From: Pseudomonadota bacterium
GTDB taxonomy: Bacteria > Pseudomonadota > Gammaproteobacteria > Eutrophobiales > Eutrophobiaceae
DNA length: 64,000 nt
NCBI GenBank assembly: GCA_013112535.1
Contig: JABFGI010000003.1
Coordinates: 18,895-82,894, forward strand
Reading direction: 5' to 3'
In this document: piece after piece, positions 1 to 64,000 of the stretch
How positions within the stretch are numbered: position 1 is the first letter of the stretch
How the letters are laid out: the number at the start of each line of letters is the position of its first letter
The notes under the pieces: generated by a model
What the model was told of the DNA's origin: nothing
What the model saw: only the letters and a program-made list of their open reading frames with translations
The model's database searches: none
Program-made: the position numbers and the translations under genes

Positions 1-495
1 GGTGCAAGTAAGGTGATTCAGGTTGAAGAACTATCATCAGCGTGGGAACAGGCTAATCAATATGATAATCAGGTAATGGCAGAAAGTTGGGTTGAAGGCA
101 GTGAATATACCATCCCTATTTTAGGCGATATGGTTTTGCCGATGATTAAGCTGGAAACTAAACGAGAGTTTTATGATTACCAGGCCAAATACGAAGATGA
201 TGATACAAAATATATTTGCCCTTGTGGTCTGGATGAAAATGTCGAAAAGACTTTAGGTGGTCTGGCAGTGCAAGCATGTAAAAGTCTCGGTGTAACTGGC
301 TGGAGTCGAGTCGATCTAATGATCGATAAAGAAAACAAGCCCTGGTTAATAGAAGTTAATACTGTTCCCGGAATGACGAGTCATAGTCTGGTACCTATGG
401 CAGCTAAACAAGCCGGGATTTCTTTTGAACAATTAGTCGTTGAAATATTGGCGACAAGCTTGGTTATGCCTGTTGATAAGGAATTTATAAACTAA
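1..495 (+). CDS. ddl: D-alanine--D-alanine ligase, C-terminal part (5' end lies outside window)
   Basis: ORF is open from the window edge in frame 1. Translation (VNTVPGMTSHSLVPMAAKQAGISFEQL) matches the Ddl ATP-grasp C-terminus. It sits directly upstream of ftsQ-ftsA-ftsZ as in dcw clusters. Confidence 0.85.
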   Translation, partial: GASKVIQVEELSSAWEQANQYDNQVMAESWVEGSEYTIPILGDMVLPMIKLETKREFYDYQAKYEDDDTKYICPCGLDENVEKTLGGLAVQACKSLGVTGWSRVDLMIDKENKPWLIEVNTVPGMTSHSLVPMAAKQAGISFEQLVVEILATSLVMPVDKEFIN

Positions 496-1247
496 TGAGC
501 ATCGATATGGTAATTGACCCGGACAAACTGCAATTTAATAGTGTGGATAGAAGCCACGTTCGTGGTCCACGATATTTCGGTATTGCATTTGTATTAGCTT
601 TTATCAGCTTGATAGTTTGGGCTGGAATGTATCTGTCGAATTCGGACACATTACCGATAAAACAAGTGCGTATAGAAGGAGATTTTACAAATCTGTCTCC
701 AATTGATTTGCAATTACTGGTAACTGATAAAGTTCGCGGTGGTTTTTTTAATCTTGATGTAGATGCCGTAAGACTTGCTTTACTGGATGAACCCTGGGTG
801 AAAGAAGTAACGGTAAAGCGGATATGGCCTGATGCACTACGAGTGATTGTTATTGAACAGATACCGGTTGTTCGTTGGAAAGAGTCGGGATTGTTAAATG
901 CAGGCGCAGAATATTTTGCGCCGGAAGTGGCATCAATACCGAAAGATTTACCTCTGCTAGCAGGTCCTGCAGGAACGGAAGCAGTTTTATTAGAGCGTTT
1001 TAATATGATGCAGGAACGAATTCAATTCCTCGGTTTCAAGATTGCCTCATTAACCTTGAATGAAAGAAGAGCATGGTCTTTCCAACTTGAAAATGGCATC
1101 AAGGTGACATTAGGGCGGCGTGATTTTGAAGAACGGTTAAATCGATTTTTAACATTAATACCGACCACTATATCAGGTCGTATTACACAGGCAGACTCAA
1201 TAGACATGCGTTATACAAACGGGTTTTCCATTCGATGGAAAAAATAA
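495..1247 (+). CDS. ftsQ: cell division protein FtsQ
   Basis: 250 aa with an N-terminal TM helix then a POTRA-like region. Start overlaps the ddl stop. Position between ddl and ftsA is the canonical one. Confidence 0.8.
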   Translation: MSIDMVIDPDKLQFNSVDRSHVRGPRYFGIAFVLAFISLIVWAGMYLSNSDTLPIKQVRIEGDFTNLSPIDLQLLVTDKVRGGFFNLDVDAVRLALLDEPWVKEVTVKRIWPDALRVIVIEQIPVVRWKESGLLNAGAEYFAPEVASIPKDLPLLAGPAGTEAVLLERFNMMQERIQFLGFKIASLTLNERRAWSFQLENGIKVTLGRRDFEERLNRFLTLIPTTISGRITQADSIDMRYTNGFSIRWKK

Positions 1248-1284
1248 CATAGACATTCAGCGCGTTGATAACAGGCGATAAAAT

Positions 1285-2520
1285 ATGGTTAAGAAAACAG
1301 ATAAAAATCTCATCGTTGGTTTAGACATCGGTACATCCAAAGTGGTGGCAATTGTCGGTGAAGTTTCAGTAGATGATGAGATTGAAATAATTGGAATAGG
1401 CTCAAACCAGTCGCGCGGCCTTAAGAAAGGTGTCGTGGTTAATATTGAGTCCACTGTCCATTCAATTCAAAGAGCGATAGAAGAAGCCGAACTTATGGCG
1501 GGTTGCGAAATTCATTCTGTCTTCACTGGAATTGCCGGTAGTCATATCCGTAGTTTGAATTCGCATGGCATTGTTGCCATACGAGACAGTGAAGTGTCAT
1601 ATGGAGATGTTGATCGCGTTATTGATGCAGCGAAAGCGGTTGCCATACCTGCTGATCAAAAAATTCTACATATCCTTCCGCAAGAATTCGTTATTGATAA
1701 CCAGGAGGGTGTTAAAGAACCGATTGGTATGTCTGGTGTAAGACTTGAGTCAAAGGTTCACATCGTTACAGGTGCCGTTAGCGCGGCTCAGAATATTGTC
1801 AAGTGCGTACGTCGATGTGGCCTGGAAGTCGACGATATTATTCTTGAACAGTTGGCTTCAAGTTACGCCGTATTAACGGAAGATGAGAAAGATCTTGGTG
1901 TTTGTATGATAGATATCGGTGGTGGTACGACTGATATTGCTGTTTTTACTGATGGCGCGATTCATCACACTGCTGTTATTCCTATAGCGGGGGATCAAGT
2001 CACTAATGATATTGCTGTTGCTCTGCGTACTCCAACGCAACATGCTGAAGATATCAAGGTTCAGTATGCTTGCGCACTAACGCAACTTGCTAATCACGAT
2101 GAGAGTATCGAGGTCCCTGGTGTTGGTGATCGGCCTTCACGAAGATTGGCTCGTCAAACTTTAGCTGAAGTAGTGCAACCGAGATACGAAGAATTATTTA
2201 GCCTGGTACAAGCTGAATTAAGACGTAGTGGTTTCGAAAGTTTAATTGCTGCCGGTATTGTTTTAACTGGTGGTAGTTCAAAGATGGATGGCGTGATTGA
2301 ACTGGCGGAAGAAATATTTCATATGCCGGTTCGTTTAGGTGTTCCGCAATATGTTTCAGGTTTATCAGATGTGGTTAAAAGTCCGATATATGCAACGGGT
2401 GTGGGTTTGTTAATTTTTGGTAAAAGACAGAATCAGGAAGGTATGACTCCGATTCATATTAATGATGGTGTGAAAGGTATTTTTGAAAGAATGAAGAGTT
2501 GGTTTCAGGGTAATTTTTAA
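1285..2520 (+). CDS. ftsA: cell division protein FtsA
   Basis: 411 aa. N-terminus MVKKTDKNLIVGLDIGTSKVVAIVGEV is near-identical to the E. coli FtsA N-terminus. Actin-like ATPase motifs are present. Confidence 0.95.
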   Translation: MVKKTDKNLIVGLDIGTSKVVAIVGEVSVDDEIEIIGIGSNQSRGLKKGVVVNIESTVHSIQRAIEEAELMAGCEIHSVFTGIAGSHIRSLNSHGIVAIRDSEVSYGDVDRVIDAAKAVAIPADQKILHILPQEFVIDNQEGVKEPIGMSGVRLESKVHIVTGAVSAAQNIVKCVRRCGLEVDDIILEQLASSYAVLTEDEKDLGVCMIDIGGGTTDIAVFTDGAIHHTAVIPIAGDQVTNDIAVALRTPTQHAEDIKVQYACALTQLANHDESIEVPGVGDRPSRRLARQTLAEVVQPRYEELFSLVQAELRRSGFESLIAAGIVLTGGSSKMDGVIELAEEIFHMPVRLGVPQYVSGLSDVVKSPIYATGVGLLIFGKRQNQEGMTPIHINDGVKGIFERMKSWFQGNF

Positions 2521-2554
2521 TGAATAAATTTTTAATAATTTGGGAGGTTACGAC

Positions 2555-3688
2555 ATGTTTGAATTAGTCGATGCAGCTAATCAGGCGGCTGTTATTAAAG
2601 TAATAGGCGTCGGTGGCGGAGGTGGCAATGCTGTACAGCATATGCTTAGTGGTAATATGGAAGGTGTAGAATTTATTTGTGCTAATACAGATTCACAAGC
2701 ACTTAAAAATTCAGGCGCTAAAACTGTCTTGCAGTTAGGTAGTAACATGACCAAAGGTCTCGGTGCGGGTGCAGATCCGGAAGTGGGTCGCCAGGCAGCT
2801 CTTGAAGATCGGGATCGTTTAATGGATGTACTTGATGGTTCGGATATGGTCTTTATTACTGCCGGTATGGGTGGTGGTACCGGAACGGGTGCTGCGCCTA
2901 TCGTTGCGCAAGTAGCAAAAGAAATGGGTATATTAACTGTTGCAGTTGTGACACGTCCTTTTGCCTTTGAAGGTAAAAAGCGAAGTGCAGTTGCTGAAGA
3001 AGGTATTATTGAATTAAGTCAGTTTGTTGATTCTTTAATTACGATACCTAATGAAAAATTACTTAGTGTGCTTGGTCGTGACGTTAGTTTATTGAATGCA
3101 TTTAGTGCCGCTAATGATGTTCTACTTGGCGCAGTCCAGGGTATTGCTGAGTTAATTACCTGTCCTGGTTTGATTAACGTGGATTTTGCTGATGTTAGAA
3201 CTGTGATGTCTGAAATGGGCATGGCGATGATGGGTTCAGGAAAAGCACAAGGTGAAGAGCGTGCAAAAATTGCTGCTGAAGCTGCTATATCCAGTCCTTT
3301 GTTGGAAGATGTAAATCTTTCTGGAGCCAGAGGTATTTTGGTTAATATTACTGCAGGCATGGATCTTTCTATTGGTGAATTTGATGAAGTTGGTACAACT
3401 ATAAAAGAATTTGCTTCTGACAACGCAACGGTTGTAGTAGGAACCGTAATCGACCCTGAAATGTCCGGTGATATTCGTGTGACTATCGTGGCAACGGGTC
3501 TCGGAAATCTCAAAGAAGATGCATCTCGCATCAAATTGGTTCAAAATGACGATATAAATGTCGATTATAGGGATCTCGAGCGGCCAACGGTTATGCGAAA
3601 TCAAGCGCCAGAGACAGAAGAAGACATGGTAAAGGGGGATGCGGATTACCTTGATATTCCTGCATTTTTAAGAAGACAAGCAGACTAG
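2555..3688 (+). CDS. ftsZ: cell division GTPase FtsZ
   Basis: GGGTGTG tubulin signature and [15 protein letters not shown] motif. Start chosen at the internal ATG (MFELVD...), which is preceded by a GGGAGG Shine-Dalgarno at 2541-2546. The ORF-track start at 2540 is a TTG upstream of that. Confidence 0.95.
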
Positions 3689-3825
3689 ATCTGGATTTTA
3701 CGTGATATAATCGGCGATGGAGTCTGATGACTCTGGCTAAAATTATATATTGACAGTAAAATTGCTTACAAAACAAAGGTATAAGAATATAAGCTCCTAA
3801 ATAGGAGTAATTATGGATATTAATA

Positions 3826-4737
3826 ATGATTAGGCAACGTACATTAAAAAATGTAATTCGGGCGACTGGGGTAGGCTTGCATACAGGTAAAAAGGTATTT
3901 TTAACCTTGAGACCAGCGGCTGTGAATTCAGGAATTACATTTCGACGTGTCGATCTTGACCCTGCTGTAGAAATACCTGCTAACCCTGAATACGTTGGCG
4001 AAACCAGTCTTTCAAGTACTTTAGTTAAGGACAATGTACGCATTTCGACTGTTGAACATCTATTGTCAGCTTTGGCAGGATTTGGAATAGATAATGCGTA
4101 CATAGATTTGAGTGCAGATGAAGTTCCTATTATGGATGGCAGCGCTGGACCGTTTGTATTTTTAATACAATCTGCCGGTATTGAAGAGCAATCTGCGCCC
4201 AAGAAATTTTTACGGATCAAGGATAAGGTTCGTGTGGAAGATGATGGTAAATGGGCTATGTTTGAACCCTTTGATGGCTTTAAAGTGGGATTCACGATTG
4301 AATTTGATCACCCTGTTTTTAATGATAATAATTGTCATGCAGAAATTGATTTTTCTACCACTTCTTTTGTTAAAGAAGTTAGTCGAGCACGTACTTTTGG
4401 TTTCATGCGCGATGTTGAATTACTACGCGAAAAAAATCTGGTTTTAGGTGGAAGTCTGGATAATGCTGTCGTTGTCGATGATTACCGAATTCTTAATGAA
4501 GATGGTCTTCGATATGAAGATGAATGTGTGAAACACAAAATTCTTGATGCGATTGGTGACTTGTATTTATTAGGACACAGCTTAATTGGTGCGTTTAGTG
4601 GATATAAATCCGGGCATGCATTAAATAATGCACTTTTACGGACATTGTTAGCTAATGAAAAAGCCTGGGAATTGGTTAGTTTTGAAGATGGGCATGCAGC
4701 ACCCATTTCGTTCATGCAGGCTATCCCGGCAGACTAA
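3826..4737 (+). CDS. lpxC: UDP-3-O-acyl-N-acetylglucosamine deacetylase
   Basis: N-terminus [31 protein letters not shown] closely matches E. coli LpxC. 303 aa. Confidence 0.95.
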
Positions 4738-4738
4738 A

Positions 4739-5212
4739 TTAGTGATGGTAATTTTTTGATAATTTTATAAAGCATTTACGTAGTTCAGGATCGTTACAAT
4801 TATCAGCAACATCCTTAAGTATTTGAGCTGAATTTTGAGACAAAGTTATCGGTTTTTTGGCTTTGTTAGATGTAGGATTGGAAATATCGGGAATTAATTT
4901 TTTGACTTTAATTCTGACTGTTTTTACAGAAGTAAAATTTAGTTGCTTGTTTAAAGCACTAAGAATAGCTGGAATATTATAACGAAGGCGGGTAGCCCAG
5001 GTAGAAGAATTAACGAGTATTGTTACGGTATCAGTTTTTATATTCGCTAGTTCAAAATGATTGTGCAAAGATGGATCGAGGCATTTTTTTAATTTTTGAT
5101 TTATTTCCTGGATAGAGTTGGCCTTATTACAAAGATCGGCAATAGAAGAATGCTTATCTTTTAATAATTTGCTGATGGGTAGGCTTTTAGTTTTTCTATC
5201 AGTGTTATGCAT
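4739..5212 (-). CDS. dciA: DUF721-family protein, DciA-like (putative replicative helicase loader)
   Basis: 157 aa. The C-terminal half (TVTILVNSSTWATRLRYNIPAILSALNK) resembles the conserved DUF721 core. A DUF721 gene occupies the same lpxC/secA-adjacent position in Pseudomonas-type genomes. Confidence 0.5.
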   Translation of the reverse strand: MHNTDRKTKSLPISKLLKDKHSSIADLCNKANSIQEINQKLKKCLDPSLHNHFELANIKTDTVTILVNSSTWATRLRYNIPAILSALNKQLNFTSVKTVRIKVKKLIPDISNPTSNKAKKPITLSQNSAQILKDVADNCNDPELRKCFIKLSKNYHH

Positions 5213-5252
5213 TAACGGTAATTATACAGGTTTTATTTGGCACAGCATAAAT

Positions 5253-6182
5253 ATGCAATTATTTTTAATATCAAAATTTAGGAAAAAAAGTCAAACTTTG
5301 ACTTTAGGTCCTGTGGCTATATGCGTTTGTTTAATGCTGGGTATTATCGCAGGTTTATTGACCTTTCATGCAGGCAGTCTGCATGCGTTAAACTTGACAC
5401 GTGGTTCCTTTAAAGATTTATACAGTCAAACTGCACCTCTGTGGAGCCAGGAGATTGATCATCAGCAATTAATGCTTGATCAGGCTCAAGAAAATGCTAA
5501 AAAAAATCTTGATGCATTAGCTGCAAGATTAAGCAAGTTACAATCTCATGTTATGCGTCTAGATGCACTTGGTGCGCGCCTGGCTGATATGGCGGAACTT
5601 AATGAAATAGAATTTGATATTAATTCAGCTCCGGGTTTAGGTGGACCAGAACCCGTTAATAACGGGACGATGGAAGTTAGCGACTTTATTGTTGAACTTG
5701 AAAAGTTAAATTCCAAAATAAAGGATCGTTCAGAAAAATTGACTGCAATGGAATCAATGTTGATAGACAGAACATTGCAAAAGCAGACTCTTCCTACTGG
5801 CAGCCCTACAACAGATGGTTGGGTGTCTTCGTTATTTGGTATGCGCGCTGATCCCATAACAGGAAAAATGGTTTTTCACGATGGTATTGATTATGCCGGT
5901 AAATCAGGCTCTCCTATACTTACAGTTGCATCAGGTATCGTTACCTGGTCTGGTGTCCGCTATGGCTATGGTAATATGGTCGAGATAAATCATGGTAATG
6001 GTTACCAGACACGTTATGCACACAATAAGAAAAATCTTGTTGTTGTCGGACAAAAAGTAGATCAAGGACAAATAATAGCTTTAATGGGATCGTCAGGAAG
6101 GTCAACTGGACCTCATGTTCATTTTGAAGTTGTTCAAAATGGAAAAACGGTTAATCCAAAAAAATATATTTCTCTGAAATAA
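5253..6182 (+). CDS. M23-family murein endopeptidase (coiled-coil N-terminal domain, EnvC/NlpD-like)
   Basis: C-terminal HxxxD...GxxV.H.GIDYAG...GYGNMVEINHGNGYQTRYAH...GPHVHFEV matches the LytM/M23 catalytic motifs. Start trimmed to the first ATG that does not overlap the divergent dciA; start is uncertain. Confidence 0.7.
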   Translation: MQLFLISKFRKKSQTLTLGPVAICVCLMLGIIAGLLTFHAGSLHALNLTRGSFKDLYSQTAPLWSQEIDHQQLMLDQAQENAKKNLDALAARLSKLQSHVMRLDALGARLADMAELNEIEFDINSAPGLGGPEPVNNGTMEVSDFIVELEKLNSKIKDRSEKLTAMESMLIDRTLQKQTLPTGSPTTDGWVSSLFGMRADPITGKMVFHDGIDYAGKSGSPILTVASGIVTWSGVRYGYGNMVEINHGNGYQTRYAHNKKNLVVVGQKVDQGQIIALMGSSGRSTGPHVHFEVVQNGKTVNPKKYISLK

Positions 6183-6220
6183 CGACCCCAACTATATTGC
6201 TTCGCCTCTCTGGAACTCAT

Positions 6221-6253
6221 TTTACGTAACGTACGTAACATAATTTACGTAAT
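6221..6253. promoter_or_regulatory. three copies of the 8-bp palindrome TTACGTAA/TACGTAAC, 25-55 bp upstream of the secA start
   Basis: tTTTACGTAAcgTACGTAACataaTTTACGTAAtaa read directly in the sequence. Candidate operator or structured leader. Confidence 0.3.
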
Positions 6254-6277
6254 AATTTTAATTTAAAGATATAAAGT

Positions 6278-8980
6278 ATGATTACAGGATTAGTAAAAAA
6301 AATATTTGGTTCTCGAAATGATCGAGTTATCAAAAAATTAAACAAGACAGTAGCGCAAGTTAACTCCGTTGAAGAAGAGTTTAAGTCTTTAAATGACAGC
6401 GACTTTCCAGAAAAAACAAAACAGTTTAAAGAAAGAATTCAACAAGGAGAAAGTCTGGATAATATTTTGCCTGAGGCTTTTGCATTAGTAAGAGAAGCAG
6501 GCCTGCGAGTATTAAACATGCGCCACTTTGATGTGCAGTTAATCGGCGCAATGGTATTACATAATGGCAATATTGCTGAAATGCGGACAGGTGAGGGTAA
6601 AACACTGGTCGCTACATTAGCAGCATATTTGAATGCCCTGTCAGGTTCTGGTGTTCATGTCATTACAGTTAATGATTATCTGGCGAAACGTGATTCAGAA
6701 TGGATGGGACAGATATATAATTTTCTTGGTTTAACGACAGGAGTAATTGTTAGTGGTCTATCTATAGAAGAAAGAAAAGCTGCTTATCAGTGCGATATTA
6801 CTTATGGTACAAACAATGAATTTGGTTTTGATTATTTGCGTGACAACATGGCGTTCAGTAATGAAGGTCGCGTACAAAGAGGTTTAAACTTTGCCATAGT
6901 TGATGAAGTCGATTCGATTCTTATTGATGAAGCAAGAACGCCATTAGTTATTTCAGGGATGGTCGATGACAAGTCAGATTTATACATAACTATTAATGCA
7001 TTAATTCCGAAGTTAGTTGTGCAAAAAATTGAAGATGGACCGGGTGATTTCACACTGGATGAAAAATCGAAGCAAGCATATTTTACCGAGGACGGCCATG
7101 ATCACATTGAACAACTATTAAGAGAACAAAATGTTCTTAAAGAAGATCAGGCATTATATGATCCGGTTAATATCAGTATTCTTCATCATTTGAATGCCGC
7201 ATTAAGAGCACATCACTTATTTAACAAAGACGTTGATTATATTGTTAAAGATGATGAAATTGTTATTGTTGATGAATTTACAGGTCGTACCATGCAAGGG
7301 CGCCGTTGGTCAGAAGGATTACACCAGGCAATTGAAGCGAAAGAAGGTGTAACGATACAAAATGAAAATCAGACTCTGGCATCAATAACGTATCAAAATT
7401 ATTTTCGCCTGTATTCCAAACTATCAGGTATGACTGGTACTGCAGATACGGAAGCATTTGAGTTTCAATCAATATATGGCCTGGAAGTAGTTATAATCCC
7501 GACTAATATGTCGATGATTCGTGATGATCAAAGCGATATTATCTTTTTAACTGCGAAAGAAAAATACGCAGCTATGATAGAAGATATAAAAGACTGCCAG
7601 TCAAAAGGACAACCCGTATTAGTAGGTACCGCTTCTATCGAAGTGTCAGAGTATTTATCAAATTTACTTAATAAAGAAAATATAAAACATCAGGTATTGA
7701 ATGCCAAATTTCATGAAAGAGAAGCAGAAATTATTGCACAGGCAGGCCAGACAGGTGCAATCACGATTGCAACTAATATGGCAGGCCGCGGTACTGATAT
7801 TGTTTTAGGTGGTAATTATGAATCAGAAATTAAATCATTAAATGAACCTGATCAGAAACAAGTTGATAAAATTAATGAAGAATGGAAACAACGCCATCAA
7901 CAAGTACTTGATAGCGGTGGTCTACACATTATTGGAACTGAACGTCATGAATCGCGCCGCATAGATAATCAACTTCGTGGCCGATCTGGTCGACAGGGCG
8001 ATCCAGGTTCCAGTCGTTTCTATCTATCATTAGAAGATAATTTAATGCGTATTTTTGCGTCTGATCGTATATCTTCAATTATGCAGAAGCTTGGTATGGA
8101 TGAAGGAGAAGCGATTGAATCTAAATTAGTGACCCGTGCAATTGAAAATGCGCAACGAAAAGTTGAAGCACATAATTTCGATATTCGTAAACATCTACTT
8201 GAATATGATGATGTTGCCAATGATCAGCGGAAAGTAATTTATGAACAAAGAAATGAGTTACTTGATGAGGAAGATGTTTCCGAACAAGTCAATGATATAC
8301 GTTCTGAAGTTATTGAAGGGGTGATTGATAATTATATTCCCCGCGGCAGTATGGAAGAAATGTGGGATATCAGTGGTTTAACAGATGCATTTCAACATGA
8401 ATTTGATTTGGTTGTTGATATTGATTCATGGCTTAAGCAGGATAAATCTCTACATGAAGAAGCACTTCGTGAAAAAATTCATGCAGCCATGGAAAAAGTT
8501 GTTAAAGATAAAGAAGAAATGATTACTTCTGAATTGATGCGACGTGTAGAAAAGCAAATTATGCTCGATGTGTTAGACAGGCATTGGAAAGAGCATCTTG
8601 TTAATATGGATCATCTGAGACAAGGTATACAGTTAAGAAGCTTTGCAGGTAAAAACCCAAAACAGGAATATAAGCGTGAAGCTTTTGAATTGTTTGTGCA
8701 AATGCTCGAAGCTATGAAACACGATGTTGTTGTTTTTCTATCAAGAGTTAATATCAGAACTGAACAAGACGTAGAATTGGCTGAAAACCAGGAACATGAA
8801 CAAAACATGAACTTTAATCATGCTTCTGCGCCCAGTAGTCTGAACCCGGGTGTTCCGGAGCAAGCATCGCCGCCTGCGGAAAAACCTTATACACGTAGTA
8901 AACCAAAAGTTGGACGTAATGAACCATGCCCGTGTGGTTCAGGCAAAAAATTTAAGCAATGTCATGGAAGATTAAGTTAA
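6278..8980 (+). CDS. secA: preprotein translocase ATPase SecA
   Basis: 900 aa. N-terminus [25 protein letters not shown]-like motor domains and a C-terminal zinc-binding [14 protein letters not shown] motif. Confidence 0.97.
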
Positions 8981-9032
8981 AAAAAATGAACTTATTAATT
9001 TCTAACTTTATCAATTGAAATAAGTAATTTTT

Positions 9033-10253
9033 ATGTCGGTTGGTCTGGAATTTCCTTCATCACTAGTCCCCATTAAAGGTGTTCGACTGGCATCTACATC
9101 TGCAAACATATACTCGAATAAAAGAAATGACCTTCTCTTAATAGAACTGGATAAAGGCACGGTTACTTCAGCTGTATTTACCAGGAATATATTCTGTGCA
9201 GCCCCGGTTAAAATTGCCAAAGAAAATGTTAATAATTTTAAACCACGCTACCTACTGATTAATTCAGGTAATGCAAATGCAGGTACTGGCGAGAAAGGTA
9301 TTATCCATGCCAAAAGTACTTGTCAGTCATTAGCAACAATAACTGGATGTAAAATGTCACAAATTTTACCATTCTCGACAGGTGTAATAGGTGAAGATTT
9401 ACCAGTAGAAAAAATTAATCAATCATTACCTGAATTAGTAAATAAATTATCTAATGATGCATGGTTAGAAGCAGCACAGGCGATTATGACAACTGATACA
9501 ATTCCGAAAGCAATTTCAAGACAAGTAATTCTTAATGGAGTTGATATTAACCTTACTGGAATTGCGAAAGGTGCAGGTATGATAAAGCCAAATATGGCTA
9601 CGATGTTATCCTTTATAGCAACTGATGCGAATATTAGTAAAGAAGCTCTTGATATAGCAATAGCAAATGCTGTCAATAAAAGTTTTAATAGAATTACAAT
9701 TGATGGAGATACTTCTACAAATGATGCATGTGCTATTTTTGCTACAGGCAAAGCGAAAAATAATTTAATAGATAATTGCAATAGTGACGATTTTATTGAA
9801 TTTGAAAGAGCAGTCATAAATATTTGTTGTGACCTTGCGCAAGCAATTGTCAGGGATGGTGAAGGTGCGACAAAATTTATTTCTATCGAAGTTAGTAAAG
9901 GCAAGGATCAAGATGAATGCCTAGGTGTAGCTTATAAAATAGCGGAGTCTCCTTTGGTAAAAACAGCGTTTACTGCTTCTGACCCAAACTGGGGTAGAAT
10001 CCTTGCCGCAATTGGAAACTCGGGGATTAATGATTTAAATATCAATAATGTCAGTGTTTATCTAGATGATGTCTGTATTGTTGATAATGGAGAGCGCTCA
10101 AAAACTTATACAGAAGAGAGTGGTAAAAAAGTAATGGTTCAGGAAGAAATAAAGTTATCAGTTAATCTAAATAGAGGTGCTTGCAAAGAAGAAATATGGA
10201 CAACCGATTTATCTCATGAATATATCACTATTAACGCAGAATACCGTACTTGA
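9033..10253 (+). CDS. argJ: bifunctional glutamate N-acetyltransferase / amino-acid acetyltransferase ArgJ
   Basis: 406 aa. ATMLSFIATDA autoproteolytic-site region typical of ArgJ. secA-argJ-mutT order as in Pseudomonas. Confidence 0.9.
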   Translation: MSVGLEFPSSLVPIKGVRLASTSANIYSNKRNDLLLIELDKGTVTSAVFTRNIFCAAPVKIAKENVNNFKPRYLLINSGNANAGTGEKGIIHAKSTCQSLATITGCKMSQILPFSTGVIGEDLPVEKINQSLPELVNKLSNDAWLEAAQAIMTTDTIPKAISRQVILNGVDINLTGIAKGAGMIKPNMATMLSFIATDANISKEALDIAIANAVNKSFNRITIDGDTSTNDACAIFATGKAKNNLIDNCNSDDFIEFERAVINICCDLAQAIVRDGEGATKFISIEVSKGKDQDECLGVAYKIAESPLVKTAFTASDPNWGRILAAIGNSGINDLNINNVSVYLDDVCIVDNGERSKTYTEESGKKVMVQEEIKLSVNLNRGACKEEIWTTDLSHEYITINAEYRT

Positions 10254-11198
10254 GTGAATACCCGAACACATGTTGCCGTTGGAGTCATATTTCATCCAGA
10301 TAAAAATAAAGTTTTAATAACCAGGAGATCGGCCAATCAACATCTTGCTGGTTTATGGGAATTTCCAGGTGGGAAAGTTGAAAAAAATGAAAGTGTTGTT
10401 TCTGCTTTACATCGTGAATTACATGAAGAATTGGGGATAACGGTCAAAAGTACAAAGAAGTTAACAAGAGTGTCTTATGATTACCCGGACAAAAAAGTTT
10501 TACTGGATGTTTTTAAAGTGTATGAGTGGGATGGAAATCCAATTAGCAGGGAAAATCAGAAAATAGTCTGGTCAAATTTAAAACAACTGAATAATTATGC
10601 TTTTCCTGAAGCAAATAAACACATTATTCAAACACTATCATTAGGATCAATATATGTAATAAGCCCTCCATCCTGTAATGATACAAATAGATTCATTTCT
10701 GTACTTGATGAATGTTTTTCCACAGGTGTTAAAATTTTTCAATTAAGGTTATATCAGAAGTATGAACCTGAGTTTTCCCAAATAGTATCAAAAATAATCA
10801 GGTTAGCAGAAAAATATGATGCAAAAATAATACTTAATGGTCTTGCATCAGATGTAAGTGAATATAATGTTAATGGTATTCACTTGAATTCCAGAGAGCT
10901 TTTTAAGCATAGAACCAGACCTATTAGCGAAGAATATATCCTGGGAGCATCTTGTCATAATGAAAAAGAACTTATCCATGCTGAACAAATAAATGTAAAT
11001 TACGCTTTCATTTCTCCTGTATGCAAAACAGCAAGTCATCCTGAAAAGGTAGCGATAGGCTGGGATAATTTCTGTGAAATGAGTAAAAAAGTTAATTTTC
11101 CAGTCTATGCTCTTGGTGGAATGAAACCATCAGAACTTGAATTAGCAAGAAAATATAACGCCTATGGTGTTGCGATGATAGGTGCTATCTGGGATTAG
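10254..11198 (+). CDS. mutT: Nudix hydrolase (MutT-like 8-oxo-dGTP diphosphatase) fused to a TenI/ThiE-like thiamine-phosphate-synthase-fold domain
   Basis: GTG start abutting the argJ stop. Nudix box GGKVEKNESVVSALHRELHEELGI. The C-terminal 170 aa carry a ThiE/TenI-like VYALGGM...GAYGVAMIGAIW motif. Confidence 0.75.
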   Translation: MNTRTHVAVGVIFHPDKNKVLITRRSANQHLAGLWEFPGGKVEKNESVVSALHRELHEELGITVKSTKKLTRVSYDYPDKKVLLDVFKVYEWDGNPISRENQKIVWSNLKQLNNYAFPEANKHIIQTLSLGSIYVISPPSCNDTNRFISVLDECFSTGVKIFQLRLYQKYEPEFSQIVSKIIRLAEKYDAKIILNGLASDVSEYNVNGIHLNSRELFKHRTRPISEEYILGASCHNEKELIHAEQINVNYAFISPVCKTASHPEKVAIGWDNFCEMSKKVNFPVYALGGMKPSELELARKYNAYGVAMIGAIWD

Positions 11199-11232
11199 AC
11201 ACAGTAAGTGAAAGGGTAACTTTCGGTAGCAC

Positions 11233-11424
11233 TTAATGCTTTTTTATAGTATCCGGTTCAAAACCATTATCTATCGACCTGGACTCTGTTATTGCATAGC
11301 TTTCATTAATCCATTGTCCCAGATCAATTAATCTACAGCGCTTCGAGCAAAAAGGTCGATACTGATTTGAACTATCAAGTTCAGACTCTTTTTCACATAT
11401 CGGGCAAGATGCTACTTTATTCAT
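11233..11424 (-). CDS. yacG: DNA gyrase inhibitor YacG (zinc ribbon)
   Basis: CPICEK...CSKRCRLIDLGQW C4 zinc-ribbon. Start taken at the ATG overlapping the zapD stop (ATGA), MNKVASCPIC. Confidence 0.8.
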   Translation of the reverse strand: MNKVASCPICEKESELDSSNQYRPFCSKRCRLIDLGQWINESYAITESRSIDNGFEPDTIKKH

Positions 11425-12194
11425 AAAATGCAACAATGAAGTTCAAATTCAACATCGCTTGATGTTTGAGATGGTCTATTAATGGTAGACGTTTCTTCCA
11501 TAAAACGAATTGTGAATCGATGTTTGCCTCCACTGATTTCAGGATAATAACGACTGGCTGAAGGCAAAATAACCCTTATCAGTTGGCAGGCAATATCTGA
11601 TTCTATCGGTTTTTGGAAAAAACCGGATTCAGCTTTTTCTTTAACAGGGTTAGTACTATTTCTAATCATATCCAATGCTAAATGAGTCGATTTCTTAATA
11701 GGTTCTATGTCTTTGGACCAGTTCTCCAGGTCCTGTAGCTGTTTAACATTAGCCTGGTTTAGCCAGTAATGAAGTCTGGGTAAATCAAAGTTACATGTGC
11801 CACCTGGAATACTCGTGCGTTGTTTAAAACTAGTGACAAGTTCATCTTCCTTTAATGAGTTACCTGGCTGATAAGAGCTGCTTTTTAGCTCCAGGGATAA
11901 TTCGCCAATATCGCTGTTTATTTGTCTAAGTCTTGTTTGGTCGACAGCAGGGTTATTTTCAAGAGCAGTTAACATTAATGAATGACGCTCCAATTCTTTA
12001 ATTAACTCCGTTTTAAAATCAGAGCGACTAAGTAGATCATTGATTTCCAGAAGTGACTCCAGAATATTTCTATAATCCCATTTGCTTATAGATTCTTGTG
12101 AACGAAATGCAATAAGATCGAACAGGTGTTCTAAACGTAACAGGTTTCTCATCCTCTCGTTTAATGGTTGTTCGAATATTATTTTATTTTGCAT
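11421..12194 (-). CDS. zapD: cell division protein ZapD
   Basis: 257 aa. N-terminus MQNKIIFEQPLNERMRNLLRLEHLF is typical of ZapD/YacF. coaE-zapD-yacG synteny. Confidence 0.8.
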   Translation of the reverse strand: MQNKIIFEQPLNERMRNLLRLEHLFDLIAFRSQESISKWDYRNILESLLEINDLLSRSDFKTELIKELERHSLMLTALENNPAVDQTRLRQINSDIGELSLELKSSSYQPGNSLKEDELVTSFKQRTSIPGGTCNFDLPRLHYWLNQANVKQLQDLENWSKDIEPIKKSTHLALDMIRNSTNPVKEKAESGFFQKPIESDIACQLIRVILPSASRYYPEISGGKHRFTIRFMEETSTINRPSQTSSDVEFELHCCIL

Positions 12195-12223
12195 GATATA
12201 GAAAAATTTTGACGATCAATTAA

Positions 12224-12847
12224 TTATTCATTTTTTTCTTTATAATAGCTACTTAGTTCAAGGAATTTTTCGTGTAATTTAACAACTGAATTATTAAGCT
12301 CATTTATACCAAGCTTGTTCTCTATGACAAAATCAGCATATTTTAGTCGTTGCTTGCGACTAATCTGACTTTTTAATATTTTCTCGATATTCTTTTCGGA
12401 TGTATTGTCTCGATGATGTGCTCTTTCGATCTGTATGGTTTCTGGGGCATCGACAACTAATATTTTATCAAAACGCTCCATTGCTCTGGTTTCTATTAGT
12501 AGTGGTATCACTATCAAGCAATATGGATAGTTTAGCCTGGAAACCTGATTTTCTATTTCCTGATAAATGACTGGATGTAAAATTTCTTCGAGCTTTTTTT
12601 TAGCACTATCATCATGAAAAATGATAGAGCGTAATTTTTGTCGATTAAGCGTTCCTGACTTTGTTAATAGTTCATTACCAAACTCATGAATAATTTCATT
12701 TAGGCAAGGTCGGTCAGGTTTGACAATATCTCTCGATATAATGTCCGAATCGATGATCGGAACGCCAAGTTGGTGAAACATTGATGATACAGTCGATTTT
12801 CCACTGCCTATTCCACCCGTTAATGCAATACGTAAAACAGCCGACAT
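12224..12847 (-). CDS. coaE: dephospho-CoA kinase
   Basis: P-loop GGIGSGKST at the N-terminus. 207 aa. Position downstream of pilD is conserved in many Proteobacteria. Confidence 0.85.
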   Translation of the reverse strand: MSAVLRIALTGGIGSGKSTVSSMFHQLGVPIIDSDIISRDIVKPDRPCLNEIIHEFGNELLTKSGTLNRQKLRSIIFHDDSAKKKLEEILHPVIYQEIENQVSRLNYPYCLIVIPLLIETRAMERFDKILVVDAPETIQIERAHHRDNTSEKNIEKILKSQISRKQRLKYADFVIENKLGINELNNSVVKLHEKFLELSSYYKEKNE

Positions 12848-13732
12848 TTAAATAACAGCATTTAAATATGCAGACATTATGTCGGAACCCCACAGCATAG
12901 AAACCCAGCCTGCAATAGCGAGATAGGGGCCAAATGGTATGGCTGTTGATCTGTTGTGAGATTTAAATATCATTAATGTAATGCCAATTAAAGCTCCAAC
13001 TAATGATGACATTATTATAATAAGAGGCAGAAACTGATAACCGAACCATGCACCTAATACAGCTAACAATTTAAAATCACCATGACCCATACCTTCTTTT
13101 CCGGTGATTAATTTAAATGTTATGTAGACGAACCAGAGTATTCCATAACCAAAAATGGCACCTAAAACACTTGATTTTAAGTCAGTGAAAATACTAAATT
13201 TATCCAGATTTAGGATTATACCAAGCCATAAAAAAGGTAGCGTAATATCATCAGGAAGCAATTGATGATCAAAATCAATCATAGTTAAAGCGATCAATGC
13301 CCATGTCAGGCATATAGCAAATAATGCTTGTAATGAAACACCAAAATTATATGCGACTACAGTAACAGTTATTGCACTTACTAGTTCTATCAGAGGATAT
13401 CGAATAGATATTTTATTCTTGCATTTGCTACATTTTCCTTTCAGAAATAAATAGCTTATGACGGGTATATTTTCGATGGCCTTTAGTTGATGATTACAAG
13501 CAGGACAACGTGAGCGTGGCGTGACAAGGTTTAAACTTTTTCTGTCATTGTTATCTTCTGGTGCTTCAAGTTCAAGTAGTTCGCAACATTGTTCTTTCCA
13601 GTCACGCTCCATCATAATGGGCAGTCGGAAAATAACGACATTTAAAAAGCTACCGACAAGTAATCCCAGTATAAAGATAGTGCCGAGATAAAATACAAGG
13701 GAACTATTGAATAATTCGACGATTGCAGACAC
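12848..13732 (-). CDS. pilD: prepilin peptidase / N-methyltransferase PilD (A24 family)
   Basis: 294 aa polytopic membrane protein. Cys-rich cytoplasmic loop (CPACNHQL...CSKCKN) typical of PilD/PulO. Confidence 0.9.
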   Translation of the reverse strand: MSAIVELFNSSLVFYLGTIFILGLLVGSFLNVVIFRLPIMMERDWKEQCCELLELEAPEDNNDRKSLNLVTPRSRCPACNHQLKAIENIPVISYLFLKGKCSKCKNKISIRYPLIELVSAITVTVVAYNFGVSLQALFAICLTWALIALTMIDFDHQLLPDDITLPFLWLGIILNLDKFSIFTDLKSSVLGAIFGYGILWFVYITFKLITGKEGMGHGDFKLLAVLGAWFGYQFLPLIIIMSSLVGALIGITLMIFKSHNRSTAIPFGPYLAIAGWVSMLWGSDIMSAYLNAVI

Positions 13733-13814
13733 GTGTTTTCTCGGTAGATTAGCTAATGACTAAATACTACTGAATAAAAAAACTCTATAAACTACTCAGT
13801 AATTAAATTAAGGT

Positions 13815-15035
13815 TTATTTTACAACTTGTCCCATTTGGAAGATTGGTAGATACATACCAATAACGATGGTACCAATAACGCCGCCTAGAAACGCCATAA
13901 TCAATGGTTCAAGCAAGCTTGTCAGTGCCTCAACTGCATCATCAACTTCCTGCTCATACCAATCAGCGACTTTACCCAGCATCGTATCTATAGCACCGGA
14001 TTCTTCGCCAATAGCCACCATTTGTATGACCATATTTGGAAACAGATTTGTGTCTCGCATGGATGCTTGAAGCTGTGTACCTGTAGCAATTTCATCCTTC
14101 ATTTTCATTGTGGCGTCGTAAAAAACGATGTTGCCGCAGGCGCCAGCTACAGAGGTCATCGCTTCAACCATGGGTGTTCCTGCAGCGAACATGGTTTCCA
14201 GAGTTCTTGCAAAACGAGCAATGGCTCCTTTTTCCATTACTTCTCCAAGAACAGGCATTTTTAATATTGCTCTATCTAAAAATTGTTGAACGGCGGTAGA
14301 TCTCTTTTTTATTTCCATTGCGCCAAAAACTGCACCTCCCGCTACGCCAAAGATGGCCCACCACCAGGCGACAAAAATGTCTGAAGTGTCGACTAATAAT
14401 TGAGTTAGCGCAGGTAAATCAGCACCAAAACTTGAAAATAACTCAGAAAATTGCGGAATAACAAAGATCATTAGAATGGAGACAACAACACCAGCCATTA
14501 CTATTACGGCTGCAGGGTAAAAAAGAGCAGATTTAATTTTAGATTTTAATGCCTCGGTTTTTTCCATGTAAGTCGCAAGTTTATGCAGAATTGCTTCTAA
14601 AATACCGGCATGTTCACCAGCTTCAACCAAGTTGCAGTAAAGATCATTAAACTGTAATGGCCTTTTCTTAAGGGCGTCTGTCAGATTATTACCGGCTTCT
14701 ACATCAGCTTTAATGCCCAAAACTAACTCTTGCATCCCGGCATTTTCATGGCCGCGACCAACAATTTCAAAAGCCTGAACTAATGGAACACCAGATGACA
14801 TCATTGTAGCTAACTGACGGCTAAAGACTGTAATGTCCTTCGGAGTGATTTTGCTACTACCACCACCCAATAGAGGTTTTGACTTTTTCTTAACTTTAAG
14901 TGGATTAATGCCCTGGCGTCTTAGTGTCGCTTTAACCAAGGCCTCACTTTGTCCGCTCACTTCACCCTTAACTCGTTTGCCAGTTTTGTCCATGCCTTCC
15001 CAGGCATACATATCTGCTTTTTTTGCTTCAGCCAT
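13815..15035 (-). CDS. pilC: type IV pilus inner-membrane platform protein PilC (GspF family)
   Basis: 406 aa with two GspF repeats. N-terminus MAEAKKADMYAWEGMDKTGKRVKGE resembles PilC. Lies between pilB and pilD. Confidence 0.9.
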   Translation of the reverse strand: MAEAKKADMYAWEGMDKTGKRVKGEVSGQSEALVKATLRRQGINPLKVKKKSKPLLGGGSSKITPKDITVFSRQLATMMSSGVPLVQAFEIVGRGHENAGMQELVLGIKADVEAGNNLTDALKKRPLQFNDLYCNLVEAGEHAGILEAILHKLATYMEKTEALKSKIKSALFYPAAVIVMAGVVVSILMIFVIPQFSELFSSFGADLPALTQLLVDTSDIFVAWWWAIFGVAGGAVFGAMEIKKRSTAVQQFLDRAILKMPVLGEVMEKGAIARFARTLETMFAAGTPMVEAMTSVAGACGNIVFYDATMKMKDEIATGTQLQASMRDTNLFPNMVIQMVAIGEESGAIDTMLGKVADWYEQEVDDAVEALTSLLEPLIMAFLGGVIGTIVIGMYLPIFQMGQVVK

Positions 15036-15040
15036 AATAT

Positions 15041-16756
15041 TTACTCTACTGTTACTCGGTTAACTTCAGTTAAACTGGTAATACCATCTGCTGCTTTTTG
15101 TAAGCCCGAACGGCGGATATCCCATATTCCTTCAGATGCGGATTGGTCAGCCAATTGCACTGCATTAGCTCCCTCTATAATTAATCGCTTCATATCATCC
15201 GAAATAGGCATTACTTGATAGATACCTGCTCGCCCCTTATATCCCGGGTTATCATCAGTTATTTCGCCTGGTTCAAACAAACTGATACCCTTTTCAATCA
15301 TGTCATCAGTGTATCCTTCATCTTTTAAGGCATCATCTGGCATTTCCAATGGCACACGATTATTTGGATTCAAGCGTCGCAATAGTCGTTGTGCTGTAAT
15401 CAAATTAATGCTGGTCGCAACGGCAAATGCCTGGATGCCCATATCTTGTAATCGAGTCAAAGTTTGTGGGCCATCATTAGTATGCAAGGTAGACATAACC
15501 ATGTGACCTGTCTGTGCTGCTTTAACTGCAATTGAAGCTGTGCCCAAATCACGCACCTCTCCAACCAGGATAATATCCGGATCTTGTCGTAGAAAAGCTT
15601 TTAAGGCTTTTTCAAATGTCATACCAGTTCGTTCATCTACCTGAACCTGATTAACTCCAGGTAAGTTAATTTCAACCGGATCTTCAGCTGTAGAAATATT
15701 AATATCTACCTGGTTTAATATATTGATTCCTGTGTATAGCGACACGGTTTTACCACTACCTGTTGGCCCAGTAACGAGAAACATGCCATAGGGTTTATGT
15801 AGGTTGCTAAGGAACATTTCTTTTTGATGATCTTCATAACCAAGCTGATCGATTTGTAATGCAGCAGCATCAGAATCGAGTATACGCATACAGCTTTTTT
15901 CGCCAAATAGAGTAGGGCAGGTGCTAACACGAAAATCGATAGATTTCGATTTCGAAAGCTTAAGTTTAATACGACCGTCTTGTGGAACACGTCGTTCTGA
16001 CACATCCAGTCGAGACATCACCTTTATACGAGCAGCGATTTTCATACTAAGACTCATTGGTGGTTTAGCGACTTCCTGTAATACACCATCTATACGAAAA
16101 CGTACGCGATATGATTTTTCGTATGGTTCAAAGTGTAAATCTGAAGCACCCTTCTTAATCGCGTCCAGTAAACATTTATTAACAAAACGTACAACGGGAG
16201 CATCGTCAACATCGGAGTCATCCTGTTCTTGAGGACCGTCTTCGGCGACTTCAAGATCATCAAGATCATCAAAATCCTCATCATCCATGTCTCCCAGACC
16301 ACCATCGGCAGCTTCTATTGCTTTTTCAATAGTTTTAGCAAGTTTGTCTTCTTCGACAACAATGGCATCAGTACTTAGACTTGTGGCAAATTTAATTTCA
16401 TCAAGTGCTTGAATATTAGTTGGATCTGAGACTGCGACAGCAAGTCGTTTGCCACGTTTAAAAATTGGGAGAGCATTGTGTTTTTTAATAAGGTCTTCTT
16501 TGACTAGTTTGATAACATCTGGATCAATTTCAAGAAGATCAATATCTACCAGTGGCGCGCCAAATTCCTGAGCTGCTGCTAATGCAATAGTACTACTGGG
16601 AACAAGTTTATTTTCAACGATCAGACTGACAAAAGGTTTCTTCTTCTTTATAGAATCTTGAAGCGTACTTTGAGCCTTTTCTTCATCAAGCAAGCCATCA
16701 AGTACAAGCTTTCGTGCTAGCCCACTAAGATTTATTTTTTTTGCTGGAGTCGACAT
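15041..16756 (-). CDS. pilB: type IV pilus assembly ATPase PilB (GspE family)
   Basis: 571 aa. Walker A GPTGSGKT, His/Asp boxes and N-terminal GSPII domain. Confidence 0.92.
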   Translation of the reverse strand: MSTPAKKINLSGLARKLVLDGLLDEEKAQSTLQDSIKKKKPFVSLIVENKLVPSSTIALAAAQEFGAPLVDIDLLEIDPDVIKLVKEDLIKKHNALPIFKRGKRLAVAVSDPTNIQALDEIKFATSLSTDAIVVEEDKLAKTIEKAIEAADGGLGDMDDEDFDDLDDLEVAEDGPQEQDDSDVDDAPVVRFVNKCLLDAIKKGASDLHFEPYEKSYRVRFRIDGVLQEVAKPPMSLSMKIAARIKVMSRLDVSERRVPQDGRIKLKLSKSKSIDFRVSTCPTLFGEKSCMRILDSDAAALQIDQLGYEDHQKEMFLSNLHKPYGMFLVTGPTGSGKTVSLYTGINILNQVDINISTAEDPVEINLPGVNQVQVDERTGMTFEKALKAFLRQDPDIILVGEVRDLGTASIAVKAAQTGHMVMSTLHTNDGPQTLTRLQDMGIQAFAVATSINLITAQRLLRRLNPNNRVPLEMPDDALKDEGYTDDMIEKGISLFEPGEITDDNPGYKGRAGIYQVMPISDDMKRLIIEGANAVQLADQSASEGIWDIRRSGLQKAADGITSLTEVNRVTVE

Positions 16757-16912
16757 TTCCGAATTTCTTGACCTGTTTTATCAAGTGTTTTCAGCTAGAT
16801 ATTAGAGTATATGAAACAAATAACCAACTGTTTTAATTAATAAATAGCTCAATAATTAGACGATAATTGCCAGATCCCGCCCAAAATACTATTTGTAATA
16901 GATGGTATAGGC

Positions 16913-19504
16913 TTATGCGGCGTCAGATTCCAGTTTAGAAAATAGTAACTTTCCTTCCGAAACACCCACTTTTATTATGGATCCTGGTTCATATTGACCC
17001 AGCAGAATTTTCTCAGCTATCGGTGTTTCAATCTTGTCCTGCACAGCACGTTTCAATGGTCTGGCTCCATATACGGGGTCAAAACCCGCTTTTCCGAGTT
17101 CATTAAGTGCGTCTGCATCCACGTTCAGGTCAATTTCCTGCGCCAGTAAACGATTTTGCAAGCGCTTAATCTGGATTTCTGCAATTGCCTGAATTTGTTC
17201 CTGTAGCAATGCATGGAAAACGACAACTTCATCGATTCTGTTCAGGAATTCAGGTCTGAAATGATTACTGACTTCATGCATTACGATTTCTTTCATGTTG
17301 TCATATTCAGAATCGGCAGACATCTCCTGTATCAGATTCGACCCCAGATTAGAGGTCATCACTATTACAGTATTGCGAAAATCGACGGTTCTACCATGAC
17401 CATCCGTCAAACGCCCATCATCAAGCACCTGTAGCAAAATATTAAATACATCTGCGTGAGCTTTTTCTATTTCATCCAGTAAAATTAAACTATAGGGACG
17501 ACGTCTGACTGCTTCAGTTAAATACCCGCCTTGTTCGTAGCCGACATAACCCGGAGGAGCTCCAATCAATCGAGAAACGGCATGTTTTTCCATGTATTCG
17601 GACATATCAATTCGGATCATGGCATCTTCGCTATCAAATAAAAATTCAGTCAGGCTTTTACATAATTCAGTTTTGCCGACACCGGTAGGACCAAGGAAAA
17701 GAAAACTGCCATTGGGTTTATCAGGGTCAGAAAGTCCCGCTCGTGATCGGCGAATCGCGTTAGAAACAGCGGTTATGGCTTGTTCTTGTCCGACAACACG
17801 GTTGTGCAATATATCTTCCATTGATAATAGTTTTTCGCGTTCGCCTTCCAGCATTTTGCTGACTGGTATCCCGGTCCAATTAGCGACAACTTCGGCAATT
17901 TCATTTTCAGTTACCTTATTTCGCAGTAACTTCATGTCTTGCATTTCTGCCTGTCCGGCCATGTCTAACTGTTTTTCAAGCTCGGGAATAACGCCATATT
18001 GCAGTTCTGACATCTGGTTTAGATCACCGGAACGTTTCGCGGCTTCAAAATCAAGTCTGGCCTGTTCCAGCTTTTCTTTAATATTATGTGTCCCTTGTAA
18101 TGCGGCTTTTTCAGAAATCCAGATTTCTTCCAAATCTGTAAATTCACGTTCGATATTTTTAATATCAGCTTCAAGTAATTCCATTCGCTTTTTTGATGCA
18201 TCGTCAGTTTCTTTCTTTAATGCTTCACGTTCAATTTTCATCTGGATTACACGTCGTTCAAGACGATCCATTGATTCAGGTTTTGAATCAATTTCTATAC
18301 TGATACGGCTTGCTGATTCATCAATTAAGTCGATTGCCTTATCCGGTAATTGACGGTCAGTAATATATCGGTTTGATAGAGTTGCAGCGGCGACAATGGC
18401 TGGATCAGTTATTTGTACATTATGATGTACTTCGTAACGTTCTTTAAGACCACGAAGTATGGCAATAGTATCTTCAACAGTAGGTTCATTAACAAGAACC
18501 TTCTGAAAACGACGTTCCAATGCCGCATCTTTTTCAATGTTCTCACGATATTCGTTAAGGGTAGTCGCGCCAATACAGTGAAGTTCGCCTCTTGCCAAAG
18601 CAGGTTTAAGCATATTGCCCGCATCCATAGCACCTTCGGCTTTGCCTGCACCAACCATGGTATGGACTTCGTCGATAAATAAAATGATTTGTCCTTCTTG
18701 TTTAGACAGGTCATTCAATACTGCTTTTAAACGTTCTTCGAATTCACCACGGAATTTTGCACCTGCAATAAGCGCAGCCATATCTAACGATAATAACCGT
18801 TTATTTTTCAATGACTCTGGAACTTCACCATTGATAATACGTTGTGCCAGCCCTTCAACAATTGCTGTTTTACCAACTCCGGGTTCACCAATTAAAACAG
18901 GGTTATTTTTAGTGCGTCTTTGTAATACCTGGATAGTTCGTCGTATTTCTTCATCGCGACCTATGACTGGATCCAGTTTTCCACTTTCAGCACGGGCAGT
19001 AACATCTGTAGTAAATTTTTCCAACGCCTGTCGGTTTTCTTCAGCATTTGAATCACTGACTTTTTCTCCACCACGCAAGGCTTCAATGGCAGCATTTATT
19101 CTGTTTTTATCAGCGCCATTCTCTTTAAAAATTGACCCAAGTTTTCCTTTGTCTTCCAATACGGCAAGAGCAAAAAGCTCGCTGGCGATAAAATCATCAT
19201 TACGATCTTGCGCCGCTTTATCCATGAGATTCAGAACACGATCTAAATCTTTACTGATGTGAATATCTCCCGCAGCACCACTGACGGTGGGTAGAGAGTT
19301 CAGTAAATTTATAATTTCGCTACCAAGTTTATTCAGGTTAATGCCCGAAGTGGAAAGTATATGAGGTAAAGTTCCACCTTCCTGATTTAGTAATGCATGT
19401 GCCAGATGAACCGGCTCTATATATTGATGATCACGGCCGACAGCAAGGCTTTGCGATTCGGCCAATGCCATTTGCAATTTTGATGTCAATTTATCCGGGC
19501 GCAT
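16913..19504 (-). CDS. clpB: ATP-dependent chaperone ClpB
   Basis: 863 aa with two AAA+ modules and a middle coiled-coil. N-terminus [23 protein letters not shown] matches ClpB. Confidence 0.97.
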
Positions 19505-19541
19505 GATTTATGTCCTGCTAATTAGTCATTCTTAAGAAGAT

Positions 19542-19570
19542 AAATAGGGACAAAAAAATAATCTTCAAGT
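19542..19570 (-). promoter_or_regulatory. candidate sigma-32 heat-shock promoter for clpB
   Basis: Minus strand reads CTTGAAG-N13-TCCCTATTT (consensus CTTGAAA-N13-15-CCCCATnT). It ends about 40 nt upstream of the clpB ATG. Confidence 0.5.
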
Positions 19571-19635
19571 AGTTAAAGTTAAAAAATGAATCAGATTATT
19601 TTTAGTGAGAAAAATAAAACCACTACTTTTGTAAA

Positions 19636-21057
19636 TTAATAGACACCTATGTCGATATATGATCGCACTATCTTTTTTATAGCGACAACATATGATGCTG
19701 TTCTGAAATCAGTGATTTTGTCGCTGGAATGATAGGCTTCTTTTAATTGTTGATAACTGTTACGCATAGTGTCATCAAGTCCTGAACGAACCAGATCAAG
19801 TTCGTCTGCGCCATAAATTAATTCTTTTTGCATCCATTCTTCAGATTGTTTCCCAGTTAATGATTCCAGGGCTTGAACCATTTTTGCGCCGCGCATTTCA
19901 TCGTGACGTCTTTCCATACGACCAAAACGAATGTGTGCTAAATTACGCACCCATTCAAAATACGAAACGGTCACACCACCGGCATTCACATAGGCATCCG
20001 GTATGATCGTAACGCCACGATGCCGTAAAATATCGTCAGCTTCGAAAGTAACCGGGCCGTTAGCCGCTTCAAATATAACTTTAGCCTTTATATTTTCGGC
20101 ATTTTTCTTTGTAATTTGTGCTTCCATAGCAGCAGGAATCAAAATATCACATTCTATTTCCAAACCTGATGCACCATCCTCTGAAAATTTGGCATCGGGA
20201 AAGCCCTTGATAGTGCCGTGTTCGTTAATATGTTGACGAACGTCTTCAACGCATATTCCATCATCGTTTATCAATACACCATCTCGTTCGATTATTGCGA
20301 TAACTTTACAATCGTCTTCTTCGTCCAGGAGTGCAGCTGCGTAGTAACCAACATTTCCCAGACCCTGAACAACAATGCGCTTTCCTCCAAGTCCGGGTTT
20401 AAGTCCAGCTGCTTCAACATCATCTGCATGACGAAAGAATTCTCGAATTGCATAAACAACGCCTCTACCGGTAGCTTCGGTTCTTCCACGAATACCACCG
20501 TGCGCGACAGGTTTACCAGTAACACAACCGAGATAATTAATGTCTTCAGGGTGAAGATGTCTGTATGTGTCAGTTATCCAGGCCATCTCTCGTTCACCGG
20601 TACCCATATCCGGTGCGGGAACATTGGTTGCCGGGCTGAGAAATCCCTTACGAATGAGCTCTCTTGCAAAGCGACGCGTTATTCTTTGCATATCATCACG
20701 TGTATATTTTGAAGGTTCGATTAGTAAACCGCCTTTTGAACCTCCAAAGGGGACATCGACTATGGCGCATTTATATGTCATTAATGATGCTAATGCTTCA
20801 ACCTCATCTTCATCTACTATCGAAGCAAAGCGAATACCGCCTTTAGATGGTAGACGATGATCGCTATGAACGGAACGCCAGCCGGTAAATACTTCAATTT
20901 TGCCATTGATTTCGACAGGAAAGCTGACTTTGATCGTAGAGTTACAGGTTTTAATTGCGGCGGCTATTCCTTGATCAATATCAAGTACTGACAATGCACG
21001 ATCAACCATGAAGTTGACGCTTTCACTAAAACTGAGTGTTTTGTTATTGTGCCCCAT
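19636..21057 (-). CDS. Glu/Leu/Phe/Val-family dehydrogenase, probably NAD(P) glutamate dehydrogenase
   Basis: 473 aa. Glycine-rich VPFGGSKGG catalytic motif and a Rossmann region downstream. Confidence 0.8.
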   Translation of the reverse strand: MGHNNKTLSFSESVNFMVDRALSVLDIDQGIAAAIKTCNSTIKVSFPVEINGKIEVFTGWRSVHSDHRLPSKGGIRFASIVDEDEVEALASLMTYKCAIVDVPFGGSKGGLLIEPSKYTRDDMQRITRRFARELIRKGFLSPATNVPAPDMGTGEREMAWITDTYRHLHPEDINYLGCVTGKPVAHGGIRGRTEATGRGVVYAIREFFRHADDVEAAGLKPGLGGKRIVVQGLGNVGYYAAALLDEEDDCKVIAIIERDGVLINDDGICVEDVRQHINEHGTIKGFPDAKFSEDGASGLEIECDILIPAAMEAQITKKNAENIKAKVIFEAANGPVTFEADDILRHRGVTIIPDAYVNAGGVTVSYFEWVRNLAHIRFGRMERRHDEMRGAKMVQALESLTGKQSEEWMQKELIYGADELDLVRSGLDDTMRNSYQQLKEAYHSSDKITDFRTASYVVAIKKIVRSYIDIGVY

Positions 21058-21119
21058 TCCTGATTCTCCCTGACATTATTATTATGCTTATAAAAATAAA
21101 GCTTAGTCCAAAATTGAGA

Positions 21120-21863
21120 CTATTCCATCCAAATCATTGAAGCCATCCGACCAGTTTCTCTGTCACGACGATAGGAATAGAACATGTCATCTAATTTGTA
21201 CGTGCATAAACCACATTCATGAATCGAGCCAACTCTCTCTTTTTCCATAAGAATTCTGACAATTTGTACTAGATTTGCATACCAATGGTTACGGTTGGTT
21301 TGTTTGAAGGCCTTTTCCAGCATTTTTGAGTGACTTAAGCAGTTTTCATAGACTTCTGTGCCGACTTCATAGTATTTCTGGCTAATACAAGGACCAATCC
21401 AGGCAATCAGGTTTTCCGGTTCTGAAAACGCTTTCAGGCTGTTTTCAATAATGCCGCCACAGATACCACGCCAGCCAGCATGCACAGCGGCAATCTTTGT
21501 TCCTTCTTTATTGCAAAGTAAAATTGGAACGCAGTCTGCGGTCATAATGACACTTACCCTGTTTTTTTGGGTTGTAACACTGGCGTCTGCTTTCCTGTTT
21601 GCAGAGGGACGATCAATAGAGATTATTTTTGCACTATGTGTCTGTTCTAACCAGAATGGTTCTGAAGATAAATCTAGGTAATTAAATAGTATTTCGCGGT
21701 TACTTTTTACATCATCAGGGTTATCACCAACGTGGAGTGCAAGATTAAATTCATTATAAGGTGCTGTACTGTAACCACCTGTTCTGAGCGAAGTACCTGC
21801 GCGAATATGTTTTGGCGCTGGCCAATCGGCATCAAGCCAAATGTTATTTTTCTGCCTGGTCAT
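21120..21863 (-). CDS. pgeF: YfiH/PgeF family purine nucleoside phosphorylase (laccase-domain protein, peptidoglycan editing factor)
   Basis: 247 aa. DUF152-type motifs (TTRxGGxS, HAGWRG). Overlaps the rluD 3' end by 20 nt, giving the conserved rluD-pgeF pairing. Confidence 0.75.
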   Translation of the reverse strand: MTRQKNNIWLDADWPAPKHIRAGTSLRTGGYSTAPYNEFNLALHVGDNPDDVKSNREILFNYLDLSSEPFWLEQTHSAKIISIDRPSANRKADASVTTQKNRVSVIMTADCVPILLCNKEGTKIAAVHAGWRGICGGIIENSLKAFSEPENLIAWIGPCISQKYYEVGTEVYENCLSHSKMLEKAFKQTNRNHWYANLVQIVRILMEKERVGSIHECGLCTYKLDDMFYSYRRDRETGRMASMIWME

Positions 21864-22800
21864 ATTTATTTAACCCTTCGATTAATACGATCATGTCTTC
21901 AGGTAGTTCAGCTGTAAATTTTATTTTTTGATCTGTTGAAGGGTGTGGAAGCTCCAGAGAGAAAGCATGCAAAGCCTGCCGTTTGAAATTGGTAATGATT
22001 TCACGCAGTAAAGAATCGACCCCTTTCCGGATAGATTTATTATGACCATAAACTGGATCACCGATGACAGGGTGTTTAATGTGAGACATGTGTACACGGA
22101 TTTGATGAGTTCTACCCGTTTCCAGTTGAACATGCAGGTGAGTGTAATGTTGAAATTTTTTTATTACTTTATAATGCGTTGTAGCAACTTTACCAGAACT
22201 TGTCACAGCCATTTTGGTTCGATGTACAGGATGCCGACCCATTTTATTTTCAATAGAACCGCCGGCAATGATCTGACCACAAACAACAGTTTGATATTCA
22301 CGCTTAATCACTCTTTCCTGTAGTCTCTTCACCAAAAAGGTATGAGATTCAAGCGTTCTGGCAACGACCATCACTCCAGTTGTATCCTTGTCGAGACGGT
22401 GAATAATTCCAGCGCGAGGTATTTCCTCCAGGGTATTATCAAAATTCAGCAGGGCATTGACCAAAGTATGATTCGGGTTTCCTGCCCCAGGGTGGACGAC
22501 AAGGCCGACAGGCTTGTTGATAATAATGATGTCATTATCTTCATAAATTATATCAAGATTGATATTTTCGGCTTCGTATTTATCTATAGTTTGTAATTTT
22601 GTATCTATTGCAATGACGTCTCCAGAACTGACTTCGTCACGCTGTTTATAGTTAATATTATTGACACTGACATCGCCTGATTTTATCCATGATTGGATTC
22701 TTGAGCGTGAGTGTTCGGGGCACAGTGACGAAAGAGCCTGATCAAGACGTTTTCCAGCAAGCTCGTCGGGTACAGTGACTTGTAATTGAAATCTACTCAT
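21844..22800 (-). CDS. rluD: 23S rRNA pseudouridine(1911/1915/1917) synthase RluD
   Basis: S4 domain at the N-terminus plus the RluA-family catalytic motif HRLDKDTTGV. Divergent from bamD as in E. coli. Confidence 0.9.
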   Translation of the reverse strand: MSRFQLQVTVPDELAGKRLDQALSSLCPEHSRSRIQSWIKSGDVSVNNINYKQRDEVSSGDVIAIDTKLQTIDKYEAENINLDIIYEDNDIIIINKPVGLVVHPGAGNPNHTLVNALLNFDNTLEEIPRAGIIHRLDKDTTGVMVVARTLESHTFLVKRLQERVIKREYQTVVCGQIIAGGSIENKMGRHPVHRTKMAVTSSGKVATTHYKVIKKFQHYTHLHVQLETGRTHQIRVHMSHIKHPVIGDPVYGHNKSIRKGVDSLLREIITNFKRQALHAFSLELPHPSTDQKIKFTAELPEDMIVLIEGLNKYDQAEK

Positions 22801-22849
22801 CTGTTTTGAAATTTTGCCCTTAAGATAGGATTAGGCTAACCTACAGTTT

Positions 22850-23623
22850 ATGCGACATTTAATAACAATTTTACTGATTTTTATCATTACAGGCTGCTCT
22901 TATTTTGGTGATGAGAAAGAAGACGAAACCAAAGGTTGGGATGCCGATCATTTTTATGCTGAAGCGAATGCGGCTTTGGAGTCTGGAGAATATGAGCAAG
23001 CGGTTGAACTTTACCAGAAACTTGAAACCAGGTATCCGTTTGGCGTTCATGCACAACAGGCGTTATTGGATTTATCCTATGCCTATTACAAAAACGATGA
23101 ACCTGAGGCATCTATTTCGGCGTGTAATCGTTTTATAAAACTTTATCCTCAAAATCGCCATGTTGACTATGCTTATTATTTGAAAGGCCTGGCTAATTTT
23201 AATAAAGGCAAAGGGTTCACCCAGCGTTATTTGCCAACAGATGAATCACAACGTGACCCCGGAGCTGCGCTAAATGCTTTTGAATCTTTTTCTGAATTAG
23301 TTAAACGCTATCCTGATAGTGTCTATGTTCAGGATGCTGAACAACGCATGCGTTATTTACGCAATATTCTTGCAAAGAATGAAGTTCATGTCGCAAATTA
23401 TTACATGCGCCGTGGTGCATTTGTCGCTGCTGTAAACAGAGCCAGATTCGTCGTTGAAAACTACCCTCGCACACCATCAGTACCTGATGCCCTGGTGGTT
23501 TTGGCAAAAGCCTATCGCGTACTTGAAATGAATGACCTTTCGGATGATGCCTTACGCGTACTAGAATTAAATTATCCAAATCATCCTGGCGCCTATGATG
23601 CGAAGAATGTAAAGGTTAAATAG
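22850..23623 (+). CDS. bamD: outer membrane protein assembly factor BamD (TPR lipoprotein)
   Basis: Lipoprotein signal with lipobox LIFIITGCS. TPR repeats. Divergent from rluD. Confidence 0.8.
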   Translation: MRHLITILLIFIITGCSYFGDEKEDETKGWDADHFYAEANAALESGEYEQAVELYQKLETRYPFGVHAQQALLDLSYAYYKNDEPEASISACNRFIKLYPQNRHVDYAYYLKGLANFNKGKGFTQRYLPTDESQRDPGAALNAFESFSELVKRYPDSVYVQDAEQRMRYLRNILAKNEVHVANYYMRRGAFVAAVNRARFVVENYPRTPSVPDALVVLAKAYRVLEMNDLSDDALRVLELNYPNHPGAYDAKNVKVK

Positions 23624-23627
23624 TTTT

Positions 23628-25277
23628 TTATTTTTCTATATATCCGGAAGTAATGGGATAACGGCGATCTCTGCCAAAAGCTCTTTCAGTTATTCTGACA
23701 CCCGGCGCTGCCTGTCTTCTTTTGTATTCGTTTATATCCACTAATCGGATGATTTTATAAACTACATCAGCATCGTATCCATTCTTAATAATCTTTTCCG
23801 GTGGGATATCAAGTTCTATATATTGCTCGAGAACAGAGTCCAGAATATCGTAGTCAGGTAATGAATCCTGATCTATTTGATCATGACGCAGTTCTGCACT
23901 GGGTGCTCTGCTAATGACTCTTTCGGGAATAACTGGTTGTTTCGTATTACGCCATAATGCAAGTTTATAGACTAAGGTTTTCCATACGTCTTTGAGTGGC
24001 GCATAGCCGCCAGCCATATCACCATAGAGCGTGGCATAACCGACAGCCATCTCACTTTTATTTCCTGTGGTTAAAACCAGTTTGCCACTTTTGTTTGATG
24101 CAGCCATTAACAGAATGCCTCTGCAGCGAGCCTGTATGTTTTCTTCTGTAATGTCGCCAGGTAAGTCTTTGAAACGAGGTTTGAGAACGTCCAGAAAAGA
24201 TTCAAATGGTTGTTCTATTGAAATGATTTCATAATTTACGCCTAGCCATTTTGCCTGCAGACAAGCATCTTCATTACTCATGTTTGCTGTATAACGTGAG
24301 GGCATGATTAATACTTCAACATTTTCAGCGCCTAAGGCATCAACAGCAACACTCAATGTTAATGCAGAATCAATTCCTCCAGATAAACCAATTAACGCAC
24401 CACTAAATTTGTTCTTTCTTACATAGTCTCTAACACCCAGAACCAGAGCGTTATAAATATTTTCTTCTTCGGCTAAATCAGAATTGGATGAGGTTGTCTT
24501 TGTTTTTACTTTCGATTGTTGAATATCCAGATGAACATTAAATAAACCTTCTTCAAATTGAGGTGTATGAAAAACAATCTCTCCCTGGTTATTAACAACA
24601 AGTGAATTGCCATCAAAGACAAGTTCGTCCTGTCCGCCAACCAGATTGGTATAAACGACATACATGTTAGAATTTCGTGCGCGGTCAGAAATCATCTTTT
24701 CCCGTTCAATCAATTTATTTTTATGATAAGGAGAAGCATTAATATTAAACATTATTTTTGCGCCAGCAGATGCTGCATTCTGAATCGGTTCCGCAACCCA
24801 TATATCTTCGCAAATACTCAAAGCAGCAATGGTTCCTTTTATTTCAAATAAACATGTCTCGCTTCCAGCAGTGAAATATCGTTTTTCATCAAATACACCG
24901 TAGTTAGGAAGATGTTGCTTGTAATATGTTTTAACAATCTTTCCTTCATTAATCAGGCTACATGCATTATAGAGTTTGTCATCCAGTTTTACTGGATAAC
25001 CAATAATGACATGTATGTTCCTGGTCGCTGCTATGACTTGATCCAAAGCAGATAAAATATATTCATTAAAAGCAGGGCGTAGTAATAAGTCTTCAGGAGG
25101 ATAAGAACTGATACTTAACTCAGGAAAGATAATGACATCAGCATTACCTTTTGACTCAATATCACTAATAGATTGAATGATCTTTTTTGTATTACCTTTT
25201 ATATCTCCAACCGTGAGATTTAACTGGGCAAGATAAATATTTAATGAAGTGTCTGACATAATCTTAAAGAACGACAA
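23628..25277 (-). CDS. nadE: glutamine-dependent NAD+ synthetase (N-terminal nitrilase domain + NAD synthetase domain)
   Basis: 549 aa. N-terminal CN-hydrolase region. C-terminal ALIGLSGGIDSALT PP-loop. Confidence 0.9.
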   Translation of the reverse strand: MSFFKIMSDTSLNIYLAQLNLTVGDIKGNTKKIIQSISDIESKGNADVIIFPELSISSYPPEDLLLRPAFNEYILSALDQVIAATRNIHVIIGYPVKLDDKLYNACSLINEGKIVKTYYKQHLPNYGVFDEKRYFTAGSETCLFEIKGTIAALSICEDIWVAEPIQNAASAGAKIMFNINASPYHKNKLIEREKMISDRARNSNMYVVYTNLVGGQDELVFDGNSLVVNNQGEIVFHTPQFEEGLFNVHLDIQQSKVKTKTTSSNSDLAEEENIYNALVLGVRDYVRKNKFSGALIGLSGGIDSALTLSVAVDALGAENVEVLIMPSRYTANMSNEDACLQAKWLGVNYEIISIEQPFESFLDVLKPRFKDLPGDITEENIQARCRGILLMAASNKSGKLVLTTGNKSEMAVGYATLYGDMAGGYAPLKDVWKTLVYKLALWRNTKQPVIPERVISRAPSAELRHDQIDQDSLPDYDILDSVLEQYIELDIPPEKIIKNGYDADVVYKIIRLVDINEYKRRQAAPGVRITERAFGRDRRYPITSGYIEK

Positions 25278-25326
25278 AAAGTCTGAGCGAATATACCCAT
25301 AAGTCGGGAGTTTACCAAGTAGAGAC

Positions 25327-25369
25327 TAATATTGAACCTGATAATGAAATATTATCAGGTTCAATATTA
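25327..25369. other. perfect 19-bp inverted repeat with 5-nt loop (hairpin) between sucD and nadE
   Basis: TAATATTGAACCTGATAAT-gaaat-ATTATCAGGTTCAATATTA. No adjacent U-tract on either strand. Confidence 0.4.
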
Positions 25370-25387
25370 AGGTTCAGGCGTGAAGGC

Positions 25388-26260
25388 TTAAGATAATCGT
25401 TCAGCAATCGCGCTGCCTAATTCTCCTGGCGAGCGTACGGTTTTAACGTTTGCAGCTTCAAGCGCAGCAAATTTATCATCAGCGGTTCCTTTGCCACCAG
25501 AGATAATCGCGCCTGCGTGACCCATGCGTTTTCCTGGAGGTGCAGTAACACCGGCAATATAACCAACAACAGGTTTAGTGACATTTTCCTTAATGAATTG
25601 TGCGGCTTCTTCTTCAGCTGTACCGCCAATTTCACCAACCATAATGATTCCTTTTGTGTCAGGGTCTGCTTCAAATAGTCCAAGGCAATCTATGAAGTTT
25701 ATACCATGAATTGGATCGCCGCCGATACCAACACAAGTACTTTGTCCTAACCCGTTTTGTGTTGTTTGGTGTACTGCTTCATAAGTTAATGTTCCTGAGC
25801 GAGAAACAATACCAATCCCGCCAGCTTTATGAATACTACCGGGCATAATTCCTATTTTACATTGCTCTGGCGTAATCAGGCCTGGACAGTTTGGACCGAT
25901 CAAACGTATATCAGGAAACTGTTCAAGATAGGCTCTGACTTTGACCATATCCAGAACAGGTATACCTTCCGTAATACAAACAATAATATTGATTCCAGCA
26001 TCGGCTGCTTCAGTGATTGCTTCTGCAGCATAGGCTGCAGGAACCATGATCATGCTGGCATTGGCACCAGCGTTTTCAACAGCATCCCTGACAGTATCAA
26101 ACACAGGTCTATCGAGATGTTTTTCTCCGCCTCTGCCAGGTGTGACGCCACCGACAATTTGTGTTCCGTATTCAATCGCCTGTTCTGCATGAAACGTACC
26201 CTGGCGGCCGGTATAACCCTGAACGATAACTTTTGTTTCTTTATTTATTAATATAGCCAT
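25388..26260 (-). CDS. sucD: succinate--CoA ligase subunit alpha
   Basis: 290 aa. CoA-binding Rossmann region and phosphohistidine loop ([21 protein letters not shown]). Confidence 0.95.
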
Positions 26261-27429
26261 TACTGTTTGCCTCCTGCAGCAGCAACTGCTTTTTCAGCAG
26301 CATCTGTTAAATCATCGGCAGTTACTATTGTTAATCCGCTTTCTGCTAATGCCGCTTTACCCTCAGTTACTTTTGTTCCTTCCAGTCTGACAACAACGGG
26401 AACTTCTACGCCAACTTCTTTTACAGCTTTAATAATACCTTCAGCTATAAGGTCACAACGAACAATACCGCCGAAAATATTAACCAGAATAGCTTTAACA
26501 TTTTTATCAGAGGTAATCAGTTTGAAAGCTTCAGCCACTCTTTCTGCGGTGGCGCCTCCACCTACATCAAGAAAGTTAGCTGGCTCACCTCCATGTAATT
26601 TAATGATGTCCATGGTTGCCATTGCCAGTCCTGCGCCGTTAACCATGCAGGCAATATTTCCATCAAGGGTAACGTAATTAAGATCAAAGCGTTTTGCGAT
26701 ACTTTCCTTTTCATCTTCCTGACTTGGATCACGCCATTCTTCAAGATGAGGTTGTCTGAAAAGGGCATTATCATCAATGCCTATTTTGGCATCTAATGCC
26801 TGCAAGTCTCCTTCGTCACTAATTGTCAGGGGATTAATTTCAACAAGACTTAGATCCTTGTCGATGAATAATTTATACAGGTTTTTTAAAATAGAGGAGA
26901 GTTGTTTACGTTGTTTGTCATCAAGCTCAAGCGCGAAACCAATTCTTCGACTTTGGTGATCTTGTAAACCAAGTACAGGATCAACGGAAACACTGATAAT
27001 TTTTTCAGGTTGAGTCGCCGCAACTTCCTCAATATCCATTCCGCCTTCTGTTGAAGCCATGATAGCAACGCGCCGACTGGCACGGTCAACGACTATACCG
27101 AGATATAATTCAGAGGCGATGCTTGATATTGTTGATATCAATACGCAGTTAACGGGCTGGCCTGTTGGAGCAGATTGTTTTGTAATAAGTTGGGAACCGA
27201 GTAAGGAACGTACGGTAGATTCGAGTTCTTCTATACTGTTTACCAGTTTAACACCGCCAGCTTTCCCTCTTCCGCCAGCATGGACTTGTGCTTTGACAAC
27301 CCAGCCGTCTCCGCCTAAATCGGCAGCGTTGCGTACTGCTTCTTTAATAGAATGAGCGGGTTTTCCAGGTGGAACTGGAATACCATAGTCTTCAAATAGC
27401 TTTTTAGCCTGATATTCATGTAAGTTCAT
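26260..27429 (-). CDS. sucC: succinate--CoA ligase subunit beta
   Basis: 389 aa. N-terminus [20 protein letters not shown] is near-identical to the E. coli SucC start. Stop overlaps the sucD start. Confidence 0.95.
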
Positions 27430-27626
27430 GTTATATCCTTATGGAGAAAAGTTGAATGTGTTAAGAAGTTTGTTTCTTTAAAAGTAGCAGATAAAGTATA
27501 GTCAATACATTTGATTTTTTAAATATTTAAACAGCGTTTAATTTATTTTAGTCGTATATATATATTTTGTTGTTGCTAAATGCATCAATATCTGGTGTTT
27601 TTAACGTACGTTGAGTTTTTTAGAAA

Positions 27627-29240
27627 ATGAATAAATCAAATATGATGATTTCAAGGAAAACCAAAGCAGTTGACTGGCGTGCGTTAGAGTATTTTAATTA
27701 CTATCGATTATTGCTCTCGGGCCTTTTTATCATCCTTGTGCATATCGGTCAGTTGCCGCAACCACTTGGAAGTCTGGATTCAGATTTTTTCTCGATAGTT
27801 AGTCACCTTTATTTCCTCGTGGCTCTGGTTTTCGGCTGGTTCATCCATCAGCAACTTCCGCAATTTAATATTCAAATAGTTCTGCATGTTCTTATTGATA
27901 TTACTATGCTAAGTTTTTTGATGTATGCAAGTGATGGTTTGAGTAGTGGTTTTGGTTTACTACTTATAATAGTAGTTGCAGGCGGTAGTATTCTGCGTGA
28001 AGGAAAAGTGGCCATACTTTTCGCTGCAATTGCCGCTCTTTTTGTATTGGGTCATGAATTGTATCTCCAGTTTTTTCGATACTACGTTACTGTAAATTAC
28101 ACTCATGCAGGAATGCTTGGTGCGACTTTTTTTATTACTGCATTTATAGGAAATCTATTAGCTGCTCGAGTAAGGGAAACAGAAGCACTGGCTGAGCAAC
28201 AAGCGATAGAAATAAATGAATTGGCGAAATTGAATGAACATATAGTTCAACGCATGCAATCAGGCATTATTGTTCTTGATAGCGACATGAATGTTTTGCT
28301 TATGAACGAATCTTCAAAACAGTTAATAGGGCTCCAGAAAGGCGATACAAACAAAGTCTTTTATTTTATAGATAATTACCTGAAGTCTTGTATAAATGAC
28401 TGGCTAAACAATAATGGAAAACAGAATGTGATAATTCAATTACAGGAAGATGAAACTGAATTACAGGTGTCGTTTATCAAGTTAACGCTTGTTTCGAGTT
28501 TTCATATTCTTATTTTTCTTGAAAACATAGCAAGAATCAGACAGCGAGCCCAACATTTGAAGCTGGCATCACTAGGCAGACTGACTGCAAGTATTGCACA
28601 TGAAGTAAGAAATCCATTAGGTGCGATCAATCACGCGGGCCAGCTATTGAAAGAGTCCGATACGATTAGCCAGGAAGACAAACGATTGACCGAAATTATT
28701 AATGATCATTCTTTACGTGTTAATAATATTATTGAGAATGTATTAAGTGTTAGTCGTAGAGAAAGAGCGACGGCTGAAATTTTTGAAATAATTCCATGGT
28801 TAAAAAAAATAATTAGTGAATTTGAATCAAGATATAATTTAAACAGCGGCGATATTGATTTAGAAATAAAGAAAAAAAATATTTCTGTTAGAATCGATCC
28901 ATCGCAATTACATCAGGTTATATGGAATCTTTGTGAAAATGCGATGCGTTATAGTCAGGGTAAACCTATAATTACCTTGTCTTGCAATATAAGTGATGAA
29001 ACACAACGGCCCTATATTGATATAATTGATTATGGTTCAGGAATTTCAGAGGAAATTAGAGAACACCTGTTTGAACCTTTTTTTACGACAGAGACGAAAG
29101 GTTCCGGTTTAGGGTTATATTTGGCTCGTGAACTCTGTGAAGCTAACCAGGCAAGTTTGAGTTTACATTCAACATCAAATAAAGGTACAACATTCAGATT
29201 AAGTTTTATGCATATTAATAAACAGTATGAGCTGATATAG
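27627..29240 (+). CDS. pilS: type IV pilus sensor histidine kinase PilS
   Basis: 537 aa. Six N-terminal TM helices, H-box (SIAHEVRNPL) and HATPase_c domain. Immediately upstream of pilR and next to the pilin genes. Confidence 0.85.
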   Translation: MNKSNMMISRKTKAVDWRALEYFNYYRLLLSGLFIILVHIGQLPQPLGSLDSDFFSIVSHLYFLVALVFGWFIHQQLPQFNIQIVLHVLIDITMLSFLMYASDGLSSGFGLLLIIVVAGGSILREGKVAILFAAIAALFVLGHELYLQFFRYYVTVNYTHAGMLGATFFITAFIGNLLAARVRETEALAEQQAIEINELAKLNEHIVQRMQSGIIVLDSDMNVLLMNESSKQLIGLQKGDTNKVFYFIDNYLKSCINDWLNNNGKQNVIIQLQEDETELQVSFIKLTLVSSFHILIFLENIARIRQRAQHLKLASLGRLTASIAHEVRNPLGAINHAGQLLKESDTISQEDKRLTEIINDHSLRVNNIIENVLSVSRRERATAEIFEIIPWLKKIISEFESRYNLNSGDIDLEIKKKNISVRIDPSQLHQVIWNLCENAMRYSQGKPIITLSCNISDETQRPYIDIIDYGSGISEEIREHLFEPFFTTETKGSGLGLYLARELCEANQASLSLHSTSNKGTTFRLSFMHINKQYELI

Positions 29241-29242
29241 AA

Positions 29243-30571
29243 ATGTCTCAACTTGCGCTAATTATCGATGATGAACCAGATATTCGGGAGTTGTTGCAGA
29301 TAACGCTTCAGCGAATGAAGATTGATTGCCATTGTGCTGAAAATCTTGCTATGGCCAGAACATTATTGAATCAATATAAATTTGATTTGTGTTTGACTGA
29401 TATGAAGTTACCTGATGGTGATGGTGTTGAGTTTGTTAATGAAGTACAAACGGATTATCCGCATATCCCTATAGCAGTAATAACGGCACATGGAAGTATG
29501 GACAGTGCTATTCAGGCACTCAAATACGGCGCTTTTGATTTTTTAACGAAACCGATTGATTTAAATTCATTAAGAACAATAGTTCAAAATGCGATTAGTT
29601 CAGATCCTGATTCAAATGCGTCAATAGCAACGATTATTGGTGAGAGTGATTCATTTAAAGAATTACGTAAAACTATTAAGAAAGTTGCGCGTAGTCAGGC
29701 ACCAATATATATCAGCGGTGAATCAGGTACGGGCAAGGAACTGGTCGCTAAAATGATCCACGATAGTGGGCCTCGAGCGGACAAACCATTTGTTCCGGTT
29801 AATTGCGGCGCCATTCCGCATGAGTTAATGGAAAGTGAATTTTTCGGTCATAAAAAAGGAAGTTTCACAGGTGCAGATTCAGATAAAGAAGGTTTATTTC
29901 TTGCGGCGGATGGAGGCACTTTATTTCTTGATGAAGTAGCTGATTTGCCATTACATCTTCAGGTTAAGTTATTACGTGCCATACAGGAAAAACGCATTCG
30001 GCCTGTAGGTGCGCAGGAAGAAATAGAAATTGACATACGGATATTATGCGCAACACATAAAGATCTTTCTGTCATGGTGAATCAGGAAAGCTTTCGTCAG
30101 GATCTGTATTATCGAATTAATGTTATTCAGATTCATGTGCCGGCTTTAAGAGAACATCTGGAAGATATTGCGTTATTGGTCGAACACATTCTTCAACAAG
30201 TATCGGACAAGTCGGGTGAAGAGAGAAAACATTTGTCTGAGGAAGCTTTAAATAAACTTCAGTCTTATAGTTTCCCTGGGAACGTTCGTGAACTTGAAAA
30301 TATTCTGGAGCGGGCTCTGACGCTTGCAGAAAGCGAATTAATCATGCCAGAAGATTTATTGCTGAATAACAAAGAAGCAGAACATAAAAACGAATTTAAA
30401 GAAAATAACAGCTCTGCCTCTTTAACTCATCAGCTTGATGAAATCGAACGAAACGCGATTTTAGACGTACTTGAGCAGACTAAATGGAATCGAACTGCCG
30501 CTGCAAAAATATTGGGCTTAAGTTTGCGTGTTTTGCGATATAGGTTAGAAAAATATGGCCTTGATAAATAA
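29243..30571 (+). CDS. pilR: sigma-54-dependent response regulator PilR (NtrC family)
   Basis: 442 aa. REC domain (D at DMKLPDGDG), AAA+ sigma-54 activator core with GAFTGA-type loop (GSFTGA) and a C-terminal Fis-type HTH. Confidence 0.9.
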   Translation: MSQLALIIDDEPDIRELLQITLQRMKIDCHCAENLAMARTLLNQYKFDLCLTDMKLPDGDGVEFVNEVQTDYPHIPIAVITAHGSMDSAIQALKYGAFDFLTKPIDLNSLRTIVQNAISSDPDSNASIATIIGESDSFKELRKTIKKVARSQAPIYISGESGTGKELVAKMIHDSGPRADKPFVPVNCGAIPHELMESEFFGHKKGSFTGADSDKEGLFLAADGGTLFLDEVADLPLHLQVKLLRAIQEKRIRPVGAQEEIEIDIRILCATHKDLSVMVNQESFRQDLYYRINVIQIHVPALREHLEDIALLVEHILQQVSDKSGEERKHLSEEALNKLQSYSFPGNVRELENILERALTLAESELIMPEDLLLNNKEAEHKNEFKENNSSASLTHQLDEIERNAILDVLEQTKWNRTAAAKILGLSLRVLRYRLEKYGLDK

Positions 30572-30595
30572 CTAATATCGTTTATTACCGTTTAG

Positions 30596-30997
30596 TTACA
30601 AACCTGCACCAGCTTGACACTGAGCAGCAGTTGCACCGCCAGCAGTTCCAGACGTTGCAGTATATGTTACAGTTGCGGAAGTGACTGTAGCGACAACAGT
30701 ACAAGATCCTTCAGCATAGGTTACGGTTGCCGCCGCCGCGCTTTCAGAAACACTGGCTAAAGTGAGAGCGGCATCAGTAACAGCATTTAATTCCGTACAG
30801 CCTACACCGGTATCTACACAGACTTGAGATTGCGATACATAAGGGTTAATCCCTTTCATTGCTGCGCCACCGTGTGATTCAGCGACATATGCACGATATG
30901 ATGGAATCGCCACTGCAGCAAGAATACCGATAATTGCAACAACGATCATAAGTTCGATCAAGGTAAAACCTTGTTGATATGTGTTTTTATACTTCAT
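30596..30997 (-). CDS. pilA: type IVa major pilin paralog 1 (PilA-like)
   Basis: Start set at [10 protein letters not shown]|[22 protein letters not shown], preceded by an AAGGAG SD 7 nt upstream. Class III signal (G|F, E+5). C-terminal Cys pair forming a disulfide loop. The ORF-track N-terminal extension was rejected. Confidence 0.85.
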
Positions 30998-31200
30998 TGA
31001 TCCGCTCCTTCTACTCTTCACAACTGTTTTTTTATTGTTCAGTGTAAACAGATTCAACGCTGTTGGTATTTCTAGCGTTTAACCCCCTATGGTTGTGAGT
31101 AGATGAGTATTTGATGTCCCTTTGTCAAAGCAAACGTCCTGATGTAATTGGCATTTAAAACATCTAAACACATACTTAATAATAATTTTTATTCTTATTT

Positions 31201-31231
31201 AAAAAGACCCGCATTTGCGGGTCTTTTTAGT
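31201..31231 (-). terminator. rho-independent terminator between the two pilin genes
   Basis: AAAAAGACCCGCAAATGCGGGTCTTTTT is a perfect GC-rich stem flanked by A/T runs. It lies just downstream of pilin paralog 2 on the minus strand. Confidence 0.75.
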
Positions 31232-31251
31232 AACACTTTTCTAAAGTCTAA

Positions 31252-31665
31252 TTATAGACCTGCGCCAGCCTGACACTGAGCAGCGGTCGCACCACCACCA
31301 CCACCGGTGGTTGCAGTAAAGGTTACAGCTGCTGCAGTAACTGTTGCGACAACCTGACAAGAACCTTCGTTATAGGTTACGGTTGCAGCAGCAGCGTTTT
31401 CAGAAACGCTAGCTAGGGTAACGTTAGCATCAGTGGTCGCATTTAATTCAGTACAACCAACACCGGTTTCTACACAAACTTGAGCTTGAGATACGAAAGG
31501 TCCAGCACCTTTCATTGCAGCACCACCATGTGATTCAGCAACATAGGCACGGTATGATGGAATTGCGACTGCCGCAAGAATACCGATAATCGCAACAACG
31601 ATCATTAATTCGATCAGGGTAAAACCCTGTTCGCTTTTGCTATTCATTTTTTTCATTTGTTTCAT
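31252..31665 (-). CDS. pilA: type IVa major pilin paralog 2 (PilA-like)
   Basis: MKQMKKMNSKSEQG|[34 protein letters not shown] 7 nt before the first ATG; an internal ATG start is also possible. About 85% identical to paralog 1 over the mature protein. Confidence 0.85.
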   Translation of the reverse strand: MKQMKKMNSKSEQGFTLIELMIVVAIIGILAAVAIPSYRAYVAESHGGAAMKGAGPFVSQAQVCVETGVGCTELNATTDANVTLASVSENAAAATVTYNEGSCQVVATVTAAAVTFTATTGGGGGATAAQCQAGAGL

Positions 31666-31736
31666 TATTAGTTCTCCGTTATTTAAACTGATTACAAAAA
31701 CTATAGTTTTTACCCCAGTTTGAGGTGATTACTGTT

Positions 31737-31754
31737 AAGCAGGCCTCATGCCAG
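31737..31754 (-). promoter_or_regulatory. sigma-54 (RpoN) -24/-12 promoter for pilin paralog 2
   Basis: Minus strand reads cTGGCATgaggccTGCTT, i.e. GG-N10-GC with spacing and flanks close to TGGCAC-N5-TTGCW. About 70-85 bp upstream of the pilin ATG. pilS-pilR are adjacent. Confidence 0.55.
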
Positions 31755-31857
31755 TTCGGTAGAAATATCGATATATTAAAAATTATTAATTTATTCAATT
31801 AGTTATAGTTTTTTTGAAAAATAGTTTGATTAGTTTTTAATCTATATACGAAGACTA

Positions 31858-31893
31858 CTGTTGTCAAAAAATGACAACTTTGTCATTTTTTTA
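31858..31893. promoter_or_regulatory. three alternating TTGTCA/TGACAA (TGTC-core) half-sites, a candidate PilR upstream activating sequence
   Basis: ctgTTGTCAaaaaaTGACAActtTGTCAttttttt lies about 110-140 bp upstream of the sigma-54 -24 element. Published PilR sites are TGTC-containing repeats. Confidence 0.35.
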
Positions 31894-32079
31894 CTATAAA
31901 TCTTATTAACTTAATCTAATTCAAATTGATTAGAGCGCAATTGTGAATTTGATAACATAAGTATTTATTGAATTATATTGTCAGTCATACATGATAGATT
32001 TATTTCTTGAGTTGAAAAATGATTTTAATCAAGAGTTATGTCGAATATAAACCAACTGAATATTTAAATAACATTGTAA

Positions 32080-32787
32080 ATGCAATCAAAACGACACGAA
32101 TTAAAGTTCTATCTGAATGAGATTCAATCTGAAAGATCAATACATCAATTAAACTCGTTGATGGATGTCGATGCATACTGCAAAAATCAACAAAGTTATC
32201 GTGTTCGTAGTCTTTATTTTGATTCGTATGATGATGAGTGCCTGTACGAAAAACAGTCAGGAAACTTATTAAGAAAAAAAATTAGATTACGTACCTACGA
32301 TGGTGGTGGTAATGAACCTGTGAAATTTGAAATAAAACGAAAACAGGGGCAAATTGTAAAAAAAGACGTCGCTATAATTACCAAAGAAGAAGCTGAACAG
32401 GTATGTCTAGGTAATTTTTCAGTATTATTGAATAAAAATAATGCTGTCTTGAATGAAATTTACACTACTTTTGTTACTAAACTCTATAAACCTAAAGTGA
32501 TCGTTGAATATAATCGGACTGCTTTTGTATTACCTGTCTCGAATATAAGAGTGACGTTAGATCAGGATCTAAGTTCGAATATTAATCACCTTGATCTGTT
32601 TTCACCTGTAAATAGTATGATGCCGGTGATTCTTGAAGGTAAACAAATACTGGAAATAAAGTACGATGATTTTTTTCCCGGCTATTTAAAGAAAGTATTA
32701 TCATCACTTAGTTCGGAAAGAATGGCCATCAGCAAATACACGTTAGCCAGACGATTCCATAAAGTCCATAAATGGGAGGACAATTAA
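32080..32787 (+). CDS. VTC-domain protein (CYTH-like / polyphosphate-polymerase-domain family)
   Basis: 235 aa. HELKFYL...RVRSLYFDS...KKIRLRTY...KFEIKRK alternating basic/acidic beta-strand motifs are typical of the triphosphate-tunnel VTC/CYTH fold. Overlaps the next ORF by 16 nt. Confidence 0.7.
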   Translation: MQSKRHELKFYLNEIQSERSIHQLNSLMDVDAYCKNQQSYRVRSLYFDSYDDECLYEKQSGNLLRKKIRLRTYDGGGNEPVKFEIKRKQGQIVKKDVAIITKEEAEQVCLGNFSVLLNKNNAVLNEIYTTFVTKLYKPKVIVEYNRTAFVLPVSNIRVTLDQDLSSNINHLDLFSPVNSMMPVILEGKQILEIKYDDFFPGYLKKVLSSLSSERMAISKYTLARRFHKVHKWEDN

Positions 32788-33488
32788 TCATGGATCAAGT
32801 TACCTTTGCAGATGTACTGCAAAAAAGTTTCATTGCAATGTCAATGGGTAGTACAGACAGGATCACTACGTTAAATATTTTATTGAATATATCAATGTCG
32901 TTTTTGATTGGTATGTTTATATTTTATATTTATAAAAAAACCTATCAGGGTGTTTTATATCAACGCAGTTTTAATATTTCACTGGTCCTGGCAAGTACGG
33001 TGACATCCATGATTATTATGACTATCAGTGGCAACTTGATTCTTTCCCTGGGAATGGTTGGCGCATTGTCAATTGTTCGTTTCAGAACGCCCGTCAAGGA
33101 TAGCATGGATTTAATCTTCTTATTTTGGGCAATAAGTGTTGGTATAGCTAATGGCGTCGGCTATTTTAATATCTCTATTGTAGGTTCGATCATGATCGCA
33201 ATATTTATGTTGCTGTTGACTCGTTCCGGTAAAGGTGTAGCTGATACGTTTTTGTTGGTGCTTCAATTGTCTGATACATCAAAGGAAGAAAACATTCTTG
33301 GTGAAATTCAGAAACAAACCGACTTGTGTTCAATAAAATCAAAAACAGTTTCAGATACAGGGACAGAGATTACTTTAGAAGTAAAAGTAAAGCAGGGGCA
33401 AACTGAGTTCATGAACAGCCTGCAAGCAGATGCAGGTGTTGTTCGTGCTACTCTTGTTTCTTATGATCAGGATTTATCTTCAGTATAG
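32772..33488 (+). CDS. DUF4956-like polytopic membrane protein (VTC-associated)
   Basis: 238 aa with about four TM helices and an SIVRFRTPVKD motif. Transcriptionally coupled to the VTC gene. Confidence 0.55.
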   Translation: MGGQLIMDQVTFADVLQKSFIAMSMGSTDRITTLNILLNISMSFLIGMFIFYIYKKTYQGVLYQRSFNISLVLASTVTSMIIMTISGNLILSLGMVGALSIVRFRTPVKDSMDLIFLFWAISVGIANGVGYFNISIVGSIMIAIFMLLLTRSGKGVADTFLLVLQLSDTSKEENILGEIQKQTDLCSIKSKTVSDTGTEITLEVKVKQGQTEFMNSLQADAGVVRATLVSYDQDLSSV

Positions 33489-34488
33489 AAGTCTAATCTT
33501 GTTTTCTATAGTAAAGAAACTGTGCTTCTCTAGCGTCTTTATAACGACGAGCACAGTTGCTGTCGCCGTAACAAATGGTACGGGTACAGATTATTGTATA
33601 AATCAGGGCTTCAAAAATACATACTATTTACTGGATTATAAAGATATCACTGCAGCCTCTGTTTTTTTTCAAGAAATCTCCTTGAAAAATACAAGCATGG
33701 AATCACGACTAGTGATTAAAAAAGGAACAAGAGCTAGAGGTATTACATATTTCGACGATAATAATCTGACATTACTAACAGCAAAAAAAGAGTTAATTCA
33801 TGTAATAGATAATAATCTACCGGAATTTAGAGAGGATAAAGAACAAATCATTTTTTATGATCGAACCTTGCTAAATGAGAGTTCAAAAAGTTTTGTAGTA
33901 AAAAATTATAACAGGAAACTTACGCCTTTCGATAAACACCCTTTGTTTGGTCGAATAAAACGAAAAGAAAGGCCCGTGCTTATGGAATTGCTTTCAGGTA
34001 TAGGTATAAGCAAATTACAGTCGATTTCAGGAGTTATAAATATTAACTCCGATGAAGAGGTTAAATTAATTACGCATTTTGCAATACCGTATGGTGCTTT
34101 CACGTTTAGTATATTCAATCTGGATGATTTTGGAGTGCCGAATACTTCTTTTTTATTAAAGTTTGAAATGTTTTCTAACGAGGACAACTCTCTTACAGTG
34201 TTCGAAAAAGAAAGTCTTAACAAGCTTTTTTGTCAGGTTAATAAGCAGTTTCAAATTTCTTTCCCACATGCCGAATCATCTCCATGGTTTGGCTATGCTG
34301 AATATCATAAATTAGCATCAGAGATTTTACCAAGTCGTACATTATTCCGAAAATACCCATTGCTTTTTTCTGTTGGGCAGATTGTTTGTCTGAGCTTTAT
34401 CGGTTTTCTTTTTATTTATATTGTTTTAGGAAGATACTCAAGGCGAGACAATTTTCGTAAAGTTTCAAAATCTAAAGTTTATTTATGA
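33430..34488 (+). CDS. hypothetical protein with C-terminal TM anchor (start uncertain; alternative ATG near 33697)
   Basis: Long ORF with no recognisable domain. C-terminal hydrophobic helix (IVCLSFIGFLFIYIVLG). Its stop overlaps the CotH start (ATGA). Confidence 0.45.
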   Translation: MQVLFVLLLFLMIRIYLQYRSLILFSIVKKLCFSSVFITTSTVAVAVTNGTGTDYCINQGFKNTYYLLDYKDITAASVFFQEISLKNTSMESRLVIKKGTRARGITYFDDNNLTLLTAKKELIHVIDNNLPEFREDKEQIIFYDRTLLNESSKSFVVKNYNRKLTPFDKHPLFGRIKRKERPVLMELLSGIGISKLQSISGVININSDEEVKLITHFAIPYGAFTFSIFNLDDFGVPNTSFLLKFEMFSNEDNSLTVFEKESLNKLFCQVNKQFQISFPHAESSPWFGYAEYHKLASEILPSRTLFRKYPLLFSVGQIVCLSFIGFLFIYIVLGRYSRRDNFRKVSKSKVYL

Positions 34489-37196
34489 GAGTTTATCGTC
34501 CCCGTCATTGTCCCTTCTGGCCTGTGTTTTTAGCATTATTATTACTGGCTGCTTTAAGTAGTTTTATTTTTGGCGGCGTTACCGAAATGATGAAGTATGA
34601 AAAGGCAACGACAACAGCGATCAGGTTTAACTATACGCTTGATAGTTTCCATCATTTTATTAATGAATATATAACACGACAATATCAAAAACTTACAGTA
34701 AAACCCTTACCCGAACAGACCAACTTACCTTCATTTTATTTATATACAGATGAGCGAGATTTAGAGTCATTAGAATCAAACTTACCTGCAAGTGGTAAAG
34801 TCGAATTTAAAAAAAGTCACATAAGAATAGATAAACCAAGTTTTTCAAGTGAAGCGGAATTTCGCTTTCGAGGAGGAATGGATTTACATTGGTTATATGA
34901 AAAAAAATCATTAAGAATAAAGTTGCCACAATTTAGTACCTATTTGAATGAGCGCCAGTTTAATTTGGTCAACCCATCAACAATTCATACAGTTACTGAT
35001 TGGGTAACTTATGATATGTCGCGTTCGATAGGGCTATTGACGCCAGACTATTTTCCGGCACGTTTATTCATTAATAATGAAACAAACGGACTACACTTTT
35101 TTTTAAGTAAAGTAGATGAATCATTTTTGCGTAAGAACAATAGAATGCCTGGAAGTATTTATTCCGGAGATACTATCTATACGCCAAATCCTTTTGGTTT
35201 GGATGAGGGGATAGGTGAGAAAGTTTTTGCCCATAATGGGAGGCCCTCTTTATGGTTTGACGATAGATTATGGAAGAAAGATGCTTCAAGAAATATGGAA
35301 TCAACTGAAAGTCGTGAAGATATAAAGTTATTCATTAAGTCTGTAAACGAACCAGATCCATTGGTTTTTATGGAAAAATTTGATACTTACTTTGATAAAA
35401 AACAATTCTATCGCTTTTGGGCATTAGATAAATTAGTTGGTAGTAACCATCATGATTTGTTTCATAATCACCGTATTTATTTTGACCCTTATTTAGGTAA
35501 ATTTGAACCGATTGAGTGGGATGTTCGATTCTGGACAATTGCTAAATCACTTTCAGTCACTCCTTTTTTTAAACAAATTCTGTTAAACCCTGTATTGAGA
35601 TATGAGCATGATCTTGTACTTTATGATCTTTGGAGAAAATTTAATGTCGATAATGTTAATGACATGATTGATGGGGCAGATAATAGTATAAAAAATGAAT
35701 TAGCGGCGGATCCTTATCGACAACAGCCTGACGAATACCTTAAATTTGGTGGGTTTGGTAAAGCTTTGCCTTTTACTATGGATGAATATACGAATGCTAT
35801 TAAATCGTTGAAAAAAATTTATAGCTTTAGATATGGACTTATCGAGCAAAGGTTAAATTTTAATACTTCCTATTTTCAAATTGAAAAAATAACTGAGAAA
35901 GAGAGCAGGGTTTCTATTGCATTGTCCGGAAATAGCCCCATTGAATTTAATCCATGGACGATTATTCCAAAGCCTATCCATAAAGATGTTAAGTTATTTC
36001 GTGTCTATAATAATAAGTTGTATCCTGTATTAGATAAAGAGCAATCGGATCGATTGTATCCGGGAATATCAATAATGGAAGGTTATAGATCTTCTAATGT
36101 ATCAAATGGTATGGAAACAAGAGTAATGGAGTCATACAGACAATCGCCATTACATTATCAATATTTAATAAAAGGAGTAAACAGCTCCGACTTAATTGAA
36201 ACTAAAAAACTGACGGGGACAAATTCAATTACTTCAAATGTAGTCGCAATCGAAAATGTAGAACAATTACCTGATGATGTAAGTACAGTCTCTTTACATC
36301 CCTGGGAATTATTAACACAGGAAGAGATTTCAACGAGAGAGATCGTGTTGTCGGGCGAAATAGAAGTTAATCAGGATCGCTCTTTCACAAAAGAACAAAC
36401 AGTGAAGATATTACCCGGGACCGTGTTTAAACTGGCAAGAGCCAGTTCATTGTATTTTTATGGGAAAGTGATAGGAAAAGGAACAGAAACTTTACCGATT
36501 AAATTTGAACAAAAAGAACCAGGTCAGGCCTGGGGCAGTATCGTTATTCAGGGTAAAGAAGCTTCCGGTAGTATTTTGAGCTATATCAGCGTTAGTGGTG
36601 GATCTACAGCAAAACGTAACCTGATTGCCTATCCAGGCCAGTTGAATATTCACGATGTAAATTCTTTTCAACTAGATCATTGTTTTATTAGTAATAATTC
36701 TGTGGGCGATGATGCTTTGCATGTCGCCTACAGTAATGGCTCTATTGATTATTGTGAGTTCAATAATACAGCTTTTGATGCATTGGATATGGATATTGTT
36801 GATGTTTCAGTAACAAATTCTCATTTTTCAAATATTGGCAATGATGCAATTGATTTGATGAATTCAAAAGCAAATATTAGTTATGTTGATATTAATGGGA
36901 CGGGTGATAAATGTATTTCAGTGGGCGAGGCAAGTGAAGTAAACGTTGAACATAGTCAACTTAAAGCATGTTCGATTGGAATAGCAGTTAAAGATCAATC
37001 AAAATTACACGTTGATGATATTGTATTTTCAGTTGAACAAGGAAACGCTATAGCACTTTATCGTAAGAACTCACGTTACAGTAATGGAGGTGAAGTATAC
37101 GGAGAAAGGCTTTATGGAATTAATGAGCAGGATATAAACGTCGGTGATTATTCCGTAAATAATATTAAACAAAGTGCATATCACTCTTTTAAATAA
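34485..37196 (+). CDS. CotH-family atypical protein kinase with N-terminal signal anchor and C-terminal right-handed parallel beta-helix (PbH1) repeats
   Basis: 903 aa. CotH-like stretch (LRIKLPQ, NERQFNLVNP, HNHRIYFDPYLGKFEPIEWDVRFW). The C-terminus has 22-aa periodic repeats: NNSVGDDALHVAYSNGSI / NNTAFDALDMDIVDVSV / SNIGNDAIDLMNSKANI / NGTGDKCISVGEASEVNV. Confidence 0.75.
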   Translation: MRVYRPRHCPFWPVFLALLLLAALSSFIFGGVTEMMKYEKATTTAIRFNYTLDSFHHFINEYITRQYQKLTVKPLPEQTNLPSFYLYTDERDLESLESNLPASGKVEFKKSHIRIDKPSFSSEAEFRFRGGMDLHWLYEKKSLRIKLPQFSTYLNERQFNLVNPSTIHTVTDWVTYDMSRSIGLLTPDYFPARLFINNETNGLHFFLSKVDESFLRKNNRMPGSIYSGDTIYTPNPFGLDEGIGEKVFAHNGRPSLWFDDRLWKKDASRNMESTESREDIKLFIKSVNEPDPLVFMEKFDTYFDKKQFYRFWALDKLVGSNHHDLFHNHRIYFDPYLGKFEPIEWDVRFWTIAKSLSVTPFFKQILLNPVLRYEHDLVLYDLWRKFNVDNVNDMIDGADNSIKNELAADPYRQQPDEYLKFGGFGKALPFTMDEYTNAIKSLKKIYSFRYGLIEQRLNFNTSYFQIEKITEKESRVSIALSGNSPIEFNPWTIIPKPIHKDVKLFRVYNNKLYPVLDKEQSDRLYPGISIMEGYRSSNVSNGMETRVMESYRQSPLHYQYLIKGVNSSDLIETKKLTGTNSITSNVVAIENVEQLPDDVSTVSLHPWELLTQEEISTREIVLSGEIEVNQDRSFTKEQTVKILPGTVFKLARASSLYFYGKVIGKGTETLPIKFEQKEPGQAWGSIVIQGKEASGSILSYISVSGGSTAKRNLIAYPGQLNIHDVNSFQLDHCFISNNSVGDDALHVAYSNGSIDYCEFNNTAFDALDMDIVDVSVTNSHFSNIGNDAIDLMNSKANISYVDINGTGDKCISVGEASEVNVEHSQLKACSIGIAVKDQSKLHVDDIVFSVEQGNAIALYRKNSRYSNGGEVYGERLYGINEQDINVGDYSVNNIKQSAYHSFK

Positions 37197-37226
37197 ATAA
37201 AATAGTAATTATGAAAATAAGAGACA

Positions 37227-37691
37227 ATGTATAATTTCAAAGGTCTATGTATAAGTCATCTGGTATTAGCTTGTTCGGTAGCTATTTGTGCTGTGTTTGC
37301 AATATGGTTGAATTCGGATACAGAGGTCGAAGAGTATCGTGCTTTTATGCTTGTGTATGATAACTTTTTTTTTACAAATGAAAAAGAAGAAGCAAAAAAA
37401 TTTCGTCATAAAAAATTAGCAGAATTAAAAGGCAATAAAATTGACAATATGTGGTTGCCTATTGTCGAAGTAGAAGAAGATGGTCCATACAAGATTCAAT
37501 TATATATACGCATTTTGGCGGGTGACCCAGAAAAAGAGTTTACATATATACAATTAGCAGCCCTTATATATATAGTCTTTCCTGAAGAGTCTCAACGTCA
37601 GCAGAGAAATAAATTTTTTAAAGAAATACAGGAAATTGAAGGTATTCATTATCATTTATTAGAAAAATATAATTTGCTTGTAAGTCAATAA
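37227..37691 (+). CDS. hypothetical small protein with N-terminal signal/TM segment
   Basis: 154-aa ORF with no recognisable domains. Lies at the edge of the VTC/CotH block. Confidence 0.4.
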   Translation: MYNFKGLCISHLVLACSVAICAVFAIWLNSDTEVEEYRAFMLVYDNFFFTNEKEEAKKFRHKKLAELKGNKIDNMWLPIVEVEEDGPYKIQLYIRILAGDPEKEFTYIQLAALIYIVFPEESQRQQRNKFFKEIQEIEGIHYHLLEKYNLLVSQ

Positions 37692-37709
37692 AGCCTCTCA
37701 AACAAAGTT

Positions 37710-38483
37710 CTATGATGAAATCTTCTGTAAAATAGCCTTCATTAATTTCGGATTCGCAGAAACAATATTTCCACTTTTCATAAAATCAACACCACCGGAT
37801 ATTTCGCTATTAATTCCTCCCGCTTCCTGTACGATTAATACGCCGGCCGCAATATCCCACGGTTTTAAACCATATTCCCAAAAACCATCGAATCGTCCAC
37901 ATGCCACGTAAGCTAAATCAAGCGATGCGACACCTAATCTTCTGATACCGGAAATACTGGGAAATAAGGATTTAAAGCTTTTTATGAAGTTATCGACTTC
38001 CGGGTTTTCTCCAAAGGGAAAACCAGTGGCAAGTAATGCGCCTTCAAGTGTTTTCTGAGGGCTAACACGAATCTTTTTATTATTCAGTTGCGCACCTTTC
38101 CCTTTTGATGCGGTAAATAATTCCTGTTTAACAGGGTCATAAATAACTGCCTGATCAAGACGTCCTCTGTATTCCAGGGCGATAGAAACGGCAAAATGTG
38201 GAATGCCATGTAAAAAATTTGTTGTGCCATCAAGGGGATCAATAATCCAGACATAATCGCTATCACCAGATTTACCTGACTCTTCTGCTAAAAAAGCGTG
38301 ATCAGGATAAGCGTTCTTGATGGTTTCTATGATGATATGTTCAGCTTGTCTATCCACTTCAGTGACATAGTCATTTTTTCCTTTTATATCGACTGAAATA
38401 TCACTGACACGATCCATTTCACGTACAATGGAATCGCCGGCAGCTCTGGCTGCGCGGATAGCAATATTGAGCATAGGGTGCAT
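37710..38483 (-). CDS. suhB: inositol monophosphatase SuhB
   Basis: 257 aa. IMPase motifs (EESG, WIIDPLDGTTNF, DAAAG equivalent). Divergent from trmJ as in E. coli. Confidence 0.9.
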   Translation of the reverse strand: MHPMLNIAIRAARAAGDSIVREMDRVSDISVDIKGKNDYVTEVDRQAEHIIIETIKNAYPDHAFLAEESGKSGDSDYVWIIDPLDGTTNFLHGIPHFAVSIALEYRGRLDQAVIYDPVKQELFTASKGKGAQLNNKKIRVSPQKTLEGALLATGFPFGENPEVDNFIKSFKSLFPSISGIRRLGVASLDLAYVACGRFDGFWEYGLKPWDIAAGVLIVQEAGGINSEISGGVDFMKSGNIVSANPKLMKAILQKISS

Positions 38484-38517
38484 AGTGTTCTCCAGATAGT
38501 TAACAGGTTATTCTACG

Positions 38518-39276
38518 TTGTCAGTAGTCATGAGTGAAGTAATAACAAGAATGAAAAATATCTTTGAAAAAACGAGAATCGTGCTAATCGGGACAACACA
38601 CCCAGGCAATATCGGTGCGGCGGCACGAGCAATGAAAACAATGTCGCAGGAAAAGTTATATCTTGTTAGTCCAAAAACCTTTCCATCAGCAGAAGCGACT
38701 GCGAGAGCAACCGGCGCTGATGATATTCTGGCAAGTGCTACAGTTTGTGCCAGTTTAAAAGAAGCTATTTCTGATTGTGATCTGGTTATTGGTACAAGTG
38801 CACGAACAAGAAGTCTGCCGTGGCCGATGCAGACTCCTCGCGAATGCGCGGAAACCGTGTCTGATAATAAATATAGCTCAGTCGCATTGGTTTTTGGACG
38901 AGAAAATTCGGGTTTAAGTAATGAAGAACTGGAATTGTGTAATCTTGTAATGCAAATACCCACGAATGCAGAATACAGTTCGCTTAATTTAGCGTCCGCC
39001 GTGCAAATTATTTGCTATGAATTATATCTTTTAGCAGGTTGTGAAATAAAAAATGAAACAGATGAAGATAATTCAGCATTAGTAAGTCAGGATAAAATAG
39101 AAATGTTTTATCAACACCTGGAAAAGTGTTTAATCGATATTGATTTTTATGATATTGATAACCCGCGTTTATTAATGCATAGAATGCGACGTTTGTTTAA
39201 TCGCACGCAACTGGAAGAGAATGAATGCAATATACTGCGAGGTATATTATCCAAGGTTCAGGAAAAGATTAAGTAA
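38518..39276 (+). CDS. trmJ: tRNA (cytidine/uridine-2'-O)-methyltransferase TrmJ (SpoU family)
   Basis: SPOUT motifs (RIVLIGTTHPGNIGAAARAMKTM, ALVFGRENSGLSNEEL). True start may be the internal ATG about 33 nt downstream. Confidence 0.85.
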   Translation: MSVVMSEVITRMKNIFEKTRIVLIGTTHPGNIGAAARAMKTMSQEKLYLVSPKTFPSAEATARATGADDILASATVCASLKEAISDCDLVIGTSARTRSLPWPMQTPRECAETVSDNKYSSVALVFGRENSGLSNEELELCNLVMQIPTNAEYSSLNLASAVQIICYELYLLAGCEIKNETDEDNSALVSQDKIEMFYQHLEKCLIDIDFYDIDNPRLLMHRMRRLFNRTQLEENECNILRGILSKVQEKIK

Positions 39277-39314
39277 TGTTCATTACAAACAAAAAAAAAT
39301 ATTGAGTATTTGTT

Positions 39315-40046
39315 ATGGAAAATGAATTATTTGACGAGATGTATAAAGTCGAATCTCGGCACTGGTGGTTTGTTGCAAGACGAAAAATTATTGGAAATGT
39401 AATAGAACAATTAAGACTTGAAAAGAATTCGTCTATTCTCGATGCAGGTTGTGGTAACGGTGATAATCTTGAAATGTTATCTAGATACGGTGACGTGATG
39501 GCTATGGAAAGAGAGGAAAATGCTTTGCAGAAAGCGCAGGCAAGGAATATTGGTAACGTATTTAAAGGAGAACTGCCAAGTCATATTCACGCAGATATTC
39601 AGAAAGATAAAGACTTAATAGTCTTACTGGACGTTTTAGAGCACATTGATGATGATGCCGGTAGTTTGGAAGCACTAGGGAATTATATGAACGATAACGG
39701 TAGTCTTGTTCTTACTGTGCCGGCATATCAGTTTTTATGGACTAGCCATGATGAACAGCATCATCATAAAAGAAGATATACGGTGACTCAGTTAAAAACA
39801 CTCATTGAAAATAATGGCTGGAATGTTAGTTATATTTCGTATTTTAATACCTTATTGTTTCCATTAGCACTAATAGACAGAATAAAACAAAAGTGGTTTT
39901 CGTCAGGTGAAAATGAGGGATTAAAAATGCCTTCCACATGTATAAATGCTATTTTTGAAAAAATATTCAGTTTTGAATCAAGGTTTATTGGTAAAATTGC
40001 ATTTCCTTTTGGTCTTTCAATAATTGCCGTTGCAAAGAAAACATAA
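39315..40046 (+). CDS. class I SAM-dependent methyltransferase
   Basis: Motif I ILDAGCGNGDN and motif post-I VLLDVLEHIDDD. 243 aa. Confidence 0.75.
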   Translation: MENELFDEMYKVESRHWWFVARRKIIGNVIEQLRLEKNSSILDAGCGNGDNLEMLSRYGDVMAMEREENALQKAQARNIGNVFKGELPSHIHADIQKDKDLIVLLDVLEHIDDDAGSLEALGNYMNDNGSLVLTVPAYQFLWTSHDEQHHHKRRYTVTQLKTLIENNGWNVSYISYFNTLLFPLALIDRIKQKWFSSGENEGLKMPSTCINAIFEKIFSFESRFIGKIAFPFGLSIIAVAKKT

Positions 40047-40047
40047 C

Positions 40048-41022
40048 ATGGAAAGAAAAAAAACAAATAGCGAAAAAATATTGTCGGTAGTTGCGCCTGC
40101 TTATAATGAAGTGGATGGATTGGATGAGTTTTATTCCAGGCTGGTTGAGGCAGTAAAAGATCTGGAGCTTCAGCTGGAAATCATTTATGTCAATGATGGC
40201 AGCAAAGATGGCACGCTCGAAGTAATGAGTAAGCAACACAATAGCGATTCACGAATCACAATTATTGACTTAAGTAGAAACTTTGGCAAAGAGGTAGCGC
40301 TGACCGCAGGACTGGATCATGCAACAGGTGATGCTATTGTTGTAATAGATACCGATCTCCAGGATCCGCCTGAGTTGATTCCGGAATTAGTCAGAAAATG
40401 GACTGAAGGTTTTGATGTTGTTAATGCAAAAAGAATAAAACGTAAGGGTGAAACCGCATTTAAAAAAATCACTTCATTTGTGTACTATCGTTTTTTATAT
40501 CAACTTAGTGATATAAAAATTCCAAAAGATACAGGTGATTTTCGTTTATTGAGTCGTAAAGCATTAAATGCATTACTGACATTACGCGAGAAACACCGAT
40601 ATATGAAAGGTTTGTTTGCCTGGGTAGGATATTCGCAAGCTGAAATTACATATGAGCGCGATGAACGTTATGCCGGCGAAACAAAATGGAATTTTTTAGG
40701 TTTACTGGATTTAGCGTTTGAGGGTCTTACTTCGTTCTCAGTGTTACCATTAAGACTTGCGTCATTACTGGGTTTCTTATCTGCATTCGCAGGTCTATTT
40801 TTTGCCATAATTATTATTTTAAAGAAAATAATGTTTGGAGATCCGGTAGCAGGTTATCCCTCGTTAGTGGTCTTGATAACATTTATAGGCGGAGTTCAAT
40901 TATTGGCTTTGGGAATAATTGGTGAATATCTCGGTCGAGTATTCAATGAAACAAAGAACAGACCTCTTTATTTTGTAAAAGACATAAAACCTTCCGATTA
41001 TTTAGCAGATAATAAAGATTAA
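40048..41022 (+). CDS. GT2-family polyprenyl-phosphate glycosyltransferase (ArnC/GtrB/DPM1-like) with two C-terminal TM helices
   Basis: SVVAPAYNE...VNDGSKDGT...DTDLQDPPE (DXD)...RLLSR motifs. Start at the ATG 1 nt after the methyltransferase stop. Confidence 0.8.
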   Translation: MERKKTNSEKILSVVAPAYNEVDGLDEFYSRLVEAVKDLELQLEIIYVNDGSKDGTLEVMSKQHNSDSRITIIDLSRNFGKEVALTAGLDHATGDAIVVIDTDLQDPPELIPELVRKWTEGFDVVNAKRIKRKGETAFKKITSFVYYRFLYQLSDIKIPKDTGDFRLLSRKALNALLTLREKHRYMKGLFAWVGYSQAEITYERDERYAGETKWNFLGLLDLAFEGLTSFSVLPLRLASLLGFLSAFAGLFFAIIIILKKIMFGDPVAGYPSLVVLITFIGGVQLLALGIIGEYLGRVFNETKNRPLYFVKDIKPSDYLADNKD

Positions 41023-42066
41023 TTAAATAATTACTCTACTTTCAGAATTAACATCAGGAATAATTTTTCCTATCTCCCAAACCGTTTCATTCATGTCTTT
41101 AAGAAGCTTAATGGCTTCCTCCTTGTTTTCCCGGGAGATACAAACAACTATGCCCACACCACAGTTAAACGTTTTATGCATTTCATGTGCATCAATATTG
41201 CCCGTTTCCTTTAGCCATTTGAAGATTGGTGGGAGTTCCCAACTGTTTGCATCTAACTCTACGGATAAATTATCCGGAATAACACGCGGTATATTTTCGA
41301 TTAAGCCACCACCGGTGATATGTGCAATTGCTTTTACCGGTACTTTATTGATTAAAGCCAGAATCTGTTTGACATAAATTCTTGTAGGTTCGATTAATAA
41401 TTCGAGTAAGGTTTTTCCATCCAGTTTTTCGGATAAATCCTGATTCGTATCATCAATGATCTTCCTGACAAGAGAATAACCATTTGAATGGCAACCGCTG
41501 GAGCCAAGCGCAATAATGGCATCACCTTCAGCAACGCTTTCTCCGGTAATAATATTGTCTTTTTCGACAACACCGACACAAAATCCGGCCAGATCATATT
41601 CGCCAGCCTGATACATGCCGGGCATTTCCGCTGTTTCACCACCAATGAGGCTGCAACCGGATAAAGAACACCCTTTAGCAATACCATTAATTACCTTTTC
41701 AGCAATATCTACATCCAGACTGGAACAGGCAAAATAATCGAGAAAGAACAATGGGTCTGCGCCCTGAACTATCAAGTCGTTCACACACATCCCCACCAGA
41801 TCAATACCTATGGAATCGTGCATGTTGTGATCAATGGCGAGTTTGATTTTAGTGCCAACGCCATCGGTACCCGAAACCAGTACCGGGTGTTTATAATTCA
41901 ATGAACCGAGATCAAATAAAGCACCAAACCCACCAAGACCGCCCATAACACCATCTCTGTGGGTATTGCTAACAGATTTTTTCAATCGTTGAACCAGTTC
42001 ATTGCCTTGTTCAATATCAACACCAGCATCTTTGTAGCTAAACTTCTTGTCTTTGGAATGGGTCAT
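41023..42066 (-). CDS. purM: phosphoribosylformylglycinamidine cyclo-ligase (AIR synthetase)
   Basis: Start trimmed to [22 protein letters not shown], the conserved PurM N-terminus. The track's longer version would overlap the divergent DUF2066 gene. Confidence 0.9.
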
Positions 42067-42150
42067 TATTTGATTCAATTGCGGTTTACAGAAGTGACGT
42101 ATGGTATCGGTGTCGCCACCTAACCGCAATCCTTGACTTAAAGACAACTC

Positions 42151-43215
42151 TTGAATAGCTTGCATACTATGAAATTAAAAATATCACTATTTCTTTGTTT
42201 ATTCGTATTTGCTACCCAGCCGGTTTATGCCATCAAGGTTTCCGGTCTTTACCAGGCGACAGCACCCGTGGCGGATGAATCAACCGCAAAACGAAATCCA
42301 GCTGTTAAACAGGCACTGATTCAGGTTTTAATCAAGCTGACAGGAGATAGAAATATCGCCAGAAGCAGTAGTATTAGTAACTTGATAGAACGTCCGGACC
42401 GGTTTGTTCAACAATTTCGATATCAGCAAGCACCTATTCAGGCTAATGAGCAAATTCCCTCGAAAGAATTATGGGTGCAATTTGATGAATCAGCATTAAA
42501 TGGTGCACTTAGAAGTTACGGATTAGCAATCTGGGGAAAAGAGCGCCCATCCATACTTGTCTGGCTAGCTCATGAAAAAGATAAAAATCGTCAACTGGTC
42601 AGTTTTGAAGAAAGTCCGGAATATATCGATATGCTGGATCGTCATGCTGCCGCGCGGGGTGTGTCACTTTTATTTCCATTACTCGATCTGGAAGATACCT
42701 CGCGAATGAACGTTAGTGATGTTTGGGGCGGTTTTAAAGAACCAGTGTTAAATGCTTCAATTCGTTATCAATCAGATGTTGTCCTGACAGCGAGACTAAT
42801 CCAGACATTGCCCACATTATGGGAATCGCAATGGTCTGTTTATATCAACGAACAGGAAATGTATTGGACGACACAGGGCGAATTGGCTGAGATTGCGTTA
42901 GAGGAGGGTATCAACGAGCTTGCCGATAGGCTTGCATCACAATATGTGAACACCGTTTCAACCGGTACAGAAGTACTGGAATTAATTGTCTCTAATATAA
43001 ATAGTATTGACGGGTACGCTAAAACACTGGCTTATCTTGAATCATTACAAGCGATCAGTGATGTGAAGGTAACGCGAGTGACCGAAGATGAAGTTTCGTT
43101 TGAAGTTATTAGCCGCGGTGGTGAAACAGCACTTAATCAAACTATAGCACTAGGTAAAACACTGGAGCTGGTAAGTAATAACGAACAGTTGAATTATCGT
43201 TTATTAGGAAGATGA
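42151..43215 (+). CDS. DUF2066-family periplasmic protein (signal peptide)
   Basis: 354 aa with a cleavable signal peptide. A DUF2066 gene is divergent from purM in Pseudomonas as well. Confidence 0.6.
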
Positions 43216-44276
43216 GTGTAAAAATTACAGATGCCCAGAAGTGGTTAATATTAGTCGGTATCATTGCGACCGGCTATTTGCTCTATTTATTAGCACCAAT
43301 ATTAACGCCTTTTTTACTCAGTGCTTTTCTTGCTTATATCGGCGATCCGGCAGTAGATCGTCTGGAAAATATCAAGTTTTCAAGAACGGTATCGGTCATT
43401 TTTGTTTTTTTCCTGATGTTAGTTATTGCTCTATCTTTTGTTTTGATTGTTTTTCCCTTAATAGAAGAACAGATAAGACGTTTACTCATGCGTTTGCCGG
43501 AAATGATCGACTGGATACAATCCGAGTTTATTCCATGGATAACGCAGCGGTTCGGTTTACAAGCGGACAGTATTAATCTGGATGGGATTAAACAATCATT
43601 AACCGGACACTGGCAAGCATTAGGAAATATTGCCGGAAAATTTTTGACCAAAATTTCTGCGTCAGGGCAACTCATATTGCTTTGGGTCAGTTATATTTTA
43701 TTAGTACCGGTAGTGACGTTTTATCTGTTAAGAGACTGGGATGTTATTGTCACAAAAGTTAGAAAACTAATTCCAAGAAGATATGAGTTTGTTTCAGTTA
43801 AATTAGTGAAAGAATGTGATGCAGTACTGTCAGAGTTTTTCAGAGGACAGTTACTTGTTATGTTTGCCCAGGGTGTAATTTATAGCATTGGTTTATGGAT
43901 AGTCGGTCTGGAATTTTCATTATTAATTGGTATGACCGCTGGTCTGGTCAGTTTTGTGCCATATCTTGGTGCGATTGTCGGAATAGTCGTTGCGACGATA
44001 GCAGCGTTTATGCAGTTTCATGACATTGCCCATATAGTTTATGTCTTAATCGTTTTTGGTATCGGCCAAACGCTGGAAGGCGTTGTGTTATCGCCATTAT
44101 TAATCGGCGATCGTATAGGGTTACATCCTGTCGCCGTTATTTTTTCTGTTATGGCTGGTGCACAGCTATTCGGTTTTTTCGGAATGTTGATAGCACTGCC
44201 GGCAGCCGCAGTCATTGTTGTTCTGCTTAGACATTTCCATGATCAATACCTAAACAGTAATTTTTACACACCCTGA
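43212..44276 (+). CDS. AI-2E family transporter (PerM/YdiK-like permease)
   Basis: 354 aa with about eight TM helices in the typical AI-2E topology. Overlaps the neighbours at both ends (operon). Confidence 0.8.
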   Translation: MSVKITDAQKWLILVGIIATGYLLYLLAPILTPFLLSAFLAYIGDPAVDRLENIKFSRTVSVIFVFFLMLVIALSFVLIVFPLIEEQIRRLLMRLPEMIDWIQSEFIPWITQRFGLQADSINLDGIKQSLTGHWQALGNIAGKFLTKISASGQLILLWVSYILLVPVVTFYLLRDWDVIVTKVRKLIPRRYEFVSVKLVKECDAVLSEFFRGQLLVMFAQGVIYSIGLWIVGLEFSLLIGMTAGLVSFVPYLGAIVGIVVATIAAFMQFHDIAHIVYVLIVFGIGQTLEGVVLSPLLIGDRIGLHPVAVIFSVMAGAQLFGFFGMLIALPAAAVIVVLLRHFHDQYLNSNFYTP

Positions 44277-44995
44277 TGCCAAGTGATTCTTTACCACATT
44301 CTCCCTCTCCACAAATCCCGTTTCAGTTTGGCGATTTTCAAAAAAATGATCTTGCATCATTTTTAGCTGGTGAGAATAAGGATTTATTAAAGCTGGTTAA
44401 CCTGATTACCAGTAAAGAAAAAAACCATAGTCTTTATCTTTGGGGGGAATCAGGGACAGGCAAAAGCCATTTATTACAAGCTGCTTGTAAACAGGCTGCA
44501 GAAAACAAATTGCATGTTGCTTATATCCCCTTAAAGCAATTATCAGAACTCAGTGCTGAAATGCTACATGATCTGGGTGAACTGGATTTAGTTTGTGTTG
44601 ATGATATTGAATATGTTGCCGGACAGATTGAATGGCAACAGGGGTTAACCTGGCTCTATAATGAACTACGCGATAACAATCATTCGATGATCATTAGTAG
44701 CAACAAGTCACCAACAAACATTAATCTTGAAGTTGAAGATCTAAAGTCAAGACTAGGCTGGGATCAGGCAGCACAAATTAAGTCACCAGGCGATGATGTA
44801 AAAATTCAAATACTAAAACAAAAAGCCAATGCACGATCATTTGAATTGAGTGATGACGTAATAGAATTTTTAATTCGTAGGGTTGAACGTGATATGGGAT
44901 CCTTAATAGAAGTGCTTGATAAAATAGATCATGCATCGTTAGCAGCGAAACGAAAGATTACGATTCCATTTGTAAAAGAATTGATTAATACATGA
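44276..44995 (+). CDS. hda: DnaA regulatory inactivator Hda
   Basis: 239 aa. AAA+ Walker A GESGTGKSHLLQA and N-terminal clamp-binding-like QFGDF. Start overlaps the transporter stop (TGATG). Confidence 0.8.
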   Translation: MPSDSLPHSPSPQIPFQFGDFQKNDLASFLAGENKDLLKLVNLITSKEKNHSLYLWGESGTGKSHLLQAACKQAAENKLHVAYIPLKQLSELSAEMLHDLGELDLVCVDDIEYVAGQIEWQQGLTWLYNELRDNNHSMIISSNKSPTNINLEVEDLKSRLGWDQAAQIKSPGDDVKIQILKQKANARSFELSDDVIEFLIRRVERDMGSLIEVLDKIDHASLAAKRKITIPFVKELINT

Positions 44996-45087
44996 TAAAG
45001 TTTCTGTTTCAATTTAAAGCAGAAAATTCGGATAACCATATTTAACTTGCCTTAATTGTTGGTTAATTCATAACGCAGACAAAACCA

Positions 45088-46461
45088 ATGAGTGATTTTG
45101 CTATGAAAAAATACCTGAAAAAACCCTACATCCTCCTTGTTTTTATTGGCCTTGGTATTTTTGTTGCAATTTTTATGGTTAAGGAAAGACTTGTTCCGGA
45201 ACATATTGACGCTGAAATGCCCAGTAAGAGAGTAGATGTTATAGAAGCGAAGCTTATTCCTTTTAGAACCAGGGTTGTTGCTTTTGGAAATGTAGAACCA
45301 ACAGTGACACTGAATACATTAGCTGAAGTTAGCGGCAAGATCAGTTATATGCATCCGGACCTAAATCAGGGTAATACAATTACTGCCGGTACTGTCGTTG
45401 TGCGAATTGATCCTGAAGATTACGAAGTAGTACTAAAACAAACAGCGGCAGATTTAGCGGGTAATCAATCCTCACTGAAACAACTCGAAGTAGAACAACA
45501 AACCACGAGACGTTCTTTACAATTGGCAAAAGAAAATCTGGAGGTGGGAGAAAAAGAGTTAGAACGTATTCGCACGATTTGGGATCGTAAATTAATCGCA
45601 CGCTCGACACTGGATGCAGAAGAGCAGAAAGTTATACAGCTTCGACAACAAGTATCCGATTTGCAAGGACAGCTTAATACATACGCTAGTCGTAAAGAAT
45701 CAATTTTAGCACAGACTACCCGTACCGAAGAACAAATGAGAGGCCAAAAGACGACACTTGGCCGTACAGAGATTATCTTGCCTTTTACTGCTCGCATAAG
45801 TGAAGTGTCTATCGAAAAAGATCAATTTGTTAGCATAGGATCAACCTTGTTTGAGGCTCAGGATATAAATGGTGTCGAGATAAATGCACAGTTACCCATT
45901 ATGCATATGCGTTCGCTTGTCAGTCACCTGGAAGGTAAACCTTTTGACAGCCCGGCCATGGGCATTACTAAAGAAGTACTTGGTAGACTCAATCTTAAAG
46001 CGCGAGTAAAGCTGGTTGGCAATCTACCAGATGCAATCTGGGATGCCGAGGTTTTGCGTATCAGTGAATCTATTGATCCCATTCGTCGTACATTAGGTAT
46101 TGTTGTTGGCGTAGACCGACCCTACGAGAAAGTGATACCCGGGCGCAGACCACCTTTACTAAAAGGCGCCTATACTGCGGTAGAATTTTTCGCCCCGATA
46201 CGTGAAGCAATGGTGATTCCACGTAAAGCAATTCACCACGGACGAGTATATTCTGTCGGTGAAGATCAACGCTTGCAAATTAAACCTGTTGAAATACAGC
46301 AACAGCAAGGTGATCTCGCGGTTATTAGTAGCGGCCTGGCAGAAGGTGATCAGATTATTATTAGTGACTTGGTTCCTGTTATTGAAGGTATGCCACTATT
46401 GCCGATTGTGGCCACTGAATATGAGGCCGAACTTATTAATCGCGCCAGCGGAACAGAATAA
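45088..46461 (+). CDS. RND efflux periplasmic adaptor (membrane fusion protein, HlyD family)
   Basis: N-terminal TM anchor, long coiled-coil (LEVEQQTTRRSLQLAKENLEVGEKELERI) and beta-barrel/MP domains. Confidence 0.75.
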   Translation: MSDFAMKKYLKKPYILLVFIGLGIFVAIFMVKERLVPEHIDAEMPSKRVDVIEAKLIPFRTRVVAFGNVEPTVTLNTLAEVSGKISYMHPDLNQGNTITAGTVVVRIDPEDYEVVLKQTAADLAGNQSSLKQLEVEQQTTRRSLQLAKENLEVGEKELERIRTIWDRKLIARSTLDAEEQKVIQLRQQVSDLQGQLNTYASRKESILAQTTRTEEQMRGQKTTLGRTEIILPFTARISEVSIEKDQFVSIGSTLFEAQDINGVEINAQLPIMHMRSLVSHLEGKPFDSPAMGITKEVLGRLNLKARVKLVGNLPDAIWDAEVLRISESIDPIRRTLGIVVGVDRPYEKVIPGRRPPLLKGAYTAVEFFAPIREAMVIPRKAIHHGRVYSVGEDQRLQIKPVEIQQQQGDLAVISSGLAEGDQIIISDLVPVIEGMPLLPIVATEYEAELINRASGTE

Positions 46462-46463
46462 TC

Positions 46464-49400
46464 ATGATTCGCTATTTTGCTAGTCACCAGACTGCGGCCA
46501 ATATTTTAATGTTTGTTATCTTGTTGGCTGGCTTAATCGTATTACCGACACTCACCAAGGAAACCTTTCCTGAAGTTGATACTAATCAAGTTAAAGTTAC
46601 AGTCGTCTATCCCGGTGCCAGTACCAATGAAGTAGAAGAAGGGATATGTAATCGTTTGGAAGACGCAACCGATGGCATTAGCTTTCTGGAAGAGCAACGA
46701 TGCGAGGCACGCGATAATGTAGGCAGTATGACATTAGATATGCAGGAAGCAGGTGATCTACAGAAATTCCTGGAAGACGTTAATTCTGCGGTCGATGGCA
46801 TCACAGATTTTCCGGATGATACTGAAGAACCTGTTGTTGAAGAATTGGGTCGAACCAAGCCTGTTGTCAGTGTTGCGATTAATTCAGACCTGGCACAACC
46901 TGAATTAAAAGCACTGGCCGAGTATTATCGAGATCGCATGTTGGCCTTACCTGAAATTCCGATTGTCACAGTCTCGGGTTTTTCTACTCATGAACTCAGC
47001 GTCTTAATTAAATCTGAAACCTTGCGGCAGTTTCAATTAAGTATTGAAGATATCGCTAACCGAATCAAAATTCAGTCCATGGATGTACCTGCCGGAACGA
47101 TGGATGCCGATGAACGTTCTTATCAAATTCGATTCATCAATGAACGTCGAACGGTAGACGAACTTGCTGATCTGATAGTTCTGGAGAACGAAAACGGAGC
47201 ACAAATACGTCTGGGTGAAATAGCGCGAATCATAAATGATTTTACTGACGAAGAGATGCGTACGGATCTCAATGGTAAACCTGCAGCAACGCTAAAGATC
47301 AGTAAAAACATTACCGACGATACCCTGACTATATTTAATGCGGTTAAGAAATTTGTTGAAAAAGAAAATGGTCGTTTACCAGAGTCAACCCGATTGGTCA
47401 TTACTCAGGACACTGCATCAATCGTACAAGATCGACTTAGTTTATTACTAAAAAATGGATGGCAAGGTTTAATTCTTGCCACACTTTCCTTATTTCTGTT
47501 TTTTAACTGGCGTTATACCTTCTGGGTTGCTCTGGGTTTACCCATTTCGTTTATCGGCGGTTTGGTAATGATGAGTGTATTTGGTATCAGCGTTAATATG
47601 ATATCGATGGTCGCCTTACTTATGGCGATTGGTATTCTGATGGATGATGCGATTGTCATATCCGAAAGTATTGAATCTGAATATCGTAAAGGGAAAAGTC
47701 CATTAGAGGCTGCAATCAACGGCATACATAAAGTCGCTCGCGGTGTATTTTCATCATTTACTACGTCAGCAATTTTGTTTGGAAGTTTGTTATTTTTAAA
47801 GGGTGATATGGGACAAATCATGGGTGTCTTGCCTGTGGTATTACTCAGCGTGCTCACCATTAGTCTGATAGAAGCCTTCCTGATTTTGCCGCATCATCTC
47901 AAGCATTCTCTTGAAGCACATCATGAACAAGGAAAATCAGAGTGGCGCAAACGTTTTGAAGCAGGCTTCGAACGTTTGCGTGATCGAATTGGTAGCCTCG
48001 GTGATATGGCGATCCATTTTCGTTATGCTGTTGTCGGTAGCACCATTGCGTTGTTTATTATTTCCTTTAGTTTAATTCCGTCAGGCTTTGTAAAATTTAA
48101 AGCTTTTCCCGATCTTGAAGGGAATATTCTAGATGCCCGGATTATCATGCCTCAGGGTACGCCTTTCTCTCGAACAGAAGAAGTCGTAGAAATATTGCTT
48201 GATAGTTTAGAAAAGTCTATCGCGCAACTGTCACCAGAGGATGAAGGAAAGTTAGTTAAAAATATCCAGGTTTCATATAGCAGCAATGCTGATGCGGGAG
48301 AGGAAGGCGGCCATCTGGCAACCATTAGTCTGGATTTGCTAGATGCTGAAACTCGTATTAACTCGCTCCATGATTTAAGACGCTTGTGGTTAGAAACAAC
48401 CCCCGCTATTGCAGATGCAATTTCAATTCAATATAAGGAACCGTTTTTCGGCCCGGCAGGTCAAGCCATCTCTATACGTTTGCAAGGTCAGGATCTCCCT
48501 CAACTTTCAAAAGCGTCATGGGAACTACAAAACTGGTTGAATGGATACCCGGGAGTTTCAAATATTATGGATGATCTCAGACCGGGCAAACCACAATTCA
48601 GTATCGAACTTTATCCCGGAGCATTAAATTCAGGCATTGATGGACAACAAATCGCTCAACAACTACGCGCTGCGTATCAGGGTATTAAAGTCAGTGATAT
48701 CTATCAAGGGCGTGAAGCTTATGAGATTAATGTCATGCTTGATAATGACCCACAAAATGCCTTGAGTGAATTTGAAAGTCTTCCCATTATATCCAAACAA
48801 GGAGACGTCATTCCTTTATCATCTATTGCTAAAATAAATGAAGTGCGTGAATTTTCTCGCGTGGTTCGAATCAATCATAAACGCACAGTTACCATCACTG
48901 GCGACATCGATAGTAAGGTGACTAATACCAATGATGTCATCAACGACACCAGAAAACGCTTCTTACCACGATTGCAAAAAGATTATCCCGGTCTGGTATT
49001 CAGTCTTGAAGGTGAGGTGAAAAATTCCAGGGAAACCAATTTATCAGTACTGAGTGGATTCATCGCAGGTATTGCTGGTGTGTTTTTACTATTGAGTCTG
49101 ACCTTTCGGAATTATCTGGAGCCCATAGTGGTATTAATTAATATACCCTTGGCACTTATTGGTGTTATTTGGGGACACTTGCTAATGGGTCTGCCACTCA
49201 CATTACCAAGTATGATTGGCTTTGTTTCATTAGCCGGTATTGTAGTGAACGATTCAATTCTATTAGTTGAATACGTAAAAATAGGTATTCGGGAAGGAAT
49301 GACCTTACATGATGCCGCAGGCAAAGCAGTAAGAGATCGTTTCCGTGCAATATTTCTGACTTCTATAACAACTGTTGCCGGAATGTTTCCTTTATTATTA

Positions 49401-49553
49401 GAAACCAGCTTGCAAGCGCAGGTGTTAGTTCCTTTGGTTGTCAGTGTGGTCTTCGGCATGGTCACTTCAACTTTTCTTACATTGCTTGTGCTCCCTGCAA
49501 GTTATAGCATCATGGAAGATTTGGGTTTTGTTGAAGCGAAGGAAAACGAATAA
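46464..49553 (+). CDS. RND family efflux permease (AcrB/CzcA superfamily)
   Basis: 1029 aa with 12 TM helices and two large periplasmic loops. Immediately downstream of the adaptor. Confidence 0.9.
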   Translation: MIRYFASHQTAANILMFVILLAGLIVLPTLTKETFPEVDTNQVKVTVVYPGASTNEVEEGICNRLEDATDGISFLEEQRCEARDNVGSMTLDMQEAGDLQKFLEDVNSAVDGITDFPDDTEEPVVEELGRTKPVVSVAINSDLAQPELKALAEYYRDRMLALPEIPIVTVSGFSTHELSVLIKSETLRQFQLSIEDIANRIKIQSMDVPAGTMDADERSYQIRFINERRTVDELADLIVLENENGAQIRLGEIARIINDFTDEEMRTDLNGKPAATLKISKNITDDTLTIFNAVKKFVEKENGRLPESTRLVITQDTASIVQDRLSLLLKNGWQGLILATLSLFLFFNWRYTFWVALGLPISFIGGLVMMSVFGISVNMISMVALLMAIGILMDDAIVISESIESEYRKGKSPLEAAINGIHKVARGVFSSFTTSAILFGSLLFLKGDMGQIMGVLPVVLLSVLTISLIEAFLILPHHLKHSLEAHHEQGKSEWRKRFEAGFERLRDRIGSLGDMAIHFRYAVVGSTIALFIISFSLIPSGFVKFKAFPDLEGNILDARIIMPQGTPFSRTEEVVEILLDSLEKSIAQLSPEDEGKLVKNIQVSYSSNADAGEEGGHLATISLDLLDAETRINSLHDLRRLWLETTPAIADAISIQYKEPFFGPAGQAISIRLQGQDLPQLSKASWELQNWLNGYPGVSNIMDDLRPGKPQFSIELYPGALNSGIDGQQIAQQLRAAYQGIKVSDIYQGREAYEINVMLDNDPQNALSEFESLPIISKQGDVIPLSSIAKINEVREFSRVVRINHKRTVTITGDIDSKVTNTNDVINDTRKRFLPRLQKDYPGLVFSLEGEVKNSRETNLSVLSGFIAGIAGVFLLLSLTFRNYLEPIVVLINIPLALIGVIWGHLLMGLPLTLPSMIGFVSLAGIVVNDSILLVEYVKIGIREGMTLHDAAGKAVRDRFRAIFLTSITTVAGMFPLLLETSLQAQVLVPLVVSVVFGMVTSTFLTLLVLPASYSIMEDLGFVEAKENE

Positions 49554-49591
49554 TTAGAAAAAATTTAAACATAGTGTTGTGTCTAAGTTGA

Positions 49592-50200
<609 letters not shown>

Positions 50201-50203
50201 CTA

Positions 50204-50551
50204 TTAAAGAATATCGAGTACGGATTCCGGTGGACGGCCTATGCAGGCTTTATCATTCGCTAGCACGATGGGACGTTCAATCAGAATAGGGTTCGCAACC
50301 ATGGCATTCAGAATGGCATCATCGTCATCGAGCTTTTCCTTAAGATTAAGTTCTTTAAATATTGCTTCTCCTTTTCGGAGTAGTGCCGAGGGTGCAATGC
50401 CTAATTGTTTTAATATTTTTGCCAGCGTTTTTTTATCAGGCGCTTGTTGTAAATATTCAATTATATCGAGTTCAACATCTTTCTCTTCAAGTATGGCCAA
50501 TGTTTGTCTGGACTTGGAACAACGTGGATTATGATAAATAGTCGCTTTCAT
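50204..50551 (-). CDS. ArsC/Spx-family reductase (YffB-like)
   Basis: 115 aa. N-terminal IYHNPRCSKSR thioredoxin-fold CxxS/R motif. Confidence 0.8.
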   Translation of the reverse strand: MKATIYHNPRCSKSRQTLAILEEKDVELDIIEYLQQAPDKKTLAKILKQLGIAPSALLRKGEAIFKELNLKEKLDDDDAILNAMVANPILIERPIVLANDKACIGRPPESVLDIL

Positions 50552-50629
50552 GACGTCCTCATTACTGTAATATTGGTAAAAATAGTATTAAATGATGATA
50601 AATAAAATAAAACCAGTTGACGAGCTGAA

Positions 50630-51886
50630 ATGTCAGAAAACATTATTAATATAATAAAAAGGAACCTAATCTGGGCTTTCTATTTTTCCCGTTTTTTTCT
50701 ACGTCACTTTTATTCTTTACGTGGTATGCAAACCGCATCATCACTTGCATATACAACCTTACTTTCTATTGTTCCTTTAATTACAGTCATGTTTGGGCTG
50801 TTTGGCAGTATTTCAGTCTTGAGTGATTTTTCTGAGGCAATACAAGATTTTGTTTTTTCCAATTTTGTTCCTGAATTTGGCTGGACCATACAAGGCTACC
50901 TTTCTGACTTTTCTGACAAGGCATCAAAATTAACGATTACCGGTATTACTGTTTTGGTGTTTATCGCAATCATGTTAATGGCGACGATTGATAACGCGTT
51001 TAATCGAATCTGGATGGTGAAAAAAAGACGTAACCCGATAGCCCGCTTACTGGTTTATTGGGCAGTGCTGACGATGGGACCTTTGTTAATTGGTTTTGGT
51101 TTGGCCTCAACATCTTATTTGCTTTCAATTCCTGCAGTTGCTGATGTTAATACAACATGGAATATAAAAGCTCGCATTCTTAGTAGTCTTCCTTTTTTGA
51201 CAACATCAGTTGCTTTTTCGCTACTTTATATTCTGATTCCTAATTGTTTTGTTTCGAAGAAACACGCTTTCATTGGTGGCTTTATTTGCGCTGTCTTGTT
51301 TGAACTCGCTAAATATGGTTTTGGAATCTACGTTCGTGAAATGCCAAGTTATGAAAACATTTATGGTGCCGTTGCTATTATTCCTCTTTTCCTAATCTGG
51401 ATTTATGTGTCATGGATGATCGTCCTGTTTGGTGCACATATTACTTTTTGTCTTTCTTCATTTCGTTTACAGGATGAAATTGAGCATCGTAGTAAAGGTG
51501 GCTGGACGTTTCTTGATGTCTTACGCGTTCTTGAATTTTTGTATGAGGCACAAAGAAAAGGTGAGACAGCTTCTATTGCCCAAATAAGAAAAACATCTGT
51601 TTTATTATCTCATTTTGAGATGAATGATTTACTCGAACATTTGAAAAGGATCAAATGGGTAAATCAAAGTTCAAATGGTGAATGGTTGTTAGCCAAAGAT
51701 ATGAAAGAAACCAGTCTTTATGATTTACACACCGTCTTGCCGGTACGCTTACCGATAACAGAAAAAGAGCTGGCAAAAGACAAGTTGTCGAATAAGTTAA
51801 AAACTTATTTGGAAAATCATCGTCAGCAAGTGGCCGAACATTTATCAATATCAATTCATGATTTTTTTAAAAAAGAAAACACGTGA
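50630..51886 (+). CDS. YihY/BrkB-family membrane protein with about 130-aa C-terminal soluble extension
   Basis: Six TM helices and the YihY signature region (ASSLAYTTLLSIVPLITVMFGLFG). The extra C-terminal domain is not in E. coli YihY. Confidence 0.75.
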   Translation: MSENIINIIKRNLIWAFYFSRFFLRHFYSLRGMQTASSLAYTTLLSIVPLITVMFGLFGSISVLSDFSEAIQDFVFSNFVPEFGWTIQGYLSDFSDKASKLTITGITVLVFIAIMLMATIDNAFNRIWMVKKRRNPIARLLVYWAVLTMGPLLIGFGLASTSYLLSIPAVADVNTTWNIKARILSSLPFLTTSVAFSLLYILIPNCFVSKKHAFIGGFICAVLFELAKYGFGIYVREMPSYENIYGAVAIIPLFLIWIYVSWMIVLFGAHITFCLSSFRLQDEIEHRSKGGWTFLDVLRVLEFLYEAQRKGETASIAQIRKTSVLLSHFEMNDLLEHLKRIKWVNQSSNGEWLLAKDMKETSLYDLHTVLPVRLPITEKELAKDKLSNKLKTYLENHRQQVAEHLSISIHDFFKKENT

Positions 51887-51890
51887 GTTC

Positions 51891-53489
51891 TCAGGATTTA
51901 TAACTAAATACTTCGTAAGAAATACTTGATTCAATCAGGGTGCCGGCGGTTATTATTTCTTTTTTACCATCGCGATTCAGTTCCAGTTCTCTATCAGCAA
52001 TATAAAGTCCTTTTTCTACAATGAGTGATAATTCGTTTGGATTATTATTATGACCGACTAAAAAAGCAGGTCTGAATTCACGATCGGCTTTACTGCCACT
52101 ACTTGCACGCAGTACAACAGGATTAGCAGTATCCGCTATTATTTGCAGACCAACTTTATGTATGGTCTTGCTAACCATTAACCAACGGGTAACGCCGATG
52201 ATCCATGAGTTATCCTTTTCACCAATATTAATACCAACCAGATCGCCAACACGCATCGCTTTCTTTGGTTTTTCATCCCTGATGACAGCATAGCCGCCGG
52301 AACCCTGGTCAACAATGCGCCAGTCTTCCGATGCATAATGTGTTCCCGAAAGACTGGTTTTTGATTCGTCTGCTATATTTTCTGTAATATCTATTTCATC
52401 AGTTTCATTTTCTGTAGCAGTTTCATTTTGGAATGCATTACCATTATTTAAAAAGTAATAAATAGCCCTGACGCCAGATACAATACTTAACTTGCCCGAC
52501 TTGGACTTTCTCGGGAAGTATCGTTTGGGAGGAAGCCCCCAGGCTTTTAACATATGTACAAGTAATGACTTCGCATAAAAGGGTGACAATACGATTGATT
52601 TATCTATCGGTTGTCCAATCTTGATTAAATCAATTTGTTTTTGAATCAGGTTTTCAAGAGGGGTTGTATCAAGTAAACGTGTTTTGTTATTGATATTCTT
52701 CTGATTAAATTTTTCATAGGCTATTGCCTTGTTATCAGCCGTTAAATCAAAAACAAAATATCCGGAACTATTTGATACAGTCTGCATAGGATGTATCTGT
52801 GTGTATTCTACCCAGCTATCAAGTTGTTCAAAGATCTCCCAGATTGCACCAAAAGGCAAATGATGCGGATCGACCAGTGAGGCCATCATAATTTTCTTAT
52901 AAGTGTGATCGATGGTAGTGCTGGTATCCTTGTTATTTTCACCGGGAATAGAATAAATCTTTTTATGGCACTCAATTGACTCAGCAAAATCGTATATGAA
53001 GTTAAGCTGTTGCCAGACATTTTTCGGTATCGGTGCATATTCCAGAAAACTGAATATCAATGCATGTGACAGATAATTCATTGACATCAACATTGCATCA
53101 ATCGGGGGTTTGGATTGTTTCCAAAGCGTCTTTTTATTCAATGCTGCATCGAAAGCCAGTTTGCAACCATAACTTAGAGAAACAGCGATCTGTTTCATTT
53201 GGCTTACCTGACTGCCCATTGCATCAATTGTTTGTAATGTATGTTGCGCACCGGCGTTAATTTGTGATGCGACATAATATTGATAAGGTCGGTTATAGAG
53301 CCTGATGAGTTCTAACCGGGTTGATGATTTGATATCCGCTTTATTAGTCGCAATCAGTGCTTCATTAAGTAATGCACTGGTTTTTTTGAAATCGATATAA
53401 GGTAGTGAATCAAGCCATTCTTCAATATAGATAGGCCGTGTTTCTATCTCGCTTCCTTTTGATGATTTTTTTAATGGTATTTGTTCCAT
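51891..53489 (-). CDS. hypothetical protein (532 aa), possible degenerate PilZ-like C-terminal domain
   Basis: No confident family. The C-terminus has WRIVDQGSGGYAV, resembling the PilZ DxSxGG box, but no clear upstream RxxxR. Confidence 0.45.
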   Translation of the reverse strand: MEQIPLKKSSKGSEIETRPIYIEEWLDSLPYIDFKKTSALLNEALIATNKADIKSSTRLELIRLYNRPYQYYVASQINAGAQHTLQTIDAMGSQVSQMKQIAVSLSYGCKLAFDAALNKKTLWKQSKPPIDAMLMSMNYLSHALIFSFLEYAPIPKNVWQQLNFIYDFAESIECHKKIYSIPGENNKDTSTTIDHTYKKIMMASLVDPHHLPFGAIWEIFEQLDSWVEYTQIHPMQTVSNSSGYFVFDLTADNKAIAYEKFNQKNINNKTRLLDTTPLENLIQKQIDLIKIGQPIDKSIVLSPFYAKSLLVHMLKAWGLPPKRYFPRKSKSGKLSIVSGVRAIYYFLNNGNAFQNETATENETDEIDITENIADESKTSLSGTHYASEDWRIVDQGSGGYAVIRDEKPKKAMRVGDLVGINIGEKDNSWIIGVTRWLMVSKTIHKVGLQIIADTANPVVLRASSGSKADREFRPAFLVGHNNNPNELSLIVEKGLYIADRELELNRDGKKEIITAGTLIESSISYEVFSYKS

Positions 53490-53800
53490 AGTTTTTTCTT
53501 CTTAATTATTTTAGTTTTAAATCTATTGTTCTATCGGCAATATCTATTCCATGATCATAGTAATCTTTAAGAAATATTGTGATGAACTCCCCATACTTAT
53601 GTTTAACAATGCAGGTTACGGACGACTAAAATAATTACACAGGTTTTCCCTAACCTTAAACAAAATCCTTATTTATCAAATGGATAAGTTGATTTTCAGA
53701 ATAACTATCGCTATTTTATAAGACAGAAATTTATTGAATAGCTGATGGCTAGTGGTAATTATGTCTCAATTTAGAGACATCAGCAAATAATTTTAAGTTA

Positions 53801-54079
53801 TTGATTGATATGAATAAATCTATAAATTGCTTTATCAGCGGCAGGGTTCAAGGTGTTTGTTACAGAATGTCGACCAGCCAGCAGGCAAAAATACTCGGTT
53901 TAACCGGCTGGGTTAGAAATCTGGCCGATGGCCGTGTTGAAGTCATGGCGTCAGGCGAATCAGCTTTAATTGAGCAATTTCGCCAATGGTTAGCTCAAGG
54001 ACCGGAAATGGCCAAAGTGTTAAATGTAGAATGTCGGGATATTGACTATCAAGAGTTTCCTGATTTTTCGATCCGTTAA
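53801..54079 (+). CDS. acyP: acylphosphatase
   Basis: 92 aa. VQGVCYR...GWVRNLADGRVEV motifs. Confidence 0.8.
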   Translation: MIDMNKSINCFISGRVQGVCYRMSTSQQAKILGLTGWVRNLADGRVEVMASGESALIEQFRQWLAQGPEMAKVLNVECRDIDYQEFPDFSIR

Positions 54080-54083
54080 TTAA

Positions 54084-55790
54084 CTAACCTAATTTTTCCT
54101 TTATAAAGTTAATCGCAGAATCCAGAGCAATATTCCGGTTGTCTTTATCAGTACGGGCTTTGTATTCAATCTCAGCGGAATCCAAACCTTTTTCACTAAA
54201 GACAAAGCGATGAGGAATACCAATCAATTCCATGTCGGCAAACATCACGCCTGGGCGCTCTTTGCGGTCATCAAGAATAACATCAATCCCCGCTTCTTGA
54301 AGTTCTTCATAAAATTTCATTACTGCTTCGCGTAAACGAACGGATTTATGCATGTTGATAGGAACCAGTGCCAGTTGGAATGGTGCGATAGCCGCTGGCC
54401 AGATAATACCTTTGTCATCATTGTTCTGCTCTATGGCAGCAGCAATCACACGCGATACACCTATGCCATAACAACCCATGGTTAACGTTACAGATTTACC
54501 CTGTTCATCAAGACAGTTGGCTTTCATGCTGTCACTGTATTTAGTGCCGAGTTGAAAAATATGACCGACTTCTATACCGCGGGCAAATTCCAGTTTGCCG
54601 GAACTGTCTTCCGCCATATCTCCTTCGCAGACATTACGAATATCAACCGTTTCCGGTAAGGGTAAATCACGTTCCCAATTCACACCGATTAAATGTTTGC
54701 CATCATTATTTGCTCCGCAAACAAAGTCACTAACATTGCCGGCGCTATGATCAACGTAGACAGGTATAGAAAGATTCACTGGTCCGATGGAACCGATTTC
54801 ACATCCGAGTGCTGATTCAATGTCCTTATTATCAGCAAACGTCAGCGGGCTCATTACACCATCAAGCTTCTCGGCTTTAATTTCATTTAACTCATGATCG
54901 CCTCTTAATACGAGAGCAATTAAACTTTCGTCTTCAGATTTCACAATCAAGGTTTTTAAACATTGATCGGTACTGATCTTTAAGAATTGGCTGACTTCTT
55001 CAATACTGTGTTGATTCGGTGTCTCCACCGTTTCCATTGTTTTAGCTGCTTCAGGACGTGTTTGTTCAGGTTTTATTGCAACCGCCTGTTCCATATTTGC
55101 GGCATATTCACCTTTGTCAGAAAAGACGATTAAATCTTCGCCCGAATCTGCCAGAACATGAAACTCGTGTGATTTACTACCACCGATGTTGCCTGAATCA
55201 GCAATCACTGCACGGAAGTTTAAACCGACTCGTGTAAAAATATTCGAATAGGTCTGATACATTTGTTCATATGTTTCCTGCAGTGATTCTTCGTTTAGAT
55301 GAAATGAATACGCATCTTTCATCAGGAATTCACGCGCTCGCATGATGCCAAAACGGGGACGTACTTCATCCCTGAACTTGGTCTGGATCTGATAAAAATT
55401 AGCGGGTAACTGTTTGTAACTGCGTATTTCACGTCTGACCAGATCAGTAATGATTTCTTCATGTGTCGGACCAAAGCAAAACTCGCGTTCATGGCGATCA
55501 CTAATTCTCAATAATTCAGGGCCGTATTGATCCCAACGACCGGATTCCTGCCACAGTTCAGCAGGTTGAATCGCGGACATCATAATTTCCTGAGCGCCGG
55601 CGCGATCCATCTCCTCTCTAACAATATTTTCCACTTTTCGTAAGACGCGAAGTCCTAACGGCAACCAGGTATAAATCCCTGAAGCGAGTTGTCGTACCAT
55701 ACCAGCACGCAACATCAGTTGATGGCTGGCGATTTCTGCGTCTGCGGGTGCTTCACGCAGGGTTGAGATGAGTAATTGTGATGTTTTCAT
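54084..55790 (-). CDS. proS: proline--tRNA ligase
   Basis: Start trimmed to [30 protein letters not shown], which matches the E. coli ProS N-terminus. Class II motifs and an editing-domain insertion. Confidence 0.95.
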
Positions 55791-56018
55791 AAAATGGATT
55801 GTGTAAGTCGTTCCTGTATGGCGCGATACTATAAACGACATTAATCAACAGAGTAAGTGGTCGTCGATGGTTTCCTCATATGAGTCGATTTTACGCGCTA
55901 TTCAGCTCGATTTTGGCTATTCTCTTTAATATATCTGACATTGACTTGACCTGACTCGATAATCTCAGTAACTTCGCGCGTTTCGACTTAATTTTATAGA
56001 TAATCTGGAAAGCGAGCA

Positions 56019-57755
56019 GTGGCTAAAAAGAAAGAAATATTACGGGGCGCAGAAATTTTCTGCCGAGCGCTGAAAGACGAGGGAATCAAACATTTATTTG
56101 GTTATCCCGGCGGCGCTGTTTTGCATATTTATGATGAGCTTTATAAGCAAGATGCAGTAGAGCATATCCTCGTGCGCCATGAACAAGGGGCTACCCATGC
56201 CGCTGATGGTTATGCGCGCGCAACAGGTAAACCGGGCGTTGTTCTGGTTACCTCTGGTCCAGGTGCGACAAATGCTGTAACCGGCATTGCCACGGCTTAT
56301 CTGGATTCTATCCCACTTGTCGTTTTCACAGGTCAGGTTTCAACCCATATGATTGGCAATGATGCTTTTCAGGAAGTTGATTCGATTGGTATTACTCGCC
56401 CCTGCGTAAAACATAATTTTCTGGTTAAAGATGTTAAAGATCTGGCAACCACTATTAAAAAGGCATTTTATGTCGCAACCAGTGGACGACCGGGCCCAGT
56501 TGTTGTCGATATTCCAAAAGATGTCACAGCTGATTCCTGTGAATATGAATATCCAGACAAGGTAGATATTTCTTCTTATAAACCTGTTGTTAAAGGGCAT
56601 CCGGGACAGATTAAAAGAGCAGCAGAATTAATTTTATCGGCAAAAAAACCGATGATTTATTCAGGTGGCGGCGTCATTCTGGGTGAAGCCAGCAAAGAAC
56701 TAACCCAGTTTACCAAGTTACTCGGATATCCTATTACCAATACCCTGATGGGACTTGGCGCGTTTCCGGCAACCCATAAACAGTTTGTCGGCATGCTGGG
56801 TATGCACGGTACCTATGAAGCAAACATGGCGATGCATCATTGTGATGTCTTAATCGCTATTGGTGCCCGTTTTGATGATCGTGTTACCGGTGATTTGGAA
56901 AAATTCTGTCCTTACGCAAAGATTGTTCATATCGATGTTGATCCTTCATCAATTTCCAAGAACGTTCCGGTTGATATCCCAATCGTTGGTGATGTTAAAC
57001 ATGTACTTAAAGATTTATTAGCCATTTTAAAAAGTGATGGTGGGCAAAAGCCTGATGCAAAAGCACTGAAGGCCTGGTGGAAGCAAGTCGATGAATGGCG
57101 TGCACTGGATTGTTTGAAATTTGATAGAGATACAGAGGTTATCAAACCACAATACGTTGTTGAAAAATTGTGGGAGCTAACCAAAGGTGACGCTTTTGTT
57201 ACCTCTGATGTTGGTCAACATCAAATGTGGGCTGCGCAGTTTTATAAATTTGATAAACCACGTCGGTGGATTAACTCAGGCGGTTTAGGCACCATGGGTT
57301 TTGGTGTGCCTGCTGCTATGGGTGTTAAGCTCGCTTATCCAGATGAAACAGTTGCTTGTATATCAGGTGAAGCGAGTCTGGTGATGTGTATTCAGGAATT
57401 ATCAACTTGCTTACAGTACAATACGAATATAAAAATCCTGAGTTTGAATAACCGGTATATGGGTATGGTACGTCAATGGCAGGAATTTTTTTATTCCAGT
57501 CGTTATTCGCATTCATACATGGAAGCCTTGCCTGACTTTGTCAAAATGGCAGAAAGCTATGGTCATGTTGGTATGCGTATCGAAAAAAGCAGTGATGTAG
57601 AAGGTGCGCTTAAAGAAGCATTAGCACTTAAAGACAGAACCGTACTAATGGATTTCGTTACCGATCAAACTGAAAATGTTTATCCCATGATTGCTTCAGG
57701 TAAAGGGCATCATGAAATGCATTTATCATCAGATAAAGACAGAGAGTTAGCCTAA
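56019..57755 (+). CDS. ilvI: acetolactate synthase large subunit (ThDP enzyme)
   Basis: GTG start. 578 aa with GYPGGAVLHIYDEL and ThDP-binding motifs. Followed by the small subunit. Confidence 0.95.
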   Translation: MAKKKEILRGAEIFCRALKDEGIKHLFGYPGGAVLHIYDELYKQDAVEHILVRHEQGATHAADGYARATGKPGVVLVTSGPGATNAVTGIATAYLDSIPLVVFTGQVSTHMIGNDAFQEVDSIGITRPCVKHNFLVKDVKDLATTIKKAFYVATSGRPGPVVVDIPKDVTADSCEYEYPDKVDISSYKPVVKGHPGQIKRAAELILSAKKPMIYSGGGVILGEASKELTQFTKLLGYPITNTLMGLGAFPATHKQFVGMLGMHGTYEANMAMHHCDVLIAIGARFDDRVTGDLEKFCPYAKIVHIDVDPSSISKNVPVDIPIVGDVKHVLKDLLAILKSDGGQKPDAKALKAWWKQVDEWRALDCLKFDRDTEVIKPQYVVEKLWELTKGDAFVTSDVGQHQMWAAQFYKFDKPRRWINSGGLGTMGFGVPAAMGVKLAYPDETVACISGEASLVMCIQELSTCLQYNTNIKILSLNNRYMGMVRQWQEFFYSSRYSHSYMEALPDFVKMAESYGHVGMRIEKSSDVEGALKEALALKDRTVLMDFVTDQTENVYPMIASGKGHHEMHLSSDKDRELA

Positions 57756-58245
57756 TGCGTCACATACTTTCATTATTGATGGAAAATGAAGCGGGTGCAT
57801 TATCACGCGTTGCCGGTTTGTTTTCTGCACGTGCGTTTAATATCGAATCATTAACCGTTGCGCCAACAGAAGATCCAAAAATTTCAAGAATGACTATAGT
57901 GACCAGTGGTTCGGATGCCATTATTGAGCAGATTATGAAGCAGGTTAATAAGCTGGTTGATGTGGTCAAGGTTGTTGATTTGAATGATACGCGTCATATC
58001 GAGCGCGAATTAATGTTGATTAAAGTTGCCGCGAAGAAAACTGATCGAGCTGAAATAAAACGCATGGTGGATGTTTTTCGTGGTCGCATTATCGACGTGA
58101 CCGAGAATTCTTTCACAATCGAAATGACCGGTACTGGCGAAAAGCTGGATGCCTTTATACAAGCATTGGATGAACGTCTAATACTTGAAGTTGTCCGTTC
58201 CGGTGTTTCCGGTATTGCCCGCGGCGACAAAGCAATTCACTCTTA

Positions 58246-58246
<1 letters not shown>
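57755..58246 (+). CDS. ilvH: acetolactate synthase small (regulatory) subunit
   Basis: 163 aa. ACT domain N-terminus MRHILSLLMENEAGALSRVAGLFSARAFNIESLTV. Start overlaps the ilvI stop. Confidence 0.9.
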
Positions 58247-59461
<1,215 letters not shown>

Positions 59462-59518
59462 GTCATACATATTCAAATAAACATTTAGTTTTTGTTCGAC
59501 AAGACTGATTAGCTAAAG

Positions 59519-60178
59519 ATGCCAAGTAACAGGTATCCTTTTATTGCTCAAGAAGCATGGCCATTTCTCCTTGTAGTACTTGGAATGGCTGTGCTGGCGC
59601 AATTTTTTCTTGGTTATATTGCTTTTGTTCTTTTACTGATTATCTTACTTCTTTTTGCCTACCTGTTTAGAGATCCATCCCGGGCCGTACCTTCAGAACC
59701 TTTAGCTGTCGTAAGTCCGATACATGGTGTCGTTACCTTGATTGAAGAAGCTGAGGATATACGATTACACGCCAAAACTATTCGGGTTCAGATCACGATG
59801 CGACTTTATGATATTTATTCATTACGATCACCGATGGAAGGCAAGGTCGTAGAGCAATGGTGTTCTGCACCTGATAAACATGAATCACACCGGCACATTG
59901 ATTTACATATAAGATCAGATGAAGGTGACAACATTGTTACTGCTATTCGTTTGAGAGATATCGTTAGAAAATTCCATCTCTATATGTATTCCGGTGAACG
60001 AGTGGGTCAGGGACAACGTTGTGGTTATCTTTATTTCGGTGGTGTAGTCGATGTGTTTTTACCTCTTGAATCAAAAGTACGCGTTGAAGTTGGGCAATAT
60101 GTACAATCAGGTAGTACTGTTCTGGCAAACTTAATTCACTCTGAAGCAGCCAGCGTAATTCAAACTAAAGAAAGCTAA
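59519..60178 (+). CDS. psd: phosphatidylserine decarboxylase-related protein (small Psd family)
   Basis: 219 aa. N-terminal membrane anchor. Lies in the conserved ilvC-psd-pssA-leuA arrangement seen in many beta/gamma-proteobacteria. Confidence 0.65.
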   Translation: MPSNRYPFIAQEAWPFLLVVLGMAVLAQFFLGYIAFVLLLIILLLFAYLFRDPSRAVPSEPLAVVSPIHGVVTLIEEAEDIRLHAKTIRVQITMRLYDIYSLRSPMEGKVVEQWCSAPDKHESHRHIDLHIRSDEGDNIVTAIRLRDIVRKFHLYMYSGERVGQGQRCGYLYFGGVVDVFLPLESKVRVEVGQYVQSGSTVLANLIHSEAASVIQTKES

Positions 60179-60280
60179 ACTTAGTTCATATACCCGTTTC
60201 ATATCTTTCAGTAATCATCTTTCAAAGGTAAACTTCAGGATATGTTTACACTTTTTAAAAAGCCATAAAGGATTTTACGC

Positions 60281-61027
60281 GTGTCAAATCGACGACGAGG
60301 CATTTATTTATTACCGAACCTGTTTACAACTGGAGCGTTGTTTGCGGGTTTTTATTCTGTTATTGCTTCTATTAATCATCATTTTGAGTCGGCGGCCATT
60401 GCCATTTTTGTTGCGATGATTCTGGATGGTATGGATGGTCGTATTGCGCGTCTGACAAATACGCAAAGTGACTTTGGTGTGCAGTACGATAGTTTGTCCG
60501 ATATGGTTTCTTTTGGCATAGCCCCGGCTTTGGTGATGTACCAGTGGGCCTTATCTGGTATGGGTAAGCTGGGCTGGTTAGCAGCATTTATATATACGGC
60601 TTGTGCTGCATTAAGATTGTCTCGATTTAATACTCAGGCAAACAGTCAGGATAAACGTTTTTTTCAAGGCTTACCGAGTCCACCTGCAGCAGCTGTTTTG
60701 GCCGGGATGATCTGGTGCGGCGAAGTATATGACTTAATTGGAGAAACGACTTCATTAGTGTTCTGTCTGCCAGTCACCGTGATTGTTGGTATCTTGATGG
60801 TCAGTAATGTTCGCTATCATAGTTTTAAGGAACTTGATTTAAAGGGTCGCGTACCTTTCATGACTATTCTGATTGTCGTTCTGGTTTTTGTGTTAATCGC
60901 AATGAAACCGCCGCTGGTTTTATTTGTGCTGGCTGTTGTTTTTGCTATTTCCGGCCCCGTATTGACCTTGTTGACGTTACGAAAACATAGAGAAGCCAGA
61001 AAAACATCTGAACCACCAAATACTTGA
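60281..61027 (+). CDS. pssA: CDP-diacylglycerol--serine O-phosphatidyltransferase (CDP-alcohol phosphatidyltransferase type)
   Basis: DG(x2)AR...G(x3)D(x3)D motif (DGMDGRIARL...DSLSDMVSFG). GTG start. Confidence 0.85.
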   Translation: MSNRRRGIYLLPNLFTTGALFAGFYSVIASINHHFESAAIAIFVAMILDGMDGRIARLTNTQSDFGVQYDSLSDMVSFGIAPALVMYQWALSGMGKLGWLAAFIYTACAALRLSRFNTQANSQDKRFFQGLPSPPAAAVLAGMIWCGEVYDLIGETTSLVFCLPVTVIVGILMVSNVRYHSFKELDLKGRVPFMTILIVVLVFVLIAMKPPLVLFVLAVVFAISGPVLTLLTLRKHREARKTSEPPNT

Positions 61028-61058
61028 ATTATATGTAAAACACGCTATATTCTTGGGC

Positions 61059-61151
61059 ATGGCTATAAGAAATACATTTATCAATTCTATTAGATCTGGT
61101 TCTCAGTTAATCCAGTCAGCATCTGCTCGCCTGCACCTTCTCCTGCCCTAA
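61059..61151 (+). other. candidate 30-aa Leu-rich leader peptide ORF upstream of leuA (MAIRNTFINSIRSGSQLIQSASARLHLLLP)
   Basis: Small ATG-initiated ORF ending ...CTG CAC CTT CTC CTG CCC TAA, with a short GC hairpin (GCCC-taag-GGGC) at its stop. Lies in the 247-bp pssA-leuA spacer. Confidence 0.3.
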
Positions 61152-61274
61152 GGGGCTAATAATCGTTTTACACAAAGAGTTTTTGGTTTCGCGTTTTAAA
61201 AAAAACGTTTGTTTCTTATTTGTATTGCTTTGCCTATCAACTTAGACTGAGCAACAGTTTCGGAGTAGAAAAAA

Positions 61275-62810
61275 ATGCAGGATAAATTAATCATATTTGA
61301 CACGACTTTGCGCGATGGTGAGCAAAGCCCCGGCGCCTCGATGACGAAGGATGAAAAGCTTCGTATTGCCAAGGCCCTGGAAAAAATGCGTGTCGACATT
61401 ATAGAAGCGGGTTTTCCGATCGCCAGTGAAGGTGATTTTGATTCGGTCAAAGCCGTTGCTGAGTTAATCACCGACAGTACTGTTTGTGGATTAGCACGTG
61501 CACTGGATAAAGATATTGATCGCGCGGCTGAAGCATTAAAGCCAGCCAACTCATCACGTATTCATACTTTTCTTGCTACATCACCGATACACATGAAAGA
61601 AAAATTACGTATGGAACCGGATCAGGTTGTTGAGCAGGCAGTGCATGCCGTTAAGCGCGCAAGAAATTATACGGACAATGTTGAATTTTCGCCTGAAGAT
61701 GCCGGACGTTCAGAATTTGATTTTTTGTGTCGTGTCATTGAGCAGGTTATCGATGCTGGTGCAACGACAATTAATATCCCGGACACGGTGGGTTATAACT
61801 TGCCGCTGTATTTCGGAGAATTGATTGGAAACTTAATCAAGAATATTCCTAATTCAGATAAAGCGATCTTTTCTGTTCATTGTCATAACGATCTGGGTTT
61901 AGCCGTGGGTAATTCCTTGTCGGCAGTCATGAACGGTGCACGTCAGGTTGAATGTACCATTAATGGATTAGGTGAACGCGCGGGTAATGCGGCGCTTGAA
62001 GAAGTCGTCATGACAGTGCGTACACGTCGCGATGTATTTACCTGTGATACACAACTAGATACGACTCAAATCATGAATTGCTCACGACTCGTTTCCAGTA
62101 TTACCGGTTTTCCTGTTCAACCGAATAAAGCCATTGTTGGTGCCAATGCCTTTGCCCATGAATCCGGTATTCATCAGGATGGTGTATTAAAGAGTCGCGA
62201 GACCTATGAAATTATGCGCGCACAAGATGTGGGCTGGCATGCGAATAAAATGGTCCTGGGAAAACATTCCGGTCGTAATGCATTTCGTACTCGTTTGGAA
62301 GAATTAGGTGTGACTTTCGAAAAAGAAGAAGACTTGAATGAAGCTTTTTCCCGTTTTAAAGATCTCGCTGATAAAAAACATGAAATATTTGATGATGACT
62401 TACAGGTTTTGGTCAGTGATACGATTCAAGATAGCATGGATGAAAAGATAAAATTGATTTCGCTTAAAGCCAGTGTAGAAACTGGCGAAACACCGAAAGC
62501 AGAAGTAACTTTATCAATTGATGGTAAAGAACAACATGCGAATGCTGAAGGTGGTGGACCGGTTGATGCGACCTATAAAGCCATTGAAAGTATGGTGAAC
62601 AGTGGTTGTAACTTACAACTCTATTCAGTCAATAACATCACTGATGGCACAGATTCGCAAGGTGAAGTGACGGTGCGCATGGATAAAGATGGACGAATCG
62701 TAAATGGTCTTGGATCAGATACCGATATCGTTATGGCTTCTGCGAAAGCTTACATTCACGCATTGAATAAAGTGCTAGCGCCTGCTGAACGAGCACATCC
62801 ACAACTGTAG
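61275..62810 (+). CDS. leuA: 2-isopropylmalate synthase
   Basis: 511 aa. N-terminus [19 protein letters not shown], with the HxH metal site and the C-terminal regulatory domain. Confidence 0.95.
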
Positions 62811-62819
62811 ATAATTATT

Positions 62820-63551
62820 ATGCAATCACACCAGCAACAATATCTAAAGGAGATGGGCATTGATGTCTGGATCGATCGAGAGTCAGAAGTCTTAAATGTT
62901 GCTGATGAGAGTAGTAATGTATCACAAGCTAAAGCTGAGCCGGTAAATGAACAAAATCAGAAACCGGCTCAATCTTCAATTGTTCTTCCGGAAGGACTTG
63001 CTGCTTTAAAAGAAGAAGTTTCTGTTTGTCAGAAATGTGAATTACATCAAACAAGAACACAAACGGTGTTTGGTGTCGGTAATCCGAATGCAGACTGGTT
63101 AATTATTGGTGAAGCACCGGGAGCGGATGAAGATAAACAGGGTGAGCCGTTTGTTGGTCGAGCTGGGCAATTACTAAATTCAATGCTACTGGCGATGGGT
63201 TTGCAAAGAGAACAAGTCTTTATCGCAAACATATTAAAATGTCGTCCGCCAAACAATCGCGATCCGCAACCGGAAGAAGTGGTAGCTTGCGAGTCTTATC
63301 TAAGACAACAGATTGAATTAATAAAACCTAAAGTTATTTTGGCGGTGGGACGAATCGCAGCACAAAATTTATTAAAGGTCGATACACCAATAGGAAAAAT
63401 GCGTGGCAATCGTTATCAATATCCAGATAGTGAATTGCCAGTTATTGTAACCTATCATCCCGCTTATCTTTTACGTTCACCAAGAGAGAAACGTAAAGTG
63501 TGGGAAGATTTAAAAATAGCGATGAAGTTGTATAAAGAGATTGGTGCTTAA
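62820..63551 (+). CDS. uracil-DNA glycosylase, family 4 (with about 60-aa N-terminal extension)
   Basis: [24 protein letters not shown] and HPAYLLR motifs of family-4 UDG. Confidence 0.8.
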
Positions 63552-63554
63552 GGT

Positions 63555-64000
63555 ATGAGTGCAGTAATCAAACAAGCCAATGTGCAGATCAGACCAATGC
63601 AGGAAGAAGATCTTGAGTTTGTCATCGATAATGAAATTAGCGCGTATGATTTTCCCTGGAGCAAAACAATTTTTCAGGATTGTTTACATGTTGGTTATTG
63701 TTGCTGGGTAGCAGAAAGAGAAGGCATGATTGTCGGTCATGGTGTCATGACTGTTGCTGCAGGCGAATCACATATTTTAAATATTTGTATACACCCCGAA
63801 TATCAGGGGCAGGGTATAGGCAGAAATTTAATAACTCACTTGTTAGAGTTGGCATTAGATCATGATGTTAATATGACTTTTCTGGAAGTGCGTCCATCTA
63901 ACTTTTCTGCAATCAAACTTTATCTTGATTTAGGATTTGATGAGATAGGCTCACGGCGTAATTATTATCCGGCAAAGATGGGAAGAGAAGATGCCCTAAT
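63555..64000 (+). CDS. rimI: ribosomal-protein-alanine N-acetyltransferase RimI (3' end outside window)
   Basis: ATG at 63555. Translation MSAVIKQANVQIRPMQEEDLEFV...GQGIGRNLITHLLE shows the GNAT motif A. The ORF is open to the window end, so it is absent from the ORF track. Confidence 0.8.
   Translation, partial: MSAVIKQANVQIRPMQEEDLEFVIDNEISAYDFPWSKTIFQDCLHVGYCCWVAEREGMIVGHGVMTVAAGESHILNICIHPEYQGQGIGRNLITHLLELALDHDVNMTFLEVRPSNFSAIKLYLDLGFDEIGSRRNYYPAKMGREDAL

Follow-up and report, generated by a model that had tools for sequence, protein, structure and literature searches.

The control of a type IV pilin gene by PilS–PilR and sigma-54 is known from Pseudomonas aeruginosa, where pilA possesses a -24/-12 promoter and a TGTC-type enhancer about 100 nt upstream, and where the regulators are a six-helix PilS kinase and an NtrC-type PilR. 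The locus analyzed here resembles this system in its predicted promoter, its enhancer-like repeats and the types of PilS and PilR encoded. The gene arrangement differs, however, because P. aeruginosa pilA is a single-copy gene that is divergent from pilBCD and far from pilSR, whereas here a tandem pair of pilin genes is convergent with pilSR and located 14 kb from pilBCD. Pseudomonas stutzeri also has a tandem pair of closely related pilA genes (pilAI-pilAII), with a far greater divergence between the copies (about 55% identity). The downstream P. stutzeri copy is reportedly weakly expressed, unable to replace the upstream copy and antagonistic to transformation.

The pilA2 and pilA1 genes of Legionella pneumophila are arranged in tandem and described as monocistronic; the major pilin is the product of the upstream one, and the downstream product was undetected on the surface under standard conditions, yet has a phenotype (PMC13170364). 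The two loci share tandem, full-length genes on the same strand for proteins of about 136 aa, a similar spacing (196 bp there, 254 bp here) and the presence of PilS/PilR in the organism. They differ in the identity of the copies (72% in Legionella vs. 86% here) and in their surroundings, as the Legionella locus lies away from other pilus genes and the pair here abuts pilSR. Kingella kingae likewise has a major pilin gene followed by a paralog (pilA1-pilA2), and its PilA2 is a shaft-incorporated minor pilin, dispensable for piliation, that is present in purified pili and interacts with the major subunit; unlike the genes described here, which are separated by a strong conserved terminator, the Kingella genes are reported to be co-transcribed from one promoter and share only 50% identity (PMC12607826). 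Xylella fastidiosa mutants with deletions in the pilA paralogs showed mostly opposing phenotypes (PMC9956873).

The present pair lies in a 64-kb window, that is, the whole stretch of DNA that was analyzed (64,000 nt), and is unremarkable in type, although its evolutionary history is instructive. Our preferred reading, to which we assign a probability of roughly 0.7, is that of an ancient PilA pair in which copy 1 is insulated and driven by PilR and sigma-54, copy 2 is separately controlled, and the mature parts have been homogenized by gene conversion. Within this reading, the DNA sequence is our basis for inferring the dependence on PilR and sigma-54, the efficiency of termination, the function of copy 2 and its expression relative to copy 1.

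Two pilin genes beside pilSR

By sequence, both copies are type IVa major-pilin (PilA-family) genes of an uncultured gammaproteobacterial lineage (Table 1). The prepilin N-methylation motif is recognized in each of them (PF07963, E 6e-10 and 1e-10; also TIGR02532), and both display the hallmarks of a class III signal peptide (...QG/FTLIELM with Gly at -1, Phe at +1 and Glu at +5). Copy 1 aligns along its whole length with 9laa_A, a type IV pilin PilA of solved structure (E 1.4e-35; query 6–137, chain 5–138). Size and the C-terminal cysteine pair (D-region) are those of a type IVa major pilin (120–160 aa), and four cysteines are conserved in 10 out of 10 pilin sequences from five genomes, whose mature lengths range from 123 to 131 aa. 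No pilin or PilR equivalog model of NCBIfam scored above its cut-off, the only match being the generic prepilin domain.

The initial annotation had described two complete minus-strand genes of about 85% identity with identical N-termini and C-terminal tails and a variable center, and this picture stands. The mature parts are of equal length and share 86% identity at the protein and 80% at the DNA level (BLASTP: 83% over 134 aa, E 1e-70); mature residues 1–39 and the final 14 residues are the same in both, and the differences fall in the central part. These include a copy-distinguishing peptide site, with AGPFVSQAQVCVE in one version and a differing 13-residue counterpart in the other, and a copy-specific patch, AGPF..E..NAT in copy 1 vs. 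INPY..D..NAV in copy 2, that is conserved between the window and the related genome L015. The protein of copy 2 is identical to the NCBI MAG proteins MBL1141651.1 and NOG60119.1.

The leader of copy 1 is MKQMKKMNSKSEQ-G, 14 residues ending in the glycine that precedes FTLIELM, and that of copy 2 has 10 residues. These lengths, as given initially, hold provided that copy 1 starts at its first ATG. Public annotations of this gene use three differing starts (131, 134, and 137 aa); of these, the first ATG is conserved and is the one best spaced from a Shine-Dalgarno sequence. A cluster look-up for strain variants of the pilins yielded just such alternative-start versions of these genes and no population-level alleles. 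The view that both leaders are unusually long had to be abandoned: related pilins of the family read at approximately 7–19 residues, some of these starts being uncertain, and about 12 residues precede the cleavage glycine of the closest solved homolog, 9laa, in the alignment.

The gene order around the pair, with CotH, an unnamed ORF, DUF4956, VTC, pilin 1, pilin 2, pilR, pilS, and sucCD, is the same in the window and in L001, L011, L015, and L017, which together form the five-genome set compared below. L014 and L016 represent one shorter contig from another sample and have pilin genes identical to those of L015. The stop codon of pilR is 24 nt from that of copy 2, and the two adjacent genes encode an NtrC-class enhancer-binding protein paired with a PilS-type kinase. 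The window also encodes the assembly ATPase, platform protein and prepilin peptidase (PilB, PilC, and PilD). Each pilin gene is complete and has its own ribosome-binding site, and both appear to be functional, because orthologs of each copy are under purifying selection with dN/dS values of 0.09–0.18 (copy 2 approximately 0.09–0.18).

Table 1. Features of the pilin locus and of the pilus machinery, with positions in the 64-kb window.
Feature	Position	Strand	Basis or remark
pilD, prepilin peptidase	12848-13732	minus	Peptidase_A24 and its N-terminal domain
pilC	13815-15035	minus	T2SSF
pilB	15041-16756	minus	T2SSE with MshEN
pilS	27627-29240	plus	6TM_PilS (E 2.4e-34), HisKA, HATPase_c
pilR	29243-30571	plus	Response_reg, Sigma54_activat, HTH_8 (Fis-type HTH)
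Pilin copy 2 (downstream)	30596-30997 (from its ATG)	minus	Complete ORF, prepilin of 133 aa, PF07963 and TIGR02532
Conserved non-coding block before copy 2	30998-31110	minus	Ortholog comparison; promoter role putative
Shine-Dalgarno AAGGAG ahead of copy 2	31010-31005	minus	
A/T-rich -10 candidate TAAAAA	31034-31029	minus	In copy 2 upstream block
-35-like TTGAAT	31057-31052	minus	In copy 2 upstream block
Inverted repeat AACGCT-N12-AGCGTT	31079-31056	minus	In copy 2 upstream block
Predicted intrinsic terminator between the copies	31201-31228	minus	Folding energy and conservation
Pilin copy 1 (upstream)	31252-31665	minus	Complete ORF, prepilin of 137 aa, PF07963 and TIGR02532
Copy 1 5'UTR block, two small hairpins (CCUC..GGGG and AAAAACUAUAGUUUUU)	31684-31726	minus	Conserved in five loci
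Predicted sigma-54 -24/-12 promoter, TGGCATgaggcCTGCT (GG-N10-GC)	31738-31753	minus	Motif, position, conservation
Enhancer-like element, TAGTAAAAA-ATGACAAAGTTGTCATTTTTTGACAAC	31860-31895	minus	Overlapping TGACAA/TTGTCA inverted repeats

Regulatory signals and proposed control of the two copies

The putative sigma-54 promoter begins 88 nt ahead of the copy 1 start codon, a suitable distance, and with GG at -24 and GC at -12 it is close to the consensus TGGCAC-N5-TTGCW; its elements TGGCAT and CTGCT are invariant in the five orthologous loci. Because the motif by itself occurs at chance level (26 GG-N10-GC matches in the window vs. 31 expected, thus no enrichment), the assignment is based on position and on conservation in the five loci. 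That such a promoter serves the upstream copy only, as had been proposed, agrees with the absence of GG-N10-GC from the intergenic regions of all five genomes. The enhancer-like inverted repeats are nearly invariant in the five loci and are situated approximately 105–140 nt upstream of the -24 element. They are a candidate PilR binding site, by resemblance to the TGTC-type motif known for PilR in P. aeruginosa. The 5'UTR block of copy 1 begins about at the expected start of the sigma-54 transcript and is invariant or nearly so in the five loci. Its consensus fold comprises 12 pairs with no compensatory changes; the small hairpins of this block and of the block upstream of copy 2 are conserved, but 0 and 1 compensatory changes, respectively, are too few for an RNA element to be called in either. 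No Rfam family reached its gathering threshold in the 64 kb, and sub-threshold, terminator-like matches occurred around the hairpin between the copies only.

This hairpin, AAAAAGACCCGC-AAAT-GCGGGTCTTTTT, has the build of an intrinsic terminator: its stem of seven G/C-rich pairs is lengthened by A-U pairs, the loop is 4 nt long and a tail of five T follows. At -20.4 kcal/mol (z = -6.3), none of 200 shuffled sequences folds as well, which corroborates the strong terminator noted at this site initially. A scan for consensus promoters and terminators did not pick it up, the probable reason being that pairing between the A and T tracts consumes the T tail. The stem is identical in four of the loci; L017 contains a degenerate copy of it together with a new strong terminator. 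A strong hairpin also separates the tandem pilin copies in the more distant L002, L003, and L004.

Upstream of copy 2, the inverted repeat overlaps the -35-like hexamer and shows one change on both sides among the orthologs. The initial annotation had noted a weak sigma-70-like sequence (TTGAAT-N17-TAAAAA) at this place; the sequence is present and its -35-like hexamer is conserved, whereas the -10 element is not, and a sigma-70 consensus scan of the window returned matches at chance level (11 vs. 9.2 expected). A GG-N8-GC sequence, CATAGGGGGTTAAACGCT, was rejected as a sigma-54 site for copy 2: it is out of register, its spacing varies among the orthologs and L017 has GT in place of the GC.

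Codon usage and substitution rates weakly suggest a higher expression of copy 1. Its effective number of codons is the lower one in the window (44 vs. 54) and in L015 (38.5 vs. 44), but this difference is missing in three of the five genomes; its ortholog dS (0.51–0.61) is also below that of copy 2 (0.83–0.99). The differential expression envisaged at the outset is indirectly supported by the regulatory asymmetry that is conserved in five genomes, with predicted sigma-54 promoter, enhancer-like repeat and terminator at copy 1 only.

In the preferred reading, PilR, which is encoded next door, would bind the TGACAA/TTGTCA repeats and activate the sigma-54 promoter of copy 1. The resulting transcript would open with the conserved, structured 5' leader and stop at the strong hairpin. 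On this account, the upstream gene is probably a PilSR/sigma-54-driven major pilin gene in a self-contained, insulated transcription unit, and we infer that its product is the main pilus subunit. The terminator would insulate copy 2 from the sigma-54 promoter. Copy 2, which has an upstream block, ribosome-binding site and leader of its own, would differ from copy 1 in its level of expression, which is probably lower or conditional. By analogy to Legionella pilA2-pilA1, the downstream gene probably encodes an alternate pilin, or one made at a low level, under separate control; its product could serve as an alternate major pilin or could co-assemble with copy 1 as a shaft subunit of low abundance.

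A more elaborate version of this scheme, which we advance tentatively and regard as somewhat doubtful in its entirety, is that selection maintains a design of one filament protein under two control circuits. With the invariant N-terminal helix and C-terminal tail as its anchors, gene conversion would keep a PilSR-independent copy 2 compatible with copy 1 for co-assembly, and the shared N-terminus may also preserve sensing by PilS. The copy-specific surface patch would escape homogenization and carry the functional difference. Furthermore, as copy 2 has no terminator, its transcripts might continue into pilR in antisense orientation and so exert feedback on the circuit.

Alternatively, the pair could be a read-through operon, in which a promoterless copy 2 is made from those sigma-54 transcripts that pass the hairpin, so that a low ratio of copy 2 to copy 1 is fixed. 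The lack of a convincing conserved -10 element and of a sigma-54 site before copy 2 would fit this model, as would the codon usage of copy 2, which is still typical of an expressed gene, and the reported co-transcription of K. kingae pilA1 and pilA2 from one promoter (PMC12607826). However, the hairpin with its five-T tail is strong, L017 has gained a new terminator beside the decayed old one, and about 110 nt before copy 2 are conserved, including the -35-like hexamer and the overlapping inverted repeat; moreover, the Legionella genes pilA2 and pilA1 are described as monocistronic (PMC13170364). We therefore consider read-through an unlikely explanation.

Age of the pair and probable homogenization of the copies

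The pair had been taken for a recent duplication, a notion refuted by the divergence of the mature parts (dS approximately 0.77), by the restriction of homology to the mature part and by the occurrence of the same pair in four other genomes with saturated flanks. Between the two copies in the window, the mature parts differ at 20% of nucleotides, with a dN of 0.10. Between the window and the other four genomes, synonymous sites of the flanking genes are saturated (dS 1.25–3.4), with values of 1.25–2.5 for pilR (PilR identity 78–81%) and 1.5–2.1 for sucC (SucC identity 87–92%). Homology between the copies ends exactly at the boundaries of the mature coding part, and the upstream regions of the two copies within a genome have no mutual similarity. 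The leaders, enhancer-like repeat, promoter, 5'UTR, intergenic block and the terminator after copy 1 are copy-specific and orthologous across the five syntenic loci: the positional orthologs of copy 1 in L001, L011, L015, and L017 have leaders beginning with MKQMK[KR], and in those of copy 2 the leader follows the pattern M[KN][YN][KN][NH]x[YS]QQG. By these sequence comparisons the duplication is ancient, older than the split of the genomes compared, and conserved across at least five distinct genomes. The dS between pilin orthologs (0.5–1.0) is far below that of the flanking genes, which could be explained by codon bias or by cassette transfer; either would complicate dating.

The mature parts tell a different story from the leaders, as they cluster by genome and not by copy. 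In the globular part, paralogs within a genome are 82, 88, and 78% identical, vs. 43–72% for positional orthologs, and a neighbor-joining tree pairs the paralogs by genome with 100% bootstrap support in L001, L011, and L017. Quartet sites (by genome/by copy/other) number 44/3/3 for the window and L017, 62/7/3 for the window and L011, 59/5/3 for L001 and L017, and 26/6/2 for the window and L001, so that paralogs are closer than positional orthologs throughout these comparisons (26–62 vs. 3–7 sites). The copies of L017 have two insertions and a differing C-terminal tail in common, those of L001 a two-residue insertion, and in L001 the similarity of the copies, the hairpin excluded, runs into the non-coding 3' flank. 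Clustering by genome implies that gene conversion has happened repeatedly, and the copy-specific surroundings indicate that it was confined to the mature segment. The window and L015, by contrast, group by copy (18 sites vs. 8 by genome), and full homogenization thus has not occurred since these lineages split. Within this comparison the sites may form a mosaic, by-copy sites clustering at mature nt 117–193 and by-genome sites at 222–299 (p = 0.03, with just 26 sites). According to the preferred reading, occasional intrachromosomal conversion within limits set by the beginning of the mature N-terminus and by the conserved C-terminus would have homogenized the copies independently in several lineages, while regulatory flanks and leaders remained copy-specific despite it.

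The same clustering might arise without any conversion if both proteins were selected to fit a common set of partner surfaces (in co-assembly, on minor pilins, and on PilS) and consequently acquired parallel substitutions. By-genome sites indeed lie mostly in codons with a varying amino acid, the paralog dS (0.46–0.83) is not clearly below the ortholog dS of the closest genomes (0.51–0.99), and strictly synonymous sites point in the same direction only weakly for the window and L011 (6 by genome, 6 by copy, 0 other). This weak synonymous signal means that selection for matching proteins could contribute. As the sole cause it is very unlikely, since it would require dozens of identical parallel changes including the indels shared within L017 and L001, since synonymous by-genome sites exceed by-copy sites in most comparisons (13 to 3 for L001 vs. 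L017; 8 to 1 for L011 vs. L017), and since the similarity in L001 reaches the non-coding 3' flank.

The initial annotation had also raised the possibility that the near-identical copies serve as a reservoir for recombinational antigenic variation. Neisseria pilE/pilS is similar in that pilin genes are converted within a genome and conserved N- and C-terminal segments enclose a variable center; its donors, however, are promoterless, 5'-truncated and silent, and its exchange is frequent and G4-dependent. At the present locus, both genes are complete and look expressed, and exchange is rare on the evolutionary timescale. Searches of the 64-kb window with the pilin (tblastn and blastn) retrieved the two complete genes only and no silent or 5'-truncated cassettes, no G4 motif (G3+ x4) occurs anywhere in it, and the two copies have no exact tract longer than 17 nt in common. 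Such a tract is below the length usually needed for RecA-dependent exchange, and ongoing conversion in the window genome is consequently unlikely. Past exchange between the copies is thus supported by the clustering by genome, whereas programmed or frequent variation is not, and as judged from these features the locus is not a Neisseria-like variation system. A recent tandem duplication kept for frequent antigenic variation is the least credible of the alternatives, for although two homologous same-strand genes 254 nt apart can recombine, past exchange is evident and the comparison with L015 shows a cluster of by-genome sites, it is contradicted by the dS of 0.77 at 80% nucleotide identity, by the presence of the pair in five genomes with saturated flanking dS, by purifying selection on two complete copies and by the missing cassettes, G4 motif and long exact tracts.

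Implications for tandem pilin genes

Tandem major-pilin paralogs occur in Legionella, Xylella, Kingella, and P. stutzeri, and the present locus adds a comparative data set to these cases. Our literature searches found no description of concerted evolution of tandem full-length pilin paralogs over deep divergence, and a survey of concerted evolution in prokaryotes does not mention pilins (PMC6053082). In the comparison with Legionella, as far as the accessible part of that source extends, the present locus is the only one of the two for which concerted evolution and the conservation of copy-specific leaders have been documented. The practical impact is small, because the organism is uncultured.

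For annotators and for evolutionary analyses, the locus is a warning that a high identity of pilin paralogs does not equal a recent duplication. Conserved regulatory asymmetry and repeatedly homogenized coding parts are cleanly separated here, and this combination argues that the second copy is kept for the timing or amount of its expression and not for a very different protein.

The pilin pair and its surroundings

On the minus strand of positions 30300-32300 we read two complete prepilin genes, and the features described in the initial annotation (two pilin genes, a terminator and a sigma-54 motif) are all present in the window (see table). Both gene products match the prepilin N-methylation motif, and the solved type IV pilin PilA (9laa_A) aligns with the full length of the upstream one, copy 1 (E 1.4e-35). 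The copies share 83% identity (BLASTP, E 1e-70); their mature parts are equal in length, 86% identical as protein and 80% as DNA, and identical at mature residues 1-39 and in the final 14 residues. The leaders of 10 and 14 residues, earlier regarded as unusually long, lie in the normal range for this pilin family. Public annotations place the copy 1 start codon in three ways (131, 134 and 137 aa; NOG60120.1, MBL1141652.1 and Logan); its first ATG, which the orthologues retain, is the one best spaced from a Shine-Dalgarno sequence. Because orthologue comparisons indicate purifying selection on both copies (dN/dS 0.09-0.18), both appear to be functional.

Features of the pilin locus, in coordinates of the window
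Feature	Position	Strand	Remarks
Pilin copy 1	31252-31665	minus	complete prepilin ORF, 137 aa; start MKQMKKMNSKSEQG, then FTLIELM
Pilin copy 2	30596-30997 (from ATG)	minus	complete prepilin ORF, 133 aa; leader, then FTLIELM
Hairpin between the copies	31228-31201	minus	-20.4 kcal/mol, z -6.3
Sigma-54 motif (-24/-12 element)	31753-31738	minus	TGGCATgaggcCTGCT; invariant or nearly so in 5/5 genomes
Overlapping TGACAA/TTGTCA inverted repeats, enhancer-like	31895-31860	minus	invariant or nearly so in 5/5 genomes
43-nt block, predicted 5' end of copy 1 transcript	31726-31684	minus	invariant or nearly so in 5/5 genomes
Sigma-70-like TTGACA-N17-TAGATT (probably fortuitous)	31839-31867	minus	10/12 matches
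Inverted repeat AACGCT-N12-AGCGTT	31056-31079	minus	overlaps the -35-like TTGAAT
VTC-domain, DUF4956, unnamed 352-aa ORF, 903-aa CotH-family protein	32080-37196	plus	divergent from the pilin pair

By scanning species-representative genomes and looking up the closest database proteins, we recovered the same neighbourhood in four further genomes (loci L001, L011, L015 and L017), with the shared gene order CotH, unnamed ORF, DUF4956, VTC / pilin, pilin / pilR, pilS / sucC, sucD. L014 and L016, one shorter contig from another sample, carry pilin genes identical to those of L015. The cluster from VTC to CotH is syntenic with the pilin pair in all five genomes. The genes pilS and pilR adjoin copy 2 in convergent orientation, with 24 nt separating the copy 2 stop codon from that of pilR, and the assembly genes pilB, pilC and pilD lie in the window 14 kb from the pair. 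Elsewhere (L003, L004 and L005-L013), loci of Cellvibrionales type have a pilin pair divergent from pilBCD, and Shewanella has a single pilA directly 5' of pilBCD; among the loci compared, a pair beside pilSR and apart from pilBCD occurs only in the clade of the window.

Age of the duplication and concerted evolution of the mature parts

The copies resemble each other from the first mature codons to the stop codon, with dN 0.10 and dS 0.77 in this segment and a longest exact common tract of 17 nt; their leaders, upstream and downstream regions are unrelated in the window. Between any two of the five genomes, the identity of PilR is 74-81% and that of SucC 85-92%, and the synonymous sites of these flanking genes are saturated (dS 1.25-2.5 for pilR, at least 1.5 for sucC), so the genomes are distinct and not strains of one species. 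In each of them the leaders are copy-specific (that of the first copy starts MKQMK[KR], that of the second ends QQG), the same enhancer-like repeat, sigma-54 promoter and 5'UTR precede the first copy, and related intergenic sequence precedes the second. Since these traits have been kept in five diverged genomes, the duplication appears to be older than their common ancestor; the recent origin proposed in the initial annotation is contradicted by this shared occurrence and by the dS between the copies. Pilin orthologues have a dS of 0.5-1.0, a noisy measure over ~124 codons, which is far below that of pilR and sucC in the same genome pairs (1.25-3.4) and could reflect strong codon bias or exchange of pilin cassettes between lineages.

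Divergence alone predicts that all first copies form one group and all second copies another. Across the five genomes the copies do not group by position: in the globular part, paralogues of one genome are 78-88% identical, whereas positional orthologues share 43-72%. Quartet-informative nucleotide sites that group paralogues outnumber those that group positional orthologues by 44 to 3 (window versus L017), 62 to 7 (window versus L011), 59 to 5 (L001 versus L017) and 26 to 6 (window versus L001), with 2-3 sites of the third pattern in each comparison. The paralogues of L001, L011 and L017 pair with 100% bootstrap in a neighbour-joining tree; lineage-specific indels are common to paralogues, and those of L017 also share a different C-terminal tail. 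The exception is the comparison of the window with L015, where the copies group by position (18 versus 8 sites, with bootstrap values of 88% and 72%) and differ by copy-specific residues early in the globular domain (AGPF..E..NAT versus INPY..D..NAV); sites grouping these copies by genome cluster at mature nucleotides 222-299 (p = 0.03). The simplest reading would be an old duplication followed by several independent homogenisations through gene conversion, restricted to the mature-coding segment, the last full conversion in the lineage of the window predating its split from L015. Part of the signal may come from selection for matching proteins, because most by-genome sites fall in codons with a varying amino acid and strictly synonymous sites agree weakly. 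In L001, ~45 nt of the 3' flank are common to both copies (7070-7150 versus 6418-6530), but the flank of copy 2 lacks the terminator hairpin; a conversion tract, or else the original unit of duplication, reached past the stop codon.

Recombination between the copies, as suggested previously, is thus real in the light of the by-genome grouping, but rare and on an evolutionary scale. A reservoir for antigenic variation, proposed along with it, is not borne out: a Neisseria-type silent-cassette system is rejected because the 64-kb window contains neither further pilin fragments nor a G-quadruplex motif, and the short longest exact tract likewise speaks against such a reservoir. A Moraxella-type invertible pilin switch is rejected because the genes are direct and not inverted repeats.

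Predicted copy-specific regulation

The enhancer-like repeats upstream of copy 1 lie 105-140 nt upstream of the -24/-12 element. Given these conserved elements and the PilS-type kinase and NtrC-class activator encoded beside the pair, control of copy 1 by PilR and sigma-54 is a natural inference from the sequence. The sigma-70-like motif overlaps the final half-site of the enhancer-like repeat and is probably fortuitous, its TTGACA not being conserved in the orthologues. Two small hairpins can form in the 43-nt block, one from CCUC/GGGG and one from a perfect palindrome, AAAAACUAUAGUUUUU; the block has no Rfam match and no compensatory changes among the five genomes, and may serve as a 5' stem-loop that stabilises the mRNA or as a site where a protein binds.

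Four genomes have the same stem in the hairpin between the copies. The fifth, L017, has an intergenic region ~190 nt longer than the others, in which this ancestral hairpin has decayed and the copy 1 stop codon is directly followed by a new strong terminator, AAAAAACCCGCATACATTCTATGCGGGTTTTTTT (L017 6436-6700); replacement of the lost terminator argues for selection on termination between the genes. A strong hairpin also separates the copies in three more distant tandem pairs (L002, L003 and L004).

None of the five intergenic regions upstream of copy 2 contains GG-N10-GC. They share ~110 conserved nt with a -35-like TTGAAT, an inverted repeat and a strong Shine-Dalgarno sequence; at the -10 position the sequence is A/T-rich and not conserved. 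The inverted repeat, both arms of which have changed together in L017 (AACGTT..AACGTT), may be an operator or a small RNA hairpin; its consensus fold is weak (-2 kcal/mol). Because of this conserved block and the terminator turnover, we favour a promoter of its own for copy 2 (probability roughly 0.6); dependence on read-through past the terminator seems unlikely. In L002 the second copy carries, after a strong terminator, a near-consensus sigma-54 site, TGGCATGGCACTTGCA, from 43 nt before the start codon (L002 2007-2124), and therefore which copy has the sigma-54 promoter varies between lineages. Somewhat stronger codon bias of copy 1 in two of the five genomes and its lower orthologue dS weakly hint at higher expression than that of copy 2. 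The differential expression suggested in the initial annotation remains plausible, as the regulatory signals are conserved in five genomes.

No convincing terminator follows copy 2 (30560-30600) in the window, L015, L001 or L017. For this reason, and because copy 2 and the convergent pilR end so close to each other, copy 2 transcripts may run antisense into pilR; if made, they could feed back on the regulator.

Comparison with known tandem pilins

A second pilA beside the first is reportedly also found in Pseudomonas stutzeri (pilAI/pilAII). Taken together, the cases compared here show such arrangements to be apparently common, with a role that varies by species, and the pair in the window belongs with known tandem major-pilin loci. 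The closest characterised case is pilA2-pilA1 of Legionella pneumophila, a tandem of monocistronic, major-pilin-like genes with 72% identity and 196 bp between them; the upstream product forms pili, and the downstream one was not detected on the surface yet affects biofilm (PMC13170364). In Kingella kingae pilA1-pilA2 the genes are co-transcribed and the second encodes a shaft-incorporated minor pilin (PMC12607826), and deletions of pilA1, pilA2 and pilA3 in Xylella fastidiosa lead to mostly opposing phenotypes (PMC9956873). A literature search of partial coverage, which is no proof of novelty, found no description of concerted evolution of tandem full-length pilins with conserved copy-specific regulation. 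What this locus would add to the known cases is long-term concerted evolution limited to the mature-coding segment, combined with strictly conserved copy-specific regulation.

Follow-up and report, generated by a model that had tools for sequence, protein, structure and literature searches.

Among the closest described counterparts of the gene block analysed here is an accessory set found beside Gram-positive pel operons, which joins cotH, a polyphosphate polymerase gene and a DUF4956 gene and also includes DUF4832 or DGC-PDE (Whitfield et al. 2020, PMC7112168). In these sets the three families are likewise contiguous and linked to a surface polymer, and secretion is predicted for the CotH protein; the DUF4956 protein has been described as an MgtC-like protein with four transmembrane segments and a C-terminal ACT-like domain. 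In Streptococcus intermedius (SIR_1594-1592), Pel levels and aggregation were altered when the CotH and DUF4956 genes were deleted, but not on deletion of the VTC gene (PMC12345266). The phenotypes were modest and, since only the CotH and DUF4956 deletions had one, CotH function is not obviously VTC-dependent in the aggregation assay. The first-pass annotation of our locus had held that no function was established experimentally for such a neighbourhood in any bacterium. This stands for biochemical function, but the triad had already been described and deletion phenotypes are known (PMC7112168, PMC12345266). A further point of reference is the yeast VTC complex, made up of Vtc4 and Vtc1/2/3 (PDB 3G3Q, 7YTJ, 8I6V), with which the first gene product of the block shares the Pfam VTC family.

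The window, that is, the whole stretch of 64,000 nucleotides that was analysed, carries the block on its plus strand. It begins with g1 (32080..32787), for a cytoplasmic VTC-domain protein of 235 residues, and g2 (32772..33488), for an integral DUF4956 membrane protein of 238 residues that is distantly MgtC/SapB-like. These are followed by g3 (33430..34488), whose 352-residue product would be exported and C-terminally anchored in the membrane, and g4 (34485..37196), for an N-terminally anchored protein of 903 residues in which a CotH kinase domain is joined to beta-sandwich domains and a beta-helix. The overlaps are 16 nt between g1 and g2 and 4 nt (ATGA) between g3 and g4; that between g2 and g3 is 59 nt if g3 starts at its first ATG (33430) and 26 nt if it starts at the NCBI-called Met at 33463, and which of these is the true start is uncertain. 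The four overlapping same-strand genes of the first-pass annotation, with overlaps given as 16 nt, about 58 nt and ATGA, were thus recovered exactly where it had placed them, as were their flanks, with pilS, pilR and two pilin genes upstream and suhB and trmJ downstream. Its VTC, DUF4956 and CotH calls all reappeared in a Pfam search, in which g3 gave no match. The block of four genes is real but incomplete, since a fifth conserved gene, g5 (37227..37691, plus strand), also belongs to it. This gene encodes a small protein with one N-terminal transmembrane segment and a helical domain, and follows the CotH gene in 17 gammaproteobacterial loci. Neither Pfam nor PDB gave a match for its product; 2 of the 12 members matched TPR_14 weakly. 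In other clades this position is taken by small single-TM ORFs, with g5-HMM matches of 17-18 bits in three of them.

The g1 product matches the VTC family (PF09359) at E 1.4e-37, and a profile of 29 homologues retrieves the Vtc4 structure 3g3q at E 2.4e-13. Invariant residues are K9, R69, R71, K86, Y144, R146, E192, S218 and K219, which align to Vtc4 K200, R264, R266, K281, Y359, R361, E426, S457 and K458. All nine triphosphate- and Mn-binding residues of Vtc4 are thereby kept, the catalytic Lys included; in Vtc4 they are needed for polyP synthesis and their mutation lowers polyP. The last of them, K219, corresponds to the Lys by which active Vtc4 differs from the inactive Vtc2 and Vtc3, where it is replaced. 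Hydropathy analysis detected no transmembrane or other hydrophobic segment in g1. On the basis of these residues, g1 can be considered a candidate Vtc4-type polyphosphate polymerase. To our knowledge, an activity has yet to be measured for a VTC-domain or DUF4956 protein of bacterial origin.

The remaining proteins all appear to be tied to the membrane, with topologies derived from simple hydropathy and positive-inside analysis rather than from a dedicated predictor. The g2 product belongs to DUF4956 (PF16316, E 2.5e-11, 44 bits against a cut-off of 30.6) and weakly matches MgtC/SapB in NCBIfam (E 0.0013). About five hydrophobic segments with K/R-rich loops precede a C-terminal soluble domain of about 85 residues, and the invariant R103-F104-R105, K109 and D113 lie in a predicted cytoplasmic loop. 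Any export role for g2 would be a pure analogy with the yeast VTC complex, since DUF4956 shares no homology with the Vtc1-type (DUF202) channel. The g3 product begins with a signal-like stretch, contains two invariant Cys and carries a C-terminal transmembrane segment followed by a K/R tail; it is predicted to be exported and to adopt a TTM/CYTH fold, a fold that binds tri- and polyphosphates, with no sequence-level match to any TTM. In contrast to CYTH/TTM enzymes such as the inorganic triphosphatase YgiF of E. coli (PDB 5A61), to which it has no detectable sequence similarity, it would be exported and membrane-anchored, and its first strand carries N52-x-Y54-x-L56 in place of the ExExK motif. 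It may be only a scaffold.

The g4 product is a CotH protein (PF08757, E 1.2e-22, residues 127-449), with a kinase domain at residues ~83-458 (34731..35858, plus strand) that was aligned to 5jd9, and a right-handed parallel beta-helix at residues ~619-890 (36339..37154, plus strand). Its D324, N328 and W345-D346 align to D223, N228 and W245-D246 of Bacillus cereus, residues whose roles are given in PMC12189002, and are invariant or at least 90% conserved among 13 homologues. The catalytic Asp and Asn, the metal-binding Asp and the adenine-stacking Trp are therefore conserved, and the Tyr is probably kept likewise, which suggests that this CotH still binds nucleotide rather than polyP. Such a reading leaves the problem of a periplasmic donor standing. 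A single N-terminal transmembrane segment preceded by K/R predicts a periplasmic location behind this anchor. The beta-helix is similar to those of alginate epimerases, lyases and tailspikes, which argues for a glycan over a protein substrate. The Bacillus spore-coat protein kinase CotH (PDB 5JD9/5JDA), a Fam20C-like atypical kinase, shares 18% identity with g4; it is located in the mother-cell cytoplasm, whereas g4 is membrane-anchored and predicted periplasmic, has ~450 additional residues and has no spore context.

The co-occurrence of the three families, left by the first-pass annotation as a point to be checked, is clear. CotH, VTC and DUF4956 genes adjoin one another in 65 of 78 non-redundant loci. 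Of the remaining 13, a contig end truncates 11 and two have no partners despite ample flanks, so that adjacency holds in 97% of the informative loci (65/67), in two different gene orders. In as many g2 adjoins g1, and g3 follows g2 in both orders. This arrangement is far beyond chance. The module is found in Gammaproteobacteria, Campylobacterota, Desulfobacterota, Myxococcota, Planctomycetota, Bacteroidales, Cyanobacteria and others. A published claim that the triad is restricted to Pel loci is contradicted by these loci. In modules of the Myxococcota type, a Porin_O_P gene (OprO/OprP family) lies directly upstream of the CotH gene (14 of 18 members, best E 3.9e-9), and in Campylobacterota the modules lie among GT1, GDP-mannose 4,6-dehydratase and epimerase genes.

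The first-pass annotation had treated the pilin genes as mere neighbours, yet no other feature of the gamma clade is as conserved or as informative as their adjacency: in 21 of its 22 informative loci the module adjoins a pilin gene. In the window pilA, for the major type IVa pilin (31252..31665, minus strand; Pfam N_methyl), is divergent from g1, and a second, paralogous pilin gene (30596..31057, minus strand) was assigned from Pfam N_methyl and sequence. At least five arrangements of pilA and block exist: divergent, co-directional, convergent, between pilA and pilB, and beside suhB. A sigma-54-type promoter-like site, TGGCATGAGGCCTGC (31739..31753, minus strand), lies 74 nt upstream of pilA and is conserved in loci L005 and L006; it has 2 mismatches, and the count of such sites (59 matches against 49.8 expected) is not significant on its own. 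The gene for a sigma-54 activator is pilR. Furthermore, the pilA-g1 intergenic region contains a palindrome, GTTGTCA-N5-TGACAAC (31860..31878), a possible operator kept only in the window, L005 and L006. Locus L015, of the same clade, has GGDEF and HD-GYP neighbours and no adjoining pilin gene, and no pilin gene adjoins the module in the loci surveyed outside the gamma clade. The pilA product is a candidate partner or substrate of the block; the adjacency could also stem from shared ancestry with local inversions or from the known plasticity of the pilA locus.

On these grounds it is tentatively proposed, with rather less than even confidence, that the five proteins form a trans-envelope polyphosphate or phosphotransfer machine acting to modify a surface polymer, in this case probably the pilus. 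The data show gene content, conservation down to the catalytic residues, predicted folds and the pilin adjacency; topology, polyP synthesis, export, donor and substrate are inferred. That g1 and g2 are conserved to the same degree as sucC and suhB points to selection on the module. Soluble g1 would make polyphosphate from NTP at the cytoplasmic face, and g2 would dock g1 and pass the growing chain or phosphoryl groups across the inner membrane, by analogy with yeast VTC. In the periplasm the chain would be received by three membrane-anchored proteins: g3, as a second and probably non-catalytic tunnel-fold domain, the small partner protein g5, and g4, in which a catalytically intact CotH kinase is joined to a polysaccharide-enzyme-like beta-helix. 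The kinase may phosphorylate, or polyphosphorylate, pili or another surface polymer. In the gamma clade its most likely target would be the type IV pilus, through the adjoining major pilin or a glycan on it, which would make the block an accessory or modification cassette for the pilin. The membrane-associated device feeding an extracytoplasmic kinase that the first-pass annotation had suggested is thus supported in part, by the retained Vtc4 residues, the predicted periplasmic CotH, the predicted exported TTM protein and the OprO/P porin of Myxococcota.

Alternatively, the substrate of the same machine may be a glycan such as a secreted polysaccharide, on which CotH and the beta-helix would act as kinase or modifier, the position beside pilA reflecting co-regulated surface behaviour or locus history rather than modification of the pilin. 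This is only slightly less likely. The Gram-positive triads sit in pel operons and affect Pel levels, the Campylobacterota modules lie among sugar genes, L015 is flanked by c-di-GMP enzymes and the pilin adjacency is confined to the gamma clade. However, the block is not flanked by genes for polysaccharide synthesis, either in the window or in most gamma loci; the closest, a GT2 and a methyltransferase gene, lie past suhB and trmJ. Moreover, in 21 of the 22 informative loci pilA abuts the block whatever stands on the other side, several blocks even lying between pilA and pilB. A looser coupling of two functions seems unlikely. The VTC/DUF4956/g3 part would then serve phosphate, polyP or Mg2+ homeostasis or signalling, either as cytoplasmic polyP with an MgtC-like regulator or in the uptake and breakdown of external polyP, and the CotH-beta-helix protein would be a polyP-independent surface enzyme or adhesin. 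The weak MgtC/SapB similarity fits this. So does the published view of the streptococcal homologue, for which MgtC-type functions in phosphate metabolism were put forward by authors who suggested that polyP may remain in the cytoplasm. The S. intermedius phenotypes, confined to CotH and DUF4956, and the retained nucleotide pocket of CotH point the same way, and the OprO/P porin and periplasmic TTM fold would also suit polyP import and hydrolysis. Against it, a periplasmic kinase without donor supply is hard to explain and the polymerase-specific Lys is present in g1. Moreover, the near-universal linkage across many phyla in two gene orders and the translational overlaps in the window argue for one machine.

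Finally, the first-pass annotation had found the AT-richness of the block and its break in synteny consistent with horizontal acquisition. In this view the block would be a recent AT-rich island functionally unrelated to its neighbours. The lower GC is seen in total composition (five genes, 0.335 against 0.399 +/- 0.032, ~2 SD below the window mean; Mann-Whitney p 1e-4) but not at third positions (GC3 0.282 against 0.308 +/- 0.038, p 0.21), so the gap arises at the first two codon positions and thus reflects amino-acid composition. In Microbulbifer, IS200/IS605 transposases and toxin-antitoxin genes precede the block, whereas in the window no tRNA or mobile-element genes lie near it. The order pilSR-pilA-block-suhB-trmJ is identical in relatives with core proteins 64-87% identical, and in identity g1 and g2 keep pace with or surpass sucC, suhB and pilR. 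Recent transfer is therefore unsupported, and such an island is very improbable.

As in yeast VTC, the gene for g1 comes together with that of an obligate multi-pass membrane partner, and the second tunnel-fold protein g3 loosely recalls the inactive tunnel domains of Vtc2 and Vtc3. Unlike in yeast, an SPX domain is absent, g1 forms a soluble polypeptide of its own, its membrane partner is DUF4956/MgtC-like instead of a Vtc1-type three-helix DUF202 subunit, and g3, devoid of canonical motifs, is predicted on the opposite, periplasmic side. In comparison to the pel sets, the block has two genes beyond the triad, g3 and g5, and g4 ends in beta-sandwich and beta-helix domains where the pel-set CotH ends in FN3; the host is Gram-negative, and the block adjoins pilA, with no pel genes among its annotated neighbours. 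The pilin accessory cassettes of Pseudomonas aeruginosa (tfpO, tfpW, tfpX/Y/Z; PMC11841053) likewise lie immediately beside the major pilin gene. They share with the co-directional module loci, where a hairpin and T-run lie between pilA and g1, a hairpin terminator between pilA and the accessory genes (PMC11841053), and rapidly diverging pilins within one cassette are common to both systems. The module has no homology to TfpO, TfpW or TfpX-Z and comprises five genes against one, and its chemistry, if any, would be phosphate-based, whereas that of the P. aeruginosa cassettes is glycosylation or chaperoning.

ORF calling recovers the four forward-strand genes of the first-pass annotation at the positions it gave: g1, a VTC-domain gene (32080-32787, 235 aa); g2, a DUF4956 gene (32772-33488, 238 aa); g3, encoding a protein predicted to be exported (33430-34488, 352 aa); and g4, a CotH gene (34485-37196, 903 aa). 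The overlaps of 16 nt and ATGA stand, while that of about 58 nt becomes 59 nt, or 26 nt from the NCBI-called Met at 33463. Pfam searches assign the first gene to VTC (E 1.4e-37), the second to DUF4956 (E 2.5e-11) and the fourth to CotH (E 1.2e-22), and return zero matches for the third, which had rightly been called unannotatable. The block, though, consists of five genes instead of four: the 154-aa ORF at 37227-37691 (+; g5) also belongs to it, because contigs of Microbulbifer rhizosphaerae and Ca. Thiodiazotropha keep the same order of VTC, DUF4956, an unknown of ~325 aa, CotH/Beta_helix and an unknown of ~160 aa. An antisense TTG-initiated ORF of 105 aa inside g3 (33906-34223, -) is probably spurious. 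The flanks are as described earlier, with pilS, pilR and two opposite-strand pilin genes upstream, and suhB and trmJ downstream; methyltransferase, GT2 and purM genes complete the neighbourhood.

Loci were collected in a CotH-alignment-seeded scan with one genome per species, which gave 76 loci; their ORFs were called and searched with HMMs made from the proteins of the window. The co-occurrence that had been proposed for checking is found in 65 of the 78 non-redundant loci, where VTC and DUF4956 genes adjoin CotH. Another 11 loci are truncated on the relevant side by the end of their contig and were left out of the informative set, and only two (L035 and L066) are without these partners despite ample flanks. 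Polymerase, membrane protein and kinase are therefore encoded together in 97% of informative loci, in Gammaproteobacteria, Campylobacterota, Desulfobacterota, Myxococcota, Planctomycetota, Bacteroidales, Cyanobacteria, Elusimicrobia and Aminicenantes. The gammaproteobacterial, pilin-linked modules (the gamma clade) have the order g1-g2-g3-g4-g5, and modules elsewhere have g4, a small TM protein, g1, g2 and sometimes g3. In both orders the g3 family lies 3' of g2, and CotH is followed by a small ORF whose product has one N-terminal TM segment. Two loci carry tandem CotH/beta-helix paralogues (L019, 3236-7718; L038, 4920-10382). An anti-phage defence system was rejected, as PADLOC-DB models gave zero matches for g1-g5 at E <= 0.01.

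The g1 product matches Pfam PF09359 with 129.9 bits (cut-off 23) over model positions 1-230 of 235, and a profile of 29 homologues finds the crystal structure of Vtc4, the catalytic subunit of the yeast polyphosphate polymerase, with E 2.4e-13. Nine residues invariant among these homologues (K9, R69, R71, K86, Y144, R146, E192, S218 and K219) align, in order, to Vtc4 K200, R264, R266, K281, Y359, R361, E426, S457 and K458. According to cryo-EM work the nine Vtc4 residues bind triphosphate and Mn2+ and are needed for cellular polyP, and among them only K458 is replaced in Vtc2 and Vtc3, which are inactive (10.1101/2023.01.27.525886). Judged by this full conservation of the active site, g1 is a candidate Vtc4-type polyphosphate polymerase.

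The g2 product matches PF16316 with 44 bits (cut-off 30.6) and has, besides four to five hydrophobic segments, a C-terminal soluble domain and K/R-rich loops at 55-66 and 100-111, the second of which holds an invariant cluster R103-F104-R105...K109...D113. Its likeness to MgtC/SapB is distant and faint: the curated MgtC model NF007431 of NCBIfam, whose cut-off is 214 bits, scored 18.4 bits (E 0.0013). The same likeness has been described for a streptococcal DUF4956 homologue (PMC12345266). A PDB sequence search with g2 gave zero matches.

For g3, structure prediction yields an eight-stranded tunnel, as in the triphosphate-tunnel (TTM/CYTH) superfamily. In fold comparison the highest scores are those of E. 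coli YgiF (14.2), BH2851 (13.6), PH1819 (12.2), Vtc2 (11.5) and Vtc4 (10.8), closely followed by thiamine triphosphatase and class IV adenylyl cyclase. This kinship is invisible to sequence methods, with no match in Pfam or in a PDB sequence search, and hhalign of g3 against the g1 family gave a probability of 0.2%. The ExExK motif of TTM/CYTH strand 1 is absent, this strand reading N52-T-Y54-Y-L56, so that catalysis is doubtful. Homologues of g3 have typical signal peptides, two invariant cysteines and a C-terminal TM helix followed by a K/R-rich tail; from the signal peptides and the helix with its tail, the tunnel domain is predicted to be periplasmic. The family is small, with 127 representatives among 1.84 billion proteins.

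The g4 product is 100% identical to HND53_06455 of an uncultured "Proteobacteria bacterium" MAG. Its predicted structure (pLDDT 85, pTM 0.84) has four parts, including an N-terminal anchor helix and beta-sandwich domains, and the region matched by PF08757 (residues 127-449) has the CotH fold. D324, N328, D346 and W345 are conserved in the family and align to B. cereus D223, N228, D246 and W245, of which D223 and N228 are catalytic, D246 binds metal and W245 stacks on adenine. Equivalents of PKA D166, N171 and D184 are thus present, as is the adenine sandwich (B. cereus Tyr142 and Trp245); the invariant Y226 aligns to within one residue of Tyr142, its position being approximate. In appearance the CotH domain remains a nucleotide-binding kinase. 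In the beta-helix, Asp, Asn, His or Lys is invariant at more than 15 positions, a pattern that implies a conserved binding or catalytic groove. The g5 product combines a single TM segment with a helical domain; its family has no match in Pfam or PDB beyond a weak TPR_14 in two of 12 members, and a word-indexed protein search returned only g5 itself. Outside the gamma clade its HMM weakly matches three small post-CotH ORFs. The idea that g5 is specific to pilin-linked modules was dropped, since small single-TM ORFs directly follow CotH in other clades as well.

As a raw locus count that ignores kinship, pilA adjoins the block in 21 of 22 informative gamma-clade loci, including six informative contigs from a g3-seeded metagenome scan, all with pilA adjacent. 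The gene concerned encodes the major type IVa pilin, and gene maps show at least five arrangements (arrowheads giving direction): pilSR, pilA<, pilA<, g1>...g5>, suhB< in the window, L005 and L006; pilSR, pilA>, g1>... in L008, L009, L010, L046 and L048; pilC<, pilB<, g1>...g5>, pilA<, pilR<, pilS< in L003, L011 and L016, and without pilRS in L013; g1>...g5>, pilA<, pilB> in Microbulbifer; and pilA<, pilA<, g1>...g5>, pilB> in L017. The sole gamma-clade locus without an adjacent pilin gene, in a Methylococcaceae MAG (L015), is also without g5. Its block is flanked by genes for a GGDEF diguanylate cyclase (GGEEF) and an HD-GYP-type protein (HHE...GYP), at 1277-2320 and 7561-8721, as read from translations.

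In the window, two tandem, closely related major-pilin genes lie within 30596-31753 (-), with a hairpin and T-run terminator at ~31195-31230, 3' of the first (31252-31665). A sigma-54-type site TGGCATGAGGCCTGC (31739-31753) lies 74 nt upstream of pilA 31252-31665 and is kept in L005 and L006. No sigma-54 promoter for g1 was found on the + strand, the only well-placed site serving pilA; matches to the pattern are not significantly more frequent in the window than by chance. Within the block, the sigma-70 promoters and terminators found in scans did not exceed the numbers expected from shuffling. A palindrome in the pilA-g1 intergenic region, GTTGTCA-N5-TGACAAC (31860-31878), kept in the closest relatives L005 and L006 and not beyond, may be an operator for divergent promoters. 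Where pilA and g1 are co-directional, the alignment shows a GC hairpin with a T-run between them; a simple terminator scan overlooked these long-loop hairpins.

The block had been described as AT-richer than its flanks and as consistent with horizontal acquisition. Total GC of the five genes is indeed low; GC3 is not. As a recent event, horizontal transfer is rejected, because GC3 is normal, gene maps show the flanks kept in relatives and module identity tracks core identity. Across loci, module and core proteins fall along the same gradient of identity to the window: 88% for g1, 87% for g2, 87% for sucC and 86% for suhB in L005, and 75%, 84%, 71% and 69%, respectively, in L008. Faster divergence than the core is seen for g3, g5 and above all pilA, which falls to 76%, then to 55% identity, and then becomes unalignable, much faster than its neighbours. 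No mobile-element genes were found near the block in the window. A tRNA-linked island was also rejected, as the window and 16 related loci contain no tRNA gene. The block is an old, vertically inherited and strongly constrained component of the lineage. Two IS200/IS605 Y1 transposase genes, together with ParDE and HepT/MNT toxin-antitoxin pairs, precede it in Microbulbifer rhizosphaerae (L001, 1-5277), where it borders a mobile, variable region.

Just past trmJ in the window, at 39315-41022, a SAM-methyltransferase gene overlaps a gene for a GT2 polyprenyl-phosphate glycosyltransferase, which is PgfS/ArnC-like (E 1.9e-86), has the same position in L005 and L006 and is near the block in L007. 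In this last locus the gene after g5 (5990-7867) encodes a multi-pass membrane protein of 625 aa that has a TPR-like C-terminus and no Pfam match; we take its N-terminal 'FVFDDYHNI' loop to resemble GT-C glycosyltransferases. In other clades the surroundings differ. Myxococcota-type modules carry, directly 5' of CotH and co-directional with it, a gene of the Porin_O_P (OprO/OprP) family, which PF07396 detects in 14 of 18 members with a best E of 3.9e-9; it lies ~1.1-1.7 kb before the start of CotH (L052, L053, L055, L057, L062, L065, L067, L068, L074, L076, L077 and others). OprP and OprO are Pseudomonas outer-membrane channels selective for phosphate and for pyro- and polyphosphate. Some of these modules also have a Lamin-Tail-Domain protein after DUF4956 (eight loci) or a PPDK_N-domain protein upstream (five loci). 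Campylobacterota-type modules and their relatives are embedded in glycan-synthesis clusters (L020, 3611-9930; L030, 4266-9959; L034, 5432-8779 and 14621-16532; L039, 6558-8463), which contain several GT1 genes, GDP-mannose 4,6-dehydratase, NAD-dependent epimerase and methyltransferase with DUF4214.

It had been stated that this neighbourhood has no established function. No paper was found that assigns an activity to a VTC-domain or DUF4956 protein of bacteria, or that ties CotH to pili; the gene set itself, however, had already been noticed, and deletion phenotypes exist. Whitfield et al. described cotH, polyphosphate polymerase, DUF4956 and DUF4832 genes as a pel-contiguous accessory set in streptococci, clostridia and bifidobacteria (PMC7112168), and a VTC / membrane-protein / CotH run is tabulated for NELoc-2 of Clostridium perfringens. 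In S. intermedius, deletion of the CotH and DUF4956 genes altered Pel levels and lessened aggregation, whereas deletion of the VTC gene had no such effect (PMC12345266). The statement of these authors that the triad could not be found outside Pel loci (PMC12345266) is contradicted by the 65 loci in Gram-negative bacteria and other phyla. What is new here is a Gram-negative, pilin-linked five-gene variant of a previously noticed gene set.

The proposal of a polyphosphate or phosphotransfer device is partly supported. The most economical reading, which we put forward tentatively, is a single trans-envelope machine of three layers that acts on a surface polymer, here the pilus. In such a machine g1 would be the cytoplasmic polymerase, g2 the membrane partner, and the periplasmic layer would comprise the tunnel fold of g3, the kinase and beta-helix of g4 and the small partner g5. 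It would deliver phosphate chemistry to a polymer that may not be the same in every lineage; Pel would fill this role in Gram-positives, the type IV pilus in the gamma clade and glycans in Campylobacterota. Export via DUF4956 might be imagined, by analogy only. This combined model has real weak points, namely the nucleotide-binding look of CotH, the silent streptococcal VTC deletion, the beta-helix and a pilin adjacency uncorrected for kinship.

The beta-helix suggests a glycan substrate, and the same machine with a glycan as its target is a variant that we regard as only slightly less probable. With much lower probability, the block would be a bacterial VTC counterpart, in which a PPK-independent polymerase and a new kind of conduit, DUF4956, would pass polyP into the periplasm and onto a tunnel-fold receiver, where it would energise the CotH kinase, with pili becoming (poly)phosphorylated. 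If true, this would represent a new class of pilin modification and would explain how extracytoplasmic kinases can act in the absence of ATP.

Synthesis of polyP in bacteria is attributed to PPK1 and PPK2. Judged by sequence, bacterial proteins whose VTC domain retains the whole Vtc4 active site are obvious candidates for a PPK-independent route in their carriers. That non-PPK synthesis in bacteria is an open question is shown by a 2026 preprint in which B. cereus, said to be without a VTC4 homologue, is reported to make extracellular polyP independently of PPK, with no enzyme known (PMC13484657). The module is present in the cultured strain Microbulbifer rhizosphaerae CECT 8799 (JACHWZ010000001, about 280-298 kb), and the predictions are therefore open to genetics and mass spectrometry. 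To our knowledge, no phosphoryl donor is evident for CotH/Fam20-like kinases that are secreted or periplasmic; a co-encoded polymerase, membrane protein and periplasmic tunnel domain are proposed as a concrete answer to this problem. Furthermore, pilin accessory cassettes influence phage susceptibility and immune recognition of pili, and a phosphate-based pilin cassette would be new chemistry.

In comparison with the eukaryotic VTC complex, g1 is a tunnel domain only, of 235 aa, without SPX domain or TM segment, and its membrane neighbour is DUF4956 instead of Vtc1-type DUF202 helices. Unlike spore-coat CotH, g4 has no spore-coat context, its neighbours being pil genes. With the Gram-positive pel-associated set the block has contiguous CotH, VTC-type polymerase and DUF4956 genes in common, but it is not contiguous with pelDEADAFG or a DUF4832 hydrolase, and pel and DUF4832 had no match among the window proteins scanned. 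Compared with known pilin accessory proteins, g1-g5 have no O-antigen-ligase, GT-C or TfpY-like Pfam match. As with the TfpO, TfpW and TfpX-Z cassettes, however, the block lies immediately beside the major pilin gene (21/22), and the pilA-g1 hairpin of co-directional loci recalls the terminator present in the pilA-accessory cassettes of P. aeruginosa.

Follow-up and report, generated by a model that had tools for sequence, protein, structure and literature searches.

CotH of Bacillus subtilis and B. cereus (5jd9, 5jda) is an atypical Ser/Thr kinase of the spore coat, and the roles of D228 and D251 in the B. subtilis protein have been described (PMC7821199). Extracytoplasmic CotH proteins are known in Mucorales (PMC9973265) and in Streptococcus (PMC12345266), and Fam20C and Fam20B, kinases of the secretory pathway, are distant relatives of CotH (PMC7821199). 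Among the pel accessory genes of S. intermedius, SIR_1594 encodes a CotH-FN3 protein, SIR_1593 a VTC-like protein, SIR_1592 a DUF4956 protein and SIR_1591 a glycoside hydrolase (PMC7112168, PMC12345266). The CotH/VTC/DUF4956 trio was reported as not found outside pel loci (PMC12345266). In the yeast VTC complex (3g3q, 8i6v), the catalytic tunnel of Vtc4 and a transmembrane channel couple synthesis to translocation.

Here we analysed a 64,000-nucleotide stretch of DNA from a Pseudomonadota bacterium (the window), in which the same trio is found and a pel locus is absent. The gene at 34485..37196 (+ strand) is an uninterrupted reading frame of 903 aa for a CotH kinase–β-sandwich–β-helix protein with an N-terminal signal anchor, and a database protein (P0001) is identical to its product, start included. 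It is the fourth gene of a five-gene operon, and its function is hinted at chiefly by these neighbours. A previous sequence-only reading of the gene had overlooked the operon with its VTC, DUF4956 and exported triphosphate-tunnel proteins. As among the Gram-positive pel accessory genes, a probably exported CotH protein, a putative VTC-type polyphosphate polymerase and a DUF4956 protein are encoded in one operon, and both systems have a polysaccharide connection. However, the C-terminal partner domain of CotH is a β-helix here and FN3 there, a separate DUF4832 hydrolase is missing, two genes are additional (for an exported tunnel protein and a small anchored protein) and the hosts are diderm.

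The fusion is widespread. At E<=1e-30, 533 representatives were found in many phyla of Gram-negatives, the CotH + Beta_helix architecture was present in all nine long representatives sampled, and databases already carry the labels 'CotH kinase family protein / right-handed beta helix'. With exported CotH proteins also known in fungi and streptococci, the architecture is not the unusual one that the sequence-only reading had supposed. The intracellular CotH of Bacillus is the exception rather than the rule.

The protein starts with a basic N-terminus (R2, R5, R7), followed by the signal anchor at residues 8-36 (34506..34592, +), which is the sole TM-like segment in the hydropathy profile. The CotH kinase-like domain (residues about 83-458; 34731..35858, +) was assigned by Pfam (PF08757 on residues 127-449, E 1.2e-22, 81 bits, cut-off 23.8), Foldseek and profile alignment to 5jd9. 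It is followed by an all-beta, sandwich-like domain at residues about 460-600 (35862..36284, +), which was recognised by the DSSP strands of the AlphaFold2 (AF2) model and had no Pfam match. The C-terminal part is a right-handed parallel β-helix of 11-12 coils and some 270 aa (residues about 619-890; 36339..37154, +), as indicated by AF2, Foldseek and a periodicity test. The AF2 model was built from a 98-sequence alignment, reached a pLDDT of 91.3 and a pTM of 0.91, and contains a helix at residues 11-41. In Foldseek, the N-terminal half matched B. cereus CotH (5jd9/5jda, E 3e-15, TM 0.82-0.83). Matches of the C-terminal part included GH87 6k0v (4e-6), alginate lyase 6kfn and polygalacturonase 1nhc, and further AlgE4, AlgG, tailspikes, NosD and PL9 Pel9A; pertactin-type structures stood low among the matches.

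DSSP showed three strands per coil of the β-helix, and its sequence was most self-similar at lag 22 and second at lag 44 (z = 3.7 versus shuffles; the score was equalled at any lag by 79 of 2000 shuffles). Pfam Beta_helix did not match the 903-aa protein itself; homologues exceed the threshold. Weak Pfam Glyco_hydro_28 and pectate-lyase-like matches were also seen in homologues. The combination of signal anchor, CotH kinase fold and C-terminal parallel β-helix, first proposed from the letters, is borne out by Pfam, AF2, Foldseek and the TM profile. The proposed repeats of about 22 aa were confirmed as a periodicity, but the helix exceeds the last 200 aa to which they had been assigned, and a sandwich, which that reading did not mention, separates kinase and helix.

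The fold and the Pfam family are common to the window protein and Bacillus CotH, and the metal-binding Asn/Asp (N328; D346 = D251), the HN motif, E212 and the KKS lysine are kept. However, identity is just 16-17%, about 450 residues (sandwich and β-helix) are additional here, there are no CotB/CotG-like neighbours, and the protein is membrane-anchored and probably outward-facing in a Gram-negative non-sporeformer. The catalytic loop, H322-H323-D324-x-x-H327-N328-H329 with W345-D346 (nt 35448-35522, +), has the His-rich motif HHDxxHNH. It lacks an Asp at the Bacillus catalytic spacing (N-5); the neighbouring D324 lies at N-4, shifted by one residue. We counted conservation in 98 representatives with pairwise identity <50%. 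E212 and N328 were conserved in 98/98, D346 in 94/98 and K141 in 85/98, so the catalytic residues expected of a CotH kinase are mostly kept, except for the shifted Asp (D324, only 74/98). Since N328, E212 and D346 are nearly invariant, the kinase domain appears to be selected for catalysis or nucleotide/metal binding. Because D324 varies, catalysis may be lost or mechanistically different in a quarter of the family.

The best conserved part of the protein in these 98 representatives, better conserved than the kinase loop, is an acidic/basic cluster of the β-helix (nt 36705-36995, +) formed by D742, D743, H746, D765, D768, D770, N786, D787, D790, D808, K809, E815, K836 and D837. The listed residues, and with them a cluster counted as 8 Asp, 1 Glu and 3 Lys, were invariant in 98/98. 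Being both invariant and best conserved, the cluster suggests either a catalytic site or a Ca2+-dependent site for polyanions. Its stacked Asp and Lys on successive coils resemble the Ca2+/catalytic sites of lyases (Pel9A, alginate lyases), and the stacked Asp also resemble the Asp triads of GH28 and GH87. It is more reminiscent of an active site or a Ca2+ site than of a module for general binding, and to call the helix 'glycan-recognising', as was done from the sequence, overstated the case for binding. The fold and the coils of about 22 residues are like those of β-helix polysaccharide enzymes (6k0v, 1nhc, Pel9A 1ru4, 6kfn/7dmk, AlgE4/AlgG) and NosD, but identity to them is just 7-13%. The helix matched no family-specific catalytic motif (GH28 NTD/DD/GHG/RIK, AlgG DPHD) and had no significant sequence match to any CAZy-type family.

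Catalysis could lie mainly with the β-helix, as a lyase, hydrolase or epimerase that depends on Ca2+ and acts on an exopolysaccharide of acidic or cationic type, with CotH as a glycan kinase or a non-catalytic scaffold. The fusion would then correspond, in Gram-negatives, to the separate CotH and glycoside hydrolase (DUF4832) pair of streptococcal pel loci, whose cassette includes an active glycoside hydrolase (PMC12345266). This would agree with the invariant cluster, the variable D324, the polysaccharide-active fold neighbours (GH87, GH28, PL6, PL9, alginate lyase, epimerases), the weak Pfam matches of homologues and a locus (L006) in which Wzm/Wzt and GT4 genes and a pyrophosphatase gene stand beside the cassette. 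We consider it unlikely, since family motifs and CAZy-type matches are missing and kinase residues N328, E212 and D346 are still nearly invariant. Taken alone, it also leaves the VTC protein and the exported tunnel protein (TTMp) unexplained. It is compatible with the polyphosphate mechanism proposed below and does not exclude it.

By net charge, the N-flank of the anchor was more positive than the C-flank in 60 versus 14 sequences (88 family members), with family means of +2.1 and +0.8. The plain K+R count was neutral (2.05 versus 2.15), and 25/98 representatives lacked a strong N-terminal hydrophobic segment, some perhaps because of wrongly called starts. The net-charge bias, together with export signals on the partner proteins, indicates that the CotH–β-helix protein is likely type II (N-in, C-out) and anchored in the inner membrane with its bulk facing the periplasm, in agreement with the export suggested earlier from its N-terminal hydrophobic segment. 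In one homologue (P0225) the small anchored protein of the operon is fused to the C-terminus of the CotH–β-helix protein without a TM segment between them, so its soluble domain should share the same compartment, which in diderm hosts would be the periplasm.

Were the topology the reverse (N-out, C-in), all components of the system would work in the cytoplasm, tethered to the membrane, and CotH would draw on intracellular ATP or polyphosphate. The unbiased K+R count and the representatives without a hydrophobic segment would allow this. We regard it as very improbable given the net-charge bias, the signal-peptide-like N-termini, invariant Cys pair and positive cytoplasmic tail of TTMp, and the streptococcal homologue described as secreted; moreover, such β-helix enzymes nearly always work outside the cytoplasm. 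The location also bears on the idea that the protein is no enzyme but, like the CotH invasins of Mucorales, an adhesin or structural protein of the surface, for which the β-helix would be the stalk. Fungal CotH proteins serve as surface ligands (PMC9973265) and β-helices are frequent in adhesins, of which the low-ranking pertactin-type matches are a reminder. However, the N-terminal TM anchors the protein in the inner membrane, we saw no outer-membrane targeting, the invariant charged clusters in both domains favour chemistry over adhesion, and the operon is shared tightly with enzymes, which makes an adhesin extremely improbable.

Gene 1 of the operon (32080..32787, +) encodes a cytoplasmic VTC-domain protein of 235 aa (Pfam VTC PF09359, E 1.4e-37) with no TM segment in its hydropathy profile. 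Tunnel Arg/Lys/Tyr residues of the yeast complex are kept: R264/R266/K281 of Vtc4 (3g3q) correspond to R69, R71 and K86, and Y359/R361/R373 to Y144, R146 and R157. The motifs HELKF, ILEIK and SKY are also found, and the product is probably a polyphosphate-polymerase-like triphosphate tunnel enzyme. Gene 2 (32772..33488, +) overlaps gene 1 by 16 nt and encodes a DUF4956 membrane protein of 238 aa (Pfam DUF4956, E 2.5e-11) whose hydropathy profile shows about 4 TM segments ahead of a soluble C-terminal domain, and which gave a weak MgtC/SapB-like match. Its streptococcal homologue consists of an MgtC-like TM domain and an ACT domain (PMC12345266). Unlike yeast VTC, the bacterial protein has neither SPX nor a DUF202-type TM domain, and its membrane partner is the unrelated DUF4956. 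By analogy, the coupling of a VTC gene to a membrane-protein gene suggests synthesis-coupled translocation.

Gene 3 (33463..34488, +; 341 aa from the database start, frame open from 33430) encodes TTMp, an exported protein with a triphosphate-tunnel (CYTH/TTM) fold according to AF2 (pLDDT 80.7) and Foldseek, which matched THTPA 3bhd (9e-7), YgiF 5a60, AtTTM3, CyaB, Sulfolobus TTM and VTC 8i6v. TTMp matched no Pfam family, and no Pfam domain was found in any of 40 homologues. It begins with a signal or anchor and is anchored again by a C-terminal TM segment. Both C45 and C257 are invariant, and 31/33 sequences have a K/R-rich tail behind the last TM. Since the canonical ExExK motif was not found on its first strand, TTMp may only bind its ligand. 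Its signal sequence, Cys pair and C-terminal anchor, all built for export, argue for a (poly)phosphate ligand outside the cytoplasm. The stop of gene 3 overlaps the start of the CotH–β-helix gene (ATGA). Gene 5 (37227..37691, +) encodes the small membrane-anchored protein (154 aa; TM residues 4-31, then a soluble domain). It is homologous to the same-position gene of other loci and was present in 16/24 well-flanked loci. VTC and DUF4956 lay <=6 kb from the fusion gene in 22 of the 24 genome loci with >=3.5 kb on both sides. The linked loci belong to Gammaproteobacteria, Campylobacterota, Desulfobacterota, Bacteroidota, Planctomycetota and others; across them the genes keep their cyclic order.

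Divergent from the cassette are two tandem major type IVa pilin genes (30596-31057 and 31252-31665, -; N_methyl and pilin family matches), with a sigma-54-like promoter beside them (31739-31753, -). Four different arrangements of pilin genes beside the cassette occur among at least 15 gammaproteobacterial loci, and this adjacency was not found among loci outside Gammaproteobacteria. The pilin genes are context of the cassette, and the pilins may be its substrate or a co-regulated partner.

Such neighbours would suit a conventional ATP-dependent Ser/Thr kinase of exported or envelope proteins, e.g. type IV pilins, or a regulator of exopolysaccharide, with the β-helix as a targeting module and VTC/DUF4956 serving general phosphate metabolism. 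The CotH fold with most kinase residues in place favours this, and for Gram-positive pel loci, regulation via protein phosphorylation has been proposed (PMC7112168). We doubt this explanation, since it does not account for the near-obligate VTC/DUF4956 linkage or the exported tunnel protein, stronger conservation of the β-helix than of the kinase loop would be odd for a mere targeting module, and the pilin adjacency stops at Gammaproteobacteria. Furthermore, the periplasm has no ATP pool and the protein apparently faces outward. Fam20C and Fam20B likewise have a kinase-like fold working outside the cytosol, but they use ATP imported into the Golgi lumen, and we know of no comparable ATP supply to the periplasm. 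The substrate of Fam20B is a sugar, which sets a precedent for glycan phosphorylation in the superfamily.

We tentatively favour, at slightly less than an even chance, a mechanism in which polyphosphate is made inside, passed outward and used or processed by the CotH–β-helix enzyme on an envelope polymer. Several points count against it. MgtC, which DUF4956 resembles, is a regulator and not a channel, which weakens the transport step, and the roles of bacterial VTC proteins in synthesis and of DUF4956 in transport are putative. We know of no kinase-fold enzyme with polyphosphate as donor, and the donor of Bacillus CotH is ATP. The shifted loop Asp, the neutral K+R count and the missing ExExK motif of TTMp also weigh against it, and deletion of the S. 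intermedius VTC gene gave no aggregation phenotype (PMC12345266). In its favour are the confident folds, the kept kinase signature and Vtc4 tunnel residues, the near-obligate linkage, the exported tunnel protein, the likely topology and the invariant β-helix cluster. The recurrent polysaccharide context, in L006 and in Gram-positive pel loci (PMC7112168, PMC12345266), adds to these, and deletions of the streptococcal CotH and DUF4956 genes altered Pel levels and aggregation (PMC12345266).

In this polyphosphate mechanism, for which we infer the synthesis and export steps as well as the donor and substrate, the CotH–β-helix protein would act outside the cytoplasm as effector of a conserved module of five genes. 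The cytoplasmic VTC-like enzyme would turn ATP into polyphosphate, DUF4956 would take up the chain or hand it outward, by analogy with the yeast VTC complex, and TTMp would thread or trim it on the outer side. The CotH–β-helix enzyme would modify an envelope polymer, either exopolysaccharide or, in Gammaproteobacteria, perhaps pilin, with polyphosphate as the phosphoryl donor in an ATP-free compartment or as a polymer to be attached or processed. The acidic β-helix groove would bind either a cationic glycan, in direct contact, or a polyanion bridged by Ca2+/Mg2+ as in pectate lyases. The module includes, in TTMp, a previously unrecognised exported protein of the triphosphate-tunnel fold, and its near-constant VTC neighbour suggests, without proving it, a role for polyphosphate as fuel or feedstock of extracytoplasmic chemistry.

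The ORF at 34485-37196 (+) runs through 903 codons without interruption, and its product is identical (100%, with the same start) to the database entry P0001, which stems from a proteobacterial MAG. In Pfam, its residues 127-449 matched the CotH family PF08757 (E 1.2e-22; 81.3 bits, cut-off 23.8). A PDB sequence search returned B. cereus CotH as the only relative, and the family profile matched its structure 5jd9 with an E of 9e-20. NCBIfam gave no match. We then modelled the protein with AlphaFold2, using 98 homologues as input (pLDDT 91.3, pTM 0.91). At its N-terminus, the model has a long helix (residues 11-41), followed by a kinase-like domain (residues ~83-458), an all-beta sandwich domain (residues ~460-600) and a regular beta-helix with three strands per coil, as assigned by DSSP (residues ~619-890). 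Foldseek aligned it with B. cereus CotH (5jd9/5jda; E 2.6e-15, target-normalised TM 0.82-0.83), which confirms the CotH kinase domain proposed in the sequence-only reading. That reading had placed the kinase between a signal anchor and a beta-helix of about 200 aa. The three elements are present, but the sandwich domain is inserted between kinase and helix, and the helix, confirmed by both DSSP and Foldseek, is about 270 aa long.

The other Foldseek matches listed were right-handed beta-helices, namely GH87, alginate lyases, GH28, PL, AlgE4/AlgG, tailspikes and NosD. The strongest self-similarity was found at a lag of 22 residues (z = 3.7), with 44 as the runner-up, in agreement with the ~22-aa repeat that had been noticed by eye. 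The Pfam Beta_helix model recognises homologues and not the window protein itself. Relatives 45-72% identical to it passed the Pfam Beta_helix cut-off (37-54 bits against 25.9), while the window protein had no match to PF13229 at full length (E<=1), nor did its C-terminal 300 aa alone (E<=0.001).

Next, we looked at the conserved sites in 98 full-length representatives. Since these were chosen through the beta-helix only, the set is unbiased for the kinase. E212 and N328 (the HN Asn) are present in 98/98, H327 in 90/98, H322 in 88/98 and K141 in 85/98. The metal-binding D346, equivalent to B. subtilis D251, is kept in 94/98 and in every one of the 98 sequences that make up the family alignment. 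The catalytic Asp of B. subtilis CotH is D228 (PMC7821199). It lies five residues ahead of the Asn, and the same spot is occupied here by H323, a variable His/aromatic position; depending on the alignment, the Bacillus Asp falls on H322 or H323. The nearest candidate, D324, is four residues ahead of the Asn and is found in 74/98 of the wider representatives and in at least 90% of the close relatives. Judged from this pattern, the CotH domain is probably a working phosphotransferase whose catalytic loop is unlike the characterised one.

The beta-helix is more conserved than the kinase loop. D742, D743, D765, D768, D770, D787, D790, D808, K809, E815, K836 and K861 are invariant in 98/98 representatives, and H746, N786, D837 and N862 nearly so. 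These residues stack coil after coil (DDALH / DALDMD / NDAIDL / DKCISVGE / KD). In a rival, less likely reading, the beta-helix is a polysaccharide enzyme, with the CotH domain accessory or inactive. The fold matches to glycoside hydrolases and lyases fit such a role; the near-invariance of N328, E212 and D346 speaks for selection on the kinase domain too. When compared with the GH and PL families, the helix shows an invariant DD and a stacked Asp/Lys cluster, and its sequence has no significant match to GH28, GH87 or PL1/6/9. This explanation overlaps with the one we favour below, in which an envelope polymer is modified, and does not exclude it. A non-enzymatic adhesin is a very unlikely reading: beta-helices are common in adhesins, but the invariant charged clusters in both domains point to chemistry.

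The topology was judged from the anchor. The protein has a single hydrophobic segment (residues 8-36), which overlaps the N-terminal helix of the model and confirms the segment predicted earlier. Its N-flank is more positive than its C-flank in 60/88 family members and less positive in 14/88, with a mean net charge of +2.1 against +0.8. A plain K+R count around the anchor was neutral and uninformative. A second line of evidence comes from P0225, a metagenomic representative of 1176 aa in which the C-terminus of the CotH–beta-helix protein is fused to the soluble, TPR-like part of the small protein encoded by the next gene. No TM segment lies at the joint, which places the soluble parts of both proteins in the same compartment. 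From the fusion it would also follow that both products have a joint function. The standalone small protein has its own anchor, which predicts an outward-facing domain. It is probable that the CotH–beta-helix protein faces outward as well. The rival here is an inverted, cytoplasmic topology, which we consider unlikely; the neutral K+R count would agree with it, and the net-charge bias speaks for the outward orientation. Together with the export features of the third gene's product TTMp (described below), the charge bias, the fusion and the small-protein anchor are consistent with a layout in which three of the five cassette proteins work in the periplasm, VTC is cytoplasmic and DUF4956 spans the membrane.

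The first homologue search already returned more than 100 full-length relatives (33-72% identity), nearly all annotated as CotH + Beta_helix. With a profile of the beta-helix only, an exhaustive search gave 6190 representatives at E<=1e-3, of which 533 also passed E<=1e-30. The best 150 matches were mostly ~900 aa long with the domain at the C-terminus; CotH was present in 9/9 sampled long proteins, 8 of which also reached the Pfam Beta_helix model. In a word-indexed search, the C-terminal 300 aa retrieved nothing but truncated pieces of family members. The host lineages of the loci include Gammaproteobacteria, Campylobacterota, Desulfobacterota, SAR324, Bacteroidales, Planctomycetota and Verrucomicrobiota, among others. 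Nearly all hosts are MAGs, and the sole cultured one is Microbulbifer rhizosphaerae. Some members deviate from the common form. Tandem pairs of paralogues were seen in a SAR324 and a Planctomycetota locus (L024, 3236-7721, and L043, 4920-10382), one locus (L030) encodes a member of 1152 aa, and the metagenomic representatives P0185 and P0189 carry N-terminal extensions of 250-350 aa before the CotH domain. One N-terminally extended member has a Laminin_G_3/ConA-like lectin domain, a further hint of a carbohydrate ligand.

The setting is not that of the Bacillus spore coat: a signal anchor is present, the neighbours are VTC, DUF4956, TTMp and pilin genes rather than Ser-rich substrates of the CotB/CotG type, and the hosts belong to Gram-negative lineages. 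The architecture had been called unusual. This claim is not supported because the family is large and exported CotH proteins have already been described in Mucorales (PMC9973265) and Streptococcus (PMC12345266). Overall, the initial observation was confirmed and its interpretation was partly supported. In the literature, we found no study of the CotH + beta-helix architecture or of the Gram-negative cassette, and searches on CotH with polyphosphate and on DUF4956 returned nothing on either the fusion or the cassette.

The CotH–beta-helix gene stands fourth in a run of five genes that share one direction and overlap or nearly abut. They encode a VTC domain protein (32080-32787, +; PF09359), a DUF4956 protein (32772-33488, +; assigned with Pfam), the unannotated TTMp of 341-352 aa (33430/33463-34488, +), recognised by fold search, the CotH–beta-helix protein and a small anchored protein of 154 aa (37227-37691, +). 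The same five genes recur in other genomes with the cyclic order kept, VTC being first in the window's clade and CotH elsewhere. To quantify the linkage, we used an HMM census of 49 genome loci, 24 of which have at least 3.5 kb on each side. VTC and DUF4956 were found within 6 kb of the fusion gene in 22/24 well-flanked loci, gene 3 in 17/24 and the small gene in 16/24. The cassette has a slightly lower GC content (32-36%, window 32000-38000) than its flanks (38-42%), and no tRNA gene is present anywhere in the window. We considered a mobile island, and with no tRNA and so slight a GC drop there is too little to claim horizontal transfer. The Microbulbifer cassette (L001) adjoins genes for Y1 (REP-associated) transposases and for toxin-antitoxin pairs.

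The window VTC protein matched PF09359 with an E of 1.4e-37 and carries the HELKF, ILEIK and SKY motifs. The Vtc4 tunnel residues R264, R266, K281, Y359, R361 and R373 align to its R69, R71, K86, Y144, R146 and R157. For TTMp, none of the 40 homologues contained a Pfam domain, its profile matched no PDB chain by sequence, and hhalign found no sequence-level relation between its family and the window VTC protein. NCBIfam had no match for VTC, TTMp or the small protein. The tunnel fold of TTMp was revealed by fold search only. Its model (pLDDT 80.7) is an eight-stranded triphosphate tunnel (CYTH/TTM), and Foldseek gave 50 PDB matches at E<=1e-3. Those listed were mainly TTM/CYTH/VTC or RNA-triphosphatase structures, including thiamine triphosphatase, YgiF, AtTTM3, CyaB, archaeal TTM and VTC, with Mediator Med18/20 also among them. 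The canonical ExExK motif is absent from strand 1, which reads YYLLD. Conserved charged residues are E110, E127, K147, D157-K158-H159, K166-R167-K168, K233 and E235. The protein has a signal-peptide-like N-terminus, two invariant Cys and a C-terminal TM segment followed by a K/R-rich tail. These features and the modelled fold identify TTMp as a predicted exported tunnel protein, anchored at its C-terminus. We found no description of such a family in the literature; TTMp apparently represents a new family of exported TTM proteins that is limited to this cassette.

In the window, two tandem genes for major type IVa pilins (30596-31057 and 31252-31665, both -) are divergent from the cassette. PilS/PilR are encoded just upstream and PilBCD 15 kb off. 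Pilin genes, often tandem paralogues, lie immediately beside the cassette in at least 15 further loci from Gammaproteobacteria (L008-L011, L013-L018, L021, L022, L034, L051, L001/L019), and no such adjacency was seen in other phyla among the loci. They occur in four arrangements: upstream divergent, upstream co-directional, downstream convergent and downstream of a permuted cassette. Since Neisseria pilins carry phospho-form modifications, pilin could be a substrate of the cassette. The adjacency may instead reflect co-regulation, or it could arise from insertion beside pilA, whose flanks are insertion hot spots in Pseudomonas. The divergent intergenic region (31666-32079; 414 bp, AT-rich) contains a sigma-54-like -24/-12 element, TGGCATGAGGCCTGC at 31739-31753 (-), which faces the pilin gene. 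A palindrome, GTTGTCAAAAAATGACAAC, lies at 31860-31878 and is followed by another TGTCA; the repeated TGTC looks like the binding sites of PilR-type regulators. No clear cassette promoter was found in the 414 bp, where sigma-70-like matches were no commoner than in shuffles. Co-regulation with pilA through sigma-54 was rejected, as the sole sigma-54-like site in the shared region points to the pilin gene.

Polysaccharide genes were also seen around some cassettes. In one lineage (L006/L007; ENA/Logan contigs, flanks of 8001-12445), a Wzm/Wzt ABC transporter, three GT4 genes and a methyltransferase lie upstream, and an inorganic pyrophosphatase and sugar-nucleotide genes lie downstream, which is an O-antigen or capsule-type context. 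In the window, overlapping genes for a class I methyltransferase and a GT2 glycosyltransferase (39315-41022, +) begin ~1.6 kb downstream of the cassette, with suhB and a SpoU methylase in between. The pair is a possible polysaccharide link.

The cassette resembles two known systems in part. In the yeast VTC complex, the catalytic domain is fused or bound to a DUF202-type TM channel, whereas the window VTC has no TM segment and the adjoining membrane protein is DUF4956, not DUF202. The closer likeness is to the Gram-positive pel loci, where CotH, a VTC-like polymerase and DUF4956 were noted as 'accessory genes' (PMC7112168). As in that module, the window's CotH, VTC and DUF4956 genes are in one contiguous run. 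However, the Gram-positive module sits with pelDEADAFG and a DUF4832 hydrolase. Neither pel nor DUF4832 genes turned up in loci L001-L009 or in the Pfam-scanned parts of the window (about 12.8-19.5 kb and 27.6-45 kb). Compared with the streptococcal trio, the beta-helix replaces FN3 and two further conserved genes are present. In S. intermedius, deletion of CotH or DUF4956 altered Pel levels and aggregation, while deletion of VTC was without effect, and the authors did not find the trio outside pel loci (PMC12345266). Here, the trio is widespread in diderm bacteria without pel genes nearby.

How the five products might work together can be sketched as follows. VTC would make polyphosphate, which DUF4956, in analogy to the yeast VTC complex, would couple to the membrane. 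Outside, TTMp may bind or trim the (poly)phosphate chain, and the CotH–beta-helix enzyme would use or process it, modifying an envelope polymer. We favour this sketch over its rivals, but tentatively. In its furthest-reaching form, the cassette would be an envelope-spanning polyphosphate system in which VTC and DUF4956 make polyphosphate and pass it across the inner membrane. The CotH–beta-helix protein, aided by TTMp, would then take its phosphoryl groups from polyphosphate rather than from ATP and transfer them, singly or as chains, to an exopolysaccharide, type IV pilin or other surface polymer. We consider this full form on balance rather unlikely. A rival is a conventional ATP-dependent protein kinase, for which the CotH fold itself would speak. 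The argument for polyphosphate as the donor is indirect. The periplasm and the cell exterior lack ATP, and the kinase fold that probably works there is nevertheless kept by purifying selection. The near-obligate polymerase-like gene (VTC, in all but two well-flanked loci) and the exported tunnel protein in ~70% of them are further parts of this argument.

To our knowledge, extracytoplasmic bacterial kinases have no obvious phosphoryl donor. We likewise know of no role for the bacterial VTC-domain 'polyphosphate polymerases' and DUF4956, and of no explanation of how polyphosphate gets to the surface of bacteria or into the medium; when we searched the literature for its export from the cell, we came upon nothing specific. 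In the operon described here, which is tightly conserved across many phyla, a kinase fold is encoded together with a membrane protein and with a pair of triphosphate-tunnel proteins, the one cytoplasmic and the other predicted to be exported. It extends the CotH/VTC/DUF4956 trio, once thought confined to Gram-positive pel loci, to diderms without pel. The invariant acidic site may mark out a new subfamily of beta-helices that are catalytic or bind polyanions. Moreover, M. rhizosphaerae is a culturable host, which makes polyphosphate-fuelled extracytoplasmic chemistry directly testable. If the proposal is true, the CotH–beta-helix protein would be the first kinase driven by polyphosphate outside the cytoplasm, and the cassette the first dedicated route by which bacteria move polyphosphate out of the cell. 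If the cassette is only a polysaccharide-modifying accessory, it would still annotate several hundred 'hypothetical' protein clusters.
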